From IMG/VR virus record IMGVR_UViG_3300014059_000004: a stretch of 64,000 nucleotides of DNA; one strand, given 5' to 3'. A program made the position numbers and the translations under genes. This DNA is from a virus. Shown piece after piece: positions 1 through 64,000 of this stretch (positions are counted from its first letter, which is position 1; each line of letters starts with the position of its first letter). The notes beneath the pieces were generated by a model. The model saw only the letters and a list, made by a program, of their open reading frames with translations, was not told the origin of the DNA and did not search any database.

Positions 1-2478
1 AACTTCTTGCCATCAACTGTGATATCGAGGTGTGTACCGTACCTAGAGCTTGAATTTGTGTTTGACAGAGGATTCAACAAAGACGTAAAGAAACTTCAGA
101 CAGCTGGACTTCTGAAGTTCTTGATGGGCGGCGTTGACGTCGATCCTGGCTCACCAAATGATATCATGAGAAAAGCTCGTGCCAAGAAGAATGACCAAAG
201 CGTTCAGACTTCAGCCGGCATGGAACTGTTCACTTCTCCGCAGACGTTGATCAACATGAATCCAGTTGAACCTGGTGCTCGATACGTTGATGTTCTTGAT
301 CCTACTCGGCCATTTGCATCTATCGAGAGCGTCAGCATCAACGTTGCACCGACTGTTGGCATCATGTCTTACAAGCATGCGACTGTTGTGATGAAGCTTC
401 ATGATCGTTCTAGGTTGGCAGAAGTTGCTGATCTGATCCAACCAACTACGTACACAAGAACAACTTGCTGGCTTACATACGGTTGGCGCCATCCTTATGA
501 GCCGTCTGGCGATTCAGCATCTGAAACGTACGCTGATTTCATAAACAGAAACATGCTAGTCAAAGAAGCATACGGCGTGAAGAACGCTTCGTATTCTTTT
601 GATCAGACCGGTCAAGTTTCTATCACGATTGAACTTTACACCAAAGCTGTGTCAGAGCTTCGTGACATCAAAGTTAACGAAGGTCCAAACTCGTTCAAGA
701 AGCTATCAGAGAGAATCAATGCGCTCGCAGAGCAGATTGCAGAACTTCGCAAAAGCTACAAGCTAGATCCTCCGACGGGATTGAACAAAGAGATCAGGGG
801 ATTCATGATCCTTGATGCTGCTGAGGGCGGGCAATTTCCTGATATGAAACCAGATGAGATCATCGATTCAATCAAGGGTCTCGAGAAGATGCTTCAAGAC
901 ACTGGAAGGATTGCTAAGGGTGCGTCTGACCCGTTGATAGCCAAGCTGAAAGAGCTGTACAAACCAACTGGAAAGAAGAACGAGAACTTTGAATTCAAAG
1001 AGCAAGTCAAGACAATTGCTTCTAATTACGTGAAGCAAAAGTTCGATGCTCTTGTAGCCGGCCCAGATCCATTTCTGATCTTCGATGAGAAGAACAAGAC
1101 GATGAAGGAAGAGACCGGGATCGAAGATGATCATCCGTTCTTGAAAGAATTGTCATCGTACAACAAGGAAGGCGACATCTCGAAAGAGCTAAAGGAAGGA
1201 ACCAACTTCCGCAAAGCCGTGGTGTCTTTTGGTAAGCTGTTCATGGTGTTCATGGCACCAGCTCTGTTTTCGATACAGACAGTAGATGAATTTCAAATCT
1301 TGTTCTACCAGCTCAACGACAGGGCTGGAAAGGCTTCATCAACAAACATAGCTGAGTTCCCAATCGATCTACCAGTCTTCCTGAGACAGTACAAAGAAGT
1401 GATAGAGAAGAACGGTACTGAAGCTATGACAGTTGAGCAATTTGTGAAGCTAGCTGTCGATGCGCAGATCAACGATTCAAGAGCTATCGGTTACGGCTTT
1501 CGCTCTGCTGGCGTCTTCAAGCCCTGGGATCCTAAGAACAGAGATCCGGATTACAAAGACAAGAAGAAAGGAGAACAATATGAATCGTTGCTCTCTTCTG
1601 TTAACGGTCGCCGCGGCACGTTTCAGATGCCGCAGATCGAAGTTTACGTTGAGATGACGCACGAAAGGTACGACAGCAAGTCAGGAAAATCAGTACCGGT
1701 TGATCTACTGCAGTACTTCAATGATCCAGCTAATTCTGTGTCAGCGAAACCTGACGAGTTGGGCAAGACTTTCAGAAAGATCTCGAAGATTCACGTTTAC
1801 GACAAGACAGTCAATCCGTACAAGACTGCTGCGTCAATACTCAGATCAGACACGCCGAACGGTACAACGTTCATGGAAGTCGATCCAGATCCATGGGTTA
1901 AACGTCACACTGAAGATCGCACGCAGATCGTGAAGAACATCTTCAAAGATCTGTACGAGATTGCAACGAACACCGGTGATACTGGCATCAAGCTGACCGT
2001 TGGAACGATGACGACCGATGCTAACAACCAGAAGGTGAAGCACATGGTGTCAAAGCTTGTTCCAAGCATCATCTACGGCATGAATTCGTCTGCTGTCATG
2101 GAAGCTAGCCTCTCGACGAAGCAAGATTCAAACTTGACAGCAGCGCAGCTATTGGGTCTAAACTCAGGTAAGAAAGTTTCAGCAACTCCTGCCGGCGGCG
2201 GTGGTGGTGGTTTGCCGCTAAAAGTCATTCCCGCTGCCTTGACCCTTCGAACGCTTGGCTGCCCGATATTGAACTATTCGCAGTTGTTCTTCATAGATTT
2301 TAACACTGGAACAACGATCGATAACATCTACGGAATCTGTGGATTGACCCACACGCTGACGCCTGGAAAGTTTGAATCTAGCTTGACAATGGCGTTCTAC
2401 GATGCATATGGCAAGTACGAAGGTGCTCCGCAGATCGTGCAGAAGATGAAAGACGGCATTAAGACTACAGAAAAGTAA
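1..2478 (+). CDS. large hypothetical protein, probably 5'-truncated by the window edge (frame open to nt 1); contains a Gly6 tract
   Basis: 823-aa ORF in the track. No recognisable catalytic motifs. Codon usage is consistent with its neighbours. Confidence 0.4.
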   Translation, partial: NFLPSTVISRCVPYLELEFVFDRGFNKDVKKLQTAGLLKFLMGGVDVDPGSPNDIMRKARAKKNDQSVQTSAGMELFTSPQTLINMNPVEPGARYVDVLDPTRPFASIESVSINVAPTVGIMSYKHATVVMKLHDRSRLAEVADLIQPTTYTRTTCWLTYGWRHPYEPSGDSASETYADFINRNMLVKEAYGVKNASYSFDQTGQVSITIELYTKAVSELRDIKVNEGPNSFKKLSERINALAEQIAELRKSYKLDPPTGLNKEIRGFMILDAAEGGQFPDMKPDEIIDSIKGLEKMLQDTGRIAKGASDPLIAKLKELYKPTGKKNENFEFKEQVKTIASNYVKQKFDALVAGPDPFLIFDEKNKTMKEETGIEDDHPFLKELSSYNKEGDISKELKEGTNFRKAVVSFGKLFMVFMAPALFSIQTVDEFQILFYQLNDRAGKASSTNIAEFPIDLPVFLRQYKEVIEKNGTEAMTVEQFVKLAVDAQINDSRAIGYGFRSAGVFKPWDPKNRDPDYKDKKKGEQYESLLSSVNGRRGTFQMPQIEVYVEMTHERYDSKSGKSVPVDLLQYFNDPANSVSAKPDELGKTFRKISKIHVYDKTVNPYKTAASILRSDTPNGTTFMEVDPDPWVKRHTEDRTQIVKNIFKDLYEIATNTGDTGIKLTVGTMTTDANNQKVKHMVSKLVPSIIYGMNSSAVMEASLSTKQDSNLTAAQLLGLNSGKKVSATPAGGGGGGLPLKVIPAALTLRTLGCPILNYSQLFFIDFNTGTTIDNIYGICGLTHTLTPGKFESSLTMAFYDAYGKYEGAPQIVQKMKDGIKTTEK

Positions 2479-2508
2479 GTTGCACATCTTACTGCCAGAG
2501 CCATAAGA

Positions 2509-3729
2509 TTGTTCAATCTTATGTCAGAGCCATTTTGTATCGATGCGAAGCTGATGGGCACTGAACGCCATCTGCACGTTGATGATGGTTACAAGTGGGT
2601 GGAAGAAATTCCGACAACTACTTGGCACTTGTCAGGCGAACTTAAATATTCGTCAAACAGGTGTCTAGACACCGTTATGAGGCTAAATTCAAAAGAAGCA
2701 GATCTTCTGCCTCATGAGAAGTACTTGAAGATGATGCAAGTCGTAGCGCCAGATCATGGACCTCGACAGCTTCCATGGGTTCACCTGATGACGAGCAAAG
2801 AACACAGGAGCTACGTCAGAAAACTGATTAATGAAGCGGTGGATACCATAGACAACTATTCGAAAGATTATTACGTGTCAACGTGGGTCAACGAGACAGC
2901 AGTATTGGATGCTTTGAAACCAGCCATGGTGTCTAGAAAAAAGTATGCCGAGCTCAAGGCAACTGTGAAGAATAACGTTCACACCATTGAAAGCTTCGAA
3001 CCAAATCTGTCTGGGTACGCAGCACCTGTGCTTTACGATCGACTTGCTACGCGAACCGGTCGCTTGACAGTGAAATCAGGTCCGCAAATCTTGACGTTGA
3101 AGAGAGAGCACAGGGACTTGGTAGTTCCTTCTACACCCAACGGTAAGATCATGTACGTTGATTTTGCCGCGCTGGAAGCTAGAGTTCTTCTCTACGAGGC
3201 TGGTGGCCAATGTTCAGACGTAGATCTTTACGGGATGATAGCAAGAGACTTGTTTGGCGGCACTGTGTCTAGAGACGCTGTGAAGCTAGCTGTCATCTCT
3301 GAGCTGTACGGTTCTGGGAAGCACACGCTTGGAGAGACGTTGCAGATATCTGGTGATCCCCTTGATAGATTCATAGCAAAGATCAAGGGATTCTTCAAGA
3401 CAAACGATCTAAAAGCAAGGGTGAAGGATCAGTACGTGAAGTTGGGTTACATACGAAACAGGCACGGTCGCATGGTGAAGATCGATGAGCCAATCGACAG
3501 GATCTTTGTAAATTCGTACGCACAATCAACTGGCGTTGATGTTAGCCTCCTTGGATTCAACGAGCTGCTGAAGAGTCTTAAGCACACGAAGTGCCGCCCG
3601 CTGTTCGTTCTTCACGATGCTCTCATCATAGATGTTCCGGAAGAATCAGTTGACGAAGTGATGCAGATCGAATCTGTAAAAGTTCCTGGTTACGTTCAAA
3701 ACTTTAAGCTAAAGGTTCAGATGATGTGA
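2509..3729 (+). CDS. family A DNA polymerase-like protein, polymerase (fingers/palm) domain only
   Basis: Motif A-like 'VDFAALEARVL', motif B-like 'RDAVKLAVISELYGSG', motif C-like 'VLHDALIIDV', with Pol I-like spacing (A to B about 50 aa, B to C about 100 aa). No 3'-5' exonuclease motifs. Confidence 0.55.
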   Translation: MFNLMSEPFCIDAKLMGTERHLHVDDGYKWVEEIPTTTWHLSGELKYSSNRCLDTVMRLNSKEADLLPHEKYLKMMQVVAPDHGPRQLPWVHLMTSKEHRSYVRKLINEAVDTIDNYSKDYYVSTWVNETAVLDALKPAMVSRKKYAELKATVKNNVHTIESFEPNLSGYAAPVLYDRLATRTGRLTVKSGPQILTLKREHRDLVVPSTPNGKIMYVDFAALEARVLLYEAGGQCSDVDLYGMIARDLFGGTVSRDAVKLAVISELYGSGKHTLGETLQISGDPLDRFIAKIKGFFKTNDLKARVKDQYVKLGYIRNRHGRMVKIDEPIDRIFVNSYAQSTGVDVSLLGFNELLKSLKHTKCRPLFVLHDALIIDVPEESVDEVMQIESVKVPGYVQNFKLKVQMM

Positions 3730-3768
3730 ATAAGTAATTGAACATTCAAACCAACGTAGAGTGTAATC

Positions 3769-4398
3769 TTGATCAAGATGAAAGCTCAACTACCTAATCT
3801 TACTGCTGAAGAAATTGAACAAAATTGGCTTAGATATGTTTCGCTATTGGGAAAGATTGGTGATCGATCGACTGCAGCGGTTAATATGGCAGAAGCGCTA
3901 GGTGAACGACTGGCACTATGTCCAGCTTCTGCTAAGAAAGACTTTCATAGAGCGTGTGCTGGAGGCTTGGTAGATCACTCGCTAAGAGTCTTGACAAACG
4001 CTCTTACGTACAGCAAAGCTTTCGGTTGGAAGCTTCCTAAAGATTCGTTGATCTTGTCGTGCTTGTGCCATGATCTTGGAAAAGTAGGTGACGTGGACAA
4101 CGAATATTACATCGCTGCAGAAGAATGGCGTGCTCAGAAGCTCGGTGAGCTGTACACGTACAACTACGACATGCAGCACATGAGTAACCCAGACAGAAGC
4201 ATCTTCTTGCTGCAGCACTACGGCGTGAAGCTGACTCAAGATGAGCACCTAGCTATCAGGCTCAACGATGGTTACGTCGTTGAAGAGAATAAGACGTACT
4301 GCTTGAAAGAACCGCTTCTTGCTCACGTGGTCATGACTGCAGATTACGTGTCTACGATGGTAGAAAAAGGTATGTTCCCAAGTGAATTACATCTCTGA
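3769..4398 (+). CDS. HD-domain phosphohydrolase-like protein
   Basis: 'HRACAGG...H' and 'CLCHDLGK' His/HD signature typical of HD metal-dependent phosphohydrolases. Confidence 0.4.
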   Translation: MIKMKAQLPNLTAEEIEQNWLRYVSLLGKIGDRSTAAVNMAEALGERLALCPASAKKDFHRACAGGLVDHSLRVLTNALTYSKAFGWKLPKDSLILSCLCHDLGKVGDVDNEYYIAAEEWRAQKLGELYTYNYDMQHMSNPDRSIFLLQHYGVKLTQDEHLAIRLNDGYVVEENKTYCLKEPLLAHVVMTADYVSTMVEKGMFPSELHL

Positions 4399-4780
4399 TC
4401 TTACGAAAGGATCGATCTGCGCTGATAATTTTCGAGTGCATGTTGTATCTGACGTTGAGTTGCACATGTACGCGGCGTTGGCTATGGCATTTTCTGGCGA
4501 CAAGAAAGCAGTGGCGTGGGCTGTGAAGAACGGAGAGCTGCACTTGTACAGCGCACCAGAGCATGTTGCTTTTCAGCTTCCTTTTCCTATGTCTTACGAT
4601 CTAAGCGCCAAGTTCGCTCTAGAATGGCTAAGTTCGTTGAAAGAAGATCAGCTTGGCAAGCAGCCTGACATAGACGGTAGCACCAGCAAAGGTTGGTGCA
4701 TTGATAACGAGCGCACTCACGTTGAAGATTGGAAGCTTCTAGCGAAGATCAAGCCTGTGTGGCTTACGTACCATAAGTGA
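4382..4780 (+). CDS. hypothetical protein
   Basis: ORF overlapping the upstream stop (translational coupling). Confidence 0.3.
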   Translation: MNYISDLTKGSICADNFRVHVVSDVELHMYAALAMAFSGDKKAVAWAVKNGELHLYSAPEHVAFQLPFPMSYDLSAKFALEWLSSLKEDQLGKQPDIDGSTSKGWCIDNERTHVEDWKLLAKIKPVWLTYHK

Positions 4781-5138
4781 AGTTTCATGTATACTTATAG
4801 TGATGAGTAGAGAACTGCTCGTGAGGTACTTGAGGCTAGCGATAGATGAGTCTAGGAATGCAAACGTTCCTACACAGCTCATCGAACCTGATTCTGTGGA
4901 TGATAACGATAAGAGGAACTTGGACCAAGTTGACGAATTTTCTGGTGTTGGAGCCGTAGCCGGTTACACAGCACCTCTAGGAATGTCACCAGACAAGCTG
5001 GGCAGGAAGAAGAACAAGAAGCGTTAACTGAAGTGATCTGAGGATTTTGAACTTCCCCAGCATGGGAGTGTACTGTAACATTAATCGCATTCTGCGGTTT
5101 GAGCAGTACACAATTGCTCATAAGGAAAGAGGACAAAC

Positions 5139-6029
5139 ATGGCGATAAATCTAGAGGCAATTCGTAAGCGTATGGCAGAACTCAACGGGCAGAAGAAGAC
5201 GTCTTCTGTTCAACTTTGGAAGCCAACGCCGGGCGAGTATAAAATTCGTGCAGTTCCTTGGAAGAACTCCACAGATGACCTGCCTTTTCTTGAGAGGTGG
5301 TTCTACTACATCGGAAACGCACAAGGAATCCTGTCGCCGAAGCAGTTCGGTAAGCCGGATCCGATCGATGATCTGATCAGGAAGCTGTATTCTTCTGGAA
5401 AGCCAGAAGATCGTGCAATGGCAAAGCAGCTTCATCCGAAGATGAGAGCGTACGTTGCTGTCGTTGTTAGGGGTCAGGAAGACAAGGGCGTCCAGGTTTG
5501 GAGCATCGGCAAGGGAATCTACAATCGCTTGCTTGGATTCTTCTCTGACGAGGAGGTTGGAGATTTTCTTGATCCTCTCGTTGGATTTGACCTGAAGGTC
5601 ACGATCACCCAAGTGCCTGGAAAACAATACCCAGACACGACTGTTGATGCTGCTCGTAGGCCATCAAAGCTGATGGAAGATCCTGCACAGATCGAGAAGT
5701 TGCTGGCATCGACGCCGAACCTAGACGACATGTATCGTCAGAAGTCGAAGGAAGAGATCGAGAAGGTCTTGAACGATTGGCTGAACAGCGACGTTGCTGC
5801 ATCAGAAGATGGCACCGAGAAGGGTGCACCTGCTAATGATGCGCTCGATGCACTTGTCAACGAAGTTGCAACCGCAGCGAAGGCACAACCTGCTTCTGCA
5901 CCTGCAGAAGAGCCAAAGAAGCAGAGCAAGAAAAAGTCGACGGCATCTGACGATGACGATGATGCACCTAAGAAGAAGCAAACACTTGACGATGCATTCA
6001 ACGAGCTGATGGAGACATTACGTGGCTAA
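5139..6029 (+). CDS. ssDNA-binding protein, T4 gp32-like
   Basis: N-terminus 'MAINLEAIRKRMAELNGQKKTSS...' resembles the gp32 N-terminal region. Acidic C-terminal tail 'ASDDDDDAPKKK...DDAFNELMETL'. Strong RBS 'aaggaaagagga' upstream. Confidence 0.55.
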   Translation: MAINLEAIRKRMAELNGQKKTSSVQLWKPTPGEYKIRAVPWKNSTDDLPFLERWFYYIGNAQGILSPKQFGKPDPIDDLIRKLYSSGKPEDRAMAKQLHPKMRAYVAVVVRGQEDKGVQVWSIGKGIYNRLLGFFSDEEVGDFLDPLVGFDLKVTITQVPGKQYPDTTVDAARRPSKLMEDPAQIEKLLASTPNLDDMYRQKSKEEIEKVLNDWLNSDVAASEDGTEKGAPANDALDALVNEVATAAKAQPASAPAEEPKKQSKKKSTASDDDDDAPKKKQTLDDAFNELMETLRG

Positions 6030-7254
6030 ACCTGCCAAGGTTGTTGCGGGTGAAGAACCTGCAAAGAAGAAAGCTGCAAACAGCGACGTTGACGATCTTA
6101 CGACTGAGATCATCAAGTCCATCAACAAAGAGTTCGGTCAACGTGTAGCGTACAACCTATCAGTAGACGAAGCGCCCACCAACGTGAAGCGTTGGTTGGA
6201 CACTGGTTCTATTCAGCTGAATTACGCTATCAGAAATGCTGCTGGAGGTGGTTATCCTGAAGGTCGAGTAATCGAGATTTCTGGACCACCGTCGATAGGT
6301 AAATCACACCTAGCGTACCACGCTGCTGCCATCGTCCAAGGGATGGGTGGGCTGGTCGTTTACATTGACACTGAGAATGCAACGCCAGTTGAGAAGCTTA
6401 AGAACGTTGGCATCAACGTTGCAAAGAGGTTCGTGTACTGCGATGCACATTGCACTGAAGAAGTATTTTCGATCATCGAATCTACTATCTTGAAGGCAAA
6501 GCAAGTCATGGACAAGAACGTTCCAATTCTTGTCATATGGGACTCAGTGGCAGCAACATCACCGAAGGCAGAACTAGACGGTGATTACGATCAAAACACA
6601 GTTGGTTTGCAAGCCAGAGTCATCAGCAAAGGCATGAGAAAGATCACTGGTGTGATCGGTCAGAATAACGTGACCCTGCTATGCCTCAACCAACTTCGAA
6701 CCGCTATCGGTGTAATGCACGGAGATCCAGACATCACGCCGGGCGGAAAATCGATTCCTTACCACGCAACGCTCAGAATCAGGCTTTCTTCTGGAACGCA
6801 AGTTAAAGATAGCAGCGGAAATGTCATTGGCATCCATGTCATCATGACGACGAAGAAGAACAAAGTCGCACCTCCTTTTAGGAAGTACGAATTTGACGTC
6901 ATCTTTGGCAGGGGAATTTCTGAGCACACTTACATCTTTGACGAACTTCGATCACACTGTGAAAAGAACGCTGTGACGATCGATCACAAGGATAGCAAGG
7001 GAAACGTTGAAAAGCTTCAGATCACCATTGAAGGTACACAAGCCTGGAAGACGCTGAAAGTTTTCAGCACCGTGACTGGAGAAGTTCTCATCGAGAAGAA
7101 GTTCCAAAAGAACAATTTTGATGAGATAATGGCAGATCCAGTGTATAAGCCATTCATTGACAAAGCCATAGAAGAGACGTACACTGTTCACGGTGGTGAT
7201 CCAGATTCGTCCGGTGAATCACCTTCGGAAGAAGAGGTCCTCGATGAAAGTTGA
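6022..7254 (+). CDS. uvsX: UvsX/RecA-family recombinase
   Basis: Walker A 'GPPSIGKSH'. RecA-fold core 'LVIWDSVAAT' and 'LLCLNQLR'. Overall length and architecture of UvsX. Confidence 0.75.
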   Translation: MAKPAKVVAGEEPAKKKAANSDVDDLTTEIIKSINKEFGQRVAYNLSVDEAPTNVKRWLDTGSIQLNYAIRNAAGGGYPEGRVIEISGPPSIGKSHLAYHAAAIVQGMGGLVVYIDTENATPVEKLKNVGINVAKRFVYCDAHCTEEVFSIIESTILKAKQVMDKNVPILVIWDSVAATSPKAELDGDYDQNTVGLQARVISKGMRKITGVIGQNNVTLLCLNQLRTAIGVMHGDPDITPGGKSIPYHATLRIRLSSGTQVKDSSGNVIGIHVIMTTKKNKVAPPFRKYEFDVIFGRGISEHTYIFDELRSHCEKNAVTIDHKDSKGNVEKLQITIEGTQAWKTLKVFSTVTGEVLIEKKFQKNNFDEIMADPVYKPFIDKAIEETYTVHGGDPDSSGESPSEEEVLDES

Positions 7255-7765
7255 AGTTCTCTACGATGGTCCGGCTGCTCCGGAGTACAAGACGCCTGGA
7301 GCAGCTGGGTGCGATCTGTACGCTGACGAGCACCAGATCGTCCTAGCAGGAAAGACAACGATCATCTCTACGGGACTTCGGCTTGCGATCCCAGAGGGAT
7401 ACGAAGGTCAAGTCAGGTCAAGATCAGGTCTTGCAACGAAAGGCGTGTTCGTTCTGAACTCTCCTGGTTGCATTGATTGTTTTTCGGGTGATTCGAAGAT
7501 TAGTACTCTTAATGGAAAAATGAGCATACATGATCTTCGAATCAATGATCATATTCATTCATTCAATGAATCAACGCATGAAATAGAAAGTGATATTGTC
7601 ACTGCCATTGTTGATGTGGGCGTAAGAGATGTTATCATTTTTCGCCTAGATGATAATACTACAATGTCTTTGACACCTGGAACGCTTGTATATACTAGCG
7701 CCGGCTTGAAGAGAGCTGATCAATTGACGTCATCTGATGAAATACTGGTTGACCATGATAGTTAG
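7244..7765 (+). CDS. dut: dUTPase N-terminal extein fused to a split-intein N-fragment (IntN, nt 7478-7762)
   Basis: dUTPase motifs 'AAGCDLYA' and 'IPEGYEGQVRSRSGLA'. Motif 3 'GCID' is then interrupted by intein block A 'CFSGDSKISTL'. The ORF ends at a TAG stop. The ATG overlaps the uvsX stop. Confidence 0.7.
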   Translation: MKVEVLYDGPAAPEYKTPGAAGCDLYADEHQIVLAGKTTIISTGLRLAIPEGYEGQVRSRSGLATKGVFVLNSPGCIDCFSGDSKISTLNGKMSIHDLRINDHIHSFNESTHEIESDIVTAIVDVGVRDVIIFRLDDNTTMSLTPGTLVYTSAGLKRADQLTSSDEILVDHDS

Positions 7766-8791
7766 TTATCATGGTCAAATGTTTGATATGCAACGTTGAA
7801 AAACCCTATTCTATCGTTGAACATCTACGTTGTAAGCACAAATTGTCAGTTGAAGCTTATCGTAAACAATTTGCCAACGCAGAAGTGAAATCTGCGTTGG
7901 CAATTGAAGCCATTTCTAAGCAACATAAGCTTGTTTGGCAAGATGAATCATACAAGCAAAAGATGCGTGCGTCTCGACAACGCACGCATCGTACAGATGA
8001 ATTTCGTAAAAAACAATCTGATATCATTAAAAGTACATACGCCCATGGGCATAGAACTTGGAATGATGGTCTGACAAAAGATTCGGATGAAAGACTGTCT
8101 TTGATTGGAAAAAAGAATTCAGAACATTTGACAGGCAGAACAAAAGATACACATGATTATCTTAAAGGAAAAAGTGTTTTCATGAAGAAATTTCATGAGG
8201 ATAATCCCGGTGTCTTTGTTCATAATAGAATTAATTGGTCAGAAGAACGAATAAAAGAATGGAAGGAAAAAATAAGTTCATCAGTTTGTGAAGCTTACCA
8301 TGATGGCAGATGTGGCAGTTCATATCGATATATCAAAGGTTGGTTCGAAACGAAAGATTCTAAAAGAGAACATTATGATTCATCATGGGAACTTTCTTTG
8401 ATGGAATTCTTGGAATCATTGAATGTTACGTGGACAAAAGCACATCGAATTACGATTGATTATCAATTTAATGGTAATAGAAGATACATTCCTGATTTTT
8501 TGATATCTTGGCGTGGTAAAAATTTGCTGCTTGAATTGAAGGGTTATGTTTCATCACAGATTGAACTTGATGAAAAAACTCAAGCAGCTAAAATTTGGTC
8601 AGAGAAACAAAACATGTGTTTTTCACTGTGTCATAGCGTAAACGAAGCAAAAGATGTCATTTGTAAATTTATGACGGAGGCAAATGAAACTAGCAAAAAT
8701 TGTTAATATTGAGCGTTCTACTGATCGTTGTTATGATTTGACCGTTGAAAACAATCATAATTTTTTCTGTAATGATGTTCTGATTCATAAC
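7478..8791 (+). mobile_element. fractured-gene element: split intein (IntN/IntC) with an interposed homing-endonuclease gene inserted in dut motif 3
   Basis: Intein block A sits after dut 'GCID'. IntC ends 'HN' followed by 'C-DYRG'. Joining the exteins restores canonical 'GxIDxDYRG'. Confidence 0.65.
7771..8706 (+). CDS. free-standing homing endonuclease between split-intein halves (Zn-finger N-terminus, PD-(D/E)xK Vsr-like C-terminus)
   Basis: 'CLICNV...HLRCKH' zinc finger. C-terminal '[18 protein letters not shown]' PD-(D/E)xK signature. Different reading frame from both dut halves. Confidence 0.5.
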
Positions 8792-9079
8792 TGTGATTAC
8801 AGAGGCGTTGTGAAAGTCATATTGCACAACGTAGGGTCATCGACATTTACTGTCAACAAAGGAGATAGGATAGCCCAGCTTGTAATTACGCCGATTATTC
8901 GAGCGTCATTCTCGCACTCTCGTGAGCTGCCAGAAACCGCTCGTGGAGCCGGTGGGTTTGGTTCAACTGGTACGTTAACTGATCTGTACTTGGGTCTTTG
9001 CGTTGATTACAGTTCAACATCTCTACACAAGGTGTTAAATGGACGAAAAATCAACGCAAAGACCCATTTTGATATATGA
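8684..9079 (+). CDS. dut: split-intein C-fragment (IntC, 36 aa) fused to dUTPase C-terminal extein
   Basis: '[36 protein letters not shown]' closely resembles DnaE-type IntC (cf. '...VYDIGVERDHNF...ASN'). It is followed by +1 Cys and dUTPase motif 3 'DYRGVVKV' and motif 4/5 'VITPI...[10 protein letters not shown]'. Confidence 0.7.
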
Positions 9080-10022
9080 CGCAATGAACAGCTTCGTGCG
9101 TGCATATGCAGCGTTTCCCGCAATGAACGTCAATGGTGAAGCTATGGGAGGCTGCGTTGGATTCTTGAAGACGCTTCGCAAGCTTGTTAACGAATACTCA
9201 CCATCTGCTGTGTACATCGCTTGGGAAGGTGGTGGATCGCAGAGAAGAAGAGCTCTGTTCTCAGAATACAAGATGAATCGACGACCAGAGAAGTTGAATC
9301 GATTCTATGAAGATGAAATACCAGATTCTGAAGAGAATCGTCAGCATCAACTGATAGTGCTGCTTAACTTGCTGAAGCACGTGCCAGTTTGTCAACTTTA
9401 TGTCTCTGATTGCGAAGGCGATGATCTTGTAGCTTACCTTGCACGGCAGAAATTTAAGAACGTTGACAAGATCATCGCTTCGTCTGACAAGGATATGTAC
9501 CAGCTCCTTGACGAGCAGACGAAGATCTACAATTTTCACAAGAAGATCATTGTGACAGGTGATGACATCTTGAATGAGTACAAGATCAAGCCGGGAAACT
9601 TTGGTCTAGCGAAAGCGTTGTGCGGTGATCCGTCTGACAACATCCCTGGTTTGAAGGGATTTGGGTTCAAGACAGCGTCTCGCGTTCTTCCGTTCTTGCA
9701 GCTTCAAGATGACATTCTTGTCAGCGATGTGATCGATTACTGCAATTCACACTATGACGAGTCAAAGTTGTACCAACGTGTTGTCGAAAATCAGGATCTT
9801 TTGAAGAGAAATTGGCGCCTCGTTCATCTAGACGGCAGCATGCTGTCCGCTGCTCAGGCTTCCAAAGTAGATCAATTGATCAGTACATACGTCCCACGTA
9901 GTGATAGGATCAGCTTTACTCGAGGGCTTATGAAGGAAGGCATCAATGATTTTGATGTTGCTGATTTCTTCATGACCTTCAACTGCATCGAGAACGTGGA
10001 AAATAGGACTAAAGAAAAATGA
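9039..10022 (+). CDS. 5'-3' exonuclease / RNase H (FEN family, T4 rnh-like)
   Basis: N-terminal '[14 protein letters not shown]' and '[10 protein letters not shown]...[14 protein letters not shown]', then '[11 protein letters not shown]'. The acidic clusters are typical of the FEN/PIN nuclease fold. A helix-hairpin-helix region '[18 protein letters not shown]' follows. Confidence 0.7.
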
Positions 10023-10807
10023 ACGATGACATCAAGCCGACAACGCAAGCTTCATTCGCACAGTATGGAAAGTCCTTCCAAGAAAAGCTGTGCCAAGCGC
10101 TGCTCGTTGACAAGCAGTTTGCAGAGCAGATGCTGGAGGTGTTTAACGTAACGTACCTAGAACCAAAGTACTTGGTGTTCCTTGCTGAACGTTATTTTTC
10201 GTACGCTCAGAAGTACAAGGTGTTTCCAACCATGCAGCTGCTCATCACCATCATCAGGGATGAGCTGAAGATTGGCACTGACGTTGTCATCAGAGATCAG
10301 ATAGTAGATTACTTGCAACGCATGCGTTCTAATCCTGACGTTGGAGATCTTCAGTACGTCAAGGAAAAGGCGCTCGATTTCTGCAGGAAGCAAGCTCTGC
10401 GCAGCGCGCTTGAAGAAGCAGTTGATCAGATCCAGGCTGAGAAGTACGAATCGATCGTTGAGGGTATCAAGAAGGCTGTGATGGTTGGAACTGCTCCGCA
10501 GTTGGGTCATGATTTCTTTGCTGATTATGAGAGTCGCTTCACTAAGTTGTCAAGGAATGCAATCGCCACAGGTCTTCCAGAGCTAGACAAGAAAGATATC
10601 TTGAATGGCGGCTTGGGGTCCGGCGAGCTAGGTTGCGTTGTTGGTGCGACTGGAACAGGAAAGTGTGTTCATCGTAATACTTACATTCAGGTAAAATATA
10701 CTGGGGTGAGAATCGATGGAAAACTATACAAGCCTTGGGATCGAATTGCAACAAAACGCGGAATCATCTTTGCTAGAGATGTCATCGAATCAGACGAGCT
10801 TGAGTGA
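10019..10807 (+). CDS. replicative helicase (DnaB/gp41-like) N-terminal part ending in Walker A, fused to a short intein N-fragment (nt 10664-10804)
   Basis: Walker A 'GATGTGK' is immediately followed by 'CVHRNTYIQV...' (intein block A). A stop follows after 47 intein residues. Confidence 0.55.
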   Translation: MNDDIKPTTQASFAQYGKSFQEKLCQALLVDKQFAEQMLEVFNVTYLEPKYLVFLAERYFSYAQKYKVFPTMQLLITIIRDELKIGTDVVIRDQIVDYLQRMRSNPDVGDLQYVKEKALDFCRKQALRSALEEAVDQIQAEKYESIVEGIKKAVMVGTAPQLGHDFFADYESRFTKLSRNAIATGLPELDKKDILNGGLGSGELGCVVGATGTGKCVHRNTYIQVKYTGVRIDGKLYKPWDRIATKRGIIFARDVIESDELE

Positions 10808-12318
10808 AAAATTCAAGTGTCAACATTGTTATCAACAATACAACAACCAGTCTGGTTTGATTACGCATATTCGACGCAAACATTCAACAACATTCACAGA
10901 TTACAAGTTGAAATTTGCGCATCTTTACAAAGTTGAAAAAAGAGAGAAAAAACTTAGTCTAAATGAACTAGCTAGACGTAAACGTGATGAAAAAGCTATT
11001 GATGATGGACTTAAAGTTTTGAAGTGCGAAATTTGCAATTATGAATCTTACTATTCTTTGATATCGCACATCGTAAGAAAACACGGTGTTGACATGAAGG
11101 AATATCGATCAAAGTATCCCTCAACTGTCGTGCAGCAAGTTACATCAGACATTAGGGAGAAAAATAAGAAGAATGCAACATTGCATCTTTCAGATCCGAT
11201 CAAGAAAGCAAACTTTCTAAAACGAAGATCTTTTCCCTCTGAGATGAAACATTGGATCAATAAGGGATTTTCATCAGATGAAGCAAAGAAAAAAGTTGCT
11301 GAATTTCAACAAAAGATTGCGCTTAAAGGCAATAATGAAAAAACGAAGGCAAAGCAGTCAATTAGAAATTCTGGTCAAAATAATCCAATGTCATTGACGT
11401 CAATTTCGAAACGCATGGGTGTTTCGAAGAATGAAGCAAGCAAATTGACGCCGTGTTATGGAAGATCAGGGTTTAAACACCCGATGTTTGGAAAAAAACA
11501 CAGCGTTGAAGCTTTGAACAAAATTGGTCGGCACATTAATCATACTGGTCGTTCGAAAATTGAACATGAAATGTCTGATTTGATCATTGCATTGTACGGT
11601 GGTCTAAAGAATGTTGGAGTCAACGGTTGGTGTTGTGATTACGTTAATCATAATCACCAAATCATAGTTGAATTTTTTGGTGATTATTGGCATCACAACC
11701 CAGAAAAATATGATAGAAATTTTGTCAACAACTTTACTAAACGTTCATCTGAAGAAGTTTGGTCACGTGATGCACGAAAATTGAATGAACTTAGAGAGAG
11801 TGGTTATAACGTTGTTGTGATCTGGGAATCTGATTGGCGAAACAAAAAAGAAGTCTGTTTGAACAGGATAAAAGATGCTTTCAATAGAACATTGTGAAGT
11901 TGTTGAAGTTGTTAAAATTGGTGATCTGTTTGATGATATTGGATTTGATGATAAATCTACTGTTGATGACTCTGGTGATTCATTCATTCCAAATGAATGG
12001 TCGATAGAAGTTAGATCACTTGACACTTTTTATCCTATAGATGGTTTTCGTTGGACAAAACCTGAACAGCAAGTGAAGTTGACATATGGCAAAGAATCTT
12101 CTTTGCAATGCTCACCAGAACACATTGTTTTGAAGTATTCTTCTACAGAAACTCAATGGACAAAAGTCAATGATCTATCGCCGGGTGATGACATTGTCAC
12201 TGTTAATGGCATTTGTACGATTGATTCGATTGATAATCTCGAGGAAATTGATCGTCTTTGCGATTTTCAAGTATCAATTGCGCACTCTTATTATGCTGAC
12301 GGTGTGTTGTCACATAAC
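10664..12318 (+). mobile_element. fractured-gene element: atypically split intein (47-aa N-fragment) plus homing-endonuclease gene inside the helicase P-loop
   Basis: The three pieces are in three different frames. The extein junction reconstitutes 'GTGK-S'. Confidence 0.5.
10716..11897 (+). CDS. free-standing homing endonuclease (C2H2 zinc fingers plus Vsr-like PD-(D/E)xK nuclease) between intein fragments
   Basis: 'CQHCYQQY...HIRRKH' and 'CEICNYES...HIVRKH' C2H2 fingers. C-terminal 'IIVEFFGDYWHHNP...VVVIWESDW' Vsr-like motif. Confidence 0.55.
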   Translation: MENYTSLGIELQQNAESSLLEMSSNQTSLSEKFKCQHCYQQYNNQSGLITHIRRKHSTTFTDYKLKFAHLYKVEKREKKLSLNELARRKRDEKAIDDGLKVLKCEICNYESYYSLISHIVRKHGVDMKEYRSKYPSTVVQQVTSDIREKNKKNATLHLSDPIKKANFLKRRSFPSEMKHWINKGFSSDEAKKKVAEFQQKIALKGNNEKTKAKQSIRNSGQNNPMSLTSISKRMGVSKNEASKLTPCYGRSGFKHPMFGKKHSVEALNKIGRHINHTGRSKIEHEMSDLIIALYGGLKNVGVNGWCCDYVNHNHQIIVEFFGDYWHHNPEKYDRNFVNNFTKRSSEEVWSRDARKLNELRESGYNVVVIWESDWRNKKEVCLNRIKDAFNRTL

Positions 12319-13116
12319 TCTCATTTCTTGACGTTCTTGGGTGCAATGGCGCTGAGGAACAACGTTGATGTTCTTCACTACACGTTCGAGCTATCAGAGA
12401 CTCAAGTTGGTATCAGGTACGATTCTAACTTGTGTGACATTGATTCGAATGCTGTCATTGACAGCAAGGATCGTATTCTTACTAAGTACGCAGAGCAAAA
12501 GCTGGGACGCTTGATCATCAAGTACTTTCCGACGAACACGGCTAGCATCTACACGCTTCGAAGTCACATCGAGCGCCTCGGAACGAAGGGTTTCAGGCCA
12601 GGATTGATCATCATCGACTATGCTGACATCATGAGATCAACTCGTCAGTTCGATTCTTTGAGACACGAGCTTAAGCTCGTTTACGAAGAACTAAGAGGAA
12701 TGGCTGGCGAGCTAGGAATCCCAGTGTGGACAGCGAGCCAGAGCAACAAAGAGGGAGCGACAAGCGAGATCATCGACATGGGAAACATGTCTGAAGCTTA
12801 CGGCAAGGCGATGATCGCTGACGTGATCGTCAGCATCTCTAGGCGCGCTCACGAGAAGTCAACGGGTCAAGGTCGATTGTACGTTGCAAAGAATCGTGCA
12901 GGGCGCGATGGTCTTGTTTACCCGTTGCACATTGACACCTCAAAGAGCAACTTTGAGATCTTGGGTGGACCGGGTTCTTTGGACGTCGCCATGAAGGAGA
13001 ACGAATCTGACATTAAGAAAGTTCTTCGTTCAAAGTGGAACGAGATGAGAAATGATCCAATCATCGGCGAAAATCTAAAAAGAGGAAGCGATTCTAGCGA
13101 TGACACGGGTTCTTGA
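11875..13116 (+). CDS. intein C-piece (148 aa, contains block B and terminal 'SHN') fused to helicase C-terminal RecA-like domain
   Basis: 'LTYGKESSLQCSPEHIVL' (block B-like)...'YYADGVLSHN|S', then helicase motifs 'LIIIDYADIM' and 'GIPVWTASQSNKEG'. Confidence 0.55.
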   Translation: MLSIEHCEVVEVVKIGDLFDDIGFDDKSTVDDSGDSFIPNEWSIEVRSLDTFYPIDGFRWTKPEQQVKLTYGKESSLQCSPEHIVLKYSSTETQWTKVNDLSPGDDIVTVNGICTIDSIDNLEEIDRLCDFQVSIAHSYYADGVLSHNSHFLTFLGAMALRNNVDVLHYTFELSETQVGIRYDSNLCDIDSNAVIDSKDRILTKYAEQKLGRLIIKYFPTNTASIYTLRSHIERLGTKGFRPGLIIIDYADIMRSTRQFDSLRHELKLVYEELRGMAGELGIPVWTASQSNKEGATSEIIDMGNMSEAYGKAMIADVIVSISRRAHEKSTGQGRLYVAKNRAGRDGLVYPLHIDTSKSNFEILGGPGSLDVAMKENESDIKKVLRSKWNEMRNDPIIGENLKRGSDSSDDTGS

Positions 13117-13176
13117 AGTGCGTATAGTTATGAAGCACCCCTTAGCGAACTGCTGTAGAGTGGAAAGAAAGCAAGA

Positions 13177-16100
13177 ATGAAGACATTTACGTACCAAGAA
13201 GCTCGTGATGCATCGGTTGACTATTTTTCTGGTGACACTCTAGCTGCTGATGTTTTTGTGTCCAAATATGCGTTGCGTGATTCAAATGATCAAGTTCTAG
13301 AGAGCACACCAGAAGCCATGCATCGTCGCCTGGCGAAGGAGTTCGCTAGGATAGAGTTGAACTACAAAAACTCTATTTCGTTCGAAGAAATCATGGAGTA
13401 TTTCAGCTCTTGGAAGATCGTGCCTCAAGGATCGCCGATGTCTGCGATTGGAAACACGAAGCAGATCCAGTCTCTGTCAAATTGCTTTGTCATTGAATCG
13501 CCGTACGATTCTTACGGCGGAATCATGAAGACCGACCAAGAGCAAGCTCAGATCATGAAGCGCCGCGGTGGTGTTGGATTCGACATCTCGTCAATCAGAC
13601 CAAAGGGATTGGTCACAACTAACGCTGCTCGTACGACCGATGGCATCGGTGTTTTCATGGAGCGCTTCAGCAACACTTGCAGGGAAGTCGCGCAAGGCGG
13701 TCGCCGTGGTGCTTTGATGATGACAATCTCTGTTCATCACCCAGAGATTCGCACGTTCATCAACATCAAGAAGAACGTTGAAAAAGTTACAGGCGCAAAC
13801 ATCTCGATCAGGTTGACTGATGAGTTCATGCGATCAGTGAAGGCTAGCGAGAAGTTCCAGCTAAGGTTCCCAGTTGAAGCAAATGCACAGCATACGATCA
13901 AAGAAGATGTCGACGCTGGTGAACTGTGGAATGAGATCATCGAGGCTGCTCATGCATCAGCTGAACCCGGTTTGCTATTTTGGGACAACGTTGTCAACAA
14001 CGGCCCAGCAGATGCATATCCCGGTTTCAAGTCTATCTCTACGAATCCTTGCTCTGAGATTGCTCTTTGCGCTTACGATTCGTGCAGATTGCTGCTTCTT
14101 AACGTTTCAAAGTTCGTAGAGAATCCTTTCACTGACAGAGCAAACTTCAACATCAAAGAGTTCAAGAGAGCTGCGTACGTTGCTCAACGCTTGATGGACG
14201 ACTTGGTTGATCTTGAGCTCGAAGCCGTCGATAGGATCATCGACAAGATCAACTCAGATCCAGAACCAGACGACGTAAAGAAGAACGAGCTAGATCTTTG
14301 GTTGAAGATCAGGGAAAAAGGTGCCTCGGGCCGTCGCACTGGTTTGGGAATCACTGGTCTTGGTGATGCCATTGCGTACGTTGGGTTGAAGTACGGATCA
14401 AGGGAATCTATCGATTTCACGGAAGATCTGTATAGAATGTTGGCTCTTTCTGCGTACCGTTCGTCAGTTGACATGGCGGCAGAACGTGGAGCATTTCCTG
14501 CGTTTTCTCACAACGTTGAAGCTGGTCATCCGTTCATTGAAAAGATCTTGGCACATGATGATGAGCTAAGGGCTGCATACAAGGTTCACGGTCGTCGTAA
14601 CATTGCCTTGACAACAACTGCACCCGCTGGATCAGTTTCAATCCTGACTCAAACAACGTCTGGTTGCGAACCTGTTTTTGCAGTTAGCTACAAGCGCAAG
14701 AAGAAGATCAATTCGAACGACGTCACGACCACAGCCAACTTTGTTGATGATCTTGGAGATCGTTGGCAAGAGTATACTGTCTACCATCATGGATTGAAGA
14801 TGTGGATGGATGTGACTGGAAAGACAGAGGCTGATATCGATGAATCGCCTTACAAGGGTTCTTCTAGTTCTGAGATCGATTGGCATGCTCGTGTTGACCT
14901 TCAAGCCGCAGCCCAAAGATGGATCTGCCATGCAATTTCCAGCACTGTCAACTTGCCATCAGATACGTCAGTTGAGACAGTTAAAAACATCTACATGCGA
15001 GGTTGGGAATCTGGGTGCAAGGGAATCACAGTGTATCGTGATGGTTGCAGAGCAGGCGTTCTATCGACAGAAGAGAAAAAGCCAAGTATTCAAGGAGCGT
15101 CAACCGATGGCTTGAAAGCCCTTCTTGACATTGTCACTAAGAACGTTAGCAGCATTCCATCAGCTGATTTGTACAAAAAATTGATTGAAGAAGAGCTCAC
15201 GAGGAGAGAGCCGACTCAACCAGAAAAGGTCGTCGAAGTTCATGCTCCGAAGCGTCCAAAAGAGCTAGAGTGTGACATCCATCGAGTCAACATCAAAGGC
15301 GAACAGTATCTTGTCTTCGTCGGATTGCTGAACGGCGTTCCATACGAAGTCTTTGCCGGTCTGTCAGAACACGTTGAAGTGCCAAAGAAAGTTAAGAAGG
15401 GAATCTTGATCAAGAATGGCAAGAAAGACGGCGTTGCAACGTACAATCTAAAGATTCCGGTGGGAGATGATGATTTTGTGACGTTCAAAGACGTTGTTAA
15501 CTTGTTTGACAACCCAACTTACGGTTCGTTCACCAGAACGTTGTCTCTAACGTTGAGGCATGGCATCCCGCTTCAGTACATCGTCGAGCAGCTTCGCAAA
15601 GACAAGCACAGCGACATGATGTCATTTTCAACTGTCATTGCTAGAGTCTTGAGCAAGGGTTACATCGTCGACGGAACGAAAGCAACGCAAGAAAAGCAGT
15701 GCTCAAGTTGCGGTTCTGATCAGCTAGCGTACATGGAAGGTTGCCAGACGTGCATGAACTGCGGAAGTAGCAAGTGTTCCTTATACTTAACTCCAAGACG
15801 AAAGGTTGATGACGTGAAAATCAAGATCACACCGCAGATGCTGAGGCAGCTTGTTAATGAAGAAGTTCTGAACGTGAAGCGCAAGGGAACTTTGAAGGAA
15901 GCCTTTGGACCATACGATGCTACTGGCGAGTATGATGACAAGGAATATGGCATGCAGCCGTGGAACTTTGAAGAGTCACACAGGGAATTGTTTGCGCAAG
16001 CGCTTGAACCGGTTATCAATGAATTCATGGAGTCTTTGGCTGAGATCGCTGAAAGAGCTTCACCACCAGATGCTAACATGTCTGCGCAAGATATTGGTAG

Positions 16101-16557
16101 CGATGAATACAACAGTTTCGGTGAAGACCTCAAAGAAGATCTTTTGAAGGTCATTGCTCAACACATGAAGAATGCGTCTGAAAATTTTGGTCTTTTAGAG
16201 GTTAACGTTATGAAGATAAAGCTAAGTGATCTGCGAAAGATCATCAGAGAAGTTGCAGTTTCACCTGCTGTCTTCAAGAGCAGCCAACCTGCAAAAGATC
16301 CGATGGAGAAGAAGAACATTGTCAAAGCGGTCTCTGATTTGAAGACAGCGTTCGAATCAGCGCTTCTAAGCAACCTTGTTCTTGCGAACCCAGAGAAGTA
16401 CGATGAATCCTCGAGAGAATTTGATGATCAGATGTACGAATCTCTTAAGACAACAGCGGCCTCAGCATCTGAACAAGTAGCATCAAAGATCAATGATGCA
16501 GTTCAGACTGCATGGGTTGCTGCACACAAAAACTCTAAGGTAAATCACTTAAAGTGA
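13177..16557 (+). CDS. nrdJ: ribonucleotide reductase, probably class II (NrdJ-like), with a roughly 250-aa non-RNR C-terminal extension
   Basis: Active-site 'NPCSEIAL'. C-terminal Zn-ribbon 'CSSCGSDQ...CQTCMNCGSSKC'. No nrdB partner. The extension carries two in-frame copies of the leader motif (see findings). Confidence 0.7.
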   Translation: MKTFTYQEARDASVDYFSGDTLAADVFVSKYALRDSNDQVLESTPEAMHRRLAKEFARIELNYKNSISFEEIMEYFSSWKIVPQGSPMSAIGNTKQIQSLSNCFVIESPYDSYGGIMKTDQEQAQIMKRRGGVGFDISSIRPKGLVTTNAARTTDGIGVFMERFSNTCREVAQGGRRGALMMTISVHHPEIRTFINIKKNVEKVTGANISIRLTDEFMRSVKASEKFQLRFPVEANAQHTIKEDVDAGELWNEIIEAAHASAEPGLLFWDNVVNNGPADAYPGFKSISTNPCSEIALCAYDSCRLLLLNVSKFVENPFTDRANFNIKEFKRAAYVAQRLMDDLVDLELEAVDRIIDKINSDPEPDDVKKNELDLWLKIREKGASGRRTGLGITGLGDAIAYVGLKYGSRESIDFTEDLYRMLALSAYRSSVDMAAERGAFPAFSHNVEAGHPFIEKILAHDDELRAAYKVHGRRNIALTTTAPAGSVSILTQTTSGCEPVFAVSYKRKKKINSNDVTTTANFVDDLGDRWQEYTVYHHGLKMWMDVTGKTEADIDESPYKGSSSSEIDWHARVDLQAAAQRWICHAISSTVNLPSDTSVETVKNIYMRGWESGCKGITVYRDGCRAGVLSTEEKKPSIQGASTDGLKALLDIVTKNVSSIPSADLYKKLIEEELTRREPTQPEKVVEVHAPKRPKELECDIHRVNIKGEQYLVFVGLLNGVPYEVFAGLSEHVEVPKKVKKGILIKNGKKDGVATYNLKIPVGDDDFVTFKDVVNLFDNPTYGSFTRTLSLTLRHGIPLQYIVEQLRKDKHSDMMSFSTVIARVLSKGYIVDGTKATQEKQCSSCGSDQLAYMEGCQTCMNCGSSKCSLYLTPRRKVDDVKIKITPQMLRQLVNEEVLNVKRKGTLKEAFGPYDATGEYDDKEYGMQPWNFEESHRELFAQALEPVINEFMESLAEIAERASPPDANMSAQDIGSDEYNSFGEDLKEDLLKVIAQHMKNASENFGLLEVNVMKIKLSDLRKIIREVAVSPAVFKSSQPAKDPMEKKNIVKAVSDLKTAFESALLSNLVLANPEKYDESSREFDDQMYESLKTTAASASEQVASKINDAVQTAWVAAHKNSKVNHLK

Positions 16558-16817
16558 AGATAACAGAAGCAGATCTCAGGAAGATCATCTCAGAAGAACT
16601 TTTGAGAGGTGTTCCTGAGTTTGTCATACGTCAGGCTTCAAGCGATTGCGTCGATCGTGTTCGACAGCACGTAACTCGGTTCATCCAGCAAAGAGCAGAG
16701 AATCAGACACACGCTCGCGAGCTAACAAAGCTAGCAAACCAGCTGCTTGAAGAGCTTGAGGACGAGATGTACGATCTGATCGAAGACAAGCTTCTAGCTT
16801 TCGTTCAAAGAACATAG
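16554..16817 (+). CDS. small protein of the shared N-terminal-leader family
   Basis: GTG start. 'VKITEADLRKIISEELL' leader. Confidence 0.4.
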   Translation: MKITEADLRKIISEELLRGVPEFVIRQASSDCVDRVRQHVTRFIQQRAENQTHARELTKLANQLLEELEDEMYDLIEDKLLAFVQRT

Positions 16818-16854
16818 CTTGAACAGCTAGCTTGGCATGCAGTAGAATGGCTGC

Positions 16855-17154
16855 ATGGATAACACGGAATACGTAGAATGCAAGTGTGGTTCATTTCCGC
16901 ACTTGCTTCGTTTTTACGTGGCAGAAGATGGATCAGTTGAAGTAGAGTACCTTCTGAAGGGTTACTTGCCGTGGTATAAGAGAATTTATCACGGCATTCG
17001 TTACATTTTGGGCTTTGACGTAGGACAAAATTTGTACGATTGTAGCATTCTTGATTGGGACGCTCAGAATAAGATCATAAAGTTGTTCAATGAAGTAGCA
17101 CATGAGCGCAGAAGAACGTATCTTCTAAATTACGACTATGGTGATGGTAAATGA
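16855..17154 (+). CDS. hypothetical protein
   Basis: 99-aa ORF, no motifs. Confidence 0.3.
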   Translation: MDNTEYVECKCGSFPHLLRFYVAEDGSVEVEYLLKGYLPWYKRIYHGIRYILGFDVGQNLYDCSILDWDAQNKIIKLFNEVAHERRRTYLLNYDYGDGK

Positions 17155-17187
17155 TACTACTACGCAGATCCACTATATCTATGATTC

Positions 17188-17943
17188 ATGTGGTATGTTT
17201 ATGTGTACAAAGATCCGATCGATTCTGTTGTGTTTTATGTAGGAAAAGGTCAAGGAAATCGTCATCGTTCACATCTGTTTAGAGCTAAAACTTGGATTGA
17301 TAAAGGAAAGCCAAACAAATATGGGTCGATCAATATTCACTTGATGAGAAAAATATCACAACTATGGGATAACAAGCTTGAGCCAATCGTTGAAATTCTC
17401 GAAAATTATTCTGTTGAAGAAGATGCATATTCAAGAGAGATTGTTGAAATTAACAATCATAGATCCGAACGATTGTGCAATATTGCAAATGGTGGTGAAG
17501 GTCTAAGAGCATGCGCAAAAGAAACAATAGAGAAAATTAAAGCTAGTCGAAAAATTTGGCTTGAATCTGAAAAAGGACAGTCTTGGAGAAAGACTATGTC
17601 AGAAAGTAGAAAAGGTGTAGGAAATCCTGCTTATGGTAAAAAAGAAGCAGAAGATCATAAAATAGCTAGAATGAAGAATCTGCTTTCAAAAACTCGTTGG
17701 AATAAAGGTCTACGAGGTGATCCACGTAGCGCAGGTCATCCAAAAGGTGTTTCTACGTGGAATGCTAAAGTATGTCGAATTACTAATCAGATTACTGGTC
17801 AGATCGTAGAAGCTGAATCAAAGACAAAATTGGCAAAGAAACTTAAAGAACAACATGTTGAATTGTCAATGTCATCTTTGTCTCGAGCTCTAGCAACTGG
17901 TAAGGCTGTTAAAAATTGGAAAGTTGAATATGTCACCAAATGA
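17188..17943 (+). CDS. free-standing GIY-YIG homing endonuclease
   Basis: 'YVYVYKDPIDSVVFYVGKGQGNRHRSH' GIY-YIG motif. Basic C-terminal DNA-binding region. Confidence 0.6.
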   Translation: MWYVYVYKDPIDSVVFYVGKGQGNRHRSHLFRAKTWIDKGKPNKYGSINIHLMRKISQLWDNKLEPIVEILENYSVEEDAYSREIVEINNHRSERLCNIANGGEGLRACAKETIEKIKASRKIWLESEKGQSWRKTMSESRKGVGNPAYGKKEAEDHKIARMKNLLSKTRWNKGLRGDPRSAGHPKGVSTWNAKVCRITNQITGQIVEAESKTKLAKKLKEQHVELSMSSLSRALATGKAVKNWKVEYVTK

Positions 17944-18592
17944 GAACAAAGTTGAATTGATTGGACTGTATGGTTCAGATGAAACACATGCACTTAGTGC
18001 ATGGACTTCAACGTCACGTAATTTGACTGATGAAAAAAGAGAACGTATACAACAGTTGCTTAAAATGCTAGCAGACAATGATCATGCTACGCCATTTGAA
18101 AAATCAAGCCTGCATTTTCTTGTGACAACGGACGTGGGATCACACATTCATCTTCTCAAGCATCGCATCGGTGTTTCTATCAACGCTGAATCTGCGCGGT
18201 ACAAAGAATTGAAAGATGACAAGTATTACGTTCCATTTGACTGGGATGTTGAAGAACGAGCTCAATACATTCAACACCTTGAATCTTCGTTGGCACAGTA
18301 CCATGAAGTTCTAGAACGTCTTGTGAAGAAAGGCATGTCAAGGAAGCGAGCAAAAGAATCTGCAAGATTTTACCTGCCGTACGGCAATCAGATCACCGCA
18401 GACGTGATGTTTAACTTCAGAAGCTTCGTTCACTTCTTGGAGCTCAGAAGGTCCAAGCATGCTCAAGCAGAGATCTACAACGTTGCTGATGCAATGCTTC
18501 GTTCAGTCGTCGCGGACGGCCGCTTCAACAAGAGCTTCTTGGCATTTGGATTCATCGACGAGATGGGTAACGTTCTAGAACCGGGAGAGTGA
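17924..18592 (+). CDS. thyX: flavin-dependent thymidylate synthase
   Basis: ThyX signature 'KHRIGVSINAESARY' (RHRxxSxxxxSxR). Confidence 0.8.
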   Translation: MNMSPNENKVELIGLYGSDETHALSAWTSTSRNLTDEKRERIQQLLKMLADNDHATPFEKSSLHFLVTTDVGSHIHLLKHRIGVSINAESARYKELKDDKYYVPFDWDVEERAQYIQHLESSLAQYHEVLERLVKKGMSRKRAKESARFYLPYGNQITADVMFNFRSFVHFLELRRSKHAQAEIYNVADAMLRSVVADGRFNKSFLAFGFIDEMGNVLEPGE

Positions 18593-19176
18593 AAATGGCA
18601 AAGATCATCGTCGTTGAAGGTGCAGATCAGCTTGGAAAAGAAACACAATCTAGGATGCTAGTAGCTTGGCTCATGAGCCAGGGTTACAGAGCTACACGAG
18701 TTGAAGTGCCAGTTCGAGATCACTTCACTTACCCGCTAATCTACAAGATGTTGAAGAATGGATGGGCAAATTCTTACCCAAACCTATTCCAGGCGATCCA
18801 ACATGCTAATCGACTAGCGTTCCAGACGTTCACGCTTCCGAAGCTAGAGCGTGAAAATGATTACGTAGTGTTCGATCGTTGGACGTTGTCGTCGATCATC
18901 TATGGTGATCTGACGTACGCAGATGCTGAGAAAACAAGAGAGAGGATATCTAAGCTGCGCCGAGCCGATCTGACAATCGTGATTCACGGTAAGTCATTTG
19001 GCAAGCGCGGTGATGATGCTTATGAAGCTGATGAAGTATTCCAGAGGATCGTCAACAATCGTTACGTTGATTGGGCCGATGCTCACCTTGCTTGCGCAAA
19101 GGTTTCAAATGCAGGATCTCGTCATGAGGTCCACGAGAAGGTCATCATTGCTGTTAGAGAATCTGGCCTAATTTGA
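18589..19176 (+). CDS. thymidylate/dNMP kinase-like P-loop kinase
   Basis: 'IIVVEGADQLGKETQSRML' Tmk-like P-loop. 'FDRW' substrate-binding region. Confidence 0.5.
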   Translation: MKMAKIIVVEGADQLGKETQSRMLVAWLMSQGYRATRVEVPVRDHFTYPLIYKMLKNGWANSYPNLFQAIQHANRLAFQTFTLPKLERENDYVVFDRWTLSSIIYGDLTYADAEKTRERISKLRRADLTIVIHGKSFGKRGDDAYEADEVFQRIVNNRYVDWADAHLACAKVSNAGSRHEVHEKVIIAVRESGLI

Positions 19177-19212
19177 GTTGAACAGAACACAAACCTGTAG
19201 TAGGATACTAAG

Positions 19213-19500
19213 ATGGATAAAACATACAAGCTATCAGATTCAGTTATCGCACGCATTGCACAAATTCTTCAAGAGGGAATCTTGATGGGCGTTGACATCG
19301 TTGACCTTCTTCGAATGGTTGAAGTTGAAACGTTTGGCGAAGAGCTCGTCTTGACGAAGGGTTACGTTGAACGAGTGAAGGCATCTCATGATGATGCACT
19401 TGCAAAGGTTGAACAGCTTAAGTCTGAGAGAAATAAGAACAGAGTAGTTATCGGTGATTTATGTCTGTGCTTGAAGGCGCCGTTGCAATTCTTCTGCTAA
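19213..19500 (+). CDS. hypothetical protein
   Basis: 95-aa ORF. Confidence 0.3.
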   Translation: MDKTYKLSDSVIARIAQILQEGILMGVDIVDLLRMVEVETFGEELVLTKGYVERVKASHDDALAKVEQLKSERNKNRVVIGDLCLCLKAPLQFFC

Positions 19501-19536
19501 CTCTCTGCTTTTTTATCGGTGAGCTAAAAAGGAAAC

Positions 19537-20421
19537 ATGAAAAAGAACGTTGATCGACTGTCAGAGATGTGGGAACAGCAACATGATTTCATGAAGCTGC
19601 TGTGCGAACGTCGTGGCTTTCCTCAATTTCCCGTTGACATGAAGACTAAGGTCGGACAACGATTCTTGAAGGGAATAACGTACGATTGCATGGATGAGCT
19701 GTTTGAAGCCAACCAAGAGCTGAAGAACAGCAAGGGTCATCGTGCAACAGAGATTTCCGAGCTAGATCGTGAAGCGTACGTTGAAGAGCTTGTCGATGCA
19801 CTTCACTACTTCTTTGAGATCGTCATTGCATCAGGTGTGACGCTTGATGAGATGCACGAAGCGTACATGAAAAAAGGTGAAGTCAACCGAAAAAGGATCG
19901 AATCAGGGTACTTAGCCCCTGTACATTGCTTAAGGAGTGTTTTATCATGTCTTCACGAGATTGGTTCTCGTGGAAAGGAAAACATTACTATGCTAACTCG
20001 TTACTATGATACGATGAGAAATCCAACCTACAAGTTCGGTGACTTTAACGCAATCTTTGATGACATGCTTTCAATTGATCCATTTAAGTCAGAATCTTCT
20101 ATCTGGACGAAGAAGATCATGAACAATCTACCAGAACCAACGTTTTGGCATGAGAAGACTGAAGAAGGTTCTGCTCTTCACGTTGAACTACCGGGATACA
20201 AGAAAGAAGACGTATCGATAACGCTGCAAGACAAGACTCTTGTTGTCAAGGCTGAACGTAAGATGCCCGGCGGTGCGAAGACTGTCTCGTGGAGCTGGCG
20301 CATTCAGGATACGTACGAGTCCAATCCAACGTTTGCGAAGCTAGCTGATGGCATCCTTACGATAGGATTGAAGAGTAAACAACCACCACCTGAAGAAGCA
20401 CTCAGCATAAAGATCGAGTAA
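19537..20421 (+). CDS. MazG-like all-alpha NTP pyrophosphohydrolase fused to a small heat-shock protein (alpha-crystallin/Hsp20) domain
   Basis: N-terminal 'DCMDELFEA...EAYVEELVDALHYFFE' EExxE-type MazG motifs. C-terminal 'ALHVELPGYKKEDVSITLQDKTLVVKAERK...ILTIGLK' alpha-crystallin domain. Confidence 0.5.
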   Translation: MKKNVDRLSEMWEQQHDFMKLLCERRGFPQFPVDMKTKVGQRFLKGITYDCMDELFEANQELKNSKGHRATEISELDREAYVEELVDALHYFFEIVIASGVTLDEMHEAYMKKGEVNRKRIESGYLAPVHCLRSVLSCLHEIGSRGKENITMLTRYYDTMRNPTYKFGDFNAIFDDMLSIDPFKSESSIWTKKIMNNLPEPTFWHEKTEEGSALHVELPGYKKEDVSITLQDKTLVVKAERKMPGGAKTVSWSWRIQDTYESNPTFAKLADGILTIGLKSKQPPPEEALSIKIE

Positions 20422-20447
20422 GCAAGTACGGCACCTACCTGGTACTC

Positions 20448-20470
20448 AACGCGCGGTAACCCCGCGCGTT
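20448..20470 (+). terminator. perfect 9-bp GC-rich hairpin (aacgcgcgg-taacc-ccgcgcgtt) in the 230-nt intergenic region
   Basis: Inverted repeat seen directly. No U-tract, so it may be a processing or regulatory hairpin rather than an intrinsic terminator. Confidence 0.3.
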
Positions 20471-20634
20471 GCACGTTTAGGGGTTAGTGATCACGTGAGG
20501 GCCCACGAATATATCTCGGTAATTTGATGTGGTTATCCACCCTTGCATTGTTGCAATATTGGTGTGCAAAGCTGCGACTATCGAGTGTGAGAATTATTCT
20601 ATATGAGTTACTAACTTGACGAGATAATTATGAC

Positions 20635-21312
20635 ATGGGAAATAGATCTGATCAAGTTAAAAAGTTGTGGCAAACACCAGAATTTCGTGAAAAAATTATC
20701 GCAGCATCTAAAGACGGAAAAGCGTCGATTGAATCAAAACTTAAGCGTTCTAAAAGCTCAAGTAAATTGTGGTCTGATCCGGATTATTGTGAAAAACAAC
20801 GAATAAAACACAATGAACGAAAGAAAAGATTTGAACAAAAGCGAGTGACTATAACGTGTCTGACGTGTGGAAAAGAATGTAAGGTTAATGCAACAGTTGC
20901 AAAAACTAAGAAGTATTGTTCTCGTCGTTGCGTTATTAACAATCCGGCTTTTAACGTAAATCGAAATTTTTCCAGCAGCACGTGTGCTGCTTGTCAGGCA
21001 GAATTTAAACCAACAGGTGCTAAGCAGTTGTGCTGCACTACATGCGTTCCAAATAATTCAGCAAAATCACGTTGGAATTCGTATAAATTGACTCAACCAA
21101 TGTATGAAATGTTGCTAAGTCAACAGGGAAATTGTTGCGCACTGTGCGAAATTTCATTCAGTAATTTGAATTCAAAAGAAATTCATGTAGATCATGATCA
21201 TACTACAAATAAAATTCGTGGCATATTGTGTATGCGGTGCAATCGTAGCTTGGGTGTGGTAGAGTATATTCCACACTTTTTGGAAAAAGTAGCAACTTAT
21301 GTCAACATTTGA
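20635..21312 (+). CDS. free-standing HNH homing endonuclease
   Basis: 'HVDHDHTTNKIRGILCMRCNRSLG' HNH motif. Multiple CxxC Zn-ribbons. Confidence 0.6.
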   Translation: MGNRSDQVKKLWQTPEFREKIIAASKDGKASIESKLKRSKSSSKLWSDPDYCEKQRIKHNERKKRFEQKRVTITCLTCGKECKVNATVAKTKKYCSRRCVINNPAFNVNRNFSSSTCAACQAEFKPTGAKQLCCTTCVPNNSAKSRWNSYKLTQPMYEMLLSQQGNCCALCEISFSNLNSKEIHVDHDHTTNKIRGILCMRCNRSLGVVEYIPHFLEKVATYVNI

Positions 21313-22252
21313 TATCGATACACGAACAATCATTCGTGTAATTCATGGTTCATATGCATATGGACTCAACATTGCAGGTTCAGATATCGATTACAAGGCT
21401 GTTTGTGTACCTACAAAAGAGCGGTATTTTGGATTTTTGAACAACTTTGAACAGGCTGAGATGATGGCATCAAAAACAGGTGGTGTTGACTCTGTGACCT
21501 TTGCACTTGATAAGTTCGTGCGGCTCGCTGCTGACTGCAACCCAAACATCATAGAGATCCTGTTCGTTGATGACAGCGACGTCCTCGACATCAATTCTTG
21601 GGGCGAAGAGCTCCGTGAGTTCAAAGACAATTTCATATCCAGGAAGGCGAAGCACACTTTCTCGGGCTACGCTCATGCTCAGCTTCATCGCATCAAGAAT
21701 CACCGTGCATGGTTGCTGAACCCTCCCGCGAGCGCTCCAGCACGATCCGATTTTGGGCTGTCCGACGTGTCTCGTGTCTCGAAGAGTGAGCTCGGCGCTT
21801 ACGATTCTGCGATCGAGAGCGGTATTGCTCTCGACGTGCCGAAGAGCGTCTTGACTCTGTTCACAAGGGAAAAGCAGTACGCCGCAGCAAAGACGCACTA
21901 CGACCAGTACGTTCACTGGAAGAAGTCTCGCAATCCTGCTCGAGCAGAGCTCGAAGCAAAGATTGGATATGATAGTAAACATGGCGCGCATCTCATAAGG
22001 TTGATGCGCATGTGCAAGGAGATCCTTGAGACTGGCAAGGTTAACGTGAAGCGTCGATTCGATAGAGAGGAACTTCTGGAGATTCGTAACGGTCATCGTC
22101 CCTACGATAGCCTCATCGAGGAAGCTGAGAGGCTTGAGAGCGATTGTGAAGAGCTGTACAAGACTTCTACAGTGCGCAAAGAGCCCGATCGGGAGAAGAT
22201 CGATGCATGGCTCGTGGATTTCACTGAGCGTTACCTTGCAATTCATGGCTGA
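21299..22252 (+). CDS. Pol-beta-superfamily nucleotidyltransferase
   Basis: 'IHGSYAYGLNIAGSDIDY' matches hG[GS]x9-13Dh[DE]h. GC-richer than the flanking genes. Confidence 0.5.
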   Translation: MSTFDIDTRTIIRVIHGSYAYGLNIAGSDIDYKAVCVPTKERYFGFLNNFEQAEMMASKTGGVDSVTFALDKFVRLAADCNPNIIEILFVDDSDVLDINSWGEELREFKDNFISRKAKHTFSGYAHAQLHRIKNHRAWLLNPPASAPARSDFGLSDVSRVSKSELGAYDSAIESGIALDVPKSVLTLFTREKQYAAAKTHYDQYVHWKKSRNPARAELEAKIGYDSKHGAHLIRLMRMCKEILETGKVNVKRRFDREELLEIRNGHRPYDSLIEEAERLESDCEELYKTSTVRKEPDREKIDAWLVDFTERYLAIHG

Positions 22253-22319
22253 AAATTAGTTTGAACATGGGGCGCACAGAAGGTAAAGTAAGCACATCTA
22301 ACGGAGACGGAGAAAGAAA

Positions 22320-23195
22320 ATGGGAAAGCTCAATCAAGTCATTGCAGTTGAAAAGTCGGTGAAGAACAAGGCTCATGCTGCGATCACTGAGATCTACCAG
22401 AAGATGCAGAAGGCTCCCCTCCTGCAGGGAATTTCGCGGACGTACCGTCCGAAGGACGAGCTTGGTGAGGTTCTTCCGTCTGAGTCGTCCCGTGTTCAGC
22501 TGAATGCTACGGATTTCCTCAAGGAGCTCTCGTCAACCTTGACGGATCTCTTTGACGTCACTGCGACGAAGGATTTCGCGAACTGCGAGGCTCGCACTGA
22601 TCTTACGGTCGGTGATGTGGTTCTTGCGAAGAACGTGCCGGTTACGTACCTTCTCTTCCTCGAGAAGAAGCTGGTTGATCTGCACACGTTCGTCAGCAAG
22701 CTTCCCGTCCTTGACTCTTCGGAGGAGTGGACTCTGGATCCGAATGTGAACTGCTACGCTACGAAGCCGTCCGAGACGACTCGTACGAAGAAGGTCTTTG
22801 TCCCGCTTGTCCTTGCTCCGGCGACTGACAAGCACGCAGCCCAAGTCAAGGAGGGCTACGAGGATCAGGTCGTGGGTTTCTGGAAGACTGTGAAGTTCTC
22901 CGGAGCTCTTCCGGCTCAGCGAGTTGCTGAGCTTCTGGCTCGAGTCGAGAAGCTGCAGCGTGCAGTGAAGTTCGCTCGTGAGGAATGCAACGCTCGTGAA
23001 GCACCACCAGTCCAGGTTGGAGCCCGCGTTTTCGATTACCTGTTCGGTTTATCCGTAACAGGTTTGCGCAAGCTGAAAATCAGCCTTACGCTAACAGAGA
23101 GAGCTAGCAAAATTGTAGGTTCAAATCCTACCCCCTCCACTGACTCACAGTCAAGGAGTGATTCACCTCAAGTTATGCTTGGAACGAATCAATGA
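22320..23195 (+). CDS. hypothetical protein; the 3' end probably runs spuriously into the tRNA-like locus
   Basis: 291-aa ORF in the GC-rich island. Its last 25 codons overlap a tRNA T-arm/acceptor sequence. Confidence 0.35.
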   Translation: MGKLNQVIAVEKSVKNKAHAAITEIYQKMQKAPLLQGISRTYRPKDELGEVLPSESSRVQLNATDFLKELSSTLTDLFDVTATKDFANCEARTDLTVGDVVLAKNVPVTYLLFLEKKLVDLHTFVSKLPVLDSSEEWTLDPNVNCYATKPSETTRTKKVFVPLVLAPATDKHAAQVKEGYEDQVVGFWKTVKFSGALPAQRVAELLARVEKLQRAVKFAREECNAREAPPVQVGARVFDYLFGLSVTGLRKLKISLTLTERASKIVGSNPTPSTDSQSRSDSPQVMLGTNQ

Positions 23196-23243
23196 GGAGG
23201 GGTGGCGGAACTGGCAGACGCACTGGTGATCTCAACTCAACCT
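23115..23243 (+). tRNA. tRNA-like pieces in permuted order: T-arm plus 3' acceptor strand (23115-23139), then 56 nt downstream a perfectly complementary 5' acceptor strand with a tRNA-Leu-like D-arm (23196-23221); the anticodon arm does not fold cleanly
   Basis: 'gtaggttcaaatcctac-cccctcc-a', then 'ggagggg-tg-gcg-gaactggcaga-cgc'. Confidence 0.3.
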
Positions 23244-23326
23244 GAAGCTATCGCAACAGGTTCACTTAGTCGATAAAGGATGCAAGGATCAATCAATCGT
23301 TCACCGGCTGAATATTGCGAACTAGT

Positions 23327-23434
23327 GTGAGTTCAAATCTCACCCGCGCCTCCATGTTCCAACAGGAACAGCTGAAGCAGTAAATAAGGCGCGGTAGCTT
23401 AATGGCAGAGCGAGGTCGTCTAAGGACTGACTGG
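23327..23434 (+). tRNA. circularly permuted tRNA-like gene: 3' half (T-arm, acceptor, CCA; 23327-23354) lies 33 nt upstream of the 5' half (acceptor, D-arm, anticodon arm, variable loop; 23388-23434); joined at 48/49 it gives a 75-nt cloverleaf with anticodon CUA
   Basis: 'gtgag-ttcaaat-ctcac-ccgcgcc-t-cca' and 'ggcgcgg-ta-gctt-aatggca-gagc-g-aggtc-gtCTAag-gactg-actgg'. The acceptor stem is 7/7 complementary. Canonical U8, A14, G18G19, A21 and T54-Psi55-C56 are present. Confidence 0.4.
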
Positions 23435-23503
23435 TGAACTTAAACGTGTGATCCCTTTCTGTAAAAAATCGACGTCAACACGATAAGTTGACTAACTCTA
23501 GAT

Positions 23504-23535
23504 GGCCCGGGTAGGATACACCCGGGCCGTCGCTA
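23504..23535 (+). terminator. GC-rich hairpin (ggcccggg...cccgggcc) followed by 'taatttt'
   Basis: 8-bp perfect stem, 9-nt loop, T-rich tail. Just upstream of pnk. Confidence 0.4.
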
Positions 23536-23582
23536 ATTTTGGGACAGTGCACTTATTGCACTAACAGTGTTAGGATAAAAGA

Positions 23583-24563
23583 ATGAGAACTGTTTTCATC
23601 TTGCGTGGGTTGCCGGGGTGTGGAAAGTCGACTTTCGCAGCGAGCCTCGTTGCAAAGGAGCCAAAGCGCTGGGTTCGCATCAACCGTGATGACCTGAGGT
23701 CTATGTCAGTGGGACCAGCAAACAACCCGCACACCGGTGACAAGACTCGTGAAGAGTTTGTTCGTGAGGCGAAGAACAACCTGCTGTCTGCTGCGTTGAA
23801 GTCCGGTTACGATGTCATCTTGGACGACACGCACCTTGTGCCGCAGACCGTGAAGAAGCTGCACACGTTCGTGGAATCGATCGGCAACGTGAAGGTCATC
23901 GAGAAGTCTTTCAACGTTGACGTAGAAGAGGCAATCGCCCGTGATGCGAAGCGCTCAGGCTTTGCTCACGTGGGTGAGAAGGTCATCCGTGACATGGCTC
24001 GTGGAGCCGGATTGGAAGGTCGACGAAAGCTGCCTGATCGTGAAGTTTACTACCCACCGATCGGTTGCGGCGATCCCCTGACGATCAATCCAGATCTTCC
24101 AACAGCTATCATGGTCGACTTGGACGGTACGCTTGCTCTCATCGGCGATCGTTCGCCTTACGATGCGACCGACTGCGACGAAAAAGATTTGCCGAACTGG
24201 CCTGTCATCAAAACGGTCCTGGCGATGCATGCTCAAGGCGTGAAGATCATCTTCATGAGCGGCCGCGACGTGAAGTATCGTCCAGAAACTGTGCGGTTCA
24301 TCGAGAAGTACTGCCGTGAGATCGATCTGAAGCTCTGGGGCCCGGGCGGTCAGCCAATTCCCTATGAGCTGCACATGCGCGGTGAACTGGATCTGACTAA
24401 AGTTGATCAGCGAAAGGACAGCATCATCAAGGAAGAACTCTTTGATGCTCATGTTCGTGGGAAGTACAACGTTCTGTTCGTTCTTGACGATCGGAATCAG
24501 GTTTGTAGAAAATGGCGTGAATTGGGTCTAACCGTTTTTCAAGTAGCAGAAGGTGATTTTTAG
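23583..24563 (+). CDS. pnk: polynucleotide 5'-kinase/3'-phosphatase (T4 Pnk-like)
   Basis: N-terminal P-loop 'ILRGLPGCGKSTFA...INRDDLR'. C-terminal HAD phosphatase 'IMVDLDGTLA'. Ends '...LDDRNQVCRKWRELGLTVFQVAEGDF', nearly identical in pattern to the T4 Pnk C-terminus. Confidence 0.8.
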   Translation: MRTVFILRGLPGCGKSTFAASLVAKEPKRWVRINRDDLRSMSVGPANNPHTGDKTREEFVREAKNNLLSAALKSGYDVILDDTHLVPQTVKKLHTFVESIGNVKVIEKSFNVDVEEAIARDAKRSGFAHVGEKVIRDMARGAGLEGRRKLPDREVYYPPIGCGDPLTINPDLPTAIMVDLDGTLALIGDRSPYDATDCDEKDLPNWPVIKTVLAMHAQGVKIIFMSGRDVKYRPETVRFIEKYCREIDLKLWGPGGQPIPYELHMRGELDLTKVDQRKDSIIKEELFDAHVRGKYNVLFVLDDRNQVCRKWRELGLTVFQVAEGDF

Positions 24564-24599
24564 CATGTTGCTGTCTGACACGAAAAGGTTTCAGCAACG

Positions 24600-24857
24600 A
24601 TGAGTGCTGTGAAGCACATCATGTTCGGCCTCGTTGCGGTGGAAGACTTTCAAAAAGTCGCTGATCGATTGTACGAACTGGGTGCTGAGGGTGTAGATCA
24701 GCTCTACAGGGACACTAACTCTGTAGAGCTGGCATCTCGGTGCTACGTTCAAGTTAACGAAAGCTGCCATGATTCCATCTTGGATGAACTGAAGAGTTCA
24801 TCCAACGTTTGTGACATCATGATTCCAGCGCAGAGAGTGGTAAGAAAGAGAGCGTAA
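24600..24857 (+). CDS. hypothetical protein
   Basis: 85-aa ORF. Confidence 0.3.
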   Translation: MSAVKHIMFGLVAVEDFQKVADRLYELGAEGVDQLYRDTNSVELASRCYVQVNESCHDSILDELKSSSNVCDIMIPAQRVVRKRA

Positions 24858-24858
24858 C

Positions 24859-25644
24859 GTGAAAAAATACGATCGTACCCGACACATTCGAGGAAGTCGT
24901 TTCCAACACGGAGACGATGATCTTGAAGCTGTTCCGTGGGAAGATCTTGCTGGCAAGAATCTTGTCGTAGAAGAAAAAATTGATGGCGCAAATGTTGGTA
25001 TCAGCTTTGAAGATCAACGCTTGATGCTGCAATCACGAGGGCACTACCTTAGAGGTGGTCCTCGTGAGACTCAATTCAACCTTTTGAAGCAATGGGCAAC
25101 TTCAAAGACAGAAGATCTGTACTGCGTTCTCGAAGATCGTTACGTTATGTTCGGTGAGTGGATGTATGCATGTCACACCATGTTTTACGATGCATTGCCT
25201 CACTACTTCATGGAGTTTGACGTATACGATCGAGACACAAATCTCTACCTTGATACGCCGTCCAGAATGCAGCTTTTGGCACCGCTAAACTTGCAGTCTG
25301 TGTTGGTCTTGAAGAGCGGAAAGTTCTTGAAGTTGAAAGAGCTTCAGTCTCTCATCCTTAGATCAAACTTCGTGACTGATCAACGTAATGAAAATTACGT
25401 GAAGTCTGCCAGAGCAGCGTACCCAGAAAAGACAGATGAAGAGATCCTAGCGAAACTTGACAAGAACGACACGATGGAAGGCCTCTACGTGAAATGGGAA
25501 GAAGGAGGTTATGTCCGTGGACGTTACAAGTTTGTTCGTGAATCATTCATTTCGTCTATTACGGGTCAAGAAGAACATTGGCGTGACAGACCAATTGTTC
25601 CGAATTGCCTGACGCCGCTAGCGTTGGAAAAAATGTTCGAATAA
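24859..25644 (+). CDS. ATP-dependent RNA ligase-like nucleotidyltransferase
   Basis: Motif I 'EEKIDGANVGI' (KxDGxN). Motif IV 'EGLYVKWEEGG' (EGxVxK). Confidence 0.55.
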   Translation: MKKYDRTRHIRGSRFQHGDDDLEAVPWEDLAGKNLVVEEKIDGANVGISFEDQRLMLQSRGHYLRGGPRETQFNLLKQWATSKTEDLYCVLEDRYVMFGEWMYACHTMFYDALPHYFMEFDVYDRDTNLYLDTPSRMQLLAPLNLQSVLVLKSGKFLKLKELQSLILRSNFVTDQRNENYVKSARAAYPEKTDEEILAKLDKNDTMEGLYVKWEEGGYVRGRYKFVRESFISSITGQEEHWRDRPIVPNCLTPLALEKMFE

Positions 25645-26513
25645 CGGAGTATTATTCACGCATGCCAAAAATTGCATGGGCCACAGATATCCACCTTGAC
25701 ACTCTGGAGAAAACGCCAGAGAAGATCGTTCAGTTCGCAGAATCGTTGATCGTCGATCAACCAGATGCAATCGTTTTGACGGGTGATCTTTCAACGTACG
25801 CTGATCTAACGTACCACCTGTCTATCATCGAACGTGTTGTCCAGCGACCTGTTTACTTCGTCCTTGGAAATCATGATTTCTGGGGCGGCGGCGTCTCTGA
25901 CGTTCGTCTTGAGATGAAGAACCTCAGCAACATGTCGCAGTTCTTGCGATACTTGCCGAACACTCCGTACGTGACGTTGTCACCAACAACAGCTCTTGTT
26001 GGTCATGACTGTTGGTACGATGCGGGCTACGGGTCACCGATGACAAGCACGATGATCATGAATGACTGGATCAGGGTGAAAGATTTTGCCGTAGAGCACT
26101 GCGTCACGTACGGAGATACGTACGGATCATACAAGACTAACAAACCTAAGGTCATCGAGATCTCGAAGAAGCTAGCGTCTGAAGGTACAGCGCACATCAT
26201 CAATGGCATAAAAACAGCGGCAAAGTATCACAAAGTGATCATGATTGCCACGCACTTTCCACCATTCCAAGAGACTCATCTCTACAATGGTAAAGTTGGC
26301 GATGCAGCTGCACAGCCATGGTACACGAACAAGATGCTCGGTGACGTTCTTCGTCAAGCAGCATCACAGCTTCCAAAGGTCAGGTTTGAGGTCTTTGCTG
26401 GTCACACTCATGGGAAGTGTGACATGCAGATCAGCGACAACTTGTTTGTTCACGTTGGCGAAGCCGAGTACAAGCAACCACGCTTGCAGAATGTCATCAC
26501 GGTGCCTTTATGA
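25605..26513 (+). CDS. calcineurin-like metallophosphoesterase (alternative start 25662 'MPKIAW')
   Basis: 'DIHLD', 'LTGDLSTY' and 'VLGNHDFW' metallophosphatase motifs. Confidence 0.6.
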   Translation: MPDAASVGKNVRITEYYSRMPKIAWATDIHLDTLEKTPEKIVQFAESLIVDQPDAIVLTGDLSTYADLTYHLSIIERVVQRPVYFVLGNHDFWGGGVSDVRLEMKNLSNMSQFLRYLPNTPYVTLSPTTALVGHDCWYDAGYGSPMTSTMIMNDWIRVKDFAVEHCVTYGDTYGSYKTNKPKVIEISKKLASEGTAHIINGIKTAAKYHKVIMIATHFPPFQETHLYNGKVGDAAAQPWYTNKMLGDVLRQAASQLPKVRFEVFAGHTHGKCDMQISDNLFVHVGEAEYKQPRLQNVITVPL

Positions 26514-27337
26514 GCTCGCCATGGTACGTTGAAACATTCAACGACGGCGTTGCAATAAGAGCAGATTCAACGCAGCCGGCTTTGATGGATTACGTCAAAG
26601 AGCTAGCTGGACCAGTCCCATTGATCATCGCTGATCCACCGTACGGAAATGTCGTGAAAGACAAGTGGGATCGAGTTGATGATACAGCTGATGCTTTTGC
26701 AGGCTGGATGACTTCTTGGACGCATGCATGGAAAGATGCATGCCTCGCTCCAGGAGCAGCTTTCTACGTGTGGGGCGGAATTGGATCACCAGGCTTCAGG
26801 CCTTTCTTTGCTTACGTCATGAAAGCAGAGGTTGAGGGCAAATTTGAGCTAGCTAACTTGATAACTTGGAAGAAGCGTCGTGCGTATGGGTTGAAGTACA
26901 ACTACCTCTTCACACGAGAAGAGTGCGCGTACTTTGTTAACGGCACGTCGAAAGCACCTCGAAAGTTCAACATTCCGTTGCTCGATGAGAAGCGTGGTTA
27001 CAGCGGGTACAACAAGAAGTACCCAGCAAAGAGCGAGTTCTACCGCAGGTCAAACGTGTGGACTGACATCAATGAGATCATGCATGGAAAGTTTCATCCC
27101 ACAGAGAAGAAGCAACGATTGCACGAGATCATGATAGAAGTTCACACAGATCCGGGTGAGTGGGTCGTCGATCCGTTCGCTGGATCTGGTGTCACGGCTT
27201 TTGCAGCCAGAAAATTGGGAAGAAAATTTGTGATCATTGAATCAGACCCGGCGTACTTTGATTCCACGGTCCGCCGCCTCCGCGGCAACAACGTAAAGGA
27301 AGAAAACACAGATGAACGATCAACAGACGAACCTTGA
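26510..27337 (+). CDS. DNA N6-adenine/N4-cytosine methyltransferase (beta class)
   Basis: Catalytic 'IIADPPYG'. AdoMet motif 'VVDPFAGSGVTAFAA' at the C-terminus. Confidence 0.7.
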   Translation: MSSPWYVETFNDGVAIRADSTQPALMDYVKELAGPVPLIIADPPYGNVVKDKWDRVDDTADAFAGWMTSWTHAWKDACLAPGAAFYVWGGIGSPGFRPFFAYVMKAEVEGKFELANLITWKKRRAYGLKYNYLFTREECAYFVNGTSKAPRKFNIPLLDEKRGYSGYNKKYPAKSEFYRRSNVWTDINEIMHGKFHPTEKKQRLHEIMIEVHTDPGEWVVDPFAGSGVTAFAARKLGRKFVIIESDPAYFDSTVRRLRGNNVKEENTDERSTDEP

Positions 27338-27608
27338 GGGTGTAGAGATCAGTGAAGAGAATCTTCGAGCAGATCGACACGCAGTGTCACGAAGCATCTC
27401 GTTCGCTGAAGACAGGCGAAAGAGGTTGCAGAATCTCGTTTCACGGAAGTCTTCAGCTAAGTGGAAGGCAGAAAAAGCTACGAAGATGATCAGGCGCCTC
27501 GTTGCAACTGATCGGATCATCGATGCTGGAAACCAAGCGTTGATCATGATCGATGCAAAGCTTCTTGAGATGAAGAGCGAAAAGAAGTTACGTAACAATC
27601 ATTGCTAA
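27312..27608 (+). CDS. hypothetical protein
   Basis: 98-aa ORF. Confidence 0.3.
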   Translation: MNDQQTNLEGVEISEENLRADRHAVSRSISFAEDRRKRLQNLVSRKSSAKWKAEKATKMIRRLVATDRIIDAGNQALIMIDAKLLEMKSEKKLRNNHC

Positions 27609-27616
27609 AAGTTAAC

Positions 27617-27650
27617 GTGGGCCTGGGAAACCGGGCCCACAGTGCTTTCT
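27617..27650 (+). terminator. 10-bp hairpin with GAAA tetraloop (gtgggcctgg-gaaa-ccgggcccac)
   Basis: Inverted repeat immediately after the 27312-27608 stop. 160-nt intergenic spacer follows. Confidence 0.4.
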
Positions 27651-27769
27651 AGAGAATGAATGTATTAGTACTGTGTATCTAGCAAACGATTTTTTAAGAT
27701 TATTCTGTGCAGTTACCGTGCAAACTATGGGCCTTGTAGATGGTCACCAACCTGGGATACAGTGATTAG

Positions 27770-28726
27770 ATGAAGCTTCATCCTCTTGTCGCAAAAGATC
27801 GTTTCATGCCGAAAGATGATTTCATTCGTTGGTTTGAGATGAATGGTTTCCTCACAAATGCAGCGTGGAATCTGATTGACATGGCGTTCAAACACGGTGC
27901 TTACATTGCTGGCGGGTTTGCTAACAAGGTTGCCACAGTTAAGAACTGCGGCAAGTATCGCGGTGATCTTGAAGAAGATACGATGAGAGAGTTTTTGATG
28001 TATACGAACTACGAACTGAGACATCCGTATGCTTACAAAGTTCATGGTGGAGACATTGACGTTTGGTTCCGGACGAAAGAAGGTCTAGACGCGTTTCTTC
28101 TTGAGCTGAACGGGAATTTTGAAAATTCGATGAAAGATCGGACGCCCATGACGTCTGGGTTTGGTATTGAAGTGAAGTGTTGGCAGCACCCAGATCCTGC
28201 ACCCGAACCTCGTAGGGATTATCACGGGCAGGTCGTTCAGATCATGACTGCTGTGTGGGGTGAACCAGAAGAAATCATGGAGAAGTTTGACATCTACAAT
28301 GCAGCTGTTTGCATCACAAAAGACTGCCAAGTCTTGGTTCCGGAAGGTTGGGAAGATCTCAACGCCAAGGGAATCTTGCACCTTCAACATTTCAATGAGA
28401 AGTATACGTTCCAACGAATTACTAAATGGGCGCAGAAACACGGTTACGTCGGTGGTTTCACGCCGGGTGCAATTGAGATCTTGAAAGAGGCACAACCTAA
28501 ACTCATTGAAGATATCTTGAACTCAAAGATCCCGCGCTACAAGCCCGGAGTTACATGGAACATGCCAGAATTTCTGAAGAGATGGACGCTTCCAATGAGG
28601 AAGCTTCTTCCGATCGAAATCATCCTCAATTTTGTTCCAGTCGGTGGTCAAAAAGACAACTACAAAGAGTATTTCAACCCTTTCATCATTGAGTTGATCC
28701 ATCGTGGGGCAAAAGGAGTGCAATAA
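27770..28726 (+). CDS. hypothetical protein
   Basis: 318-aa ORF. Confidence 0.35.
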   Translation: MKLHPLVAKDRFMPKDDFIRWFEMNGFLTNAAWNLIDMAFKHGAYIAGGFANKVATVKNCGKYRGDLEEDTMREFLMYTNYELRHPYAYKVHGGDIDVWFRTKEGLDAFLLELNGNFENSMKDRTPMTSGFGIEVKCWQHPDPAPEPRRDYHGQVVQIMTAVWGEPEEIMEKFDIYNAAVCITKDCQVLVPEGWEDLNAKGILHLQHFNEKYTFQRITKWAQKHGYVGGFTPGAIEILKEAQPKLIEDILNSKIPRYKPGVTWNMPEFLKRWTLPMRKLLPIEIILNFVPVGGQKDNYKEYFNPFIIELIHRGAKGVQ

Positions 28727-28765
28727 GCAATAGCTATGTAGTACAATTGTCTTAGGAAGGACTCC

Positions 28766-29293
28766 ATGAACCGCGCTCTGTTGCTCAACGCAGACTATTC
28801 ACCGTTGCATTTCATTAGCGATGAACGTGCAATCGTTCTCGTGTACATCGGTCACGCCGAGGTTGTCGAGATGAACGGTGCGCCATCTGTGTGGTCGGGC
28901 GAGTACTTTGTTTCGCCTTCCACGAAGATTGCGGTGCCAGCAACCATCAGGCTGACTTCAAGAATCACCAAGAAGTGGAAGCAGCCTCGATTCAGGCGAA
29001 AGGTCTTGTTCAACCGCGACGGGTGGAAGTGTCAGTACTGCTCTGAAGAGCTTAATTGGTCTTCCGTCACGATGGACCACGTTCATCCAAGTTCACGAGG
29101 TGGAGACACTTCGTGGAAGAACTGCGTCGCGGCATGCAAGCCTTGCAATCGCAAGAAGGCGAACAGGACTCCTGATGAAGCGAACATGCGCCTCCTGAAG
29201 GTACCAGTGAACCCAACGCCGCTGCACTTTTGGGACATCTCTAAAACCTCCGCAGTCCACCCTGACTGGGAGGCATTTATCCCAAAGATGTAA
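28766..29293 (+). CDS. free-standing HNH endonuclease
   Basis: 'CQYCSEELNWSSVTMDHVHPSSRGGDTSWKNCVAACKPCNRKK' HNH/Zn motif. Confidence 0.6.
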   Translation: MNRALLLNADYSPLHFISDERAIVLVYIGHAEVVEMNGAPSVWSGEYFVSPSTKIAVPATIRLTSRITKKWKQPRFRRKVLFNRDGWKCQYCSEELNWSSVTMDHVHPSSRGGDTSWKNCVAACKPCNRKKANRTPDEANMRLLKVPVNPTPLHFWDISKTSAVHPDWEAFIPKM

Positions 29294-29305
29294 TACTTAC
29301 GCTAT

Positions 29306-29533
29306 GTGAGCGGTAAGAAAAAAGCAGAAACGCTGCGGACCACGGTCGGAGAGATTCGATCTGTGGTCCGCAGCCAATTTAGGCTCTTGAATGAAGCCTA
29401 CGATCATGATTTGCTAGATGATCCAGCATTCAATGAAGAATCTATGCTTGTTCCAGATTCGACGAAGGTTCTGATAAAAAAGTACCTAGAGCTGATGGGC
29501 CTAAGTAATAGCAGATCTCACGGTTCAAGTTGA
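29306..29533 (+). CDS. hypothetical small protein
   Basis: 75-aa ORF. Confidence 0.25.
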   Translation: MSGKKKAETLRTTVGEIRSVVRSQFRLLNEAYDHDLLDDPAFNEESMLVPDSTKVLIKKYLELMGLSNSRSHGSS

Positions 29534-29563
29534 GTACAATACTTAGAACGTAGGAGAAGCTTT

Positions 29564-30694
29564 ATGCACGTTAGGTTGAAAGATCTGCAGAACCTCGTAA
29601 GCAAGGTTCTTAATGAGGAAACTGTTCTTAGGGAACTGCGAGAAGAAGTTGCATCGAAGCTGGGTCCATCAGTCAACACTGCTGGTTCGCTCCAGCAAGT
29701 TGCTGAAGAAGCCATCTACAGGTTGGATGTGCTTGCTAGAACCGGTCGCAAGCATGAAATCTTTGATGAGCAGCTTAGCGCAAAGCTATCGACGATGAAA
29801 TCATCTGCTGCACGTGATCTTGCAGCTCGAATGTTGCCAGAACGCAAGCTTTTGAAGCTTGCTACTGATCCATCGCCAGCAGTTCGTCACAGCGTGGCAC
29901 GTCGAGTTCCTTTCAAGGTTCTCGTTGAGATGAAGAAGAAGTACAGGAATGACGACGAGCTAAACGTCATCTTTGAGAGCAGGAAGCTAAACGAAGCTGG
30001 TTTGCCGAAGCCAAAGGTTGATGACGAACAGTTTGACATGTACGGCGAAGAAGCTCTTGGCGATGCTGTGAAGCAACGTGATGATATTGAACTGTCTGAT
30101 CAATGGTACGAATCTCTTGCAGGGAAGTTCATCCAAGATTACGGAACGAACCTTGAGGGGCAGTGGGAAGAGCTTCTTGTGAAGAGATATTGTTCTTCTG
30201 TTAAAGCAACGTCTGGTGTTGAAGTTGACACAGAAAAACTTCTGAAGTGTGTTAAAGACTTGCTTGAAGAAAGAGAAGAGCTTCACCTAAAGAGGAACGA
30301 GCTTAAGGAATCTGCTTCCAGGCGTGCTTCACACATGCTGCCTGAGTACGTTGAATCCAAAGATCCAGTGAAAGAACTGTTGCATACAAACTGCTCTGCA
30401 TCGCAGTACGTGGCTCTAGCAAAAAGCGTGTTTAAGATCTCTGAGACAATTGCGTCGCACAGCGTTCGTAACGGCAGGCTCAACGAAGGTCTAGACATCA
30501 GCAACGTTGTTCCTTTCTCTGGGCGCTTGCCTTCAAAGGGTGAATTCCGCAACGTTGATGAACGTGCAGTTCAGCGTTACGTTGATTCTTGGAACATGAT
30601 CCAAGAGAGCAAGGGTGACATTGTGAAACTCACGTGGTCGCCGTCTCCGGCACAGCGTGGAAGATTTACGCTAAAGATCATGGAAAAGTTATGA
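29564..30694 (+). CDS. leader-family protein (376 aa)
   Basis: 'MHVRLKDLQNLVSKVLNEE' leader. Confidence 0.4.
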   Translation: MHVRLKDLQNLVSKVLNEETVLRELREEVASKLGPSVNTAGSLQQVAEEAIYRLDVLARTGRKHEIFDEQLSAKLSTMKSSAARDLAARMLPERKLLKLATDPSPAVRHSVARRVPFKVLVEMKKKYRNDDELNVIFESRKLNEAGLPKPKVDDEQFDMYGEEALGDAVKQRDDIELSDQWYESLAGKFIQDYGTNLEGQWEELLVKRYCSSVKATSGVEVDTEKLLKCVKDLLEEREELHLKRNELKESASRRASHMLPEYVESKDPVKELLHTNCSASQYVALAKSVFKISETIASHSVRNGRLNEGLDISNVVPFSGRLPSKGEFRNVDERAVQRYVDSWNMIQESKGDIVKLTWSPSPAQRGRFTLKIMEKL

Positions 30695-31245
30695 AGCGAC
30701 GCCTAGTAGAAACTCTAGAAGTTCAGATTGTCCTTGCTGATAACAACGCAGGGTTTGTCACAGAGAACATGTGTGCTGAGTGGGGATCTGTAACGTACCC
30801 TGAACTTTCAGTCATGCTAGTTCATTTGAGGCATCTTGCTCTGCTACACCAGACGCATCACTGGACTGCGAAGGGTGATCCATTCTACGGTGATCACTTG
30901 CTGTTTGAGCGTCTCTACAACTCAGTAACACCAGAGATTGATTCAGTAGCTGAGAAAGCTATTGGCCTAGGCACGACTGCAAATGTCGACGTTGCGCTTC
31001 AGACGATGCAGTTGAACAAGCTAGTTCAGAATTACGGCATGTCACAGATGATTCCAACTGAATCTGACCTAGCACGTAGGTCGCTGATGGCAGAGTATAA
31101 TTTTCTTGCCGTTGTCGCAAAACTTGTCGAGCTCATGAAAGAATCTGGAACGTTGACTCGAGGCCTAGACAACTTGATCGCTGGCATAGAAGATCAACAT
31201 GAAGGAAATTGCTACTTGCTGAAGCAAAGGTGCTCTTTAGGTTGA
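30691..31245 (+). CDS. Dps/ferritin-like protein
   Basis: 'HLALLHQTHHWTAKGDPFYGDHLLFERLY...DSVAEKAIGLG' Dps ferroxidase-site pattern. ATGA overlap with the upstream stop. Confidence 0.55.
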   Translation: MKRRLVETLEVQIVLADNNAGFVTENMCAEWGSVTYPELSVMLVHLRHLALLHQTHHWTAKGDPFYGDHLLFERLYNSVTPEIDSVAEKAIGLGTTANVDVALQTMQLNKLVQNYGMSQMIPTESDLARRSLMAEYNFLAVVAKLVELMKESGTLTRGLDNLIAGIEDQHEGNCYLLKQRCSLG

Positions 31246-31778
31246 AAAAAGTTCAACGAAGCCTGTCTCCGCTTGAATTTGCAGCTGCTAAGTCTTTCCA
31301 TCTAAAAGTAGTCTGTCATTCTCGACGACCGTACTTGATCACTAAGTGGAGGCGCATGCCAAAGAGCTCGGAAGCATTGACATGTTGGTGCGCTAAAGAT
31401 CCTCACTTCGGTAAAGTGTATATCACGCTAAAGTATACGGTGGACGTTCCACCACAATCTATAAAGAAAGGTCGTCCTATCACGAGAAAAACATGGCTCG
31501 TGACGTTGGGTTCTGAACCGTTCGAGTACAAACCAGATTGTGATTCTGTGGTCTTCAAACGCTACGTGATCAGCAATGAAGAAACAAGGGTTGAGCTCAT
31601 CCAGCATGCATTGTCCAACCAGATGTTTGCTATGTTTGGCATCAACGTCTATAAGACAGACGGTTTTAAGATAACAGAAACAAAGAAGAGGATCGAAGAA
31701 ACGAAGCTTGTTGCATCAGTTCCTTCGAAGAATTTGAATCGTGGTAGAGATACTTACACTTGGAAGTTAAACCAATGA
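31209..31778 (+). CDS. hypothetical protein
   Basis: 189-aa ORF. Confidence 0.3.
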   Translation: MLLAEAKVLFRLKKVQRSLSPLEFAAAKSFHLKVVCHSRRPYLITKWRRMPKSSEALTCWCAKDPHFGKVYITLKYTVDVPPQSIKKGRPITRKTWLVTLGSEPFEYKPDCDSVVFKRYVISNEETRVELIQHALSNQMFAMFGINVYKTDGFKITETKKRIEETKLVASVPSKNLNRGRDTYTWKLNQ

Positions 31779-32470
31779 AGATGAAAATTTCGACTCTCCG
31801 GAACGTGATCAAGGAAGTTCTTGAGACTGTTGCTGGTCAGGATGACGCCGCTGAGTTTGACGCAGCTCTCGCTGCTTACGCAAACGACTGGAAGAACTTT
31901 ACTCGTGAGACGCCAGAAGTTGATCCAGTCGAGGCTGCTGAAGCTGCTGCTGATGGTTTCTTTTACGACAATCCAGGTTGGCAGAAGTGGTCGATTGGAA
32001 CTGGAATGTCACGTGAAGACATGGCTCAAGCAGTTGTCGATGCCGTGTACAGCGCTATGATGAATGGTCCAGTGACTGAAGCTACAGAAAAAGAAAGTGA
32101 GTACGGTCGCACGGGCGCTGATCCTGGTCCATACCCAACGCCAGAAAATTTTTGGGTTAACCGTCGTGACGGCAACGGTTCCTACGATGCGAAACACCGT
32201 TGGGGTCCTAACCCACCTCCGGGTGCCAAATACGAAGAGTCGTTTGATGACGGTCATCTTAAGCCAGGACCAGTAGTCATCAACAATCGCTTCTGGTACG
32301 ATAACATCGAAGTCATGGATGACGACGAGGCCGAGCAGAAGCAAATCATAAATCTAAAGCCTGGTGAGTCGTGGCACACCGGCGGCGGATTCCACGGTAA
32401 CGGATACACGGTAACGAGGGTTTCTTTACCACTTAAGGGCCCACCAAGGCCCACAGAATTAATCTTCTAA
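31760..32470 (+). CDS. leader-family protein, Gly/Pro-rich
   Basis: 'MKMKISTLRNVIKEVLE' leader. Confidence 0.4.
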   Translation: MEVKPMKMKISTLRNVIKEVLETVAGQDDAAEFDAALAAYANDWKNFTRETPEVDPVEAAEAAADGFFYDNPGWQKWSIGTGMSREDMAQAVVDAVYSAMMNGPVTEATEKESEYGRTGADPGPYPTPENFWVNRRDGNGSYDAKHRWGPNPPPGAKYEESFDDGHLKPGPVVINNRFWYDNIEVMDDDEAEQKQIINLKPGESWHTGGGFHGNGYTVTRVSLPLKGPPRPTELIF

Positions 32471-32471
32471 T

Positions 32472-32500
32472 AAAAGAGGTAGTTTTATGCTGCCTCTTTT
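32472..32500. terminator. bidirectional hairpin terminator between convergent genes (aaaagagg...cctctttt)
   Basis: 8-bp stem flanked by A-run and T-run on opposite sides, between a + gene and the lone - gene. Confidence 0.45.
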
Positions 32501-32502
32501 AT

Positions 32503-32997
32503 TCATTTAGCGCTCGGCCAGGCACCCGTTGCTTTATGAGTCATCCAAGCTGCGAATCCTTCAGGATTTTCCATGCCAGCACTCTTTGCTTTCTTCACCT
32601 TGTCTTTGAACTTCTTGGTGCCCTTGACCCACGATTTTGCAGCGGCTTTCGAAGGCCCGCGCTTCTTTGCTTCTGCAACGTTGTTTTCGACAACGTCACC
32701 CTCATCATTGACAATCAAGTAGCTCGGCAGCGCTGCAACGACAGCTTCTTCGGTTGTTGCCAGCCAGCTCGCAAGTGCCTCGAGTGATACGATTCCTTCT
32801 TCTCTGTACAAGTCTTCCCACGTTGTGATGACTTCTTGAGGAGAGATTCGAACCCGCGTTTCTTCCATGCTCAACGGTTCACCGAAGCGCTCTGTCAAGA
32901 TCTTGTTCGCTGATTCAAAGATGTTGGTCTTAAGCATGTTACTAAGTATGTGAAAATCTGAAGCAACAAGTGATATAGTATGCACCTCATGAGCCAA
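32503..32997 (-). CDS. hypothetical protein with Lys/Ala-rich histone-H1-like C-terminal tail
   Basis: Minus-strand ORF. Tail 'KKRGPSKAAAKSWVKGTKKFKDKVKKAKSAG'. Confidence 0.4.
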   Translation of the reverse strand: MAHEVHTISLVASDFHILSNMLKTNIFESANKILTERFGEPLSMEETRVRISPQEVITTWEDLYREEGIVSLEALASWLATTEEAVVAALPSYLIVNDEGDVVENNVAEAKKRGPSKAAAKSWVKGTKKFKDKVKKAKSAGMENPEGFAAWMTHKATGAWPSAK

Positions 32998-33327
32998 CAG
33001 CAGAATTTCTTGAGGGTAAAGCTTCTAGAAGAGTTCAACCAGATATTGTGCGAGCATAATCCGATGTGTCTGAACGAAGTTAGCGCAGACGAATACCAGT
33101 CTGAGGCTCTGTCTATCCTTGCAAGATTTTCAGAAGCTGGGTTTCACCTGGCTGAAAAAGACTCGATCGGCGAGCTGGCTAGCAGCATCGTGCTCAGCGT
33201 TCTGAACTTTTGGTTCACAGACACTGCACACCAGCACAGAGACAAAATCAACAAGTGTTCAGCAGCGCTCGTAGAAGCGTACTATAACTCTTGGATCAGA
33301 ACAAGTGTAGATGAGGGCTTAGTGTAG
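32980..33327 (+). CDS. hypothetical protein
   Basis: 115-aa ORF. Confidence 0.3.
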   Translation: MHLMSQQQNFLRVKLLEEFNQILCEHNPMCLNEVSADEYQSEALSILARFSEAGFHLAEKDSIGELASSIVLSVLNFWFTDTAHQHRDKINKCSAALVEAYYNSWIRTSVDEGLV

Positions 33328-33340
33328 TACGATAGCGGCA

Positions 33341-34351
33341 ATGTCGAAGAAAGTTCTGATCACGGGTATCGCTGGTTTTCTTGGTTCGCATCTTGCGTTG
33401 CATCACATCGCAGCCGGTGATGAGGTGATCGGTCTGGATGATTTCTCTTCGTCGAAGAGAGATTCTCTTCATCTTGCTACGATCAAGCGCCTCATGGCAG
33501 AGAAGAAGTTGGGGGAAGTCTATGAGTGCGACATTGCAGAGCAGAAGCAGGTTCATTACTGCTTGCAGAAGCACGCAATGAAAAAGTCACCAGCGGGAAT
33601 TGATCTGATCTATAACTTCGCTTGCCCTGCTTCACCGCCTCGATACCAACAGATTCCAACGAAGACGATGATGACATGCGTGGCCGGAACTAACAACATC
33701 ATCGACGTTGCTATGTGTAACAATTCTGTAGTTGTGCACGCCTCAACGTCTGAAGTGTACGGCGATCCGGATATCACTCCTCAAGTTGAATCTTATAGGG
33801 GTTGCGTGAACCCTTACGGTCCCCGAGCATGCTACGATGAAGGCAAGCGCGCAGCAGAAGCGTTGTGCTACGATTCTCTTTTCAAGTACGGCGTAGACGT
33901 ACGTCTCGTTAGAATATTCAACACGTATGGCCCTCATCTTGATGTAACAGACGGACGTGTAGTTTCAAACTTTATAACTCAAGCCTTGTACAACAAAGAT
34001 ATCACAATCTATGGTGATGGTTCTCAAACAAGGTCATTTTGTTACGTAGATGATCTGATACGTGGAATTGTTTCTTTGGGAGCCTTGAGCTACAATCCAA
34101 AAACGCCCATTAATTTGGGAAATCCAAATGAGTTTACCATTAAAGAACTTGCAGATGTTGTTATGTCTTTGATTCCAAGTAGCAAATCAAAATTTGTATG
34201 GCAGTCCATACCTATTGATGATCCACTTCAGAGAAAACCAGATATTACTATAGCGAAAGAAATTCTTAAATGGCAACCGAGTGTGCAATTGCTGGAAGGT
34301 CTTCAGAAGACGATACACTACATTCAGAACGTGAATGTGCAATTTACGTGA
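33341..34351 (+). CDS. NAD-dependent sugar-nucleotide epimerase/dehydratase (UDP-glucuronate decarboxylase-like SDR)
   Basis: 'VLITGIAGFLGSHL' Rossmann motif. 'TSEVYGDP'. Catalytic 'YDEGK' (YxxxK). Confidence 0.65.
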   Translation: MSKKVLITGIAGFLGSHLALHHIAAGDEVIGLDDFSSSKRDSLHLATIKRLMAEKKLGEVYECDIAEQKQVHYCLQKHAMKKSPAGIDLIYNFACPASPPRYQQIPTKTMMTCVAGTNNIIDVAMCNNSVVVHASTSEVYGDPDITPQVESYRGCVNPYGPRACYDEGKRAAEALCYDSLFKYGVDVRLVRIFNTYGPHLDVTDGRVVSNFITQALYNKDITIYGDGSQTRSFCYVDDLIRGIVSLGALSYNPKTPINLGNPNEFTIKELADVVMSLIPSSKSKFVWQSIPIDDPLQRKPDITIAKEILKWQPSVQLLEGLQKTIHYIQNVNVQFT

Positions 34352-34998
34352 TCACTAACAATGTTAATAACAAACGATATGTTGGGAAATCTGTTCAGCC
34401 AACTAGACGTTGGCTTGGGCACAAATCTTATGCCCGACGTGGTGATCTAAGAAGATTGTATTGTTCGATGCGAAAACATGGCGTTGAACAGTTCAAATTT
34501 GAAATATTGACGTGGTGTGATAGTGAAGACGCTGCTTTTCTTGAAGAAAAAAGAATAGTAACTGAGTGGAATCTATGTGATCCACGTGTAGGTTATAACT
34601 TGACTAGTGGTGGTCGTGGTGGATGTAGAGTGTCAGATCAAGTACGTCATAGAATGAAATTGCGTGAACCTTCAATGAAGGGTCGTAAACACACTGAAGA
34701 AACAAAGCGTCTATTGTCAATAGCTAGCTCTGGTGCTAATAATGCAAATTTTGGTAAACATAAAAGTGATGAAACTAAGCAAAAAATGAGTGATTCACAA
34801 AAAGGTCGTAAATTTACTGATGATCATCGTGAAAAGCTACGCCAGGCGAAGCTTGGAAAAAAGACAGGACGTAGTATACCACCAGAAATGGCTATAGCAA
34901 GAAGAAATATGAAAGGAACTATCGAGGCAAAAGAAGCTGCTAAATTGGGTTGGATAACACGTCGTGCCAAAATTAATGATGATACTGTAAATCAGTAA
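34270..34998 (+). CDS. free-standing GIY-YIG homing endonuclease
   Basis: 'IYVITNNVNNKRYVGKS...RRWLGHKS' GIY-YIG. Repeated basic NUMOD-like modules. Confidence 0.55.
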   Translation: MATECAIAGRSSEDDTLHSERECAIYVITNNVNNKRYVGKSVQPTRRWLGHKSYARRGDLRRLYCSMRKHGVEQFKFEILTWCDSEDAAFLEEKRIVTEWNLCDPRVGYNLTSGGRGGCRVSDQVRHRMKLREPSMKGRKHTEETKRLLSIASSGANNANFGKHKSDETKQKMSDSQKGRKFTDDHREKLRQAKLGKKTGRSIPPEMAIARRNMKGTIEAKEAAKLGWITRRAKINDDTVNQ

Positions 34999-35085
34999 AT
35001 TTATCGACATTTAACGAAAACTTAGTGTGAACTTGCGCTGTCACGAGCCTTACAATGTAAGGTAAGACGAATTACATGACACCGA

Positions 35086-35136
35086 AACGATTTGTTGGTC
35101 TTCATAATCACACGTGCTTTTCTTAGTGGCTCCTAT
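35086..35136 (+). CDS. 16-codon ORF 'MTPKRFVGLHNHTCFS' matching the DnaE PHP-domain N-terminus (displaced original dnaE start?)
   Basis: ATG with upstream 'taaggtaag'. 85% nt identity to 35972-36024, with differences at wobble positions. Ends TAG immediately after the Ser codon. Confidence 0.35.
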
Positions 35137-35164
35137 GGATTATTAGGTGGTCATCTAAATTAAA

Positions 35165-35926
35165 GTGAAGTATATTCATGGTGTTGAAGCCATGAAATCA
35201 AGAGAAAAAGTTTGTGACTGGTGCCATAATCCTTTTATTGATAAATCAAAAGGTAATTGGTGCCGCACATGTTCAAAAAACTGTCGTAATCAACTTCGAA
35301 CGCAAAATATGAGAAAAGGTGGCGCATTTGAATGGGATGAAGAACGACGTAAGAAAATTGGTGAAATAACCAAACAGAATCTACTTTCAGGAAAAGTAGA
35401 AAATCCGTGGTCTCGTAATGAGGTCAAAGAAAAAATTCGTCAGACGAACCTTAAAAAGTTTGGTGTTTCGAACTGGAGACAGACGAAAGAGGGTCGTGAA
35501 AGAACTATTACGTTCAATAAGAAACGAATTCGTTCGCGAGAAGAACGTCGAAAACATAGTGATAATGCTCGAAAACAAATGAAAGGTGGTCTCAAATCAC
35601 GAGGAAAGGCCGGGAAGCGAGATGATCTTCCTGGATTTTATCGCAGTCCATGGGAGGCAAATTACGCACGAATTCTTATCCACCAGGGAAAATCTTGGCT
35701 ATATGAACCGAAAACGTTCGAGCTCGCAAGTGGGATTTCTTACACGCCAGATTTCTATGTTGATGGTTGTTTCATTGAAATCAAAGGCTGGATGGATGAT
35801 CGGTCGAAACGTCAACTCGACGAATTTACAATTGAGTATCCAAACGAGAGGTTGCAAATTGTTGGTCCGAAGGAATATTATAGCCTTCGACAACAATACG
35901 CGTCATTGATTAAGGAATGGGAATGA
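35165..35926 (+). CDS. free-standing homing endonuclease (Zn-finger N-terminus, PD-(D/E)xK C-terminus) inserted at the dnaE 5' end
   Basis: 'CDWCHNPF...CRTCSKNC'. Repeated basic modules. 'PDFYVDGCFIEIKG'. Confidence 0.5.
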   Translation: MKYIHGVEAMKSREKVCDWCHNPFIDKSKGNWCRTCSKNCRNQLRTQNMRKGGAFEWDEERRKKIGEITKQNLLSGKVENPWSRNEVKEKIRQTNLKKFGVSNWRQTKEGRERTITFNKKRIRSREERRKHSDNARKQMKGGLKSRGKAGKRDDLPGFYRSPWEANYARILIHQGKSWLYEPKTFELASGISYTPDFYVDGCFIEIKGWMDDRSKRQLDEFTIEYPNERLQIVGPKEYYSLRQQYASLIKEWE

Positions 35927-36924
35927 AAATTAACGATTCAAACAACAGAAAGGAGGTATCCCTAGAAAACTCTGTGCGCACTCCGAAGCGATTTGTTGGT
36001 TTGCATAATCACACAGGGTTTTCGTAGGGGATTTAATCACCCTTTGACGGCCTCGGATACCCGAACGAACATTTCGATTTTTGTCGTGAGAATGGTCTTG
36101 ATGCTCACGCAATTACTGAGCACGGTAACATGAACAGTTACGCTCATGCTCAACTCGCAGTTGAAGATTGGAATAAAGCAAACCCAAAACTTCCTTTCAA
36201 GTACATTCCGGGTTGTGAAATGTACTTTCACCCAAGCTTGAAGCAGTGGGAAGTTGACAAGCTTCGTGCTGAAGAAGCCCTGGTCGATAAGAAAGCAGCA
36301 GCGAAGCTCCTGAAGGAGCAGGAAAAGCTGCAGACAAAGATCATTGCTGTCGTCGATGAAGCGGATGAAACCGAAGACATCGAGATGACCAATGCTCTGA
36401 CAGTTGAAAATGAAGACGAGTCAAAGTCAACGAAGCACTTCAATCCCGTCAACCGTCGTCATCACCTTGTTGTTCTGCCAAAGAACCAGCAGGGCTTGCT
36501 GTCCATTTTCTCTGCGTGCTCGAAAGCGTACATGCAGGGTTTTTACAGATTCCCTCGCATCGACTTGGAGATGCTGAAGGAAGCAGGAAAAGATCGTAAC
36601 ATCGTTGTCACTTCTGCATGCATTCATCCAGATTCAATTGTGATCACCAATTGTGGTTCAATGAAGATTGTTAATCTAGTTGAACATGTAAAAAATGGCA
36701 CTGAAATTTCGGTGTTGTCATATGATCATGACACAAACCAACTTGTTTTTAAGAAAGTTACTTGGGCTGATAAAACAAGAGAACAAGCAAAAATTGTTCG
36801 AATTAAGCTTAAAAATGGTGCAACATTGCGGGTAACGCCTGATCACAAAGTCTATACTAAACGTGGTTGGGTAGAAGCACAAGAACTTCTGAAAACAGAT
36901 CATATACTGTCAATCCACCAATAG
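35923..36924 (+). CDS. dnaE: DnaE (Pol III alpha) N-terminal PHP-domain segment plus split-intein IntN (36619-36921); reading frame interrupted by in-frame TAG (36025-27) and TAA (36034-36) 15 nt apart; conventional ORF resumes at 36130
   Basis: 'RFVGLHNHTGFS'-[tag ggg att taa tca]-'PFDGLGYPNEHFDFCRENGLDAHAITEHGNM...HLVVLPKNQQGLLSIF...IVVTSA|CIHPDSIV' aligns with the DnaE PHP N-terminus. All parts are in one frame. Confidence 0.45.
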
Positions 36925-38009
36925 TTATTGGTGGACAACTATGAGAAAATTTGATTCTAAAAAGAAAGCACTAGCTCGTCAAGAATTTCTTGACTCTCTA
37001 ACTCATGTAGGTCTGACGACGGTTGAATTGAAGCGCCTGGCATCAGACCTACATTATAGTTTGTCTATGATTTATGATCTAATTGTGAGAGATCACAATG
37101 ATATTGTTACACGTTTTCGTTTTTCAAAACGATCAATTGTAAATCTGTTTCATAAACTAGGCATAGTTCATAACAATAAACTTTACTTGAGATTGCCTCA
37201 AGAAGTTAAGTTGCAGTTCAAATATCCTAAGGGAACTTCTCTTGAAGAGATAAAAAAGATCTGTTCACAACAATCTTCAAAAGGTGCTAAGACTACTCAT
37301 CGTATTAGAAAGGCATGGGATGCATACACGCCCAAAAATAATACTGAATATTATCTCAATAAAGGATATTCTCTTGACGAAGCAAATGTTAAATCGTCAG
37401 CCTTTCGAAAAAGTAAGTCTCCATTCTCAAGATCATTTTCGAACTATCAACAGCTTGCTGCTGATGACGTTCTAGAACTAATTCGTGAACTCTCAAGAAA
37501 TAGAGGGCTTAAAGGGCTTGTTAGTATGCGTGCTCGCAATTCGAAACTCGAATTGCGAGTTGTATCTGAATTGCTAAACAAAGATATTCATTGTGAAACA
37601 CAGAAAATTTTGGGCAAATTTGCATATGATGTTTTTGTACCAAGATTCAATCTGATCATTGAAGTAAATGGAACGTACTGGCACGCAGATCCACGCGTTT
37701 ATAACGCTGATGATCTAATTCAATTTCCGTACGGGCAAGTTAAGGCAAGTGAAAAATGGTCAAAAGATGAGATAAAGTTGGCTTATGCCAGATCAATTGG
37801 CTATAATGTTTGTGTGTTGTGGGAAGCGGACTTGAAAAAAGAAGGTTACCTTGACGAATTCATCAAATCAATCAATGACAGCTATGCAGATGACAACTGA
37901 ATTCGTTGAAATTGACAGCATTTCCATTGACGAAGAAACACCTGACGTATATGACATAACAGTTGAAGATACACATTGTTTTTTTGCTGATGGTTCGCTA
38001 GTCCATAAT
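36619..38009 (+). mobile_element. fractured-gene element in dnaE: split intein plus interposed homing-endonuclease gene
   Basis: The extein junction restores DnaE 'TSA-C-IGG' ('S[AG]C' motif). The three ORFs are in three frames. Confidence 0.6.
36941..37900 (+). CDS. free-standing homing endonuclease (Vsr-like PD-(D/E)xK) between dnaE split-intein halves
   Basis: 'IIEVNGTYWHADP...VCVLWEADL' Vsr-like motif. Confidence 0.5.
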   Translation: MRKFDSKKKALARQEFLDSLTHVGLTTVELKRLASDLHYSLSMIYDLIVRDHNDIVTRFRFSKRSIVNLFHKLGIVHNNKLYLRLPQEVKLQFKYPKGTSLEEIKKICSQQSSKGAKTTHRIRKAWDAYTPKNNTEYYLNKGYSLDEANVKSSAFRKSKSPFSRSFSNYQQLAADDVLELIRELSRNRGLKGLVSMRARNSKLELRVVSELLNKDIHCETQKILGKFAYDVFVPRFNLIIEVNGTYWHADPRVYNADDLIQFPYGQVKASEKWSKDEIKLAYARSIGYNVCVLWEADLKKEGYLDEFIKSINDSYADDN

Positions 38010-41000
38010 TGCATCGGCGGGTTTCCCTCTTGGAGCGTATTCCAAGTGCTTCAGGGAATTTCGTTCGATAATCTCAACCAGTCGCTCCTTGACGACAAGG
38101 CTCTTCTTGATAAGTGCGTTGATGCTGTCGGAAATACGTACGACATGATGGTGTCTGCGGTTGGTGAAGGAAATTACTTCCTCGAGCTGCAGTTCAACCG
38201 TCTGCCGGCGCAGAACCTTGTCAACCGTGCAATCATTGAGTTTGCAACCAGAAATGGTTTGCAAAAACAACTTGTTGTCACTGGGGATGCGCACTACTAC
38301 AATCCAGACGTTTGGAAGGAGCGCGAGCTCTACAAAAAGCTGGGTTGGATGAACTACCAGACGATCGATCCCAATTCACTTCCAAAGTCTCGAGATGAGC
38401 TGAAGTGCGAACTTTACCCAAAGAACGCGCCTCAGATGTGGGATGAGTACTTGAAGTCGAAGGTCGATACGTCTTTTTACGATGATCAGATCATCTGTGA
38501 TGCAATTGAGCGAACCCACGACATCGCGCATCACCTCATTGGTGAGGTTAAACCAGATCGATCGCAAAAGTTTCCAACTGAGCGCCTCATCCCACCGGGT
38601 GAGAAGTCATTCAACCATCTCGTGAAGTTGTGCAAGGATGGGATGGTGAAGCGGGGGCTCGATGGCAAGGATGAATACCTTGATCGTTTGAAAGAAGAGC
38701 TCGGCGTCATCAAGCAGATGAAGAATGCTGACTACTTCATCTCGTACCAAAAGATCATCGAGCTAGCTCGAAAAGTTGTCCTACTTGGTCCTGCGCGAGG
38801 TAGTGGTGGAGGTTCTCTGGTGAATTATGTGCTTTACATCACTGATCTCGATCCAGTCAAGTGGGATCTACCATTTTCGAGATTTCTTTCTGTGCACCGC
38901 GTCGGTGCACCAGACATTGATAGCGACGTTGCTGATCGTGACAAGGTTCTTGACCAGCTACGTAATTTCTTTGGTTATGAGAACGTTGTTCCAATCTCGA
39001 ACTACAACGCCTTCAAGGTGAAGAGTCTCTTGAAGGACATCAGCAAGTTCTATGGGATTCCGTTCGATGAAGTCAACGCAGCGACTAGAACTGTCGAAGA
39101 CTCTGTTCGCCGCGCAACGATGAAGGAAGGTGATGACAAGAACCTATTCGTGCTCACGTACGATGAGGGTTTGAAGTACGACAAAGCATTTTCAGACTTC
39201 ATTGCGCGGCACCCTGAGGTTGGCGAATCTATGAACGTTCTGTTCAAGCAGAATCGTTCTCTTGGTCGCCATGCAGGTGGCGTTCTAATTGCTGATGACC
39301 TTCCAAACAAGATGCCGCTGATCACCAGCAAGGGTGAACCGCAGAGTCCTTGGGTCGAAGGCGTCAACTTCAAGCACCTTGAGAAGATCGGAAATTTCAT
39401 CAAGTACGACATCCTTGGTCTTGAAACGTTGAGGTTGATCGAAAGAACGATCGAGCTAATCCTCATCAAAGAGGGAAATGCAGCCCCGACGTTCGATGAC
39501 ATTAAGACGTGGTATGAAAATAACATGTCGCCCGACGTCATCGATCTTGACGATCAAGAAGTCTTCAAGGTATATAGCGAAGGAAGACATGCTGGTATAT
39601 TTCAGCTAACGTCGAAGGGTGCTCAGCAACTTTTCAAGAAAGCTCGACCAAAGAGCATCATCGATATCGCGGCTTTGACGTCTATTTATCGACCAGGTCC
39701 GCTAGCAGCTCACGTTGACAAGCTGTGGTTGAAGCATGAAGTTGAACCGTACGATTGGGGTCATCCACTTATTAACGCCACACTAGAAAAAACACGTGGT
39801 CTGCTAGTGTTCCAAGAGGGCGTCATGGCCCTTGTCAACAAAGTTTCAGGTTTTCCGTTGTCTGAAACTGATGAAGTTCGTAGAGCTATCATGAAGCGCA
39901 GCATCTCAGGTGGTGAGGCTGCGAAGAAGAAGATGAAGGAGCTTGAAGACAGCATTGTTGCTGGTGCTGTGAAGAACGGTGTTCCGGAAGCAACTGCTCG
40001 CAAGATGTATGAAACTATATGTTTTATGAGTGGCTATGGCTTCAATGCGTCTCATGCTGTTGCTTATGCCATTGATTCGTACTGGTGTGCCTGGTTGCTA
40101 ACGCACTACGAAGAGCAATGGTTGTGTGCTTATCTCGAGTCGATGTCAAACACCCCAGAACAACGAGCAAAAGCTTTCAGCGAAGTGAAGGCTTTGGGCT
40201 ACCAGATCGTCCCAATCGATATCAACCAAGCTGCGTTGGGCTGGACTGTGCTGCCTGGCAAGAAATTGATGCCATCGATGACAAGCTGCAAGGGTGTTGG
40301 TGATTCAGCAGTTGAAGAAATCATGGAAAACAGACCTTACGAGACAATTGAAGATCTGTTGTGGGATGATGAATTCAACTGGAAACACAGCAAGTTCAAC
40401 AAGAGGGCTCTAGAAGCTCTCATCAAGATCGGTGCATTTGGTTCAATGAACATCGTTGGCGAAGGTAAGCTCTTCAGCAGCTACAAGCACATGCACGATG
40501 TCATCGTTGGATCTCACGTTGAGACAGTGACAAAGAAGAGGAAGGGAGAAGTTTCAACGTTCGAAGCTGAGATAGATCATAACGCTCTGATAAAGCGACA
40601 TCCCAAGAGCGATCCAACTGAAGGTTTGAAGAACTTCTTTGAGCTTGTTCGAAAGTACGCCGGGCAACCTGATTGGTCTTCTATCGAGAAGACTCAAAAC
40701 ATGGTTGAAGTGTTCGGCACCTTGGATGTGACAGCGATGATCGATCCTCGGTTGCTCGATGCCCTAGATGGGAAGGGTGTAGTTCCAGTCGAAGATGTTG
40801 AGCTCGGCGAGATAAAAGTTTGCTGGTTTGTCGTCACTCCTACTTCACCCAAGAAGGGTGCAAAGCCCGTGACTGGCGTGAAGCGCAAGACAAAGAACGG
40901 AAAAGAGTACGTTCAGCTCTTTGCAACCGGTCCGACAGGCAAGCCAAATCGCATCAGCGTGTGGGGTTGCAAAGAGCTGCTTCAACCGTTCACGTTGTAC

Positions 41001-41183
41001 TGCGCTGAAGTTGAGAGGAACGAGTTTGGAATGTCGACTGCGGTGTTCAAGATGAGAAAATTGGGATTAGCGCTTGCTGCCCATCTTCAGATTCTTGGAA
41101 TCATTAGCGCTCCAGTTGTATCCACCGCCGACAGCGCCGGGTCCACCACCATGAGAGAATCCAGTTGGATTTCCCCATGCTGA
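37851..41183 (+). CDS. dnaE: split-intein IntC (about 37890-38009) fused to DnaE (Pol III alpha) C-terminal extein (palm, fingers, beta-binding, OB)
   Basis: 'VYDITVEDTHCFFADGSLVHN|CIGG'. Then 'LGPARGSGGGSLVNYVLYITDLDPVKW', 'GAPDIDSDV' and 'GIFQL' DnaE signatures. Confidence 0.75.
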   Translation: MTNSSNQSMTAMQMTTEFVEIDSISIDEETPDVYDITVEDTHCFFADGSLVHNCIGGFPSWSVFQVLQGISFDNLNQSLLDDKALLDKCVDAVGNTYDMMVSAVGEGNYFLELQFNRLPAQNLVNRAIIEFATRNGLQKQLVVTGDAHYYNPDVWKERELYKKLGWMNYQTIDPNSLPKSRDELKCELYPKNAPQMWDEYLKSKVDTSFYDDQIICDAIERTHDIAHHLIGEVKPDRSQKFPTERLIPPGEKSFNHLVKLCKDGMVKRGLDGKDEYLDRLKEELGVIKQMKNADYFISYQKIIELARKVVLLGPARGSGGGSLVNYVLYITDLDPVKWDLPFSRFLSVHRVGAPDIDSDVADRDKVLDQLRNFFGYENVVPISNYNAFKVKSLLKDISKFYGIPFDEVNAATRTVEDSVRRATMKEGDDKNLFVLTYDEGLKYDKAFSDFIARHPEVGESMNVLFKQNRSLGRHAGGVLIADDLPNKMPLITSKGEPQSPWVEGVNFKHLEKIGNFIKYDILGLETLRLIERTIELILIKEGNAAPTFDDIKTWYENNMSPDVIDLDDQEVFKVYSEGRHAGIFQLTSKGAQQLFKKARPKSIIDIAALTSIYRPGPLAAHVDKLWLKHEVEPYDWGHPLINATLEKTRGLLVFQEGVMALVNKVSGFPLSETDEVRRAIMKRSISGGEAAKKKMKELEDSIVAGAVKNGVPEATARKMYETICFMSGYGFNASHAVAYAIDSYWCAWLLTHYEEQWLCAYLESMSNTPEQRAKAFSEVKALGYQIVPIDINQAALGWTVLPGKKLMPSMTSCKGVGDSAVEEIMENRPYETIEDLLWDDEFNWKHSKFNKRALEALIKIGAFGSMNIVGEGKLFSSYKHMHDVIVGSHVETVTKKRKGEVSTFEAEIDHNALIKRHPKSDPTEGLKNFFELVRKYAGQPDWSSIEKTQNMVEVFGTLDVTAMIDPRLLDALDGKGVVPVEDVELGEIKVCWFVVTPTSPKKGAKPVTGVKRKTKNGKEYVQLFATGPTGKPNRISVWGCKELLQPFTLYCAEVERNEFGMSTAVFKMRKLGLALAAHLQILGIISAPVVSTADSAGSTTMRESSWISPC

Positions 41184-41570
41184 TCCCATGCCAGTTCCAC
41201 CACCGCCCGAGCCTGCGAAAGGATTCCTGCCGTGTGCTCCAGCTCTAAATCCTCTGACGCTCTTTGTCACGTTTCTGCCAACAAACTTGAACCCAAGATC
41301 GCCAAGTTCTTTCTTGATGTGCGCAAGATCGCTAGCACCAGCTTCAGAGACTTCCATCTTTGAACCATACTTTGCTTGCGTCATGTTGCGTCCAAGAGCA
41401 TGCAAATCGATGAAGTTGTATTCATAGTTGTCATCATCTAGCTTGCTCTCTATGAAAGCCTCCAATGACATGTATTCAGGATTTTCTCGCAATTCGTTGA
41501 TTTCTTCGTCAAGATCATCCTCAAGCACTTCTGATATCAAACGTCTCAAGGCACCTAGTTGCAGCTTCAT
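41067..41570 (-). CDS. leader-family protein with Gly-rich C-terminus (minus strand)
   Basis: 'MKLQLGALRRLISEVLEDD' leader. C-terminal 'GSGGGGTGMGSAWGNPTGFSHGGGPGAVGGG'. Confidence 0.4.
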   Translation of the reverse strand: MKLQLGALRRLISEVLEDDLDEEINELRENPEYMSLEAFIESKLDDDNYEYNFIDLHALGRNMTQAKYGSKMEVSEAGASDLAHIKKELGDLGFKFVGRNVTKSVRGFRAGAHGRNPFAGSGGGGTGMGSAWGNPTGFSHGGGPGAVGGGYNWSANDSKNLKMGSKR

Positions 41571-41609
41571 GCTGTGTAAATATCGCGTTAATGTGTTAAA
41601 CTGGTAAAT

Positions 41610-42173
41610 ATGAACAATCGTCCATCCTATTGGTCTAAGTCAGTTGCGGAAAAAGTGGTTGAATCTCTCATGCCCGACATCTTCAAGCTGGTCGGAGAAG
41701 ATGCAAAAGAAGATCAGCAGTACGTAGATGACATGAAAGAAGATTTGCTCAGAGCTATTGATCTCGAAGATGATGAGTATCGCATCTGCAGGAACCTAGA
41801 ACGTTCAACGTGGGAAGTTGATTCAGCATTGTATGATATCATGAGCAAGGTTGCGTACTTGCGCACAAAGCACCATTATACTGAAGAAAAGGAATGGGTG
41901 AAACAGCATTCGATTAATCTCGAATATTCTGTGGGCCAACGAGTGACCTTCAAGAAGCCTAATGGGACCCAGGTTGAGGGTGAGGTGATCAAGCTGCATG
42001 AGGATCGTGCTTCATACACTGTCTACTGCGAAAGTGAAGGTCACGTGAGGTCTGGTGTCGGAACACACGGCCTTGTTATCGCTGCCGAAGATTTGGCTCT
42101 CGTCCAAGAAGAGCGCCGGTCGAATTTTAGCGTCGTTTCTCCGGGCGTTGGGTCTAGAGAGAATGACGTCTGA
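41610..42173 (+). CDS. hypothetical protein
   Basis: 187-aa ORF. Confidence 0.3.
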   Translation: MNNRPSYWSKSVAEKVVESLMPDIFKLVGEDAKEDQQYVDDMKEDLLRAIDLEDDEYRICRNLERSTWEVDSALYDIMSKVAYLRTKHHYTEEKEWVKQHSINLEYSVGQRVTFKKPNGTQVEGEVIKLHEDRASYTVYCESEGHVRSGVGTHGLVIAAEDLALVQEERRSNFSVVSPGVGSRENDV

Positions 42174-42378
42174 GGATCTTGTTCAGATCGATTGTCCAAT
42201 TTGCGGGTGTCTATTCTGGTCGTTCAACCCAGAAAAATGGACTGTTAACAGGAAGGTTTGTTCACGGTGCTGGAAGCTAGCGAAACCAGCGTTCATTGAA
42301 TCAATGCTTGAAAGCTTGAGTCATTTTTCTGTGAACAGGAATGATGCTACGTAGTAGTATGATCCGAAAGAAGGAAAC

Positions 42379-42924
42379 GTGACGTCAGAGCAAAAAATAG
42401 TGATGATATGTGGTCCTGATATGACGGGAAAAACTCAAATTGCGCAAGAGTTGTCGCGTCGAACAGGGCTTCCGTACTTCAAAGCAACATCAGAGCACAC
42501 TTCATTCTTGTCTTCAAGAGTTTCAAAGAACGATCAGTTTTTGAGCCAGCTACGATTTGCAGATCCACGAGTCCTTGACTTGCTGCGGCAAACGGGACAC
42601 AGCGTCATATTTGATCGCGCGTATCCTTGCGAGTATTCGTACTCCAAGGTGTTGGGCCGTGAAACTGACATGAAGATGCTCTACCACGTTGACGAAGCAT
42701 GGGCTAACATTGGCGCCCGCGTCGTTCTGTGTCATCGATCATCGTACGTTGGCATTGAAGATGACTTGGATCCAACTATCAACGCTGAGGTTCTTCAAAA
42801 GCTTCACGATGAGTACTTCACTTTTGCATCATGGACGAAGACGAAGCTTCTGAAGCTTAACGTTGATGATGAAGATCTAGAGCGTGAGATGCGAGAGGTT
42901 CTTGCATTCATCAAGGGATTATAA
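42379..42924 (+). CDS. P-loop kinase (dNMP kinase-like; candidate modified-nucleotide kinase)
   Basis: 'IVMICGPDMTGKTQIAQEL' Walker A. 'FDRAYP' substrate loop. Confidence 0.45.
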   Translation: MTSEQKIVMICGPDMTGKTQIAQELSRRTGLPYFKATSEHTSFLSSRVSKNDQFLSQLRFADPRVLDLLRQTGHSVIFDRAYPCEYSYSKVLGRETDMKMLYHVDEAWANIGARVVLCHRSSYVGIEDDLDPTINAEVLQKLHDEYFTFASWTKTKLLKLNVDDEDLEREMREVLAFIKGL

Positions 42925-43607
42925 TGGCAAAGATCATAAACTACGATTCTGAATTTTTTGACGACGGCAGGAAGTACTTCGCTCGCGGCCTTCCGGCATG
43001 GAAGGACTTCGTCTTGAAGGATTTGAAAGCCACGTCGATTGCCGATTTTGGCTGCGGTCAAGGTGATTGGCTCGAACCTCTTGAAGGCATCATCCCGATC
43101 TGGTGCTGCGACGGTTATGCTGACATGACAGCATTGAGAGTCAACCAATCAAACTTCAGAAAGATAGACATCGGAACTGTGAAGCCTAGCACGCTTGATG
43201 TTGGCCCACGTGACGTTGTCATGTCGCTTGAAGCGATGGAGCACGTTTGCAACGTTCATGAAGGCAATTTCTTGGACTGCATGCTGCTGCCAAATCCTCG
43301 CATCGTTGTTTTTGGTGTTGCATCTGGTCGTGGCACTTACGATCCCAACCAAGGAAAGATCAATCGTTTGGGCGAATTCGTCCCGGGTGGTCCTGATTGG
43401 CTGCCGCAGTTCGGACGTCACCACGTGAACTGTCAACCGGTCTCTGTCGTTGAGGGAAAGATGCTGAAGAGAGGCTACGTTGTAGATCCCGTTCTTACAT
43501 CAAAGTTTTCCAACTTGAGAGTTCCAGGGCGCAACAAGAAGGGTCGCTTTGCGTTCGCTTCTTTCTACAGGAAGAACACTCGAGTTTACGTAAAGGCTTC
43601 CCAATGA
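42924..43607 (+). CDS. class I SAM-dependent methyltransferase
   Basis: Motif I 'IADFGCGQGDW'. ATGA-coupled to the upstream kinase. Confidence 0.55.
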   Translation: MAKIINYDSEFFDDGRKYFARGLPAWKDFVLKDLKATSIADFGCGQGDWLEPLEGIIPIWCCDGYADMTALRVNQSNFRKIDIGTVKPSTLDVGPRDVVMSLEAMEHVCNVHEGNFLDCMLLPNPRIVVFGVASGRGTYDPNQGKINRLGEFVPGGPDWLPQFGRHHVNCQPVSVVEGKMLKRGYVVDPVLTSKFSNLRVPGRNKKGRFAFASFYRKNTRVYVKASQ

Positions 43608-43906
43608 GCATTGTCATAGCTGTTCTAACGTACATTATAGCTGTCGTACCCGTCTTCGTGATTGGTTTCATCATCGGAGACATACGACGAGACATTGCTG
43701 CGATCAGGGTGATGAGCTCTGAAAGGATGACAACGGCTACTGATCTGATGAACATTCATGGGCTGATATCTTCTGGCAACGTTCAAGCTGCCGATGAATA
43801 CGTCAACAGCACATTTTACTCAATTGCTGCTCATGATCTAACAACGCCACGTCGCATACCAAACTTGATCACAGCTTCACCGGATTGCAATGACGACGAA
43901 CACTAA
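43604..43906 (+). CDS. small membrane protein
   Basis: N-terminal TM 'IVIAVLTYIIAVVPVFVIGFIIG'. Confidence 0.3.
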   Translation: MSIVIAVLTYIIAVVPVFVIGFIIGDIRRDIAAIRVMSSERMTTATDLMNIHGLISSGNVQAADEYVNSTFYSIAAHDLTTPRRIPNLITASPDCNDDEH

Positions 43907-44408
43907 ACCATGCCCAGGGTGTTCGATCGAAATTCCAACGTGCGTGAATAGATGCTGGGATTGCGGCATAGCCAACGCAATAGAAGCTGGAGGCAAGTTT
44001 TACTGCCCAAACGAGCTGCCTGTTGGTTGCATCAAAGCTGACGGCAACATGTTTGAACACGAGCATGGTGATCATCCAGATTACAAGTTCCCTGTTAACG
44101 TTGAGTACGTTGGACCTCTGAAGATAGGTCACGTGTCAGACTATGCTACCATGATATCATCTGACGTTGAAGAGCAAAATCTAACGCTCGAAACTTTTGA
44201 CGAGGCAGAAGTTAGAGCCACGATGGGTGAGGTACATGCGCTAGTTTACACTGACGGCATCGTTGCATTGACGCTCTACGAGTACACGTACGCTCTGTGG
44301 CTCCTTGAAGATGGCGGCAAACCAATCTGCGATCAACGTTACTGGAAGAAACCTGAGTGGAGGCTTTCAGAGGCTTCGATTGAAAAGATAAAGGTGTTGA
44401 AAAGATGA
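43890..44408 (+). CDS. hypothetical Cys-rich protein
   Basis: 'CPGCSIEIPTCVNRCWDCG' Zn-ribbon-like N-terminus. Confidence 0.3.
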   Translation: MTTNTKPCPGCSIEIPTCVNRCWDCGIANAIEAGGKFYCPNELPVGCIKADGNMFEHEHGDHPDYKFPVNVEYVGPLKIGHVSDYATMISSDVEEQNLTLETFDEAEVRATMGEVHALVYTDGIVALTLYEYTYALWLLEDGGKPICDQRYWKKPEWRLSEASIEKIKVLKR

Positions 44409-44761
44409 GCAGAAGCAAAATTTGGATCGAGCTGCATTATGCTATGCTCGATGGCCGCGAAGAGTGCGTTCCCGAGTCGATAGGATGGACAAATGGGCAC
44501 ATATTCTTCAAGACCGGTCGTGCTTCAACAAGGATTAAAGCTCCGGCGTCATGGACTTTTGATGAACTAGATGGTTCGTACGATCGTGAAGCATGCGTTC
44601 AACATACTGTTGATCAAATCAGAGAAGAGATTGCTTCTGATTATGGTGAGAATCTGTTGAAGTCAATGGTTGGTCGGATGTTCGATCAAGCCAAGGCTCA
44701 CTGCGACGCAGAACACCAAGAGTACAGGAAGCAGAGCAATCCGGGCAGAAAAGGACATTGA
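44405..44761 (+). CDS. hypothetical protein
   Basis: 118-aa ORF. Confidence 0.3.
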   Translation: MSRSKIWIELHYAMLDGREECVPESIGWTNGHIFFKTGRASTRIKAPASWTFDELDGSYDREACVQHTVDQIREEIASDYGENLLKSMVGRMFDQAKAHCDAEHQEYRKQSNPGRKGH

Positions 44762-45679
44762 TTATAATGGGACAAAAACGACTTTTGATTCAAACTTGAT
44801 AGTGAGCAACGACACAAGTGCTGCTGATGTCATCGTTAGTGACTCTTTGTCTGTGATTCGCAGCAACTTCATGTTATGCTTTGCAAACCAGTGTTCCTGA
44901 GCACGATCGACATGCCATTTTCCAACGATGCTCTCAGATCGAGGCGAACCAGATTTGATATGTTCTTCGAGAGGTCGATCTAGTCCATGCCAATAGACGC
45001 CATCAACTTGAATCCAGACATCAATTGATTTAACGTAGAAGTCAATAGGCCAGTTTGTTCCTATGGGTTTGTGTTGACGTTCGATGTCATTGACACCAAA
45101 TAGTTCAACAAGAAGTTCGTGCATGCGATCTTCTGCTTTTGATTTTCGATACGAATTATTACGCTTCATAGATTCATGGTTCTTACGGACAGCTTCTTGC
45201 CAGTTAACACGAGCATATACTTCTGGTATTGCCAAAGCACTCTTAACGCCATAACGTTTCATGAATGTTTCTATTCGCTTTGTTTTTACTGCTGCAATTT
45301 GAATCACATTTTCAACGCCATATTTTTCAACATTATTTTTACGTCGTAGTTTTTTATGTTCTTCTACTTGCATAGGACTAACAGAACCGAATTTCTTAAG
45401 AGACGTAGCACGTCGTTTTGCTTCGACATCTGGATGTTGTGAGGGGCGCACAGTTCCCCAACGTGATACCCACGTCTGTTCAGCTAGCACCCTGATCAAT
45501 CCACCTGATTGCATGCCAACACCGAAGCAGCTTCTAGAGCACCAATGAGTTGTTCTATTGATATCACGTGATCTTCTTTTACTTTCATATTCTGCGCTGC
45601 ATGCATCGCAACGTAGTTTTATAGACACGATCTTTACGCTTCCGTTTTTCGCTTGTTTAGATGTCACTGTAAGAATCAT
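44762..45679 (-). CDS. free-standing homing endonuclease (Vsr-like), minus strand
   Basis: 'CDACSAEY' Zn-finger. Repeated basic modules. 'IDFYVKSIDVWIQVDGVYWHG' Vsr-like motif. Confidence 0.5.
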   Translation of the reverse strand: MILTVTSKQAKNGSVKIVSIKLRCDACSAEYESKRRSRDINRTTHWCSRSCFGVGMQSGGLIRVLAEQTWVSRWGTVRPSQHPDVEAKRRATSLKKFGSVSPMQVEEHKKLRRKNNVEKYGVENVIQIAAVKTKRIETFMKRYGVKSALAIPEVYARVNWQEAVRKNHESMKRNNSYRKSKAEDRMHELLVELFGVNDIERQHKPIGTNWPIDFYVKSIDVWIQVDGVYWHGLDRPLEEHIKSGSPRSESIVGKWHVDRAQEHWFAKHNMKLLRITDKESLTMTSAALVSLLTIKFESKVVFVPL

Positions 45680-45717
45680 TATATGTACCTATGTCGTTTA
45701 CAATATAGAGTATATGC

Positions 45718-47073
45718 ATGAAAAGACTCCTGATAGAGACGCAGTTGTCAAATTATGATGTGAATGGGAAATTTATCCTAGAATGTGATTCAGGGTGGAA
45801 TATGGTCATGGGTCGCGTAAGGGTGATGCTTCAGCTGAACCCAGAGCTGCACATCACAGTGATGATCCCGCAGCTTGGTGATGACGGCAGAAAGAGACAA
45901 GTTGTAACTGATCCCTGGGATGTGTACCCAGATCTTTGGGATCGTTACGGTGCAGATGGTGATAATCGTCTAGCGTTCTTTGAGCACAACATCATCGGAA
46001 ATGCTCTTGTGACTCGTTATGATTTTGACTGGACGGGTCTAGCTGTCGGTCTAAATCTCGGGATGCAGAAGTTGAGCCGCGCTCCCAAGTGGGACGCAGT
46101 TTACATCAACGATCCAATGCATCTAAGAGCTTTCAAGGCGATGTTCCACGTTGTTGGTGGATACCAACCCAAGTTTTTCGTGCATTCCCACTTCGTGGAT
46201 GTGCCATCATGTCCAAAGTTTCCAGCCGAAGCGTCGCTGTGGCTCGGTCAATGCGAAGCAGCGATGAAAGCCGATTGGAACTTCTGGCAGTGCGAATCTG
46301 CGTTGGCAGAGTTTGAAGTTGAAGCCAGGAAGCTTTACAGAGATGAAGTTGTTCAAAAGATCCTCGAAAAGTCTTCACCGTGGGATGACGGATACTCTCG
46401 AGAAGAGATCACATCACTAGTCAACTTCGACAATCTTAGGTTTGATGTCAACCTGGTCGAGAAGCTGCAATCAGCCGGCAAGAAGATCATCTTTGTCCCG
46501 AACCGTATCGGTGAAGCAGGGGTGTCTAGCGACTACACGAACTGCGGCAAGTTCATGTTTGACATCTTGCCAAAGCTTCACAATCGTCGCCAAGACTTCG
46601 TTGTCATTGCTGGAAATCCCAGCCAGAAGATCTCTAACTCTAGCTTGCAAGATCGCTGCGGCCGTCACGGCTACGTGTCTCTTGTCTCTGGCCCGCTTAA
46701 CAGAGATGAATTCAAGTACATAGCCTCCAGAGCTGAGATATCTGTTGGGTTGTACGATCAGGACACGTACGGTGGAACGGCTGCTAGAGAATGCACAGAA
46801 TTGGGATGTATACCTTTTTGGATTTCTTGTAATGAATATTCTAAGCTGGCTCGAGATGCAGGAGGGCACCCTTTCATGGGCTCGCCAGACTTTTCTGATG
46901 CACCAGACGTGCTGAGCAAGTTGCTCGATGAGTTCAGCGAGCTGAGAGCTCACACCGTCGACATGAATGATCTTCGTGAACGTCTCCGTGATGCTGTTAG
47001 AGCTCGGTGCTCTTACGAGGTGACGACGCTTTCAGCAATGCGGAAGATGAACTTGCTCTGCAACGTCGACTAA
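45718..47073 (+). CDS. putative GT-B-fold glycosyltransferase
   Basis: 'KIIFVPNRIGEAG...VVIAGNP' and 'GGTAARECTELGCIPF' resemble the GT-B C-terminal nucleotide-sugar-binding motif. Weak. Confidence 0.35.
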   Translation: MKRLLIETQLSNYDVNGKFILECDSGWNMVMGRVRVMLQLNPELHITVMIPQLGDDGRKRQVVTDPWDVYPDLWDRYGADGDNRLAFFEHNIIGNALVTRYDFDWTGLAVGLNLGMQKLSRAPKWDAVYINDPMHLRAFKAMFHVVGGYQPKFFVHSHFVDVPSCPKFPAEASLWLGQCEAAMKADWNFWQCESALAEFEVEARKLYRDEVVQKILEKSSPWDDGYSREEITSLVNFDNLRFDVNLVEKLQSAGKKIIFVPNRIGEAGVSSDYTNCGKFMFDILPKLHNRRQDFVVIAGNPSQKISNSSLQDRCGRHGYVSLVSGPLNRDEFKYIASRAEISVGLYDQDTYGGTAARECTELGCIPFWISCNEYSKLARDAGGHPFMGSPDFSDAPDVLSKLLDEFSELRAHTVDMNDLRERLRDAVRARCSYEVTTLSAMRKMNLLCNVD

Positions 47074-47118
47074 CACGCTGTACATTAGCCCTGTAGGTGG
47101 GTATAGTCTTACCTAGAC

Positions 47119-48087
47119 ATGAAAGTCCTCATAACTGGCTACGCAGGGTTCATTGGTTCAAATTTGACAGCAGCATGCGTAGCTGCTGGTTGGACAGTTA
47201 CTGGTGCTGATGATTTTTCTAATGGGCACGCAGAATTTTTGAGCGATTCAACTCTTCGAGAAATTCGTGAATTTAAGTGTGATTTTTCTGATGAAGCAGT
47301 TCTTCAGAAGATCAGGGACAAAGAGTTTGACGTTGTCATCCATCTTGCTGCTGTTCCAAGAGTTTCGTACTCTGTGGAGCATCCGTTTGAAACGAACGAT
47401 GCAAACGTCACGAAGACGCTGAAGTTGCTGGAAGCATGCAGAGGAAACATCACACGGTTCGTCTTTGCTTCATCTTCTTCAGTGTACGGCGGCGCTCTTA
47501 AGCTACCCACGCATGAGAGCGAAGAGAAGAATCCCAAGTCGCCGTACGCGCTTCAGAAATCTATCATCGAAGATTACTTGACGTTGTACAAGACGTTCTA
47601 CGGTCTAGATTCTGTCTCCTTGAGGTTCTTCAACGTCTTTGGACCCAACGCGCTGGGTGGTTCTCCGTACGCAACTGCGCTCGCCGCGTGGTTGACGGCC
47701 ATCAAGAAGGGTGAACCGCTTCGCTTCGATGGTGACGGCTCTCAATCAAGAGACTTGTGTTACGTTGACAACGTTGTTGATGCATGCATGAAGGCCGCAA
47801 CAGCGCAGCTTCCATCTGCTGAAGCGCATCGATTCAACGTAGCATGTGGAACTGAAGTATCCAACAACGACATCATTCTTTACCTTCTGAAGCGTTACGG
47901 CGGGTTCAAGCTCAACGTCGCGCCTACACGGCCAGGTGATGTGAAGCGAACGCTAGCAAACATCAGCGGTGCATCAGTTTACCTTGCGTACAGCGTAAAA
48001 GTTCCTGTTTGGGAAGGTATTGCTCGCACATGCGATTGGTACGACAACAATTGGGACTGGGCAAAGAACCTAAAGCTTAACGTCTGA
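47119..48087 (+). CDS. NAD-dependent UDP-sugar 4-epimerase-like SDR
   Basis: 'VLITGYAGFIGSNL', 'FASSSSVYGG' and 'YALQKS' (YxxxK). Confidence 0.65.
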   Translation: MKVLITGYAGFIGSNLTAACVAAGWTVTGADDFSNGHAEFLSDSTLREIREFKCDFSDEAVLQKIRDKEFDVVIHLAAVPRVSYSVEHPFETNDANVTKTLKLLEACRGNITRFVFASSSSVYGGALKLPTHESEEKNPKSPYALQKSIIEDYLTLYKTFYGLDSVSLRFFNVFGPNALGGSPYATALAAWLTAIKKGEPLRFDGDGSQSRDLCYVDNVVDACMKAATAQLPSAEAHRFNVACGTEVSNNDIILYLLKRYGGFKLNVAPTRPGDVKRTLANISGASVYLAYSVKVPVWEGIARTCDWYDNNWDWAKNLKLNV

Positions 48088-48237
48088 TGAAATCAGATCA
48101 TCATGTCCACTTTATGCTATGGGTGCTGTTGCTGTTCACAATCGTTCTGTCGATCGTTGACATTAGGGCACACAATGAGATGAAGGTGAGAATTCAAACG
48201 CTAGAAGACAAGGTGCTGGACCTGGAGATGAAGACGA

Positions 48238-48897
48238 ATGATACGAATTGAGCATAGAGTCAGCGATGTTCGGAGTTGGTTCCGTGAGCTAAAAGCATCT
48301 GGCGAGCACGTGACCGACAAAACAGGTTGCAAGATGATTGAGGTCATAGGTGCAACGTTCATTGCGGATGAAGAAGCTATCTTTGGGACCGTGAACAGGG
48401 ACTACGCAGCTAGGGAGATCGAGTGGTACAAGTCTATGTCTCTTAACGTTCATGATATCCCTGGCGGTGCACCTGCTGCTTGGGTTGCATGCGCTACACC
48501 TAACGGTGAGATCAACTCGAACTATGGTTATCTTATCTGGAGCCCTGAGAATCACGATCAGTACAGCAACGTTCTAGCTGAACTTCGTCGAGCTCCAGAA
48601 AGCCGACGCGCAGAGATGGTGTACACGCGTCCTTCGATCTGGAAAGATTACAACCGTAGCGGGATGAGCGACTTCATCTGTACTGATTCAGTCCAGTACT
48701 TCGTCAGAAATGGAGAGCTGGTTGCTGACGTTCGCATGAGGTCGAACGATGTCTTGTATGGATATCGCAACGACCGCGTCTGGCAAGATTTTGTTCACAA
48801 GCAGCTTGCTAACGATTTGGGCGTCAAAGTTGGTCCCATGATTTGGCATGCGGGTTCTTTGCACGTATACGAAAAGCATTGGCACTTGGTTGAATAG
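48238..48897 (+). CDS. thymidylate synthase (ThyA)-family enzyme, probably a dUMP/dCMP hydroxymethylase-type paralog
   Basis: 'DKTGCKMIEVIGATF' (compare ThyA 'DRTGTGTLSVFG'). Catalytic-Cys region 'DFICTDSVQYFV'. 'RMRSNDVLYG' (compare 'QRSCDVFLG'). '...GSLHVYEKH' (compare 'GDTHLYSNH'). Confidence 0.55.
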   Translation: MIRIEHRVSDVRSWFRELKASGEHVTDKTGCKMIEVIGATFIADEEAIFGTVNRDYAAREIEWYKSMSLNVHDIPGGAPAAWVACATPNGEINSNYGYLIWSPENHDQYSNVLAELRRAPESRRAEMVYTRPSIWKDYNRSGMSDFICTDSVQYFVRNGELVADVRMRSNDVLYGYRNDRVWQDFVHKQLANDLGVKVGPMIWHAGSLHVYEKHWHLVE

Positions 48898-49074
48898 CAT
48901 GGCAAAGCAAAAAGGAGATCAGCTACCATCGATTGAGAAGATGTTCGAGGTAGCAGTAAGAAGCGTCGTTGAGCTCGGTGAGATGCTCGGGTTGAGCATT
49001 GATCAAGTGGTTGAGCTCATAAAAGTAGCCTGGCAGACTGAAGTGAACTACAAAGAAGAAAAGGAGAATGGAAA

Positions 49075-49632
49075 ATGACTGTTATTGTTGGCGTCGTTGA
49101 GGGAAAGAACGTTTGGCTCGGTGGTGATCGTGCAGCAACTGGTGGCGGTCTAGACAGGGTTCTCTTGAAGCATCCGAAGATCTTCTTGAAGAACGGCATC
49201 GGCGTTGGTGTTTGCGGGTTGCCAAAGGTCATGGATGCTATCAAGCATGGCATCGAATTCCCGCCGCACGAGAGCGGTTCTGCGAAGGACTATCTTGTCA
49301 GCAAGTGGGTACCTGCGATCCGCGAAGGTTTGAAGAAGTTTGATTGCACTGAGGAGCATCGTGGTCAGCACTACTTCCACGGTGCGCTACTCATTGCATA
49401 CAGGGGTGAGCTGCACGAGCTCGAGGGAAACTTCCAGCTCGTTGAGAGTGCTCGTGGTTACGCTTCTGTTGGCTCTGGATCCCCTGCAGCGTTGGGTGCA
49501 TTGAAGGCTTCGAAGGGCGTGGGGCCGGCGAAGAAGAGAGTTCTGGATTCTCTCAAGGCTGCCGCAGAAGAGAATGCCGGGTGCGCTCCTCCGTTCGACA
49601 CGCTTGTCGTTGTCGGATTACTAGTGTTCTAG
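49075..49632 (+). CDS. HslV/ClpQ-like Ntn-hydrolase (proteasome beta-type peptidase)
   Basis: 'MTVIVGVVEGKNVWLGGDRAATGGG' (compare HslV '[23 protein letters not shown]'). 'VGSGSPAALGALKA' (compare 'IGSGGPYAQAAARAL'). Confidence 0.5.
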   Translation: MTVIVGVVEGKNVWLGGDRAATGGGLDRVLLKHPKIFLKNGIGVGVCGLPKVMDAIKHGIEFPPHESGSAKDYLVSKWVPAIREGLKKFDCTEEHRGQHYFHGALLIAYRGELHELEGNFQLVESARGYASVGSGSPAALGALKASKGVGPAKKRVLDSLKAAAEENAGCAPPFDTLVVVGLLVF

Positions 49633-49651
49633 ACCGGTTAGAGTAGCGATC

Positions 49652-50221
49652 ATGAGCAAGCAAGCTAATCCAACATTCGTGATGTACGTCGGACCCATGT
49701 GGTCATCAAAATCATCTCGATTGTTGATGGAGCTTGAGCGTTGCAAGTACCAGAAGAGAAACGCTCTAGTTTTCAAGCCTGCGATAGATGATCGCTACTC
49801 TACGTCTCAGATCGTGACGCACGGTGGTTGGCGTCACGATGCAGTCACTGTCAATAACGCAGAAGGTATTCTTGCGAAAGTTCTTGAAGAGCAGAACAAC
49901 GACATTAGCATCATCGCAGTAGATGAAGCTTTCATGATTAACGGCGTTGCTGATGCTTTGACGTTCTTGTACAGGAACGGCTACAACATCATAGTGTCAA
50001 CGCTTGACACTGCATTCAATGGTAAGCCGTTCGATGAAGTGACAAAGATGCTGCCTTGGGCAACGTCAATAGAGAAGTGCTCAGCAGTGTGCACGATCTG
50101 CTCGCAAGATGCTCATTTTACGTACAAGAAGAGCGAAGATGAAACGTTGCTTGAAGTTGGCGGGCACGAGCTATACGAGCCGCGTTGCTTGCGATGTCAT
50201 CCTTTCATAGTGCTAACATGA
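49652..50221 (+). CDS. tdk: thymidine kinase
   Basis: 'MYVGPMWSSKSS' P-loop. C-terminal Zn ribbon 'CAVCTICS...CLRCH'. Confidence 0.75.
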   Translation: MSKQANPTFVMYVGPMWSSKSSRLLMELERCKYQKRNALVFKPAIDDRYSTSQIVTHGGWRHDAVTVNNAEGILAKVLEEQNNDISIIAVDEAFMINGVADALTFLYRNGYNIIVSTLDTAFNGKPFDEVTKMLPWATSIEKCSAVCTICSQDAHFTYKKSEDETLLEVGGHELYEPRCLRCHPFIVLT

Positions 50222-51504
50222 TTCAATCTGAAATAGATTTGTGTCCTATTTGTCATGGCAAAAAAAAGTCAAAAAATGATTACTGTTCAAAAACATGCTT
50301 CCAGAAAAGCAAACGAGTCACCATTAAATGCGTTCAATGTAATTCTGCATTCAATGTTTTGAAGTGTTATGCTGACAATGGAAGAAAGTTTTGTTCAAGA
50401 AAATGTAGCGCTTTGCACAACAAAGCTGAACAAAAATCTATAACGCATGTTCAAGTAAATTGCTCTTGGTGTAACAAAACAAATTTTCGTTATCGTTCAA
50501 CAATTGTTGCGCATGCAAATTGTTTTTGTGGTAGAGAATGTTATCTAGCATTTCATTCACAAAATAAAATTGTAGTGCAATGCAGTGGAAAAGATTGTTC
50601 AAACTTTGTGAAAAGCAATCTGAAACATCATTATGATCGTTATTGTTCTCGTGATTGTTACAAAAGATCTTACGAACCAGAAAATTTTAACAAGAACTTT
50701 CTTAAAGGAAGATACAAGTCAACAAAGGCTGGAACAGTTCATTACGATTCTAGCTATGAGCTACGAAGATTCAAAGAACTGGATTTTGACAATACAGTTC
50801 TAGCATGGGGTAGATGTAAAGATAAAATTCTTTGGTCTGATGAAGAAGGTAATGCACACTATTACAATCCTGATCTCTTCATCAATTATGACTCTAATAT
50901 CGTGGTCGTTGAAGAGATTAAGGGCTACGTTAATGAACATACGAATAAAAAGATCGAAGCCGCTAGATCTTTTTATTCCAACAAGAACATTGAATTTCGC
51001 GTGATTTATGAACGCGATCTTGAACCTATTGAAAAAATTCATGAATACTATGAAAATGACATAGGCACATTCAGTAGATCGTCATATGATTCTATTTGGA
51101 TGCATGTTGCAGTTGCATTTGCAAAAAGATCAACATGTTGCAGATTGCGAGTTGGCGCAGTTTTTGTTGATCAACATAATGAACGCGTTCTATGCCTGGG
51201 CTACAATGGATCAAATTCTGGAGGGCTTAATGGCTGTGATTCCCTAACACCAGGTTCTTGTGGTTGCATTCATGCAGAAATTAATGCCATTTCTCACGCA
51301 TCTGAATCTCTTGAAAATTCCACAGTTTACGTAACTACATCTCCATGCATAATGTGTGCAAAAAGTCTAATTAACAGTCGAGTTGGAAGAATCGTGTACT
51401 TGCAAAAGTACAGAAATTCAACTGGTGTAAAATTGCTTCGTGAAGCTGGAATTCAAGTTGATTCTTATCAGGATCTAGTAGATTTCTCAAATGAATCAAG
51501 ATGA
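50185..51504 (+). CDS. in-frame fusion: Zn-finger/PD-(D/E)xK homing-endonuclease-like N-terminal region plus dCMP deaminase (deaminase could start independently at M 51100)
   Basis: N-terminal multiple CxxC motifs and 'YNPDLFINYDSNIVVVEEIKG'. C-terminal 'MHVAVAFAKRSTCC...VGAVFV' and 'CIHAEINAI...SPCIMCAKSLIN' deaminase motifs. Confidence 0.55.
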   Translation: MLAMSSFHSANMIQSEIDLCPICHGKKKSKNDYCSKTCFQKSKRVTIKCVQCNSAFNVLKCYADNGRKFCSRKCSALHNKAEQKSITHVQVNCSWCNKTNFRYRSTIVAHANCFCGRECYLAFHSQNKIVVQCSGKDCSNFVKSNLKHHYDRYCSRDCYKRSYEPENFNKNFLKGRYKSTKAGTVHYDSSYELRRFKELDFDNTVLAWGRCKDKILWSDEEGNAHYYNPDLFINYDSNIVVVEEIKGYVNEHTNKKIEAARSFYSNKNIEFRVIYERDLEPIEKIHEYYENDIGTFSRSSYDSIWMHVAVAFAKRSTCCRLRVGAVFVDQHNERVLCLGYNGSNSGGLNGCDSLTPGSCGCIHAEINAISHASESLENSTVYVTTSPCIMCAKSLINSRVGRIVYLQKYRNSTGVKLLREAGIQVDSYQDLVDFSNESR

Positions 51505-51631
51505 TCATCAACGCTGGAATCTCTAGGGTCGTGTATGACATCCAGTACAGGGATTCGTCAGGTCTTGTCTTGCTGCAATCAGTTGGTATTGAAGTCATGA
51601 GAACATCGGACGCAATACTTACATCGAGAAC

Positions 51632-51967
51632 ATGAGAGCACTTACTGATAAGGACATCATAGAAGTCTTCCGTGAAGAGTGGGACTCACGTGTTGCGTCT
51701 CTAACGGAGACCGTCGACGTTGCGATGACTGCAAAGATCGGCAAAGGAGAAGAGAAGATGATCATCGCTCCAGAGCTGAAAGTTCTTCACAAGAACAGTG
51801 GAATTCGCTACACAGTGGATTCAGTCGGTCCTAACGATTGCATACTCAGGACGCCAGAGGGTGAAAAATTCCTGATTGATGCAGAAGAACTTGAAAAGAA
51901 TTACGAGCTGAGCTTACAAGGAAAAGATCATGAGCAAAAAGAACATACTGGAAGGTCTAGACCTTGA
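51632..51967 (+). CDS. hypothetical protein
   Basis: 111-aa ORF. Confidence 0.3.
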   Translation: MRALTDKDIIEVFREEWDSRVASLTETVDVAMTAKIGKGEEKMIIAPELKVLHKNSGIRYTVDSVGPNDCILRTPEGEKFLIDAEELEKNYELSLQGKDHEQKEHTGRSRP

Positions 51968-52646
51968 TAAGACGATCAGAGATGCGCTATCGCGTTCCGC
52001 TGCAGTGAAAGAAGTTGGAAAGATCAACGAGTCCTACGTTGCAGAACCGAAGCCGTTCAAGCAAGTCTCTGAGATGGTTTCGCAGAAGACCAAAGAAGCG
52101 CACACAACTCTTTACCGTGAGTACGTTGACACGTTGAACAATGTTTCTGCGCAGCTTGACACTGCTGACAGGGGCGCTTCAAATTCAAAGCACAGTGACT
52201 TCAGGTCATTGAAGCTTGATGAAGCGTACAACCTCAATGCTGTGTGGCTTCATGAGCTGTACTTTGCGAACTGCTACGATCCTCATTCTGAGATCGTGAT
52301 GGATTCAATCGCTTACATCAAGCTGCAGAGAGACTTCGGAACGTTCGAAGATTGGCAACGTGACTTCATCGCATGTGCCATGGCTGCTGGAAATGGATGG
52401 GCTGTTTGCGGGTACCACACTTTCTTGAAGAAGTACATCAACGTTCCAATCAGCCACCACAGTGGAGATATCCCACTAGGCTTCTACCCAGTGATCGTTG
52501 TCGACATGTGGGAGCATGCATACGCTAGAGACTACTTGACCGATAAGAAGAGCTACTTGATCGCTCAGATGAGAGAGATCAATTGGGAAGTTTGCGAAGA
52601 TCGTTTTAAGAGAGCTGAAGCAATCGGCGTGGCGGTGAAGTCATGA
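51930..52646 (+). CDS. Fe/Mn superoxide dismutase-like protein (divergent)
   Basis: 'HTTLYREYVDTLNNV', 'NGWAVCGYH' and C-terminal 'VVDMWEHAYARDY' (SOD 'DxWEHAYY' motif). Confidence 0.4.
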   Translation: MSKKNILEGLDLDKTIRDALSRSAAVKEVGKINESYVAEPKPFKQVSEMVSQKTKEAHTTLYREYVDTLNNVSAQLDTADRGASNSKHSDFRSLKLDEAYNLNAVWLHELYFANCYDPHSEIVMDSIAYIKLQRDFGTFEDWQRDFIACAMAAGNGWAVCGYHTFLKKYINVPISHHSGDIPLGFYPVIVVDMWEHAYARDYLTDKKSYLIAQMREINWEVCEDRFKRAEAIGVAVKS

Positions 52647-53212
52647 AGACTTTTAAGGTTCGCTTGGGTGATCTTCGGCGTGTTCTAAGAGAAGAGATTC
52701 TCAGAGAAGAAGGCGAAGCGCCAACGCCACCAACAGAAGAGCCGGGAGAAGATTCACTAGACTCTCAGGTCGATCGTTACTTGAATGACTATGAAAAAGA
52801 AGCAAAGTCCGCAAAGACCGAGGGTCGCGATTGGCGAATGACTGTGCGTCGAATCGTTGAAGCTGGTGAAGATGACGACAAGGGTGATGATTCTAGCGAT
52901 GAACCAAAGAAGCTTACTGTTGAAGACATTGACGTGGGCTCTTTTGTCAACGGCGTTGTCAGGTTGATAGACAACTACGACTCCTTGCTAGAAGTTAGAA
53001 ATACGATCTTGCGTAGGGCGTCAAACTTCTTGTCGAAGAATTACGATGAGTCAGTTGCTGATTCATTCAAAGAGCAGCTTCGCAACGAGCATGGTATGGA
53101 GATCGGTAAGTCAAGGGATGAAATGGAAGATGAATTCACTGCACCTCCAGCTGATCGAGCAGGTGATGGAGGCGTCGGCGGAGGAGGAGCAGTCTTAGTT
53201 CATGAAATCTGA
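52643..53212 (+). CDS. leader-family acidic protein
   Basis: 'MKTFKVRLGDLRRVLREEIL' leader. Gly-rich tail. Confidence 0.4.
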   Translation: MKTFKVRLGDLRRVLREEILREEGEAPTPPTEEPGEDSLDSQVDRYLNDYEKEAKSAKTEGRDWRMTVRRIVEAGEDDDKGDDSSDEPKKLTVEDIDVGSFVNGVVRLIDNYDSLLEVRNTILRRASNFLSKNYDESVADSFKEQLRNEHGMEIGKSRDEMEDEFTAPPADRAGDGGVGGGGAVLVHEI

Positions 53213-53555
53213 CGCGCTTGTCACAAAGAAAAGCTTGCACATCAACCTTGACAAAGAGGTGCATGCTGAACTACGCGTTAAATCTTTCCATCATGGTGTT
53301 TCTCTTCAAGAACTATTTGATGAGTTCGCTAGGCAAGTTATTGATGACGCTGGGCCGGGTTACAACGTCTTGAAAGGCCTAGTGACGAAGAAAATACGTG
53401 CAGCTCTCGATGATGCTCCAAAGCCAAAGAGAGATTACGGCAAAAAATTGCATGAACTTGACGCTGAAGCGATGTATACTCTAATAGAGGAAAATGAAAG
53501 ACGTGAAAAACTTGAAGAAATCGCTCGAAGAGAAGCTGCTGGCGAAAGCGATTGA
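53202..53555 (+). CDS. hypothetical protein
   Basis: 117-aa ORF. Confidence 0.3.
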   Translation: MKSDALVTKKSLHINLDKEVHAELRVKSFHHGVSLQELFDEFARQVIDDAGPGYNVLKGLVTKKIRAALDDAPKPKRDYGKKLHELDAEAMYTLIEENERREKLEEIARREAAGESD

Positions 53556-53807
53556 TGCATTTGAGTACTTGATGTCAGCGTCTGGGATGTTGACTGAGAC
53601 CAAGTCTGACATCCTAGCTCTGTCTATCAACGTTAGTTCAGTCGCTAAGTCGATTGTCTCTCTTGCTAAAGCCTACAAGGTTCACAATGAGCGCATTGCT
53701 GAGATTGAAGCAACGCAGAAGAAGATCATCGAACTGTTGAAGGGAAAACCAGCTGAATATGCTCCCGCAACAAAGACAAAAGAAGTCCCGAACAAGCCGA
53801 ACTTACG

Positions 53808-54200
53808 ATGGCAAAATTTTGGGCATTCGTCAAAGCTTACTGGCAACTTGCCGTTGGATTTCTCATTGCTGTCGCTGGTTTCTTCATCTTTACGAGGCAA
53901 AAATCTTCTTTTTCTGACCAGCTGTCAGATATCAAGAAGGCGCACGAGGAAGAGATTAAGAAGATCAATGAGGCACGTGAAGAAGAGCGAAAAGCTCACA
54001 TCGAGAACGAGCGTAAGCTCAATGAAACGTTGATGTCAATCCAGCAGCAGTACGAAGCTGCTAAGAGAGACCTTGACGAGAAGAAGCGTAAGGAGATTGA
54101 GAACATCGTGAAAAAGTGGAGCGATGATCCGACCGAGCTTTCAAAGCAACTGTCGGAAGCGGCAGGTTTCACAGTTGTCATCCCCACGGGTGGTAAGTGA
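53808..54200 (+). CDS. type-II membrane protein with coiled coil (i-spanin-like)
   Basis: N-terminal TM 'WQLAVGFLIAVAGFFIF', then charged coiled-coil region. Confidence 0.4.
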   Translation: MAKFWAFVKAYWQLAVGFLIAVAGFFIFTRQKSSFSDQLSDIKKAHEEEIKKINEAREEERKAHIENERKLNETLMSIQQQYEAAKRDLDEKKRKEIENIVKKWSDDPTELSKQLSEAAGFTVVIPTGGK

Positions 54201-54691
54201 AAAAGTTCATCACGCTAGTAACGTTTCTGACGTTCTTCTTTTCAGCAATCCCTGGTCGATGCGAAGGGTTGACTGTGCCAGCAGTTCCAGCTGCTGAACC
54301 AGATCCTGGTGCTGTGACGACTCCTATGAAAAAGGGTGAGCCAGCACCTTACACTGGTGTTTTGCTATCGCCAAAAGCTGTTGCAAGCATCATCGTGCAG
54401 CTAAATTCTTCCAAAGATCAAGTGAAGATCGAAGTTGACAAGGCGAAAGCTGAAGCTGCCGCACAGTCGCAGTTCAAGCTCGCAGAACTTCAAGCAACGA
54501 CTGACGCTGAGAAGAAGATCCTAAGTGCATCAATCGTTGCAAAAGAAAAAGAGATTGCTGCGCTAAACGAAGAGATTCGAAAGCAATCATCTAGCTCTAG
54601 CAATCCCATGCTGTGGGTTGCTGGTGGTTTTGCTGGCGGCGCTGTTTTCACCGTGCTCACCGTTTTTGCTCTATCGCATGCGACCAAATGA
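54197..54691 (+). CDS. secreted/lipoprotein-like protein with C-terminal TM (u-spanin-like topology)
   Basis: Signal 'MKKFITLVTFLTFFFSAIPGRC'. Coiled-coil middle. C-terminal TM 'WVAGGFAGGAVFTVLTVFAL'. Confidence 0.4.
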   Translation: MKKFITLVTFLTFFFSAIPGRCEGLTVPAVPAAEPDPGAVTTPMKKGEPAPYTGVLLSPKAVASIIVQLNSSKDQVKIEVDKAKAEAAAQSQFKLAELQATTDAEKKILSASIVAKEKEIAALNEEIRKQSSSSSNPMLWVAGGFAGGAVFTVLTVFALSHATK

Positions 54692-54726
54692 TCTGTACGG
54701 CCTATTTAGGACCAGAGGTTGTCGAC

Positions 54727-55053
54727 ATGGAAGAAGAGAAGAAAGCCGCTGATCCAACTGAGGTTCAGTCTAAGTGGTATTGGGTGAAAGACGCAGCTGG
54801 ACATGGAAGCGTCACAGTCACTCTTGTCTTCGTATCATTTTGGGTTACAACGTTGGCTTACGTGCTCTCCATGTTTGAGACGCTTGGTCCTATTCATGTC
54901 CGTCCATTCGATGTTGCTGCATGTGCCAGCTATTTTGCTCCTATCCTTGCGTTGTATTTTGGACGACGCTATACTGATGCGAAGCTTGGCAATCCTAACA
55001 TCCCGCAAGCAGAAGCTCCCAAGGGCGAATTATGGCACAAAAGATCACTGTAA
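54727..55053 (+). CDS. two-TM small membrane protein (holin-like)
   Basis: Start moved to the ATG with 'gagg' RBS. TMs 'VTVTLVFVSFWVTTLAYVL' and 'AACASYFAPILALYFG'. Confidence 0.35.
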   Translation: MEEEKKAADPTEVQSKWYWVKDAAGHGSVTVTLVFVSFWVTTLAYVLSMFETLGPIHVRPFDVAACASYFAPILALYFGRRYTDAKLGNPNIPQAEAPKGELWHKRSL

Positions 55054-56783
55054 CCAGGACAGCGTTGCGTGAGCTTGTATCAGAGCTTCTTGATAACAAG
55101 AAGTTCGGGCAAGTTTGCCTTGAAGAGGCGGATGATCCGGTTGATGTCAACCCAGTTGTTGATCAGTCAGCAATACTTACTGATCCTAGCAATCCGAACT
55201 ACAAGCCAAACAACAAAGCTGAATTTCAAGTTGCTGTGAAGGCCCTAAGCGACGATCTGCCAGACGAAAAAGTTTCTGACGTGTATGAAAAGCTAGTGGG
55301 GGCCCTTGACGTGCCCGACGAAAAGGAAGATACGATGAAAAACAAGAAGACGACGGGCACAAAGAGCGCTAAAAAAGACACGGCAGCTGAATCACTCATC
55401 AGGCTAGCTGTTCGCAAGCAGCTGCAAGAACTTAACATTGTTTCTGAAGCGCCATTTGACAAGAAGCCAAAGAATTTCGGACCAGTCGTTGGACCGCTTC
55501 CGCCTGTCACAAAGATCCCAGCCGGTGTTCATGGCGGTGAGTACATGGCAAAGTTTGACAAGTCGAAGAGAGACCTGAAGAAGGTCATGAAGAACCCAGT
55601 TGAAGACCCCCTTGACGACGTACAATCAGACGTGCCAGAGAGGGCAAAGTTCAACACTGTGTCAGACGTCTCCGGAGCATCGTTCCAAGATATCGCCAAG
55701 GATCTTGGTTTTTCAGTCGCTGGCGCGAAGCAAGCTGTCGATAAGGCAATGCTGAAGGCACAGTGGGTTGCTGACATGCAAGATAAGTCGCCAGAGGATC
55801 TTGAGATCATCGTCTTGTCGAGCATGAACGACTACATCAAGATGCTGAGCCGTTCGGGTGAGCTATCGGCTTCTGATGTTGCTCTCATGAAAGCACATCC
55901 AGACATCGTCAGAGATCTAGATGGTTTCCGCGAATTTCTTGACAAATCGATCAGGCGTGCACGTGGTGGTGAGAAGCTGTACAATCCAACTGCACCAACG
56001 AGTGCTGCACCAGAAGAGTCGGGCGCAGAGTCAACAAGTGAGCCAGCAGCTCCAAAGGCACCAAGAGAGCCAAAAGCCAGCAAGGATTCGTACAAGGTTT
56101 ACAAGGGCGGCCAGAAGTACAACGGTGCTTCTGTTGTCACTCGCTACAAGGGCAAAGTCTTTGGCAAGATGGGTGCATCAGAGTTCAAGCCAGGAGAGTC
56201 TGGCATTGTCTCGCCTGAAGATGGCAAGCTGAAGGTTAAGAAGCCAACTGGCGATCACACCCAAGTTTGGGAACCAGTTGGTGAATCTCGCTCCCGGACT
56301 CGCACAATCAAGAAGGGTCCGCTGACGATCGTTCTCGAGACGATGGGCTCACCCGTTGATGAAGATCTAGTCTCTAGGAGCGAAGTTGAACAGCTCGTTT
56401 CTTCCGGTGCATCATCTATCACAGACCCAGTTTCGTTGGAGTCTGCGCTTAACGATGCTTTTGGTGATCGTGAATTCAGCCCAGAAGCCCTAGAGTACAT
56501 GTACGATGTTTTCCCTGACATCATGCAGAGCCTTGAGGGTCTTGAGCCATCTGCAGAAGAGCAAGAGTATCATCACACGGGTGATGCACCTTGCCCAACT
56601 TGCGGCGGCGCGAACACCCACCAAGCAGAAGCTGACGAAATTTACTGCGCAGATTGCGACTCTACGTTTCCGCTAGTGTTAACCACAAGAAAGAGAATCA
56701 ATGAACGACGTAGCAATAGTTGCCGCGGCGCAGTTCAACCCAGAGCTGCTCAACGTCCAGAAGAATCTGGCTGTTGCTACTGA
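55032..56783 (+). CDS. leader-family large protein (583 aa)
   Basis: 'MAQKITVTRTALRELVSELL' leader. Confidence 0.45.
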   Translation: MAQKITVTRTALRELVSELLDNKKFGQVCLEEADDPVDVNPVVDQSAILTDPSNPNYKPNNKAEFQVAVKALSDDLPDEKVSDVYEKLVGALDVPDEKEDTMKNKKTTGTKSAKKDTAAESLIRLAVRKQLQELNIVSEAPFDKKPKNFGPVVGPLPPVTKIPAGVHGGEYMAKFDKSKRDLKKVMKNPVEDPLDDVQSDVPERAKFNTVSDVSGASFQDIAKDLGFSVAGAKQAVDKAMLKAQWVADMQDKSPEDLEIIVLSSMNDYIKMLSRSGELSASDVALMKAHPDIVRDLDGFREFLDKSIRRARGGEKLYNPTAPTSAAPEESGAESTSEPAAPKAPREPKASKDSYKVYKGGQKYNGASVVTRYKGKVFGKMGASEFKPGESGIVSPEDGKLKVKKPTGDHTQVWEPVGESRSRTRTIKKGPLTIVLETMGSPVDEDLVSRSEVEQLVSSGASSITDPVSLESALNDAFGDREFSPEALEYMYDVFPDIMQSLEGLEPSAEEQEYHHTGDAPCPTCGGANTHQAEADEIYCADCDSTFPLVLTTRKRINERRSNSCRGAVQPRAAQRPEESGCCY

Positions 56784-57456
56784 ACTAGCTTTTGAAGCCG
56801 CGGCGAAAGGTGCACGCGTCATCGTTCTACCCGAGCTTTGCACTTCTGGGTTTGCGTTGCGATCTCCTCGTGAAGCAATGGAGTGTGCTCAGGAACGTGA
56901 TGGGTATCAGACAGAAGCGTTCATCCCAATTGCCAATCGCTACAACTGCTACATTGTCTTTGGCTACCCGGAGCTCTATGAAGGTAAGCTGTACAACTCA
57001 GCGGCCATCGTGGGTCCCTCGGGCCTCGCAGGGAATTCGCAGAAAAGCAACCTATGGGGCAATGACAACATTTGGGCGCAGCCCTCAGAAGCCCTTCATG
57101 CACTAGTCGTGACGCCAGTCGGTCGGCTGGGAGCGCTAGTCTGCAGGGATGCAATGAATCACTACAGAGAATCGTACGCTTTTTACAAGCCTGGGCAGAA
57201 ATTTTACAGCAAAGGCTCTGTTGACATGATTGCTCTTCTGACGAACTGGGGCGGCGCCTATGGGTACCCAGATTCAGCTTGGGTTGAGCTTGTTGAAGAC
57301 ACAAGGGCAAATGTCATTGTGTCAAACAGAGTTGGCACCGAGCGCGATCTGAAGTACAAAGGTGGCAGTTGTTGTATCGATAGAAATAGACGTATTTATA
57401 CACACGGATCGAGCTTCACAGAAGCAGCGATCGTCGGTGGGATGATCATCATATGA
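56701..57456 (+). CDS. carbon-nitrogen hydrolase (nitrilase superfamily)
   Basis: 'ARVIVLPELCTSGF' (catalytic Glu), Lys region and 'ALVCRD' (catalytic Cys). Confidence 0.6.
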   Translation: MNDVAIVAAAQFNPELLNVQKNLAVATELAFEAAAKGARVIVLPELCTSGFALRSPREAMECAQERDGYQTEAFIPIANRYNCYIVFGYPELYEGKLYNSAAIVGPSGLAGNSQKSNLWGNDNIWAQPSEALHALVVTPVGRLGALVCRDAMNHYRESYAFYKPGQKFYSKGSVDMIALLTNWGGAYGYPDSAWVELVEDTRANVIVSNRVGTERDLKYKGGSCCIDRNRRIYTHGSSFTEAAIVGGMIII

Positions 57457-57827
57457 AACAGCTACAAAAGCTTCACGAGCAGTTCATGAAAATGGCTGAT
57501 CGTCCCATGACGTTCGGCAAGCTTCCTATCTCTGCTCGTGAACCTGATGCACCTCTCGTTGCGATGAATCGCTGGGAGAAGTGCGATGATGGATCGATCA
57601 CGAAGACATACACGTTCAAGAGGAAAGAAGATCGCAACCCGTTCCTCTACGCGTTGCTTGAGTACGAAGAAGAAGTGGGTCACAATGCTAACATCACCGT
57701 AGTAGGTGATTCTGTCAATGTTCGTCTCATAACGCACGACATAGATCAAGTGACAGAGCTTGACAAAGAGTACGCATCCTACGCCGATACTGCGTACAAA
57801 GATATCGTTACTACGCCCATCTCGTGA
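57453..57827 (+). CDS. hypothetical protein
   Basis: 124-aa ORF, ATGA-coupled. Confidence 0.3.
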   Translation: MKQLQKLHEQFMKMADRPMTFGKLPISAREPDAPLVAMNRWEKCDDGSITKTYTFKRKEDRNPFLYALLEYEEEVGHNANITVVGDSVNVRLITHDIDQVTELDKEYASYADTAYKDIVTTPIS

Positions 57828-57842
57828 TGTAAATTTGTCTCC

Positions 57843-58262
57843 ATGAGAGACAAAGAGATGACAATTCGAGCAGACACGTCGCGTGTTCTGATGTCTGACG
57901 TGCTCAATGATGCAGTCATTGAAGGTGTCACAGTAGAACCTCCAGCGTACATCATATGTCGCATCAACGTGAAAGATGACGAAGAGAAATCTATCGTTGG
58001 AACGTTGAGCAGCATCCTTCTGGATGAACACATTGAAGTTGAAGTTTCAACTTTGCTAGAAGACGGTTTCACAACGCTAAAGAACTTCACGTTGTACAAG
58101 ATCGCAAGCCTAGAGATCTCCGGTGATGAGAACGGCGGGATGAGCATCGAAGGTCCGCTGACGATATCGGCTGTCAGGATAGAAGCGATAGATTACACGC
58201 GCCGAATGTGCACCTTGCTCGTTAAGTTGCAAGGAGAGTTACCTATTTACATGCGAGGATGA
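57843..58262 (+). CDS. hypothetical protein
   Basis: 139-aa ORF. Confidence 0.3.
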   Translation: MRDKEMTIRADTSRVLMSDVLNDAVIEGVTVEPPAYIICRINVKDDEEKSIVGTLSSILLDEHIEVEVSTLLEDGFTTLKNFTLYKIASLEISGDENGGMSIEGPLTISAVRIEAIDYTRRMCTLLVKLQGELPIYMRG

Positions 58263-58265
58263 GCT

Positions 58266-58526
58266 ATGGAGAAGATCGAAGAAGATTGCACTGATTGCGA
58301 TGGTGCTGGCGGCGACTGCGAGAAGTGCGATGGAACTGGAAAGCTCCTGCACGATGATGTCAACGAAGGTTACACGTTTGACAAGTTCATGGACTCTATC
58401 GTTCTGAAAGAATCGCGAGTTAGTCCAAGGAAAAAAGTCGTCGATTCCCCTCAGAGAGAAAGAGCTCGTCGTCACCAAGAGCGTCCGTTGAACAGAACCA
58501 GGTTCGGTGGTTTACATGAAAAATAA
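58266..58526 (+). CDS. small Zn-ribbon protein
   Basis: 'CTDCDGAGGDCEKCDGTGK'. Confidence 0.3.
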   Translation: MEKIEEDCTDCDGAGGDCEKCDGTGKLLHDDVNEGYTFDKFMDSIVLKESRVSPRKKVVDSPQRERARRHQERPLNRTRFGGLHEK

Positions 58527-59109
58527 CGTCAAGATAACTACGGGACGTAGCCTTGGTAAACTCTTGGACGCTGTCATCAGCGAGAGCGTCAAGGCGGGGC
58601 TGTACCAGAAGTCACTTCAGGAGAAAGAGAAGCAAGACGCTATGGCTTCAAACGCTCCAGATCCAGCGCCGTCCCCACCGGCAGATTCACAAGATGAAAA
58701 GAGTCACGGTTCAAAGACGGCTGAAGACGAGAAGAGCGAGATGGAGAGTGGTGACATCGATCACACCGACGTCATTGAGAAGCTCAACACCATAAGATCG
58801 GGTCACTCATTTAGAGATGAGAAAGTTGCGTCTGCGATGGAACAGTACATCAACTCGTTGTCATCTGCGGAGAAAACAGCACTTCTAGCGTTCTTGAAAG
58901 GAATCGCGCAGATCGTAACTGGCGAGGTCGCAGCACAAGATGCAGCAGATCCAGGCGACAAGCCGTCAGACGTGAAGATGGAGAAGGGTCCGAAGACGAA
59001 GCACATCAAGCCTAACGTCATCGTGTCACAGACACCCAAAGTCAATAAAGACTCTGGCGCTGAAAATACGTCAGGTCCTACGCCCATCACGCCGAAGAAG
59101 AAGTTATAA
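58507..59109 (+). CDS. hypothetical acidic protein
   Basis: 200-aa ORF. Confidence 0.3.
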   Translation: MVYMKNNVKITTGRSLGKLLDAVISESVKAGLYQKSLQEKEKQDAMASNAPDPAPSPPADSQDEKSHGSKTAEDEKSEMESGDIDHTDVIEKLNTIRSGHSFRDEKVASAMEQYINSLSSAEKTALLAFLKGIAQIVTGEVAAQDAADPGDKPSDVKMEKGPKTKHIKPNVIVSQTPKVNKDSGAENTSGPTPITPKKKL

Positions 59110-59609
59110 ATTACAGCGATCGCGTTGTAGTATGAGGGTGTCATGGAAAACAACGAAAACTTTATCGAAACGCGATCGATCACGCTTCCCAAAGGCGGCA
59201 CGCTTGAGATCAAGATCACCCAAGAGCTACTTGACAGAATTCGTTACCAGTTTCAGATCGAAAAGTCAGAAACTGTCACTGACGATCACATGAGGATGTT
59301 CATCTGGGGTGCGGTATCGACAGCGCTTGACAAAGCTGAGAAAGAGATGAAGGATGGATGACGATCTTAAAGAATACATCAAGCTCGTTGTTGAGAGCAA
59401 AGTCAGAGAGGCTGATGTCTCTGACGGCTCAAAAGTGCCGCACGGGTCAAAGAAGCACATCAGAGATCTTGAAGCCAGGATCGAAGACCTCATCAAGTGG
59501 CGCGATCGTCAGAAGAAAGGTTCAGAAGCTCGAGCCAACTACGCTCGACTTGTGCAACGTCTTCGTGGAGAGCTAGCGTCTGCAAAGAGAAAGGCTGAGA
59601 AGCTTCAAA

Positions 59610-60953
59610 ATGCTAAGAGCGTCGAAAAAGAATTACGTCAATGAAGGTGGTGCCGTCGGTCATCTGCAGCACATAGTTGACAACAGAGAGCTTACTTTCG
59701 CAGAGATTAAAAACATTCTTTCGATTGCGTCAAAAGGCAAGCTTCAGAAGGTTTCTGAGAAGTTCGATGGCATGAACCTTGTCTTCAGCTGGGATAGCTC
59801 AACTAACGCGCTGCGAGCGGCAAGGAACACAACGGACATAAAGAACGGTGGTCTAGACGCTGATGGAATCGCTGCAAAATTTCGCGACAGAGGAAATGTA
59901 GGCGATGCATTCAATTCAGCATTCAAAGTTCTGAACGACGCTCTTGGTGCAATACCAGAGAGCACGTTGATCAATATTTTTGGTGAGAATTGCGAAAAGT
60001 GGTACTCGATGGAAGTCATCTACACGCAAAATCCTAACGTCATCAACTACGATGAAAATAGCATCATCTTTCATGGATGGCCAGTGTTTCAAGTTGTCAA
60101 CGGAAAAGTTCAAAAATCTGACGATGAATCTGGTGTTGATATTATTTCTGCAAACGTTGAGAAGATGCAGAAAGCTGTAACGATGCGCTCTTGGCGCGTC
60201 CGTGGTCCTTCGCTTCTTAAGATGAAGGAAATATCAGATGGTACTGTTTTGCGCAAAGCTATTAACAAGATTGAAGCTGCGCAGGGCGAAGCGGGAGTGT
60301 CAGATTCTCAAACTATCGAAGATTATTTGAGAAGCCTAGTCACAGATGTTGTGATTCAGAAATTTGGGCTTCCAAAAGAGATCACATCTGCGATCGTTGA
60401 GCGCGTGATTGAATCATCGTCAGCGCCCAAGCTAACTGCGATCAAGATGTTGCTGAAGAATTCGCAGTTGTACGAAGAAATTGCTGCGTTTGTTAAAGAA
60501 TCACCAAAGCTTCTGAAAGATCTGATCTTTCCGATTGAAGATGCTATCTACGATCTTTCGATTGAAGTGTTGCACGGCCTTGAGTCATCTCTCATCAATG
60601 ATTCTAGCGCTGAAGTTCAACGCCTTAGAGCTGAAGTTAAAAGAGCGATAAACGCGATTGAATCTTCTGGTCAAGAAGATGCGATTGCAATATTGCAAGC
60701 CCAGATGCAAAAGTTGAAGAGCATCGAAGGAATCAACACTCCGATGGAAGGCATTGTTTTCATGTACAAGGGAAACGCTTACAAATTCACTGGCAGTTTT
60801 GCAGCTGCAAATCAAATTCTTGGCTTGTTCAAATATGGTCGTGGCAGCATTAAACCCATGGCAACAACTGAATCTGTGAGAATCAAACCCTGGTATGCAT
60901 ACTTACAACATGATTCAGCTAAAGAAGCGAATAGTCGACAAGCTCGTGGTTGA
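59610..60953 (+). CDS. second nucleotidyltransferase-family ligase (Rnl1-like RNA ligase or ATP-dependent ligase)
   Basis: Motif I 'SEKFDGMNLVFS' (compare T4 Rnl1 'TKEDGSLVS'). Motif IV/V 'MEGIVFMYKGNAYKF'. Confidence 0.4.
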   Translation: MLRASKKNYVNEGGAVGHLQHIVDNRELTFAEIKNILSIASKGKLQKVSEKFDGMNLVFSWDSSTNALRAARNTTDIKNGGLDADGIAAKFRDRGNVGDAFNSAFKVLNDALGAIPESTLINIFGENCEKWYSMEVIYTQNPNVINYDENSIIFHGWPVFQVVNGKVQKSDDESGVDIISANVEKMQKAVTMRSWRVRGPSLLKMKEISDGTVLRKAINKIEAAQGEAGVSDSQTIEDYLRSLVTDVVIQKFGLPKEITSAIVERVIESSSAPKLTAIKMLLKNSQLYEEIAAFVKESPKLLKDLIFPIEDAIYDLSIEVLHGLESSLINDSSAEVQRLRAEVKRAINAIESSGQEDAIAILQAQMQKLKSIEGINTPMEGIVFMYKGNAYKFTGSFAAANQILGLFKYGRGSIKPMATTESVRIKPWYAYLQHDSAKEANSRQARG

Positions 60954-62436
60954 AAATCAACTACGATCACTTATCAAGAGATTGATAGTTGAATCTGATT
61001 TCAAAGTTGGTTCTGAGTACGATGCTCAGGAAGTCGCAGCAAAAGAACGTTACGAGGCTGCACAAGCTGATCTTGTTGCGTGGGATGATAACCAAAAGAA
61101 GAAAGAAGCTCTGTTCGCCAAAGCTAAAGAGATGGGCGTAACGCCAGACACGGCGAAGAAAAGGTTGAAGGACAACCCACAGTACACCTACGATCCAAAG
61201 CTAGCTGCGAAGCAACGAAAGACGCTCGAAGATGCTCTTAAGAAAGCCGAGCAAGAGTACTCAGAGTACAACGCTGAGCTTCGTGGTTACGTTCGTTCAA
61301 AAGCACCAAAGGCAGAGAAATCTTTCGACAAGCAGCTCCCGCCGCCGAAGAAGAAGGTTTACATGTCGATCGACGACGTGAAGCCATTGAAGTGGTACAC
61401 GTGGCCGAAAGAAGTGAAGAAGTCTGGTAAGTCGTTTGGTTCAGCGAAAGCCGCCGGCGGATCCTCTGGTGACGAGGTCGGTCGCACGATGGGTCCAGGC
61501 GAAGAATGGCTCGAGTTCATCCTTGGCGGTCAGATGCAAGGTGGAAAAGTTCCTTACGATATCGTCACTGTTGACGGACGCTCGTGGGAAGTGAAAGCCT
61601 TGGACGGCGCCGGGTCAATGATTCGTCCAGGCACAGAGGGAAGAGCTGCTTTCGCCAAACCACGAAAGCGCCTCATCTCGATCATGACGCAGATCAAGAA
61701 CTTTGTTGCTCTTGCTCGCAGGCCAGGCTTCTTTGAGAAGGGCGACTTGTCAGAATCAGAAGCTAACATGATCTCTTTCGTGAAAGTCTTCGTTGAAGAT
61801 GATTACGAGATGATCGTTGAGAAAGGTGAGATCGGCCGCGACAGGTTCATTGCGTTCAGAGGAATCCTGAAGTCGATACAGAAGTTCAAGCACGATCACA
61901 GTGGCATCGATCACGATCATGGCACAGCGCCAGTCGACACAAGGATATCTTTGAACGACAAAGAAGTCAAGGTTGACAAGCCAACGTTCATCGACGTTGC
62001 AAAGCGCGTTGAGCGCGCTACGGGGGACAAGAGCGTCCTCACTGGCTTCGAGAAGTTTGAGCTTCTGTTCTCAACGTTGAAAGATGCTGCGTTCGATGAT
62101 CCAAGCGAGTTCTTCAACGAGTGGTTCAACTCCATCAACATTGACAACGTCTTCGAGCACGTTGACGGCGTCTTCATCGTGAACCGAAACGGGTTCCTCA
62201 TGGTACCGCGGTCCATGTTCAGGAAAGCGTTCAAGTTTGAGATCGTGTCTCAAGGCTTGCCACGCTTCTCGCTTGCGCTGCCTTGGGGACCCTTACGTAA
62301 GCCGATAAGCAAGCTTATCCAGCTCTTCAGCAGCGCTTCGGTGGTCTGCTTGCTGAGGATGTTCCAGATGGCTTCACCATCGACGCCAGGAGGCAAGTTC
62401 TTGACGAAAGAAGCCTTGTCGCCTGCGGCCAAGTAG
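60895..62436 (+). CDS. hypothetical protein
   Basis: 513-aa ORF. Confidence 0.3.
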   Translation: MHTYNMIQLKKRIVDKLVVENQLRSLIKRLIVESDFKVGSEYDAQEVAAKERYEAAQADLVAWDDNQKKKEALFAKAKEMGVTPDTAKKRLKDNPQYTYDPKLAAKQRKTLEDALKKAEQEYSEYNAELRGYVRSKAPKAEKSFDKQLPPPKKKVYMSIDDVKPLKWYTWPKEVKKSGKSFGSAKAAGGSSGDEVGRTMGPGEEWLEFILGGQMQGGKVPYDIVTVDGRSWEVKALDGAGSMIRPGTEGRAAFAKPRKRLISIMTQIKNFVALARRPGFFEKGDLSESEANMISFVKVFVEDDYEMIVEKGEIGRDRFIAFRGILKSIQKFKHDHSGIDHDHGTAPVDTRISLNDKEVKVDKPTFIDVAKRVERATGDKSVLTGFEKFELLFSTLKDAAFDDPSEFFNEWFNSINIDNVFEHVDGVFIVNRNGFLMVPRSMFRKAFKFEIVSQGLPRFSLALPWGPLRKPISKLIQLFSSASVVCLLRMFQMASPSTPGGKFLTKEALSPAAK

Positions 62437-62882
62437 CTACGCATCTTGGTACCGCTTACATCCACCGTCTGTGTCCTCTGGATGGGCTTTAGAATAATCT
62501 TCTTATTGTTCCAAAGGTTTCCAGCGTACTTATTAAGTGATTTTTCTGGGAAGTTCGTGGCAAGGTCGTCAGGGTCTGCATACACTGTGAAAGTGTCGTC
62601 CATGTTACCAGACTCGTTAGCTTCGCCCAAGACTTTCCAGATGTTTGCGATGGGTGATCCGCCGTACGTTATCTCAACGTTCTCTGGCATGATTGCTTCG
62701 AGGTGCTCTTTCCAGATGCGCAGCATGTCGCTGCCAAGTATGGGAAGCTCGCCTGGTCGCTTCCGGTCGCTGGTTGAAACGAAAAGCTTCACGATGTCGT
62801 TTTCACTAGCAGCGATCTGTATCAGACCCACGTGTCCTGCGTGGGTTGGTTTTCCCGACATGCCGATGAGACCAATTTGCAT
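62250..62882 (-). CDS. nicotinamide/nicotinate mononucleotide adenylyltransferase-like (HxGH nucleotidyltransferase), trimmed to M127 of the ORF
   Basis: 'MQIGLIGMSGKPTHAGH' (HxGH) and 'VSGTKMRSYL' (ISSTxxR-like). Confidence 0.5.
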   Translation of the reverse strand: MQIGLIGMSGKPTHAGHVGLIQIAASENDIVKLFVSTSDRKRPGELPILGSDMLRIWKEHLEAIMPENVEITYGGSPIANIWKVLGEANESGNMDDTFTVYADPDDLATNFPEKSLNKYAGNLWNNKKIILKPIQRTQTVDVSGTKMRSYLAAGDKASFVKNLPPGVDGEAIWNILSKQTTEALLKSWISLLIGLRKGPQGSASEKRGKP

Positions 62883-62915
62883 GCTTCTTAAGTATCGTAG
62901 CTCGCGGAGCATGCA

Positions 62916-63407
62916 GTGTTCAATTACCCATGCTTGGTGTATGATGGGAGCATGAGCGGCAAGAAGAAGTCTATTGTTAAGACGACGTCCTGCGGAACGT
63001 TGACGTACCGGTTGGCGCCGCAGTGGATTGACACCGAGATCCTCTTGGTGAAGCAATTTTCCAAGAAGGGAAATTGGGGCGTACCCAAGGGTCACATCAA
63101 TCCTGGTGAAACCATCGAGAAGTGCGCAATCCGCGAGACCAAAGAGGAAACTGGCATCGACGTTGAGCTCGGGATGCGATTGACTGACACGCTGGCTTCT
63201 TACAAGAAGGAAGAGAAGACAGTTGTGACTTACTTGGCCGTGCAGACGTGCGACAACCACCCAGACGCCAGCGATCCAGATTCGGAAGTAGCAGACGTTC
63301 GGTGGTTCAAGGTTTCAGAGCTGCCGGGTCTCGTTCGGTACCAGGAGTCAGTCATCCACGAAGGTATCGAGGCGATCAAGGCAATCTGGAGCTCTCAGCA
63401 TGGATGA
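62916..63407 (+). CDS. Nudix hydrolase
   Basis: Nudix box 'GHINPGETIEKCAIRETKEETGI' (Gx5Ex7REUxEExGU). Confidence 0.7.
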   Translation: MFNYPCLVYDGSMSGKKKSIVKTTSCGTLTYRLAPQWIDTEILLVKQFSKKGNWGVPKGHINPGETIEKCAIRETKEETGIDVELGMRLTDTLASYKKEEKTVVTYLAVQTCDNHPDASDPDSEVADVRWFKVSELPGLVRYQESVIHEGIEAIKAIWSSQHG

Positions 63408-63687
63408 TGAAGGCAGCGATGAGCTTGATCCTGAGTACGATCAAGTTGTCGTTGATGTCTTCCGCTACGCTGGTTTTCTTGACGAATGGTCGGCGATAAA
63501 GAAGCAGCTGCTGCTCAACATGCGCGTTGAGATGAGGCCTGCGTTGAATTCTTACGATCCCGTGCTTAAAAAGCGCGTCATCACGAGAGTAGATAGAGCG
63601 CTGGCTGCACGTTGGTCGGAATTGTCTGGCCGCAAGGTCATATTTAAGGGTGATGAAAAGCCAACGCAGCAAAAGGATCCTACGTGA
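63400..63687 (+). CDS. hypothetical protein
   Basis: 95-aa ORF. Confidence 0.25.
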   Translation: MDDEGSDELDPEYDQVVVDVFRYAGFLDEWSAIKKQLLLNMRVEMRPALNSYDPVLKKRVITRVDRALAARWSELSGRKVIFKGDEKPTQQKDPT

Positions 63688-64000
63688 GTACATAAGAGAG
63701 ATCCTGAAAGAGGATGATGGGTACGGTGGCATGATGGGTGCTGCGTACGACATGATGCCTTACGGTGCCCATTTTGCCTCACAAGATGCTCTTTATTCAA
63801 CGTTTGTCAAGCCGTTCGTTGACGTTGTGCAAGTTGCTGCTGGCAAGACGAAAGAAGTCAGCAAGCGAGCTCAAACTCTGTTCAAGGTCTCATTTGAGGC
63901 TTTCATGGTGTCGATCATCCCGTGGTTGACAACCGAGTTCAAAGAGATCTTTGATGAAGAGAAAGATGCTCTTGCGAAGATCAAGTCAGAGTACAACGAT

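What the first reader, a model, noticed from the sequence alone, without database searches (positions are those of the whole stretch)
35086..36045. dnaE 5' end: duplicated N-terminal coding segment, each copy ending ...TTTTC(T/G)-TAG; PHP domain continues in frame after a 15-nt stop-containing gap
The DnaE PHP-domain start 'TPKRFVGLHNHT(C/G)FS' occurs twice (35089-35133 and 35975-36024). The copies are 85% nt-identical, differing mostly at wobble positions, and both are followed immediately by TAG. Copy 1 has its own ATG/RBS and gives a 16-aa ORF. Copy 2 is in frame with an ATG (35923) overlapping the stop of the interposed homing-endonuclease gene. After copy 2 the sequence reads tcg TAG ggg att TAA tca | ccc ttt gac ggc..., which is S * G I * S then PFDGLGYPNEHF...AITEHGNM. 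Deleting exactly these 5 codons gives a gapless alignment to the DnaE N-terminus (HSDYSMIDGL versus HNHTGFSPFDGL). Conventional translation therefore cannot make the full PHP domain. Possibilities are: (i) a short programmed translational bypass of gene-60 type (take-off Ser codon directly followed by UAG, a matching Ser codon tca landing site 12 nt downstream); (ii) suppression involving the phage-encoded CUA tRNA-like RNA, although a TAA is also present; (iii) a 5'-truncated DnaE reinitiating at M 36130; (iv) a sequencing or assembly artefact. Conservation of the TAG after both copies argues for function.
Basis: seen in the sequence. Interest (0 to 1): 0.8.

Follow-up and report, generated by a model that had tools for sequence, protein, structure and literature searches.

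The report
Homing-endonuclease cassette with dnaE bypass gap
A mobile endonuclease gene has inserted into the start of a phage DNA-polymerase gene, leaving an old copy of the gene's first 16 codons behind and a 15-base stop-containing gap that ribosomes most likely have to hop over; 34 other variants of the same gap in related phages make this a candidate natural family of short ribosome hops.

Summary
Copy 1 (35079-35129) and copy 2 (35980-36030) are 82% identical, and a 15-nt stop-containing gap (36025-36039) separates copy 2 from the rest of dnaE.

Copy 1 is a relic of the native dnaE 5' end. A ~916-nt cassette (35124-36039) inserted exactly after the Ser codon of "HNHTxFS". It carries a PD-(D/E)xK-type homing endonuclease, a replacement N-terminal coding segment with an extension, and the gap.

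Among about 270 related metagenomic loci I found 35 distinct gaps of 5-42 nt, at this site or one three codons upstream, in all three frames. In all 35:
- the last codon is Ser and is followed directly by a stop;
- the triplet before the resuming codon matches the take-off codon at 2 or more of 3 positions. In 24 it is a Ser codon of the same box, including AGC→AGC and AGT→AGT.

Both sides of the gap are under purifying selection. Gaps co-occur with the endonuclease, an N-terminal extension and an upstream stem-loop.

The best explanation is a short programmed translational bypass ("stop-hop") analogous to T4 gene 60/MobA (confidence about 0.65, no experimental proof). Intron, suppressor-tRNA, truncated-DnaE and artefact readings are rejected.

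The parts
35076..35126 (+). Copy 1: relic of the native dnaE 5' end (MTPKRFVGLHNHTCFS + TAG), with its own start and a short intact-type leader. It is cut off exactly after the Ser codon TCT 35121-35123.
   Evidence: Equivalent relics occur upstream of the endonuclease gene in L021, L024, L087 and L110 only, all of them interrupted alleles. 35074-35114 is 100% identical to the relic of L021.
35124..36039 (+). Inserted cassette (about 916 nt) between the native Ser codon and the resuming CCC codon. It holds the endonuclease gene, a replacement N-terminal coding segment and the gap.
   Evidence: The window and L021 share 94-96% identical flanks (33547-35065 and 35992-39000) and an identical relic. 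There is no DNA similarity across 35115-35991. The left junction in 5 loci lies at the same Ser codon.
35165..35926 (+). Free-standing homing-endonuclease-like ORF (253 aa from GTG 35165, or 244 aa from ATG 35192). It has an N-terminal CxxC...C...C motif plus repeats resembling DNA-binding motifs, and a C-terminal PD-(D/E)xK-type nuclease motif (WEANYAR...W.YE...YTPDF...E.KG).
   Evidence: No Pfam hit. PHROG endonuclease / Holliday-junction-resolvase families match residues 144-238 (E = 5.6e-14), and 'homing endonuclease' families match residues 11-121. Invariant motif columns are shown in alignment A3. Homologues lie upstream of dnaE in 14/24 interrupted against 5/110 intact alleles.
35923..36024 (+). 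Replacement N-terminal ORF (copy 2 plus extension): MKINDSNNRKEVSLENSVRTPKRFVGLHNHTGFS, 34 codons. ATG 35923 overlaps the endonuclease stop (ATGA), and the SD AAGGA lies at 35912-35916.
   Evidence: The 15 codons before the stop have dN/dS about 0.14 across interrupted alleles. Interrupted alleles have 19-31 residues before the first His, against a median of 12 in intact alleles.
35950..35956 (+). Conserved internal Shine-Dalgarno-like AAGGAGG inside the N-terminal extension. Its role is unknown.
   Evidence: Present in most endonuclease-linked alleles and conserved at synonymous positions.
35977..36006 (+). Region of the upstream stem-loop. It ends at the first His codon, 15 nt 5' of the take-off codon. 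In the window itself it is weaker than the family median (-6.0 kcal/mol).
   Evidence: Interrupted against intact alleles: median MFE -7.5 against -2.3 kcal/mol. Synonymous-codon-resampling z is -1.85 against +0.32 (p = 7e-8). The positional peak falls exactly at this 30-nt window.
36022..36024 (+). Proposed take-off codon TCG (Ser).
   Evidence: The last sense codon is Ser in 35/35 gaps. It is TCN in 18/19 site-A alleles of the first survey, whereas intact alleles use AGY in 59% of cases.
36025..36036 (+). Non-coding spacer TAG GGG ATT TAA. A stop codon is in the A site at take-off and a second in-frame stop is at 36034-36. GGGG (36027-30) lies 6 nt 5' of the landing codon.
   Evidence: A stop directly follows the take-off codon in 35/35 gaps. 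The spacing of the SD-like element is compared with gene 60 through PMC5009743.
36037..36039 (+). Proposed landing codon TCA (Ser, same codon box as the take-off codon).
   Evidence: The triplet before the resuming codon matches the take-off codon at 2 or more of 3 positions in 35/35 gaps, against 0-6% at neighbouring spacer offsets. 24/35 are same-box Ser codons.
36040..36618 (+). Resumption codon CCC and the rest of the DnaE N-extein (PHP domain, PFDGLGYPNEHF...VVTSA).
   Evidence: Pfam PHP. Intact homologues. dN/dS is about 0.14 for the first 30 codons in interrupted alleles.
36619..41183 (+). Remainder of the dnaE locus. N-intein 36619-36921 (stop 36922-24); free-standing Vsr-like endonuclease ORF 36941-37900; C-intein to Asn 38007-09; C-extein from Cys 38010 to the stop at 41183.
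   Evidence: Pfam Intein_splicing, DNA_pol3_alpha, finger and HHH_6. Coordinates. PHROG hits. Weak Vsr match to 1cw0, E = 0.077. The arrangement is as in Dassa et al. 2009 (PMC2677866).

Best explanation
A mobile cassette inserted into the phage dnaE gene exactly after the Ser codon of the PHP motif ...HNHT(G/C)FS|PFDGL.... The cassette is a free-standing PD-(D/E)xK-type homing endonuclease gene followed by its own replacement copy of the dnaE 5' coding segment.

The native first 16 codons were left behind upstream as a dead mini-ORF (copy 1). Functional DnaE is now translated from ATG 35923, which is coupled to the endonuclease stop, through an N-terminally extended copy 2.

At codon 34 (UCG, 36022-24) the ribosome meets UAG in the A site. 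Peptidyl-tRNA(Ser) unpairs, the mRNA slides 15 nt, and the tRNA re-pairs with UCA (36037-39). Decoding then resumes at CCC (36040), giving ...HNHTGFS-PFDGLGYP... with no extra residues.

By analogy with T4 MobA/gene 60, the gap probably exists because it breaks up the endonuclease's target sequence at the new junction. This would protect the invaded genome from self-cleavage without changing a highly conserved protein motif.

Shown by computation: the anatomy, the insertion and its mobility, the recurrence of the gap, the take-off/landing rule, selection on both sides of the gap, and the association with the endonuclease, the N-terminal extension and the stem-loop.

Inferred: that ribosomes actually hop, the efficiency of hopping, and the immunity function of the gap.
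For: (1) 110 distinct intact homologues read straight through the site, and 24 (later 35) distinct alleles carry a gap at exactly this codon boundary or three codons upstream.

(2) Skipped lengths are 5-42 nt, with length mod 3 = 0/1/2 in 15/11/9 gaps. Only a frame-independent mechanism fits.

(3) 35/35 gaps have a Ser codon followed immediately by a stop: TAA 17, TGA 9, TAG 9.

(4) 35/35 landing triplets match the take-off codon at 2 or more of 3 positions, against 0-6% at adjacent spacer offsets. With a very conservative 10 clusters, P is about 9e-9.

(5) Intact alleles use AGY for this Ser in 59% of cases. Yet Ser landing codons are always in the same box as the take-off codon (11/11 at site A in the first survey, P = 8e-5). 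The only two AGY take-offs land on AGC and AGT.

(6) dN/dS is about 0.14 both for the 15 codons before the stop and for the 30 codons after the gap, so both are translated. Joining them restores the PHP profile from position 2.

(7) Most alleles have no in-frame start codon or SD between the stop and the resuming codon.

(8) Gaps are associated with the endonuclease (14/24 against 5/110, p = 4e-9) and with a longer nascent chain (median 22 against 12 residues before the first His, p = 7e-11).

(9) Gaps are associated with a stem-loop ending 15 nt 5' of the take-off codon (p = 7e-8 after synonymous-codon control).

(10) The long site-B gaps carry a strong hairpin just 3' of the stop (z = -3.1 and -4.1), with one compensatory pair.

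(11) Mobility: two phages with 94-96% identical flanks and an identical relic carry unrelated cassette interiors.

(12) Precedent: the MobA/gene 60 cassette and synthetic stop-hops with matched codons flanking a stop.
Against: - There is no experimental evidence. No cultured phage or host carries this DnaE family.
- From my own memory of the literature, synthetic stop-hops in E. coli work at about 1%. A replicative polymerase depending on such a low yield is uncomfortable, unless the stimulators work well or little enzyme is needed.
- The short gaps show no consistent RNA structure (window local hairpin z = -0.9; L001 and L021 near 0).
- 11 of 35 landing triplets are not Ser codons (ACG, GCG, ACC, ACT, TTG) and offer only 2-of-3 pairing.
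- Four alleles have an in-frame ATG or TTG at or next to the landing site (TAATG-TCA, TGATG-TCA, TTG), so termination-reinitiation could operate there.
- The start codon of the N-ORF is not certain. An in-frame GTG or ATG ten codons before the first His occurs in 13/24 alleles.
- Shared ancestry of cassettes inflates all the counts.
- At least 17 endonuclease-bearing loci have an intact dnaE, so the immunity rationale is unproven.
Confidence: 0.65

Rival explanations
1. Split gene without covalent joining. The roughly 34-aa N-peptide, which carries the HxH metal-binding motif, and the rest of DnaE are made as two polypeptides that assemble non-covalently. The downstream part would be started by termination-reinitiation or another unconventional initiation at or near the 'landing' triplet. 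This would resemble endonuclease-split genes such as T4 39/60 or Aeh1 nrdA.
For: - Endonuclease insertions that split genes into two interacting products are known (Manning & Atkins preprint).
- L021-L023 and L110 have TAATG/TGATG stop-start overlaps in frame with the downstream ORF.
- L024 and L087 have TTG as the triplet before the resuming codon.
- An immediate stop after the Ser codon is also what a split gene would need.
Against: - Only 4 of 35 junctions have an in-frame start-capable codon. The window has none between TAG and CCC, since ATT is followed directly by TAA.
- No SD at a suitable distance is present in most gaps.
- A split gene gives no reason for the triplet before the resuming codon to match the take-off codon in 35/35 cases, to stay in the same Ser box, or for AGY to pair with AGY.
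- It gives no reason for the N-terminal extension or the upstream stem-loop.
Confidence: 0.17
2. Tolerated damage. The gap is a scar of endonuclease cutting and imprecise repair or cassette integration. The matching triplets are target-site duplications, and DnaE is made in a truncated or inactive form (for example from M 36130), with another polymerase doing the work.
For: - Relics in L110 (TCA / landing TCA) and L087 (TTG / landing TTG) show the same triplet on both sides of the cassette, as a short target duplication would.
- Gene callers start several homologues at the conserved internal Met, MNSYAHAQ.
Against: - Both flanks of the gap are under purifying selection at dN/dS about 0.14. The ORF is intact over more than 1000 codons in all alleles.
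- Landing triplets do not follow native codon usage, which is 59% AGY.
- The spacers have diverged widely in length and sequence, while the take-off/landing relation is kept in 35/35 gaps.
- The window's relic Ser codon (TCT) differs from the landing codon (TCA).
Confidence: 0.08
3. RNA-level removal. In one form, an intron (group I or II) joins copy 1 directly to CCC 36040 and removes the endonuclease gene and copy 2. In another form, some other RNA processing step excises the short gap.
For: - The endonuclease ORF is flanked by exon-like sequence, as in intron-encoded homing endonucleases.
- Copy 1 ends with U, as a group I 5' splice site does.
Against: - There is no Rfam intron or other family match at E up to 1 across 33000-42000, or at gathering thresholds in the whole window.
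- The base before CCC is A, not the G required at a group I 3' splice site.
- Only about 150 nt of the cassette is non-coding.
- Most interrupted alleles (for example L001, L003, L008) have no upstream copy at all, so copy 2 must be the functional one.
- The relics are decaying in L021, L024 and L087.
- Gaps of 5-16 nt are too short for any known self-splicing element.
Confidence: 0.03
4. Stop-codon readthrough by a suppressor tRNA or a reassigned genetic code, inserting 5 extra residues. Alternatively, a sequencing or assembly artefact.
For: - The window's own gap is in frame (15 nt).
- Some large phages recode TAG or TGA (my own knowledge).
Against: - The window's gap contains both TAG and TAA.
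- 20 of 35 gaps are out of frame, and all three stop codons are used.
- No tRNA is found in the window.
- Intact homologues have no extra residues here.
- The feature recurs in dozens of independent assemblies, and is identical in three samples for L021-L023.
Confidence: 0.03

Closest known systems
Phage T4 gene 60 50-nt translational bypass with the MobA homing-endonuclease cassette (Manning & Atkins, bioRxiv 10.1101/2022.08.31.505936; Atkins et al. 2016, PMC5009743; Bonocora et al. 2011 is cited from my own memory, not checked here)
   Same: - A free-standing homing endonuclease inserts into an essential, conserved DNA-metabolism gene and brings its own coding sequence (an N-terminal extension) plus a non-coding gap.
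- A stop codon is in the A site at take-off, and take-off and landing codons match.
- The nascent chain is about 30 or more residues long at take-off.
[quoted passage not shown]
- In the window, a G-rich SD-like element lies 6 nt 5' of the landing codon with an AU-rich flank.
- The gap persists in some genomes after the endonuclease is lost.
- The cassette is replaced or polymorphic among close relatives.
   Different: - The host gene is dnaE (PHP domain), not the topoisomerase gene.
- The endonuclease is PD-(D/E)xK-like, not MobA.
- The gap is 5-16 nt (39-42 nt in one sub-family), not 50 nt.
- The take-off codon is Ser (UCN/AGY), not Gly GGA.
- The short gaps cannot contain a take-off stem-loop.
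- Landing often relies on 2-of-3 or wobble-different pairing.
- The insertion lies only about 17 codons into the gene, so a relic mini-ORF is left rather than two large subunits.
- I saw no sequence resemblance to the gene 60 cassette on inspection; no formal comparison was run.
- Not tested experimentally.
Synthetic 'stop-hops' and short-distance hopping in E. coli (Weiss et al. 1987 and later work, as summarised in PMC5009743)
   Same: Matched codons flank a stop codon, peptidyl-tRNA re-pairs a few nucleotides downstream, and the outcome is independent of frame. The distances are the same scale as the 5-16 nt gaps found here.
   Different: Those were artificial constructs or over-expression accidents. 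The review states that no natural in-frame stop-hopping occurrences were known. Here the elements are natural, conserved and linked to a mobile element.
Streptomyces phage Hau3 terminase g6/g7 bypass at a rare UUA codon (PMC10732093)
   Same: A short coding gap in a phage gene, with the junction peptide shown by mass spectrometry in E. coli and a slow-to-decode codon in the A site.
   Different: It is triggered by a rare sense codon rather than a stop. It is proposed to be regulatory, and it is not linked to a homing endonuclease.
Mitochondrial 'byp' elements of Magnusiomyces capitatus (as summarised in PMC5009743)
   Same: Many short mobile inserts that are skipped in translation. Take-off and landing codons are not always perfectly matched (two-out-of-three pairing).
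   Different: Those work with mitochondrial ribosomes, have an unused codon rather than a stop in the A site, occur in many genes, and have no endonuclease partner.
'Fractured genes': split inteins with an interposed free-standing endonuclease (Dassa et al. 2009, PMC2677866)
   Same: The same dnaE gene in this window carries exactly that arrangement downstream (36619-38009). In both cases a homing endonuclease breaks an essential gene and a post-transcriptional trick restores the product.
   Different: There the repair is by protein trans-splicing. At the 5' site studied here no intein is present, and the repair must happen during translation.

Membership tests
Programmed translational bypassing (gene-60 type) | Take-off and landing codons can pair with the same peptidyl-tRNA, and the landing codon lies immediately 5' of the resuming codon | tested here: met
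   Window: UCG to UCA. In the family, 35/35 gaps match at 2 or more of 3 positions only at this offset, and 24/35 are same-box Ser codons, including AGC/AGC and AGT/AGT.
Programmed translational bypassing (gene-60 type) | A slow-to-decode codon (a stop or a rare codon) in the A site at take-off | tested here: met
   A stop codon directly follows the take-off codon in 35/35 gaps. In the window it is UAG at 36025-27.
Programmed translational bypassing (gene-60 type) | One polypeptide is made from the two ORFs, without residues encoded by the gap | not testable with these tools
   This needs mass spectrometry or reporter assays. Indirect support: both ORFs are under purifying selection, and their junction restores the PHP profile.
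Programmed translational bypassing (gene-60 type) | A nascent-peptide stimulator about 25-30 residues from the P site | tested here: inconclusive
   Interrupted alleles have an N-terminal extension (19-31 residues before the first His, against a median of 12). A conserved (R/G)KE(V/A)...ENxVRxP region lies about 24 residues from the take-off Ser. Part of that conservation is at the nucleotide level (AAGGAGG; GUG pairing with CAY), and the start codon is not certain.
Programmed translational bypassing (gene-60 type) | A take-off stem-loop that includes or follows the take-off codon | tested here: not met
   The short gaps are too short for one, and the local folds are not significant (z = -0.9 in the window). 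Only the 39-42 nt site-B gaps have a strong hairpin 3' of the stop (z = -3.1 and -4.1).
Programmed translational bypassing (gene-60 type) | [quoted passage not shown] | tested here: met
   A stem-loop ends 15 nt 5' of the take-off codon and is enriched in interrupted alleles after composition and synonymous-codon controls (p = 7e-8). It is sharply localised. It is weaker in the window itself (-6.0 kcal/mol).
Programmed translational bypassing (gene-60 type) | Homology to the T4 gene 60/MobA cassette (same host gene, same endonuclease family) | tested here: not met
   The host gene is dnaE (Pfam PHP and DNA_pol3_alpha). The endonuclease matches PD-(D/E)xK-type PHROG families and has no Pfam HNH hit. 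This is therefore an analogue, not a member of that cassette lineage.
Free-standing homing endonuclease cassette | A nuclease catalytic motif together with a DNA-binding region | tested here: met
   Invariant E...PD...E.K pattern (W.YE, YTPDF, E.KG) and a CxxC...C...C motif in A3. PHROG endonuclease and homing-endonuclease hits.
Free-standing homing endonuclease cassette | Presence/absence polymorphism at a fixed site among close relatives (mobility) | tested here: met
   Window against L021: 94-96% identical flanks and an identical relic, but an unrelated interior. Relics at the same Ser codon in 5 loci. Full-length homologues lie almost exclusively upstream of dnaE.
Free-standing homing endonuclease cassette | Cleavage of the endonuclease-free allele near the insertion site, and protection of the invaded allele | not testable with these tools
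   Inferred by analogy with MobA. At least 17 endonuclease-bearing loci have an intact dnaE, so protection by the gap is unproven.
Group I / group II intron with an internal endonuclease ORF | A conserved ribozyme core and canonical splice-site nucleotides | tested here: not met
   No Rfam match at E up to 1 or at gathering thresholds. A rather than G precedes the would-be 3' exon. Most interrupted alleles lack any upstream exon copy.
Fractured gene with split intein (Dassa et al. 2009); applies to the downstream part of the same dnaE | An N-intein ending one ORF, a free-standing endonuclease gene, and a C-intein starting the next ORF | tested here: met
   Pfam Intein_splicing on both halves. 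Boundaries at Cys 36619 and Asn 38007 / Cys 38010. The interposed ORF 36941-37900 has endonuclease PHROG hits and a weak Vsr match.

The most novel reading that the evidence does not exclude
These dnaE gaps are a natural, evolutionarily maintained family of short-distance programmed ribosome hops ('stop-hops' of 5-16 nt, with a 39-42 nt hairpin-containing variant). They are carried by a previously undescribed PD-(D/E)xK homing-endonuclease cassette. They would be an independent second invention of the T4 MobA/gene-60 strategy, in which bypassing lets a selfish element disrupt its own DNA target without altering an essential protein.
Probability: 0.6. Interest if true: 0.88.

Novelty: new variant of a known kind. 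Interest (0 to 1): 0.82.

Why it matters
Efficient translational bypassing in bacteria and phages has essentially one well-studied natural example, T4 gene 60. A 2022 survey still called that cassette unique and found it only in topoisomerase genes. The main recoding review says that shorter-distance counterparts with matched codons have "long been presumed", but that no natural stop-hop was known.

This locus and its 34 variants would supply that missing class. The variants form a natural mutational series: different lengths, all three frames, three stop codons, perfect and 2-of-3 landing pairs, with and without a hairpin. That series could be put straight into reporter assays to dissect the minimal requirements for hopping.

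It would also show that pairing an endonuclease with a bypass gap is a recurrent evolutionary solution, not a T4 oddity.

There is a practical consequence for annotation. Gene callers currently mis-annotate these polymerase genes, either truncating them at an internal Met or extending them in a wrong frame.

Tried and rejected
- **Intron model (copy 1 spliced to 36040).** Rejected: no Rfam hits, the wrong 3' nucleotide, and most relatives have no upstream copy.
- **Suppressor tRNA.** No tRNA is found by ARAGORN or Rfam. An ad hoc tRNA-like pattern search gave one hit at chance level, which I discarded.
- **Frameshifting.** No slippery sequence is shared. The window's gap would need two shifts, and the skipped lengths vary from 5 to 42 nt.
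- **Similar cultured phages or bacterial genomes.** No DNA match in GenBank phages, only distant protein matches, and one MAG contig in GTDB genomes. No experimental system was identified.
- **Conserved RNA structure in the short gaps.** Not significant.
- **Promoter and terminator scan of 34900-36200.** At chance level.
- **PDB sequence search with the endonuclease.** Nothing meaningful.
- **The conserved GTG ten codons before the first His as the true start.** It cannot be excluded, but three points favour the upstream ATG:
  - the GUG pairs with the His codon CAY in the stem-loop;
  - the upstream ATG has a conserved SD, formed by the endonuclease's terminal WEGK codons or by AGGA in alleles without the endonuclease;
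  - the frame is open upstream in all interrupted alleles.
- **Target-site duplication as the source of the matching triplets.** Weakened by the codon-box test against native AGY usage, but not fully excluded.
- **Regex false positives.** Distance-54, -31, -21 and -4 hits and L188/L195 were identified and removed.
- **Structure prediction and fold searches.** Not used; they would not discriminate between the hypotheses.


Full report
**1. The observation**

The region reads as the first-stage reader said, with small coordinate corrections. Copy 1 is a 16-codon ORF: ATG 35076, MTPKRFVGLHNHTCFS, TAG 35124-26. Copy 2 encodes ...TPKRFVGLHNHTGFS and ends with TCG at 36022-24.

The repeat finder reports 35079-35129 against 35980-36030 as 51 nt at 82% identity, extending through the TAG.

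Between the copies lies ORF 35165-35926. Its TGA overlaps ATG 35923, which is in frame with copy 2.

After copy 2 the sequence is TCG TAG GGG ATT TAA TCA | CCC TTT GAC. From 36040 the frame encodes a DnaE PHP domain whose Pfam match starts only at profile position 12. Joining copy 2 to 36040 moves the match to profile position 2 and raises the score from 56.5 to 68.3 bits.

No Rfam family, intron or tRNA is detected in the region or in the whole window. No GenBank phage resembles the DNA.

**2. Relatives show what the intact gene looks like, and that the gap recurs**

The DnaE N-extein has many metagenomic relatives. In 134 distinct junction contexts from the first survey:
- 110 read straight through: ...LHxH(T/S)xFS|xFDGLGYP...
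- 24 are interrupted at exactly this codon boundary (site A, after GFS) or three codons upstream (site B, after HxHS).

Searching from the endonuclease side added more. The final non-redundant catalogue has 35 genuine junctions; one further entry, L188/L195, is a regex artefact.

Skipped lengths are 5, 7, 8, 9, 10, 11, 12, 15, 16 and 39-42 nt. Length mod 3 is 0, 1 and 2 in 15, 11 and 9 junctions respectively. L021, L022 and L023 come from three different samples and are identical. This rules out an assembly artefact, and it rules out simple readthrough as a general mechanism.

**3. The rule shared by all gaps**

In 35/35 junctions the last sense codon is Ser and the next codon is a stop (TAA 17, TGA 9, TAG 9).

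In 35/35 the triplet immediately 5' of the resuming codon matches the take-off codon at 2 or more of 3 positions. At the neighbouring offsets inside the spacer the figure is 0-6%.
- 24 are Ser codons of the same box, for example TCG...TCA in the window, TCC...TCC and TCT...TCT.
- 9 share positions 2-3 with the take-off codon (ACG or GCG for TCG, ACC for TCC, ACT for TCT).
- 2 are TTG for TCG.

Single-linkage clustering, which over-merges the short spacers, gives only 10 groups. Even so, the probability of this by chance is about 9e-9.

The obvious rival is that the landing triplet is just the recipient's native Ser codon, duplicated at insertion. I tested this. Intact alleles use AGY for this Ser in 63 of 107 cases, yet take-off codons are TCN in 18 of 19 site-A alleles (p = 8e-6). 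Ser landing codons were in the same box as their take-off codon in 11 of 11 (P = 8e-5 under native usage). The only two AGY take-offs, AGC in L026 and AGT in L204, land on AGC and AGT.

This is the signature expected if one peptidyl-tRNA must pair at both sites.

**4. Both sides of the gap are translated**

Across interrupted site-A alleles the 15 codons before the stop have dN/dS of about 0.14. The 30 codons after the gap also have about 0.14. Intact alleles give 0.23 and 0.15. dS is saturated, so the ratios are rough.

This excludes a DnaE that starts at M 36130. It also excludes copy 2 being a dead remnant.

Most gaps have no in-frame start codon between the stop and the resuming codon. The exceptions are TAATG-TCA (L021), TGATG-TCA (L110) and TTG (L024, L087).

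**5. What copy 1 is**

Only five loci have a second, upstream copy of the motif: the window, L021, L024, L087 and L110. All five are interrupted and carry the endonuclease gene.

Each upstream copy has the short leader typical of intact alleles (M..PxRFVGLH...). Each lies just 5' of the endonuclease ORF and runs up to the Ser codon before diverging. In L021, L024 and L087 it is already decaying.

The window and L021 are 95.7% identical across 33547-35065 and 94.1% identical from 35992 onward. Their relics are 100% identical over 41 nt. Window 35115-35991 has no DNA similarity to L021, and the two endonucleases are only about 32% identical.

So copy 1 is the native 5' end of dnaE, displaced when a cassette inserted exactly at the Ser|Pro boundary. 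Closely related phages carry different cassette versions at the same site.

The TAG after copy 1 is simply the start of the inserted DNA. The other relic junctions have no conserved stop.

**6. The cassette**

The interposed ORF has no Pfam hit.
- Its C-terminal half matches PHROG endonuclease and Holliday-junction-resolvase families (E = 5.6e-14).
- Its N-terminal half matches the DNA-binding part of PHROG homing endonucleases.
- An alignment of six homologues shows invariant CxxC...C...C and WEAN.AR...W.YE...YTPDF...E.KG, a PD-(D/E)xK-type pattern.

Homologues lie directly upstream of dnaE in 14 of 24 interrupted alleles and 5 of 110 intact alleles (p = 4e-9). Full-length homologues found independently sit almost only upstream of dnaE, and most of those dnaE genes are interrupted.

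Interrupted alleles carry an N-terminal extension. They have 19-31 residues before the first His, against a median of 12 in intact alleles (p = 7e-11).

The upstream ATG has a Shine-Dalgarno sequence. It is AAGGA 6 nt upstream in the window, GGAAGG formed by the endonuclease's terminal WEGK codons in other alleles, and AGGA in alleles without the endonuclease. With that start, the nascent chain at take-off is 34 residues in the window and 26-38 residues at site A across the family; the site-B alleles give about 23-30.

An in-frame GTG or ATG ten codons before the first His in 13 of 24 alleles leaves the start somewhat uncertain. That GUG pairs with the His codon CAY in a stem-loop.

The 30 nt ending at the first His codon, 15 nt 5' of the take-off codon, fold much better in interrupted alleles: median -7.5 against -2.3 kcal/mol. 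After synonymous-codon resampling z is -1.85 against +0.32 (p = 7e-8). The signal is sharply localised. In the window it is weaker, at -6.0 kcal/mol.

The short gaps themselves show no significant structure. The 39-42 nt site-B gaps contain a strong hairpin right after the stop (z = -3.1 and -4.1), with one compensatory C:G to U:A change.

**7. Mechanism**

The most economical reading has the following steps:
1. Translation starts at ATG 35923.
2. At UCG 36022-24 the A site holds UAG.
3. Peptidyl-tRNA(Ser) unpairs, the mRNA slides 15 nt, and the tRNA re-pairs at UCA 36037-39.
4. Decoding resumes at CCC 36040 and yields the canonical ...HNHTGFSPFDGLGYP....

In the window a GGGG run lies 6 nt 5' of the landing codon and is followed by AUUUAA. 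That matches the spacing and AU-rich context described for the mini-SD of gene 60, but it is not general in the family.

By analogy with MobA/gene 60, the gap probably protects the invaded allele from its own endonuclease without changing a conserved protein motif. This step is inference only. At least 17 endonuclease-bearing loci have an intact dnaE.

No step of the hop has been shown experimentally. No cultured phage or host carries this DnaE family.

**8. Comparison with what is known**

The closest system is the T4 gene 60/MobA cassette. Manning and Atkins (2022) found homologues only in topoisomerase genes and wrote that the cassette "remains unique".

The 2016 recoding review says shorter counterparts with matched codons were long presumed, that synthetic stop-hops work, and that no natural stop-hopping was known.

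Later candidates are the Streptomyces phage Hau3 terminase bypass at a rare UUA codon and the mitochondrial byp elements.

My literature searches found no description of a dnaE bypass or of this cassette.

The present elements work like gene 60 but are not members of that lineage. The host gene, the endonuclease family, the take-off codon and the gap length all differ, and the short forms have no take-off stem-loop.

I therefore rate this a new variant of a known kind.

**9. Verdict**

- The duplication is explained as a relic plus a cassette-borne replacement copy.
- Confidence in bypassing is about 0.65.
- The main rival is a non-covalently split gene with unconventional reinitiation (about 0.17).
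- Interest is high, because the family offers a ready-made natural series for testing the minimal requirements of ribosome hopping.

Noticed in passing
window 36619-38009 (N-intein from Cys 36619, stop 36922-24; ORF 36941-37900; C-intein to Asn 38007-09; C-extein from Cys 38010): The same dnaE is also a 'fractured gene'. A split intein has a free-standing Vsr-like endonuclease ORF between its halves, as described by Dassa et al. 2009. Most homologues (about 300 aa, PHP plus N-intein) share this split. P0002, which is 99% identical, reads ...VVTSA|CIGGFPSW..., an intein-less allele in a near-identical phage.
   Followed up: partly
window 34270-34998: A GIY-YIG plus NUMOD3 endonuclease ORF lies directly upstream of the dnaE relic. 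It overlaps the 3' end of the preceding 336-aa ORF (33341-34351) by 82 nt. This is the third endonuclease-type gene within 4 kb.
   Followed up: no
L036 2534-2590, L115 2534-2587, L116 672-725, L126 2105-2160 (=L127), L173 2062-2088: A second gap site lies three codons upstream, after the Ser of HxHS. It reads TCG-stop...TCA|GGA. One version is 12 nt (L173) and others are 39-42 nt with a strong GC hairpin right after the stop (z = -3.1 to -4.1) and one compensatory C:G to U:A change. This is a more gene-60-like variant.
   Followed up: partly
window 35950-35956 and equivalent positions in L001, L021, L024, L030, L109, L110, L131, L132: A conserved AAGGAGG lies inside the N-terminal extension, about 72 nt 5' of the take-off codon. 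It is conserved at synonymous positions and is 14-17 nt from the nearest in-frame GTG or ATG. Its function is unknown: internal SD, pause site or ancestral RBS.
   Followed up: partly
junction catalogue (all loci): Codon use is asymmetric. TCG is the take-off codon in 18/35 junctions but is never the landing codon. TCA is a landing codon 9 times but a take-off codon only once. This may reflect weak pairing at take-off and stronger pairing at landing, or simply ancestry.
   Followed up: no
L021 1520-1919 against window 35066-35073: L021 has about 400 extra nt (a 130-aa ORF at 1519-1911) between the GIY-YIG gene and the relic. The otherwise 95%-identical window lacks it, so this is another indel hotspot next to the cassette.
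   Followed up: no
L153 (intact allele), L004, L038, L046, L121 and 12 loci: Some loci keep the endonuclease, or a remnant of it, next to an uninterrupted dnaE. L153 also keeps the 'ENPVVVP' extension motif, which suggests secondary loss of the gap. The gap is therefore not obligatory for coexistence with the endonuclease.
   Followed up: partly
proteins P0002, P0004, P0006, P0007, P0013, P0022, P0041: Public gene calls for interrupted alleles are wrong in two ways. Some are truncated at the conserved internal Met (MNSYAHAQ...). Others are extended upstream in the wrong frame (for example MDRRVLLVFIITRASRELPYDGL...), which hides the HxH motif.
   Followed up: yes

Follow-up and report, generated by a model that had tools for sequence, protein, structure and literature searches.

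Among genes fractured by split inteins, three DnaE loci were already listed by Dassa et al. in 2009, with bypassing named merely as an unlikely alternative to trans-splicing (PMC2677866). Bypass of a stop-led gap has so far been linked, in phages, to one T4 gene. According to a review, stop-hops have been demonstrated with synthetic constructs only, and natural in-frame examples are not known (PMC5009743). Here we analyzed a 64,000-nucleotide stretch of viral DNA (IMG/VR record IMGVR_UViG_3300014059_000004; hereafter the window, with positions counted from its first letter). We consider it likely that the dnaE gene of this uncultured phage was invaded twice by homing endonuclease elements, each with its own means of restoring the protein. 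The observation that had drawn attention to the locus, made in a sequence-only reading, is confirmed, and the interpretation attached to it is partly supported.

The polymerase gene and its split intein

The window encodes a DnaE-type Pol III alpha at 36037–41183 on the plus strand, as the sequence-only reading had recognized, with Taq and E. coli DnaE as the best solved relatives (Taq DnaE 2hpi, 1.4e-80). Pfam identifies PHP in ORF 36130–36924 (3.3e-15), and DNA_pol3_alpha (2.6e-49), DNA_pol3_finger (8.2e-34) and HHH_6 (1.2e-11) in ORF 37851–41183. The phage setting was also recognized correctly: gp32, a RecA/UvsX-like protein, a 5'–3' exonuclease and many homing endonuclease genes surround dnaE, and a free-standing GIY-YIG/NUMOD3 homing endonuclease gene lies upstream of the locus (34348–34998, +; Pfam GIY-YIG 5.4e-10, NUMOD3 1.4e-14; the gene call agrees on the coordinates). 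The closest relatives of the polymerase are IMG/VR viral contigs at 64–73% identity. Such a gene had been thought unusual for a phage, a view that does not hold: 1422 GenBank phage records match by tblastn, every one below 60% identity, and fractured phage-like DnaE genes were published in 2009 (PMC2677866). The window also contains a family A polymerase-like ORF (2479–3726), so DnaE might tolerate damage.

A split intein interrupts the PHP domain of dnaE at TSA|CIGG; its halves, an IntN of 101 aa and an IntC of 45 aa, enclose a homing endonuclease gene. Uninterrupted relatives read ...VVTSACIGG... at this site, which fixes the insertion point after TSA and makes the Cys of CIGG the +1 residue. 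The remainder of the N-extein (36040–36618, +; PFDGLGYPNEH...VVTSA) leads into IntN (36619–36924, +), whose 101 codons (36619–36921) run from CIHPDS through TPDH of block B to ILSIHQ and end in TAG. IntN matches Pfam Intein_splicing and Hint, the N-part of Intein_splicing scoring 38.1 bits against a cut-off of 35.8 in ORF 36130–36924, and more than 30 homologous PHP-IntN fragments occur in metagenomes at 42–94% identity. A 9-bp hairpin covers the IntN stop and a GGTGGA ribosome-binding site (36914–36935, +), ending 5 nt 5' of the ATG of the interposed endonuclease gene; the fold of 36900–36946 has –13.4 kcal/mol (z = –2.08). IntC (37875–38009, +) comprises 45 codons from the ATG at 37875, where the gene call of the source contig also starts, and ends in VYDITVEDTHCFFADGSLVHN. 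The C-part of Intein_splicing (positions 119–155) falls at residues 17–53 of ORF 37851–41183, and the start of IntC overlaps the 3' end of the endonuclease gene by 26 nt. The C-extein (38010–41183, +) supplies Cys+1, the remaining PHP, palm, fingers and HhH. An empty-site allele was found in contig L016, which lacks exactly the intein element (36619–38009) and is 97.7% identical in the flanks. Pfam halves, relatives and empty site together bear out the earlier call of a split intein with a homing endonuclease gene at TSA|C|IGG. The two DnaE fragments would be made separately and then joined by protein trans-splicing, and the locus is the "fractured gene" arrangement known since Dassa et al. 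2009.

The interposed gene, endonuclease gene 2 (36941–37900, +), encodes a 319-aa Vsr-like/EDxHD homing endonuclease with its nuclease domain at about residues 200–310. The ORF itself, N-terminal DNA-binding region included, has no Pfam match; the profile of its family (alignment A3) matches Vsr (1cw0, 3.3e-5; 1vsr, 9.2e-5) and I-Bth0305I (3r3p, 1.2e-4), and E204, D230, E241, W247, H248 and D276 are invariant. Vsr-like or PD-(D/E)xK nucleases had been proposed for the endonucleases of the dut, helicase and dnaE loci, and the matches agree, being TnsA-like, MTES_1575/NUMOD3 and Vsr-like, respectively. The proposal that the three IntC segments form one family stands for dut, whose IntC, with C as +1, is similar to that of dnaE, but fails for the helicase intein, which has a different split point (an IntN of ~46 aa and an IntC of ~150 aa) and Ser at +1.

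A second cassette and its stop-containing gap

The gene had been taken for a complete DnaE starting at 36130. This position is merely the first ATG: PHP motif I lies 5' of it, and the PHP coding frame is open back to 36037 and continues, beyond a 12-nt gap, to 35923/35974. Since PHP coding lies upstream of a gap with two stops, dnaE as encoded is not a complete uninterrupted N-fragment. Its 5' end is broken by a second endonuclease cassette, which interrupts PHP motif I at dnaE codon 16 (HNHTGFS|PFDG) and extends from 35115 to about 36086. The cassette consists of a T7-endonuclease-I-like gene, a leader, an N-terminal extension, divergent dnaE codons 3–16 and the gap. Contig L011 has another cassette in place of 35115–36086, with ~96% identity to the window on either side. 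At the upstream border stands copy 1 (35076–35126, +), a leftover of the 5' end of the resident dnaE (ATG, MTPKRFVGLHNHTCFS, TAG) severed by the cassette, which forms direct repeat D2 and is 82% identical to 35980–36030. Positions 35074–35114 are 100% identical in L011 despite its different cassette, and the native-like region upstream of copy 1 resembles L001. Copy 1 has decayed at its 3' end, whereas copy 2, in the cassette, retains the consensus Gly and a coupled start.

Endonuclease gene 1 (35165–35926, +) combines an N-terminal CxxC...CxxxC region with a T7-endonuclease-I-like PD-(D/E)xK nuclease domain. D196, E205 and K207 are invariant in the family alignment (A1), the family profile matches T7 endonuclease I (1m0d, 7e-7), and PHROG matches are to endonuclease/resolvase families. 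Members adjoin the leader in ~27/42 gap loci versus 0/75 uninterrupted loci. The leader ORF (35923–36024, +) starts at an ATG that shares bases with the stop of endonuclease gene 1 (ATGA). It comprises an 18-codon N-terminal extension and the divergent dnaE codons 3–16 (RTPKRFVGLHNHTGFS) and runs to the take-off codon; this architecture is common to L011, L015, L016, L020 and every gap allele.

The gap region (36022–36039, +) consists of a take-off TCG (36022–36024), 12 nt with two stops (TAGGGGATTTAA, 36025–36036) and a landing TCA (36037–36039). The first codon of the gap is a stop, TAG at 36025. Uninterrupted relatives encode GFSPFDG at this position with no insert, and L016 reads TAAGGGAATTAA. 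The first 30 codons from 36037 contain no in-frame ATG, GTG or TTG. The same succession of Ser codon, stop, short gap and resumed ORF was found without any gap-based search in L016, L011–14 (four samples), L015, L017 and L020. A pattern scan of IMG/VR then gave 49 matches, 39 of them genuine gap cases, and a control pattern matched 96 uninterrupted dnaE alleles; in 596 Gb of cellular genomes, none of 49 pattern matches was genuine. The structure is present in 41 unique alleles, ~30% of comparable IMG/VR dnaE alleles. In these the gap opens at one and the same dnaE codon throughout, always with a stop, spans 2–13 nt and occurs in all three frames, and some gaps have two stops (TAATAA, TAGTGA). 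Readthrough as an explanation is excluded by the all-frame gaps and double stops. The triplet at the landing site, TCN in most gap types, always shares at least two of three bases with the take-off codon (the others being ACC/GCC after TCC and ACG/GCG/TTG after TCG); six gap types match at just two bases, which counts against a hop. The next 30 codons are open and conserved in 41/41 unique gap alleles, and the downstream ORFs are intact, either 1100–1450 aa long or ending in intein halves. Gap alleles with no endonuclease gene (L003, L017, L040) have a gap of 3–6 nt and a single 5' end.

A stem-loop leads into the take-off codon. Its 5' arm (GAAAACTCTGTG; 35965–35976, +) pairs, with covariation across alleles, with a 3' arm (CACAGGGTTTTC; 36012–36023, +) whose final base(s) lie inside that codon. 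The minimum free energy structure of 35945–36045 has –31.5 kcal/mol (z = –3.14), with the helix of the window extending into the gap (AUCCCU/AGGGGAU) and beyond the landing codon (AAAGG/CCUUU); z is –6.6 for L030 and –5.1 for L041. A 9–14-bp helix ending at the take-off codon passed a shuffle test in 29/33 unique alleles. Median helix scores were 11.5 with an allele's own arms, 6.0 after arms had been exchanged among alleles and 5.5 in 73 uninterrupted alleles, where no score reached 9. In alignment A4, 89.4% of cells were paired versus 74.1% in shuffles and 47 cells had changed on both sides versus 16.5, neither figure being attained in any of 500 shuffles and slid controls giving 34–54%; the helix register was picked sequence by sequence, which biases these counts towards structure, a bias offset by the arm-swap and uninterrupted-allele controls. 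The covarying helix is kept in gap alleles only, not in uninterrupted ones. A Shine-Dalgarno-like GAAAGGAGGT lies inside the leader ORF, 5–7 nt 5' of the 5' arm (35948–35957, +), and stands 70–85 nt 5' of the stop in most of 37 tabulated alleles, in differing reading frames. A simple hop model does not account for this strongly conserved element.

Readings of the gap

The 12-nt gap is probably best read as a site of programmed translational bypass, for which the T4 mobA/gene 60 cassette offers a parallel. Once the ribosome has reached the Ser codon TCG, UAG would occupy its A site; the peptidyl-tRNA-Ser would then let go of TCG and the mRNA would slide by 15 nt, possibly aided by refolding of the stem-loop, the 3' arm of which covers 12 nt and runs into the take-off codon. 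The tRNA would re-pair at TCA 36037 and decoding would restart at CCC, yielding exactly ...HNHTGFSPFDG... with the predicted junction peptide FVGLHNHTGFSPFDGLGYPNEHFDFCR. At the DNA level, the gap would disrupt the probable target of the endonuclease in a motif that is fixed at the protein level, and it may shield the genome that carries it, much as T4 gene 60 is shielded from MobA by its 50-nt gap. Stop-hops in synthetic E. coli constructs are reportedly inefficient, and a replicative polymerase may be needed in amounts above the yield of a weak hop.

Alternatively, the two sides of the gap might never be joined, with translation stopping at TAG 36025 and the rest of DnaE made separately, to give a PHP domain that is in two pieces or truncated at its N-terminus. 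Synthesis would resume either at ATG 36130 or near the landing site, where the Shine-Dalgarno-like element and helix could tether ribosomes for reinitiation in a TURBS-like manner; the helix would place the element, 5–7 nt from its base, beside the stop/restart region. Some alleles could use reinitiation, as L011–14 carry TAATG, an ATG in the downstream frame overlapping the stop, and L015 carries TTG, and split phage enzymes that reassemble non-covalently exist, such as Aeh1 NrdA (PMC3045599). Yet the window, L016, L003 and L015 lack ATG, GTG and TTG in the 30 codons past the landing site, the first start codon lies 12–25 codons past it in most other alleles, and a protein begun at 36130 would lack HxH, the Asp of DG and the His of TEHG. 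Separate synthesis also leaves the matched take-off and landing triplets with no role. In alleles identified without the pattern scan, the leader peptide FVGLHxH is kept and the differences are mostly synonymous, a conservation that a throw-away peptide would not need. We consider separate pieces unlikely.

It is highly improbable that the interruption is removed from the RNA, whether as a 915-nt intron (copy 1 to gap end) or by splicing out the short gap. Joining copy 1 (...ACG TGC TTT) to TCA CCC would also restore the frame, and group I introns often house endonuclease genes, Vsr-like ones in recA; but no Rfam family, group I and II introns included, matched up to E 5, in the window the would-be intron does not end in G, copy 1 rather than copy 2 decays at its 3' end, and the 3–6-nt gaps of L003, L017 and L040 could be removed by no known splicing system. 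Simple damage, with dnaE or its PHP motif I decaying as a pseudogene while the family A polymerase-like gene or host enzymes replicate the genome, is quite improbable as well. That ORF and the many endonuclease genes loaded in the window would fit such decay, whereas the long intact downstream ORFs in every unique gap allele, the invariable position of the stop, a covarying helix maintained in gap alleles only and the frequency of the arrangement among comparable alleles argue against it. We give virtually no credence to an assembly artefact or contaminating bacterial DNA: the window is a single-run metagenome assembly (Logan SRR1145916), but the same 12-nt-gap allele and the same cassette recur in an independent JGI contig (97.7% identical), dozens of independent assemblies hold related alleles, and the two dnaE 5' copies share no exact match longer than about 12 nt. 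Against contaminating host DNA, a concern of the sequence-only reading, stand the flanking genes, which are phage genes, and the absence of the gap from the cellular genomes scanned.

Comparison with known systems

The intein locus resembles the fractured genes of Dassa et al. (PMC2677866) in its adjacent same-strand halves with an intein half each, a Vsr-like gene between them, overlap of the endonuclease ORF with the downstream fragment start and a hairpin just 5' of the endonuclease start. Their DnaE loci are likewise phage-like, DnaE-1 to DnaE-3 being compared by description only, and the Vsr domain of the DnaE-2 endonuclease (residues 196–315) is placed as in the window. Unlike in the window, no 5' gap is described there (PMC2677866). 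The C-terminal catalytic domain of endonuclease 2 is Vsr-like, as in the I-Bth0305I/EDxHD family, with profile matches to 3r3p and Vsr; I-Bth0305I resides in a recA group I intron (PMC3239194), whereas endonuclease 2 is free-standing between intein halves. The cyanobacterial Ssp/Npu DnaE intein is also naturally split between two DnaE polypeptides, but at another insertion point, with halves at separate loci and no endonuclease gene.

The second cassette is closest to T4 mobA/gene 60 (bioRxiv 10.1101/2022.08.31.505936). Both have an endonuclease gene, an overlapping N-terminal extension ORF, a divergent target copy and a stop-led gap, and the leader of the window parallels the NTE and HomR of the MobA element. 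In both, the landing codon marks the end of the element and matches the take-off codon, a Shine-Dalgarno-like element is present, a stem-loop lies 5' of and at take-off, and the gap falls in a highly conserved protein motif; some mobA cassette derivatives also retain the gap after losing the endonuclease gene. The two differ in target (dnaE PHP motif I versus the T4 topoisomerase II large subunit), endonuclease (T7-endonuclease-I-like PD-(D/E)xK versus HNH MobA), gap length (2–13 nt versus 20–50 nt) and codon (Ser UCN versus Gly GGA). What remains of the gene upstream is a dead stub of 13–16 codons in window-type alleles and a functional subunit in T4. The Shine-Dalgarno-like element is upstream of the helix in the window type and in the gap in T4, and bypass in the window is proposed from sequence. 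Like synthetic E. coli stop-hops and the Magnusiomyces mitochondrial elements (PMC5009743), the proposed hop would re-pair a peptidyl-tRNA at a nearby matched or near-matched codon, with a slow A-site codon, short distances, any frame and tolerance of imperfect matches. Those systems are synthetic, or context-independent in relaxed mitochondria, whereas the gap described here comes with its own covarying RNA structure and is linked to a mobile element.

A fractured phage dnaE with a split intein

The three ORFs that the sequence-only reading had described as a phage dnaE broken by a split intein and an endonuclease gene are present in the window. The N-fragment ORF (36130–36924) encodes a PHP domain (Pfam 3.3e-15) followed by the N-terminal intein part (Intein_splicing; Hint), and the C-fragment ORF (37851–41183) encodes the C-terminal intein part followed by DNA_pol3_alpha (2.6e-49), DNA_pol3_finger (8.2e-34) and HHH_6 (1.2e-11; all Pfam). 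PHP, palm (DNA_pol3_alpha), fingers and HhH stand in the order of DnaE-type Pol III alpha, and the solved structures closest to the C-extein are the DnaE proteins of Taq (2hpi, 1.4e-80) and E. coli (2hnh, 3.8e-75). The DnaE C-terminus showed no Pfam match to an OB fold, and neither clamp nor clamp loader was found among ten other window ORFs scanned. Relatives at 64–73% identity are encoded on eight IMG/VR viral contigs, and matches, none above 60% identity, occur in 1422 GenBank phage records, at odds with the suggestion that a DnaE is unusual for a phage; no near-identical DNA was found in GenBank phages. The gene had also been called complete, but its 5' end is interrupted by a stop-containing 12-nt gap and a second cassette.

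A family A DNA polymerase-like ORF lies at 2479–3726 (Pfam DNA_pol_A 2e-11, partial), preceded by an 825-codon ORF (1–2475) with no Pfam match; given this partial match, the phage seems to encode a PolA-like enzyme as well as DnaE. The DnaE ORF itself runs about 45 codons beyond the C-terminus of its relatives (...FKMRKLG/LALAAHLQ...; 41050–41183), this tail overlapping a 167-codon ORF on the opposite strand (41067–41570, - strand), and the DnaE of two related contigs, L011 and L012, equals that of the window in length (1110 aa).

Uninterrupted relatives (contigs L001 and L008) read VVTSACIGG or SSACIAG at the insertion site, so the intein follows TSA and precedes CIGG, and its +1 residue is Cys. 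IntN (36619–36921, 101 codons) begins with Cys1 (CIHPDS...), carries the block B TPDH in ...RVTPDHKVYT... and scores 38.1 bits against Pfam Intein_splicing (cut-off 35.8). IntC (37875–38009, 45 codons) ends in ...GSLVHN, giving an HN/CIGG junction at 38004–38012, and matches Intein_splicing positions 119–155 at 23.6 bits, a score under the cut-off for the whole domain, as is to be expected of a fragment. An empty-site allele exists in the JGI contig L016, which is 97.7% identical over 34669–36623, lacks 36619–38009 and resumes directly at 38010, indicating that presence or absence of the intein element is recent. The PHP–IntN architecture recurs in more than 30 metagenomic homologues of the N-fragment (42–94% identity), and the two DnaE fragments are presumably joined by protein trans-splicing.

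The gene for endonuclease 2 (36941–37900) lies between the intein halves and overlaps the start of IntC by 26 nt; 36037–36924, 36941–37900 and 37875–41183 are adjacent on one strand. It has no Pfam match, and its product alone gives a weak Vsr match among structures (E = 0.077, single-sequence PDB search); the profile of its family (alignment A3, five relatives) matches Vsr (1cw0, 3.3e-5; 1vsr, 9.2e-5) and I-Bth0305I (3r3p, 1.2e-4). D230, E241, H248 and D276 (the catalytic Asp, His and Asp plus Glu) are invariant, and by these sequence features endonuclease 2 is assigned to the EDxHD/Vsr-like homing endonucleases, a family defined in PMC3239194. A 9-bp hairpin (36914–36935) covers its ribosome-binding site, with modest statistical support (z = -2.08). 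Dassa et al. 2009 (PMC2677866) described three DnaE loci in which split inteins are combined with genes for Vsr-like endonucleases, together with ORF overlap and hairpins; compared by described layout, the window dnaE has the same arrangement, overlap and hairpin. The intein/endonuclease feature is real and widespread, and the fractured arrangement proposed for it is confirmed as a member of a class already known, to which it adds one case and an empty-site allele, useful but expected. Fractured genes are the source of the fast gp41-1 and NrdJ-1 split inteins.

Other genes of the window and its relatives are interrupted as well. In the window, dut (7172–9076 region) is split by an intein and a TnsA-like endonuclease gene, and a helicase-like gene (10013–13113) by an intein and a gene for a 395-aa NUMOD3/zinc-finger/Vsr-like endonuclease. 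Their IntC parts had been placed in the same family as that of dnaE; both split-intein genes are there, but the helicase intein has its split elsewhere, at an atypical point (IntN ~46 aa, IntC ~150 aa, Ser +1). Many relatives carry a further split intein in the palm at GPARG/C (P0031, P0051, L020 at 3362–5008, L040, L057 and L070), with ...CF(V/T)PETRVLM... and the ending ...RGW(V/I)EAQHL...; at this place the window has GPARGSGGGS, without that intein. The dnaE family of the window and its relatives has at least three intein/endonuclease insertion sites. In contig L005 (5365–10376; also L006 and L007), a GIY-YIG-like ORF (7571–8758) divides dnaE after ...IERTIELII, and no canonical intein is present; the N piece ends in a 50-residue tail (EKNGGIIELEIDGVKHRLL...) and the C piece begins with a short new N-terminus, and this may be a non-intein split like that of Aeh1 nrdA. 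L016 (2048–3216) diverges from the window just after ...LLDDKALL, its ORF ending 20 codons on and followed by a 128-codon ORF; something else is inserted in dnaE there. A GIY-YIG endonuclease gene lies directly upstream of the dnaE start in both the window (34348–34998) and the uninterrupted L001 (4855–5364), and this junction may be a separate homing hot spot.

A stop-containing gap at the start of dnaE

Upstream of ATG 36130, the N-fragment frame stays open as far as 36037 and contains no earlier start codon; this stretch encodes SPFDGLGYPNEHFDFCRENGLDAHAITEHGN, part of PHP motifs I and II. The sequence upstream reads ...CGA TTT GTT GGT TTG CAT AAT CAC ACA GGG TTT TCG TAG GGG ATT TAA TCA CCC TTT GAC, so that translation across the gap gives RFVGLHNHTGFS-stop-GI-stop-SPFDG; uninterrupted relatives have RFVGLHNHTGFSPFDG. 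Since these relatives lack the insert, the window carries a 12-nt, two-stop insert between two Ser codons, TCG (36022–36024) and TCA (36037–36039), the matched pair proposed as take-off and landing codons.

The gap belongs to a cassette. The endonuclease 1 ORF (35165–35926, 253 codons) ends in a TGA that overlaps the in-frame leader ATG at 35923, and the leader opened by this ATG reads MKINDSNNRKEVSLENSVRTPKRFVGLHNHTGFS. Upstream of endonuclease 1, the dnaE start occurs a second time (35076–35126), with 82% identity (copy 1, MTPKRFVGLHNHTCFS-stop). L011 is ~96% identical to the window on both sides, with 35115–36086 replaced by a different version of the cassette, and copy 1 is 100% identical between the two. 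Relatives of endonuclease 1 (267–270 aa) occupy the same place in other contigs (L011 1992–2795; L015 4146–4949; L020 2438–3247) and share an invariant PD...E.K and a Cys4 motif. The family corresponds to no Pfam family; a single-sequence PDB search with endonuclease 1 was not significant, and significance was reached only with the family profile, which matches T7 endonuclease I (7e-7). The nuclease domain is homologous to this Holliday-junction resolvase and is fused to a Cys4 N-terminal region. By sequence, the family looks like a homing endonuclease lineage outside those usually listed.

Gap loci were found in L011–L017 and L020 without any gap-directed search. The junction is TCG-TAAGGGAATTAA-TCA in L016 (97.7% identical to the window, with two differences inside the 12-nt gap), TCT-TAATG-TCA in L011–L014 (~96% identical, four samples), TCG-TGAG-TTG in L015 (N-fragment 63% identical in amino acids), TCG-TGAAGACACTTAA-TCT in the more distant L020, and TCG-TAAAG-TCA in L017 (N-fragment 44% identical in amino acids), which is without an endonuclease gene and whose nearest uninterrupted relative, L018, reads GFSTFDG. 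A stop (TAG, TAA or TGA) directly follows the Ser codon in every allele found without the search pattern (window, L011–L014, L015, L016, L017, L020 and L003); in pattern-found alleles it is present by construction.

We scanned IMG/VR for FVxLHxHxxFS followed by a stop. The pattern occurs at 49 places, in 39 of which the ORF resumes with S/x-(F/Y/M)DGLGYP within 2–13 nt; the uninterrupted control pattern occurs at 96, so ~30% of comparable alleles carry a gap. Bacterial and archaeal genomes (596 Gb) likewise contain this gap pattern at 49 places, none of them genuine. The exact window gap sequence has no match in IMG/VR; the contig from which the window comes is a Logan assembly. Across 48 loci (41 unique alleles), the gap is 2–13 nt long (3 nt in L040, 13 nt in L020), can fall in any of the three frames and opens without exception with a stop, in some cases with two (TAATAA, TAGTGA). 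The landing triplet that would restore the exact protein is TCN in most gap types, and the others share two of three bases with the take-off codon (ACC or GCC after TCC; ACG, GCG or TTG after TCG). In the 41 unique alleles the 30 codons past landing are in every case open and conserved; the first in-frame start usually lies 12–25 codons beyond landing or is absent, and the ORFs beyond the gaps either are full length (1100–1450 aa) or run into intein halves at their ends.

As for a nascent-peptide signal of the gene 60 type, all gap alleles carry an N-terminal extension of 29–36 codons from ATG to take-off codon, conserved at the nucleotide level (SD-like element, 5' arm, differing frames) and not clearly at the peptide level. 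A T7-endonuclease-I-like gene abuts the leader in ~27 of 42 gap loci as against 0 of 75 uninterrupted alleles. The uninterrupted contigs L116 and L141 have a member of this family further upstream, uncoupled and without a gap; between it and dnaE lie an AT-rich spacer and the native start. A synonymous versus non-synonymous count on the FVGLHxHxxFS codons was set aside, since these residues are dictated by the search pattern.

A proposed take-off helix and an SD-like element

In the window, a 3' arm at 36012–36023 (CACAGGGTTTTC, 12 nt ending in the take-off codon) pairs with GAAAACTCTGTG at 35965–35976. MAFFT with RNAalifold on the natural sequences returned no structure, since loops of unequal length misaligned the 5' arm, and alignment folding was replaced by a per-sequence helix search with shuffle, swap and uninterrupted-allele controls. 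Of 33 unique alleles, 29 have an equivalent 9–14 bp helix that passes the shuffle test, and the arms differ widely in sequence (GAGAAGGTTGAA/TTCAACCTTCTC, CGAAAATTCAGTG/CACTGGGTTTTCG and others). The median helix score is 11.5 in the own allele and 6.0 when 5' and 3' parts are swapped between alleles (0.5% reach 11.5); for 73 uninterrupted alleles it is 5.5, every score there staying below 9. In a register-built alignment of 26 alleles, with the loop partly trimmed, 89.4% of cells are paired versus 74.1% in shuffles and 47 cells are changed on both sides versus 16.5, neither value being reached in 500 shuffles; the register of these counts was chosen per sequence, which favours structure, whereas the swap and uninterrupted-allele controls are independent of it. 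Compensatory changes occur in 7 of 12 pairs, and slid controls pair at 34–54%. Whole-region folds gave z values of -3.1 (window), -6.6 (L030) and -5.1 (L041), with the helix continuing through stop, gap and landing codon. A covarying helix of 9–14 bp is specific to gap alleles.

An SD-like GAAAGGAGGT (window 35948–35957) lies inside the leader ORF, 5–7 nt 5' of the helix and 70–85 nt before the stop. It is found in most alleles, at the same position in L011, L015, L020, L030, L034, L041 and others, and is read in different frames, which marks it as conserved as nucleic acid. It may help to select the landing site, tether ribosomes or make trailing ones pause. In gene 60, an SD-like element contributes modestly to fixing the landing position.

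Proposed bypass and its relation to T4 gene 60

These features suggest that ribosomes bypass the gap. The stop codon after the take-off Ser codon would stall decoding, the peptidyl-tRNA-Ser would unpair from UCN and the mRNA would slide; the emerging 3' arm would re-pair with the free 5' arm, favouring forward movement, and the peptidyl-tRNA would re-pair at the next UCN a few bases downstream in any frame, assisted by the SD-like element upstream. A 2024 preprint on gene 60 proposes that RNA re-pairing favours forward movement there. A hop in the window would yield the junction peptide FVGLHNHTGFSPFDGLGYPNEHFDFCR, and common alleles would give, for example, ...HAHSTFSTFDGLGYPADHIDFVLSESQGMDAWALTDH.... 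Endonuclease 1 would cut uninterrupted sites only, near CACACNGGNTTYTCN/CCN, leaving its carrier immune.

Other explanations were weighed against bypass. Reinitiation, giving a two-piece protein, could draw on TAATG in L011, TTG in L015 and perhaps the SD-like element, but is at odds with the matched codons and with the many alleles in which no start codon lies nearby. Removal of the interruption by RNA splicing fails on the Rfam null, the wrong boundaries and alleles with gaps of just 3–6 nt; for a group I or II intron, the 915-nt cassette matches nothing in Rfam, either at the gathering score or with E relaxed to 5, the resumed frame is preceded by A and not by the G of a group I intron, and alleles without the endonuclease gene make an intron reading of the cassette unnecessary. 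Stop readthrough or an alternative genetic code was rejected on gaps in all three frames, some with two stops, and on TAG, TAA and TGA all terminating ordinary nearby genes; the window has no tRNA genes. Frameshifting by +1 or -1 was likewise set aside, as the window gap is in frame and gap lengths span 2–13 nt. Decay of dnaE into a pseudogene fails because the ORFs are intact and the helix is maintained, and assembly artefact or host contamination fails because the gap comes from independent assemblies in phage context, which also answers the concern about contaminating host DNA raised in the sequence-only reading.

We favour bypass, and consider it fairly likely, from the sequence comparisons, that a split intein and an endonuclease-linked bypass cassette coexist in one dnaE. 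That ribosomal hopping specifically carries translation across the gap seems somewhat less certain, albeit still probable. We lean to a similar degree towards a large natural family of 2–13 nt stop-hops in phage dnaE, helix- and SD-assisted, spread by the endonuclease as a self-immunity device and outliving the endonuclease gene. Recurrence, controls and covariation point to the 5' cassette as a new variant of endonuclease-linked bypass cassette, weightier than the intein feature. If true, it would be the second independent such cassette after T4 mobA/gene 60 and the first natural stop-hop series, and bypass would be a recurrent answer where a homing endonuclease must break its own target in an unmutatable protein motif. 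The ~40 sequence variants would then map take-off and landing rules, a ready mutational series for slide distance, the need for re-pairing and the role of exit-side RNA folding, and gene annotation probably gets ~30% of comparable phage dnaE genes wrong, recording them as truncated or split.

To our knowledge, the case for efficient programmed bypass in phages and bacteria had come essentially from a single element, T4 gene 60. Its cassette "remains unique" (bioRxiv 10.1101/2022.08.31.505936), and a 2016 review (PMC5009743) knew of no natural in-frame stop hop, shorter gene 60 counterparts having long been presumed to exist; no dnaE bypass case was found in the literature searched. The MobA element of T4-like phages comprises an endonuclease gene, an overlapping N-terminal extension and a 67–81%-identical copy of the deleted target, ends at the landing codon and has a gap "encoding stops and/or frameshifts"; some relatives have the gap without the endonuclease gene, and the T4 gap shields its carrier from MobA (bioRxiv 10.1101/2022.08.31.505936). 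The dnaE 5' cassette matches this anatomy part for part and, as proposed here, follows the bypass logic of gene 60: take-off is followed by a stop, take-off and landing codons match, and a 5' helix and an SD-like element are present. It differs in endonuclease fold, target gene, codon and gap length: MobA is an HNH enzyme linked to the Topo II large subunit gene, whereas the dnaE cassette carries a T7-endonuclease-I-like PD-(D/E)xK nuclease and targets dnaE. With a nuclease that is not HNH and a target that is not a topoisomerase, the cassette is not a member of the MobA family, but appears to work alike.

Follow-up and report, generated by a model that had tools for sequence, protein, structure and literature searches.

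Does this virus replace cytosine in its DNA with a glycosylated derivative, and which of its enzymes would do so? The question is raised by a run of genes in the 64,000-nt window (the whole stretch of DNA analyzed) that an earlier note had read as a DNA hypermodification cluster. All of the ORFs named in that note are present on the plus strand where it had placed them, with homologies far above chance (Table 1). The ThyA-fold protein coexists with a bona fide ThyX, Tdk and a dCMP deaminase domain (PF00383, E 5e-23) lie near the cluster, the fold of the class I SAM methyltransferase was confirmed, and an N6A/N4C DNA methyltransferase is encoded elsewhere in the window. The central reading, a glycosylated hydroxymethyl-pyrimidine produced by a ThyA-family hydroxymethylase, a glycosyltransferase (GT), and sugar-nucleotide enzymes, was supported by all computational tests run; its acceptor and its sugar are what we infer. 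The source is an uncultured large phage, probably of jumbo size.

Table 1. Features of the cluster and related genes in the window
Coordinates	Strand	Assignment	Matches
17924..18592	+	ThyX flavin-dependent thymidylate synthase	PF02511 E 2.2e-33
18589..19176	+	Thymidylate kinase-like protein	PF02223 E 4.3e-8; phrog_761 E 1.1e-12
19537..20421	+	All-alpha NTP pyrophosphohydrolase (T-even gp56 family) fused to Hsp20, candidate dCTPase	phrog_12184, phrog_173
26510..27337	+	N6/N4 DNA methyltransferase	PF01555 E 1.2e-29
33341..34351	+	UDP-glucuronate decarboxylase (UDP-xylose synthase, UXS), accessory	human UXS1 E 3e-83
41610..42173	+	Conserved 187-aa protein, 5' edge of cluster	phrog_17597 (unknown function) E 2e-5
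42379..42924	+	Tmk/dNK-like P-loop (deoxy)nucleotide kinase, putative hmdCMP kinase	phrog_761 E 1.1e-8
42924..43607	+	Class I SAM-dependent methyltransferase, small-molecule type, accessory	
43604..44761	+	Three small ORFs (100, 172, and 118 aa) between methyltransferase and GT	
44762..45679	-	Free-standing homing endonuclease, outside pathway	phrog_3339 E 4e-19; DUF7487
45718..47073	+	GT-B fold, GT4-like glycosyltransferase, putative hmC-DNA glycosyltransferase	
47119..48087	+	NAD-dependent UDP-sugar 4-epimerase, WbgU/WbpP/GalE-like extended SDR	PF01370 E 6.9e-53
48238..48897	+	Predicted dCMP hydroxymethylase, T4 gp42 type, ThyA superfamily	PDB 1b49/1b5e E 1.1e-70
49652..50221	+	Thymidine kinase (Tdk)	PF00265 E 1.2e-41
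50185..51504	+	Homing-endonuclease-like (TnsA-like) N-terminal part joined to dCMP deaminase domain	PF08722, PF00383

Conservation of the cluster

The gene order kinase-GT-epimerase-hydroxymethylase was kept in 30 related metagenomic loci on contigs of up to ~370 kb (25 of the loci from IMG/VR), with GT identities as low as 38%. In all of the loci whose upstream sequence extended far enough (28 of 30), the kinase was upstream of the GT, and in many it was directly adjacent to it. No GT-bearing locus with enough flank lacked the hydroxymethylase (24 of 25 from IMG/VR and 29 of 30 overall; the remaining contig, L014, ends too early), and since every such locus has it, co-occurrence of the two genes provides no independent signal. 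The conserved block also contains genes unrelated to DNA modification, for an HslV-like peptidase and SOD, so the synteny may stem from a gene order frozen in this lineage instead of from a functional link. The pathway ORFs are all intact and are strongly conserved, even between contigs whose remaining sequence diverges by up to 60%. Only four genes occur throughout the lineage, those for the kinase, GT, epimerase, and hydroxymethylase; the UXS and the methyltransferase are accessory. The 187-aa protein has homologs at 32 to 42% identity in some related loci, and the three small ORFs are kept in close relatives only. In family profile searches, these ORFs had no matches except a sub-threshold zinc-ribbon match for the 172-aa ORF (PF18256 HscB_4_cys, E 0.0021, 18.3 bits versus a cutoff of 26.2).

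Megablast and tblastn searches of 50,697 phage records found no match to the cluster or the GT and no cultured relative, and the DnaE protein reached no more than 30% identity to any of those records. The closest relative found, L002, shows 88 to 96% DNA identity over aligned segments and 96 to 97% identity in the GT protein. In this window alone, the cluster is split by a homing-endonuclease insertion of 946 bp (44794-45739), which has no counterpart in L002, L003, or L007 (relatives that are 93 to 98% identical). Inteins and homing endonucleases also inflate the dnaE region, and it is only for this reason that the UXS gene lies 8 kb upstream of the cluster; in L002, dnaE alone stands between the two.

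A ThyA homolog of the T4 gp42 type

The ThyA homolog aligned with T4 dCMP hydroxymethylase (PDB 1b49) over residues 21 to 219 at ~55% identity and also matched PF00303 (the ThyA/thymidylate-synthase fold; 65.6 bits, cutoff 24.3) and phrog_160 (E 2e-51). Its active site was checked in an alignment numbered after E. coli ThyA, with RB69 gp48 as a control. In this alignment the catalytic Cys is in place (E. coli C146, T4 C148), and the phosphate-binding Arg and Ser residues (R126, R127, R166, and S167), as well as Y94, E58, W80, H207, and Y209, are all conserved; the Arg quartet and D169 are kept too. The loss of the catalytic Cys or of folate-binding residues, by which the earlier note would have been refuted, is thus not seen. 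The SDFIC and RND motifs reveal two substitutions, L143D and N177D, and D169 is retained, whereas RB69 gp48 has N169. C146, L143D, D169, and N177D are common to the window and all 29 related loci with the gene (L014 ends before it). According to a published residue rule, N177D marks a preference for dCMP over dUMP, and a change of L143 to Asp or Glu gives water access and hence a hydroxymethylating rather than a methylating enzyme; all tested 5hoC synthases carry N169 (Lee et al. 2026, PMC13326640). N177D thus points to cytosine rather than uracil as the base, and the retained D169 predicts a hydroxymethyl rather than a 5-hydroxy product. Because the catalytic Cys, L143D, N177D, and D169 are all present, we assigned the protein to the hmC type; sequence evidence strongly supports a dCMP hydroxymethylase of the T4 gp42 type, predicted to make 5hmdCMP. 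The earlier note had allowed either a dUMP or a dCMP hydroxymethylase, and of these options the dCMP enzyme is favored and the uracil (hmU) side falls away.

A flavin-type 5-hydroxy-dCMP synthase like that of RB69 was considered and rejected, as neither the window nor any of the 29 related loci with the gene shows the D169-to-Asn signature. More generally, we consider it very unlikely that the homolog is something other than an hmC synthase, be it an enzyme making 5-hydroxy-dCMP, one making hmdUMP, or a second thymidylate synthase. RB69 gp48 was long annotated as a dCMP hydroxymethylase until its chemistry was corrected, and residue-based predictions can fail. However, the protein described here is only 27% identical to gp48, compared to 55% for T4 gp42; the residues at positions 143, 169, and 177 all argue for a hydroxymethylating enzyme acting on dCMP; dTMP is already supplied by ThyX; and the RB69 arabinose-pathway genes are all missing from the window and the related loci.

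A predicted route to glycosylated hmC

A T-even-style replacement of cytosine, in which hmdCTP would be synthesized ahead of replication and the hmC incorporated into DNA would then be glycosylated, appears probable to us. The pool would be cleared by the pyrophosphohydrolase encoded at 19537 and the dCMP deaminase, which would limit dCTP while providing dCMP and dUMP. The N-terminal domain of the former matched phrog_12184 (E 1.7e-14) and phrog_173 (E 2.3e-9), the gp56 family to which RB69 gp56 dCTPase was assigned (E 1e-45), and aligned with RB69 gp56 itself over 61 residues (BLASTP, E 6e-6); the Pfam matches of the ORF are PF08761 and PF00011. The deaminase domain occupies residues ~300 to 439 of its ORF (PF00383 at 302 to 406, PF08722 at 215 to 276) and is a stand-alone protein of 145 aa in relatives. 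With dTMP coming from ThyX, the ThyA homolog would be left free to convert dCMP and CH2-THF to 5-hydroxymethyl-dCMP, a step with strong sequence support. The kinase encoded at 42379 could then take the role of T4 gp1 and yield hmdCDP. It belongs to phrog_761 ("thymidylate kinase"), in agreement with its earlier description as dNMP-kinase-like, and this PHROG also holds the RB69 cluster kinase RB69p045 (BLASTP, E 1e-5). A 19-sequence profile of the kinase gave deoxyguanosine kinase 2jas as the best PDB match (E 1.7e-4), with YorR at E 0.014. No gp1-type dNMP kinase (phrog_139) was found in the 64-kb window (tblastn with RB69 gp1, best E 0.6), and both window kinases, at 42379 and 18589, fall in phrog_761. 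Host NDK would convert hmdCDP to hmdCTP, which the phage DnaE polymerase would insert instead of C.

After replication, the GT would move a sugar from a UDP-sugar onto the DNA, at the hydroxymethyl group of hmC. The GT-B resemblance previously suggested for this protein was borne out: it has a GT-B fold with two Rossmann-like domains and is GT4-like. Its structural neighbors are BshA, 6kih, and 2gej, the nearest acting on small molecules or lipids, and it had no Pfam, PHROG, or NCBIfam match. By our reading of the alignment, the invariant motifs PNR (261-263), GNPxxK (299-304), and GGTxxRE (352-358) resemble GT4 donor-site motifs, but the GT4 motif EX7E lacks its canonical first Glu. The donor would come from the adjacent 4-epimerase, which would invert C4 of a host UDP-sugar. 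This protein aligned with WbgU (E 2.7e-47) through GYAGFIGSNL (the GxxGxxG NAD motif), ASSSSVYG, and SPYALQK (YxxxK); it keeps the catalytic S/Y/K triad, lacks the D-E pair of dehydratases, and may act on the UDP form of Glc, GlcNAc, GlcA, or Xyl. The SDR at 33341, earlier called UXS-like, is a true UDP-xylose synthase: it matched human UXS1 over its full length (the next-best non-UXS SDR was at E 8e-26), and its catalytic T/S-E, YxxxK, and Arg motifs (ASTSEVYGDP, CYDEGKR, and GSQTR(S/A)F) align exactly with the human enzyme. It may offer an additional route, turning host UDP-glucuronate into UDP-xylose, from which the epimerase could give UDP-L-arabinose, although no UDP-glucose dehydrogenase was found among the scanned window ORFs. 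Given these two routes, the sugar would be either a hexose derivative in the galacto configuration or a pentose, possibly an unusual one. The UXS gene was found in ~10 lineage contigs, always upstream of dnaE, and was not detected in many relatives. More speculatively, the accessory methyltransferase might methylate the sugar. If this pathway operates, its purpose would be protection against restriction and CRISPR nucleases.

An alternative that we regard as rather unlikely is that hmC DNA is made but that sugar transfer by the GT, together with the epimerase and UXS, is directed at something other than DNA, for example at virion proteins or glycans of the host envelope; hmC would then be bare or modified by other enzymes, and adjacency would reflect conserved gene order only. 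This would fit the unrelated genes (HslV-like, SOD, and Tdk) in the syntenic block across all loci, the patchy occurrence of the UXS and the methyltransferase within the lineage, the substrates of the GT's nearest structural neighbors, and the wide spread of UXS and GT4 enzymes among capsid-glycosylating viruses (UXS homologs gave 571 matches in viral contigs, including giant viruses in which they serve capsid glycans). However, the GT is a single one, in a replication and nucleotide-metabolism region that runs on one strand, the inserted endonuclease aside, and flippase, polymerase, and lipid-carrier genes are absent from the scanned ORFs. Moreover, the cited phages with ThyA-homolog-derived hmC or hoC (T-even, RB69, DLP3, and RL38J1) glycosylate the base via GT-B enzymes with the same structural neighbors, and activity of a GT with a partner epimerase on 5hmC has already been demonstrated (Pyle et al. 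2024, bioRxiv 10.1101/2023.12.21.572611). That there is no functional hypermodification at all, with the genes as remnants or moonlighting in nucleotide salvage and the virion DNA canonical, seems very unlikely. Homing endonucleases and inteins throughout the region do indicate high mobile-element traffic, but the pathway ORFs are intact and strongly conserved (mean column identities of 61% for the GT and 75% for the methyltransferase across related loci), with invariant catalytic residues.

Relation to known systems

The probable route, glycosylation of hmC made before replication, resembles the T-even glucosyl-hmC pathway, which consists of gp56 dCTPase, gp42 hydroxymethylase, gp1 dNMP kinase, and alpha- and beta-glucosyltransferases. 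The hydroxymethylase is an ortholog-level match with all diagnostic residues, and a gp56-family pyrophosphohydrolase, a dCMP deaminase, and Tdk are encoded in this phage. Unlike the T-even phages, it has a Tmk/dNK-like kinase in the cluster in place of a gp1-type enzyme in the window, a GT that is nearest to GT4 enzymes and shares no sequence similarity with AGT or BGT, ThyX instead of a ThyA-type td, and DnaE instead of a family B polymerase. It also encodes a 4-epimerase and a UXS, whereas T-even phages use host UDP-glucose directly.

RB69, DLP3, HY126, and RL38J1 carry clusters for arabinosyl- or hexosyl-5-hydroxycytosine, and in the experimentally characterized clusters of RB69, DLP3, and RL38J1 a Tmk-like kinase, a GT, and a ThyA homolog adjoin (Lee et al. 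2026, PMC13326640). The cluster described here, known from its genes, likewise combines a Tmk-like kinase, a GT4-like GT-B enzyme, and a ThyA homolog; it shares with them the kinase PHROG, the GT structural neighbors, and a phage-encoded NDP-sugar supply. The differences are the retained D169, which predicts a hydroxymethyl rather than a hydroxy group, and the sugar supply, which would use SDR enzymes (UXS and 4-epimerase) on UDP-sugars. The RB69/DLP3 arabinose pathway (Ara5P isomerase, bifunctional kinase/uridylyltransferase AfhE, and HAD phosphatase AfhF) had no significant match in the window and related loci (tblastn with RB69p050-055).

In gene arrangement, the GT adjoining a sugar epimerase resembles the "subclass II" pairs of metagenomic phages, in which GT activity on 5hmC is strictly epimerase dependent and yields adducts of Hex, HexNAc, or HexA; the survey in that paper noted that GT-B enzymes also occur close to ThyA homologs and epimerases (Pyle et al. 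2024, bioRxiv 10.1101/2023.12.21.572611). The tested pathways make 5hmC after replication, by a C5-methyltransferase and a TET-like dioxygenase, for which the scanned cluster and other window ORFs had no Pfam match; here a gp42-type enzyme is predicted to act before replication. No pentose or UXS was reported there (xylose, pentose, and decarboxylase have 0 occurrences in the paper). With epimerase-dependent 5hmC GTs and GT-B genes beside ThyA homologs (Lee et al. 2026) already reported, the enzyme combination that had been called distinctive is less unprecedented than claimed. The strategy itself is known, and the cluster would represent a variant of T4-like DNA glycosylation.

A gp42-type hydroxymethylase among enzymes of nucleotide metabolism

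All of the ORFs named in the earlier note were present on the plus strand at the positions listed below. Sequence or structure prediction identified a gp42-type hydroxymethylase, a GT-B transferase, a 4-epimerase, a UDP-xylose synthase (UXS), and a SAM methyltransferase, as well as Tmk-like kinases, ThyX, thymidine kinase (Tdk), dCMP deaminase, and a gp56-family pyrophosphohydrolase.

Features of the window discussed in the text
Feature	Coordinates	Strand	Matches or remarks
dUTPase gene	7193-9079		apparent intein split
DnaB-like helicase gene	10019-13116		apparent intein split
ThyX	17924-18592	+	
Tmk-like kinase	18589-19176	+	
Candidate dCTPase	19537-20421		PF08761 + PF00011; phrog_12184, phrog_432, phrog_173
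Apparent RNA-repair cassette	21299-26513		RlaP nucleotidyltransferase (PF10127), DUF7873 (E 1e-102), polynucleotide kinase-phosphatase (AAA_33 + HAD_PNKP), RNA ligase (PF09414), metallophosphoesterase
N6/N4 DNA methyltransferase	26510-27337	+	
UXS	33341-34351	+	human UXS1, E 3e-83, full length
dnaE	36130-41183		apparent intein split
P-loop kinase	42379-42924	+	only AAA_28 and phrog_761 "thymidylate kinase"
Methyltransferase	42924-43607	+	Methyltransf_23, below threshold
Homing endonuclease	44762-45679	-	phrog_3339, DUF7487
451-aa protein (GT)	45718-47073	+	no sequence-based family assignment
NAD-dependent epimerase	47119-48087	+	PF01370, E 6.9e-53
ThyA fold	48238-48897	+	PF00303, 65.6 bits (cutoff 24.3); phrog_160, E 2e-51
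HslV-like peptidase	49075-49632		same early block
Thymidine kinase	49652-50221	+	
dCMP deaminase	C-terminal third of 50185-51504	+	
Fe/Mn superoxide dismutase (SOD)	51930-52646		same early block
Carbon-nitrogen hydrolase	56701-57456		same early block
Nudix hydrolase	62916-63407		same early block

When the PDB was searched with phmmer, the best match of the ThyA homolog was T4 deoxycytidylate hydroxymethylase (1b49/1b5e; E = 1.1e-70, ~55% identity); ordinary thymidylate synthases reached only ~1e-10. Flavin-using synthesis of 5-hydroxy-dCMP has been demonstrated for the "gp42-like" enzymes of RB69, DLP3, Thanatos, and RL38J1, and the same work sets out, in E. coli ThyA numbering, rules by which N177D denotes cytosine specificity, L143D/E denotes a product other than methyl, and D169N is diagnostic of 5-hydroxy enzymes (Lee et al., NAR 2026, PMC13326640). 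Our alignment comprised the window protein, E. coli ThyA, T4 gp42, RB69 gp48, and the homologs encoded by those 29 related metagenomic loci in which the gene occurs. Because the window protein carried C146, L143D, N177D, and D169, the same as T4 gp42, whereas RB69 gp48 had N169 and was only 27% identical to it, we predict from these residues that it is a folate-dependent dCMP hydroxymethylase, and synthesis of hmC by the phage seems very probable. We rejected an RB69-type 5-hydroxycytosine product because of D169 and because tblastn found no arabinose-pathway genes in the window or the related loci. The earlier note had proposed a ThyA-fold hydroxymethylase leading to either hmU or hmC; the enzyme itself held up, with its catalytic Cys and folate-site residues retained, and it is predicted to be of the cytosine type, N177D being our reason for rejecting hmU.

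Two clades of hydroxymethylase occupied the same syntenic slot among the related loci, one with 48 to 99% identity to the window enzyme (L002-L010, L012, L013, L015-L017, L020, and L024) and the other with 25 to 32% (L011, L018, L019, L021-L023, and L025-L031). Both carried C146, L143D, D169, and N177D, the hmC signature, which suggests a replacement that was either non-orthologous or very old and that kept the chemistry. Two divergent Asp169 clades in one slot offer a natural set of enzymes on which the D169/N169 rule could usefully be tested.

The kinase of the cluster had no significant phmmer match in the PDB, and neither it nor the methyltransferase matched NCBIfam. A 19-sequence profile of the kinase weakly matched deoxyguanosine kinase and YorR, the latter being the match given for the DLP3 cluster kinase (PMC13326640). 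The PHROG of the window kinase (761) also includes the RB69 cluster's own kinase, RB69p045 (pairwise BLASTP E = 1e-5). No gp1-type dNMP kinase was found in the window. The candidate dCTPase, so called from its sequence matches, is an all-alpha NTP pyrophosphohydrolase that matches phrog_173, to which the T-even dCTPase gp56 belongs; the fusion of this MazG/gp56-family domain to an Hsp20 alpha-crystallin domain is unusual. Elsewhere in the window, the N6/N4 DNA methyltransferase gene comes after the apparent RNA-repair cassette, and a tRNA scan found none.

The glycosyltransferase and its sugar-nucleotide enzymes

Searches of Pfam, PHROG, and NCBIfam with the 451-aa protein gave no match. It had 397 homologs, all metagenomic, on contigs of up to 351 kb, and the best 120 of these showed 55 to 97% identity. 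An AlphaFold2 model built from a 36-sequence alignment (pLDDT 92.4, pTM 0.90) has a GT-B fold. Foldseek comparison with viral models returned phage glycosyltransferases; these included Bacillus phage SP-15 glycosyltransferases and a protein of cyanophage S-TIM5 whose annotation is DNA alpha-GT. The structural neighbors given for the DLP3 and RB69 DNA arabinosyltransferases are BshA (under another PDB entry), 6kih, and 2gej (PMC13326640). We infer that the acceptor of the window enzyme is DNA; if this prediction is right, the protein represents a sequence-novel DNA glycosyltransferase family of ~400 members with no Pfam or PHROG model. A second GT, a UDP-glucose dehydrogenase, and a TET/C5-MTase were not found among the other window ORFs scanned.

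The adjoining epimerase was closest to 4-epimerases of the WbgU/WbpP and GalE types, and its NAD motif, catalytic Ser, and YxxxK aligned with theirs; these alignments place it in the 4-epimerase family. The second SDR is, as judged by homology, a UDP-xylose synthase: the catalytic motifs STSEVYGDP, CYDEGKR, and SQTR-F were conserved, and the next-best SDR class scored 1e-26. NCBIfam holds no UXS-specific model. An IMG/VR scan yielded 571 confirmed UXS matches in viral contigs, including giant-virus MAGs (alignment A4); UXS alone is therefore no marker of DNA modification. With the best 80 of the 571 scan matches taken into account, UXS was detected in ~10 contigs of this lineage and lay upstream of dnaE in each of them. 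Our literature search on UXS in phage DNA modification found no paper.

Lineage, synteny, and mobile elements

Neither the cluster (megablast) nor the GT (tblastn) had a match among 50,697 phage records, and thus no annotated relative was usable. DnaE was at most 30% identical to that of any cultured phage (tblastn), and the window has no cultured relative. We discarded a link to the "moraphage" lineage of aquatic jumbo phages, as PMC12619734 has no mention of hydroxymethylase, epimerase, or DnaE.

The order GT, epimerase, hydroxymethylase, (HslV-like), Tdk, dCMP deaminase, SOD was conserved in 30/30 related loci as far as the contigs extend, even at GT identities down to 38%. The kinase lay upstream of GT in all 28 loci that extend far enough, and the methyltransferase was present in about a third of the loci. 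SOD and HslV were syntenic with the modification genes throughout the lineage. In the closest relative found (L002; 88 to 96% DNA identity over aligned segments), only dnaE separates UXS from the cluster; the gap in the window is 8 kb, stretched by inteins and homing endonucleases. Since unrelated genes also lie in the syntenic block and every GT-bearing locus with sufficient flank had the hydroxymethylase, the synteny is consistent with functional coupling and is not proof of it.

Several mobile elements were apparent. The free-standing homing endonuclease gene lies between a 118-aa ORF and the GT gene; positions 44794-45739, which include GT codons 1 to ~7, have no counterpart in L002, L003, and L007 (93 to 98% identity), where those two genes are directly consecutive. 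L007, an 87%-identical relative, has a ~1-kb insertion (3154-4186) inside its GT gene near the C-terminal domain, corresponding to window 46817-46834, which may be an intein or a further mobile element. At 50222-51635, a cassette stands in place of the 145-aa dCMP deaminase that is resident in close relatives. Its zinc-finger/TnsA-like endonuclease part runs in frame into a divergent deaminase, which shares only ~42% identity with the relatives' version, between flanking genes of 96 to 100% identity; ~139 bp from the 3' end of the original gene still follow (51497-51635), and this looks like a homing-endonuclease-driven allele replacement. The intein splits in the table, read from translations only, were marked, for example, by "...VHNC" junctions and an interrupted dUTPase motif (PGCID | CDYRG); homing-endonuclease ORFs lie near these genes, and dnaE of the relatives had Intein_splicing Pfam matches.

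Proposed pathway and comparison with known systems

In the scheme that we propose, dCTP would be depleted and dCMP converted to hmdCMP, which the kinase and host NDK would raise to hmdCTP for incorporation by DnaE. The GT would then glycosylate hmC in DNA after replication, using a UDP-sugar epimerized at C4 by the phage enzyme, and the methyltransferase might decorate the sugar. We consider this scheme in full, DNA being the acceptor, somewhat likely. Where UXS is present, UDP-xylose or UDP-L-arabinose could serve as donor, although a pentose is on balance an unlikely identity for the sugar. Also doubtful is the fuller reading in which C in this uncultured DnaE-type lineage is replaced by pentosylated hmC. 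The pentose, xylosyl or L-arabinopyranosyl, would derive from host UDP-glucuronate through UXS and the 4-epimerase, and would be O-methylated in some members by the accessory SAM methyltransferase; relatives lacking UXS would use a galacto-configured hexose on the same GT scaffold. To our knowledge, neither a pentosylated hmC base nor a sugar supply through UXS and a 4-epimerase has been described for any DNA.

That the cluster is an uncharacterized variant of a known anti-restriction strategy is well supported. What sets it apart is its sequence-novel GT family, a donor supply based on SDR enzymes with optional UXS and methyltransferase, and the fact that a large uncultured phage lineage carries it. 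If the scheme is true, pre-replicative hmC glycosylation would extend beyond T-even phages to a large, uncultured DnaE lineage with contigs of ~370 kb at most, and a sugar-nucleotide route built on SDR enzymes (the 4-epimerase, alone or together with UXS) would join the known means of phage DNA glycan diversification. How sensitive a phage is to restriction, CRISPR, and type IV systems depends on such modifications, which also bias sequencing and cloning in metagenomics.

As predicted here, the cluster would share its working principle with the T-even glucosyl-hmC pathway, of whose hydroxymethylase family its enzyme is a member, but the window has no gp1, and its GT is outside the AGT/BGT families. 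In architecture it resembles the kinase-GT-ThyA clusters of RB69, DLP3, and RL38J1, from which it differs in carrying Asp rather than Asn at position 169 and in having no arabinose genes. GT-B enzymes adjoining ThyA homologs and epimerases were noted in the survey of Pyle et al. 2024 (10.1101/2023.12.21.572611), whose epimerase-dependent GTs acting on 5hmC share with the window a GT next to a sugar epimerase; in contrast, their tested pathways make hmC post-replicatively, by TET-type enzymes, and no pentose or UXS was reported there.
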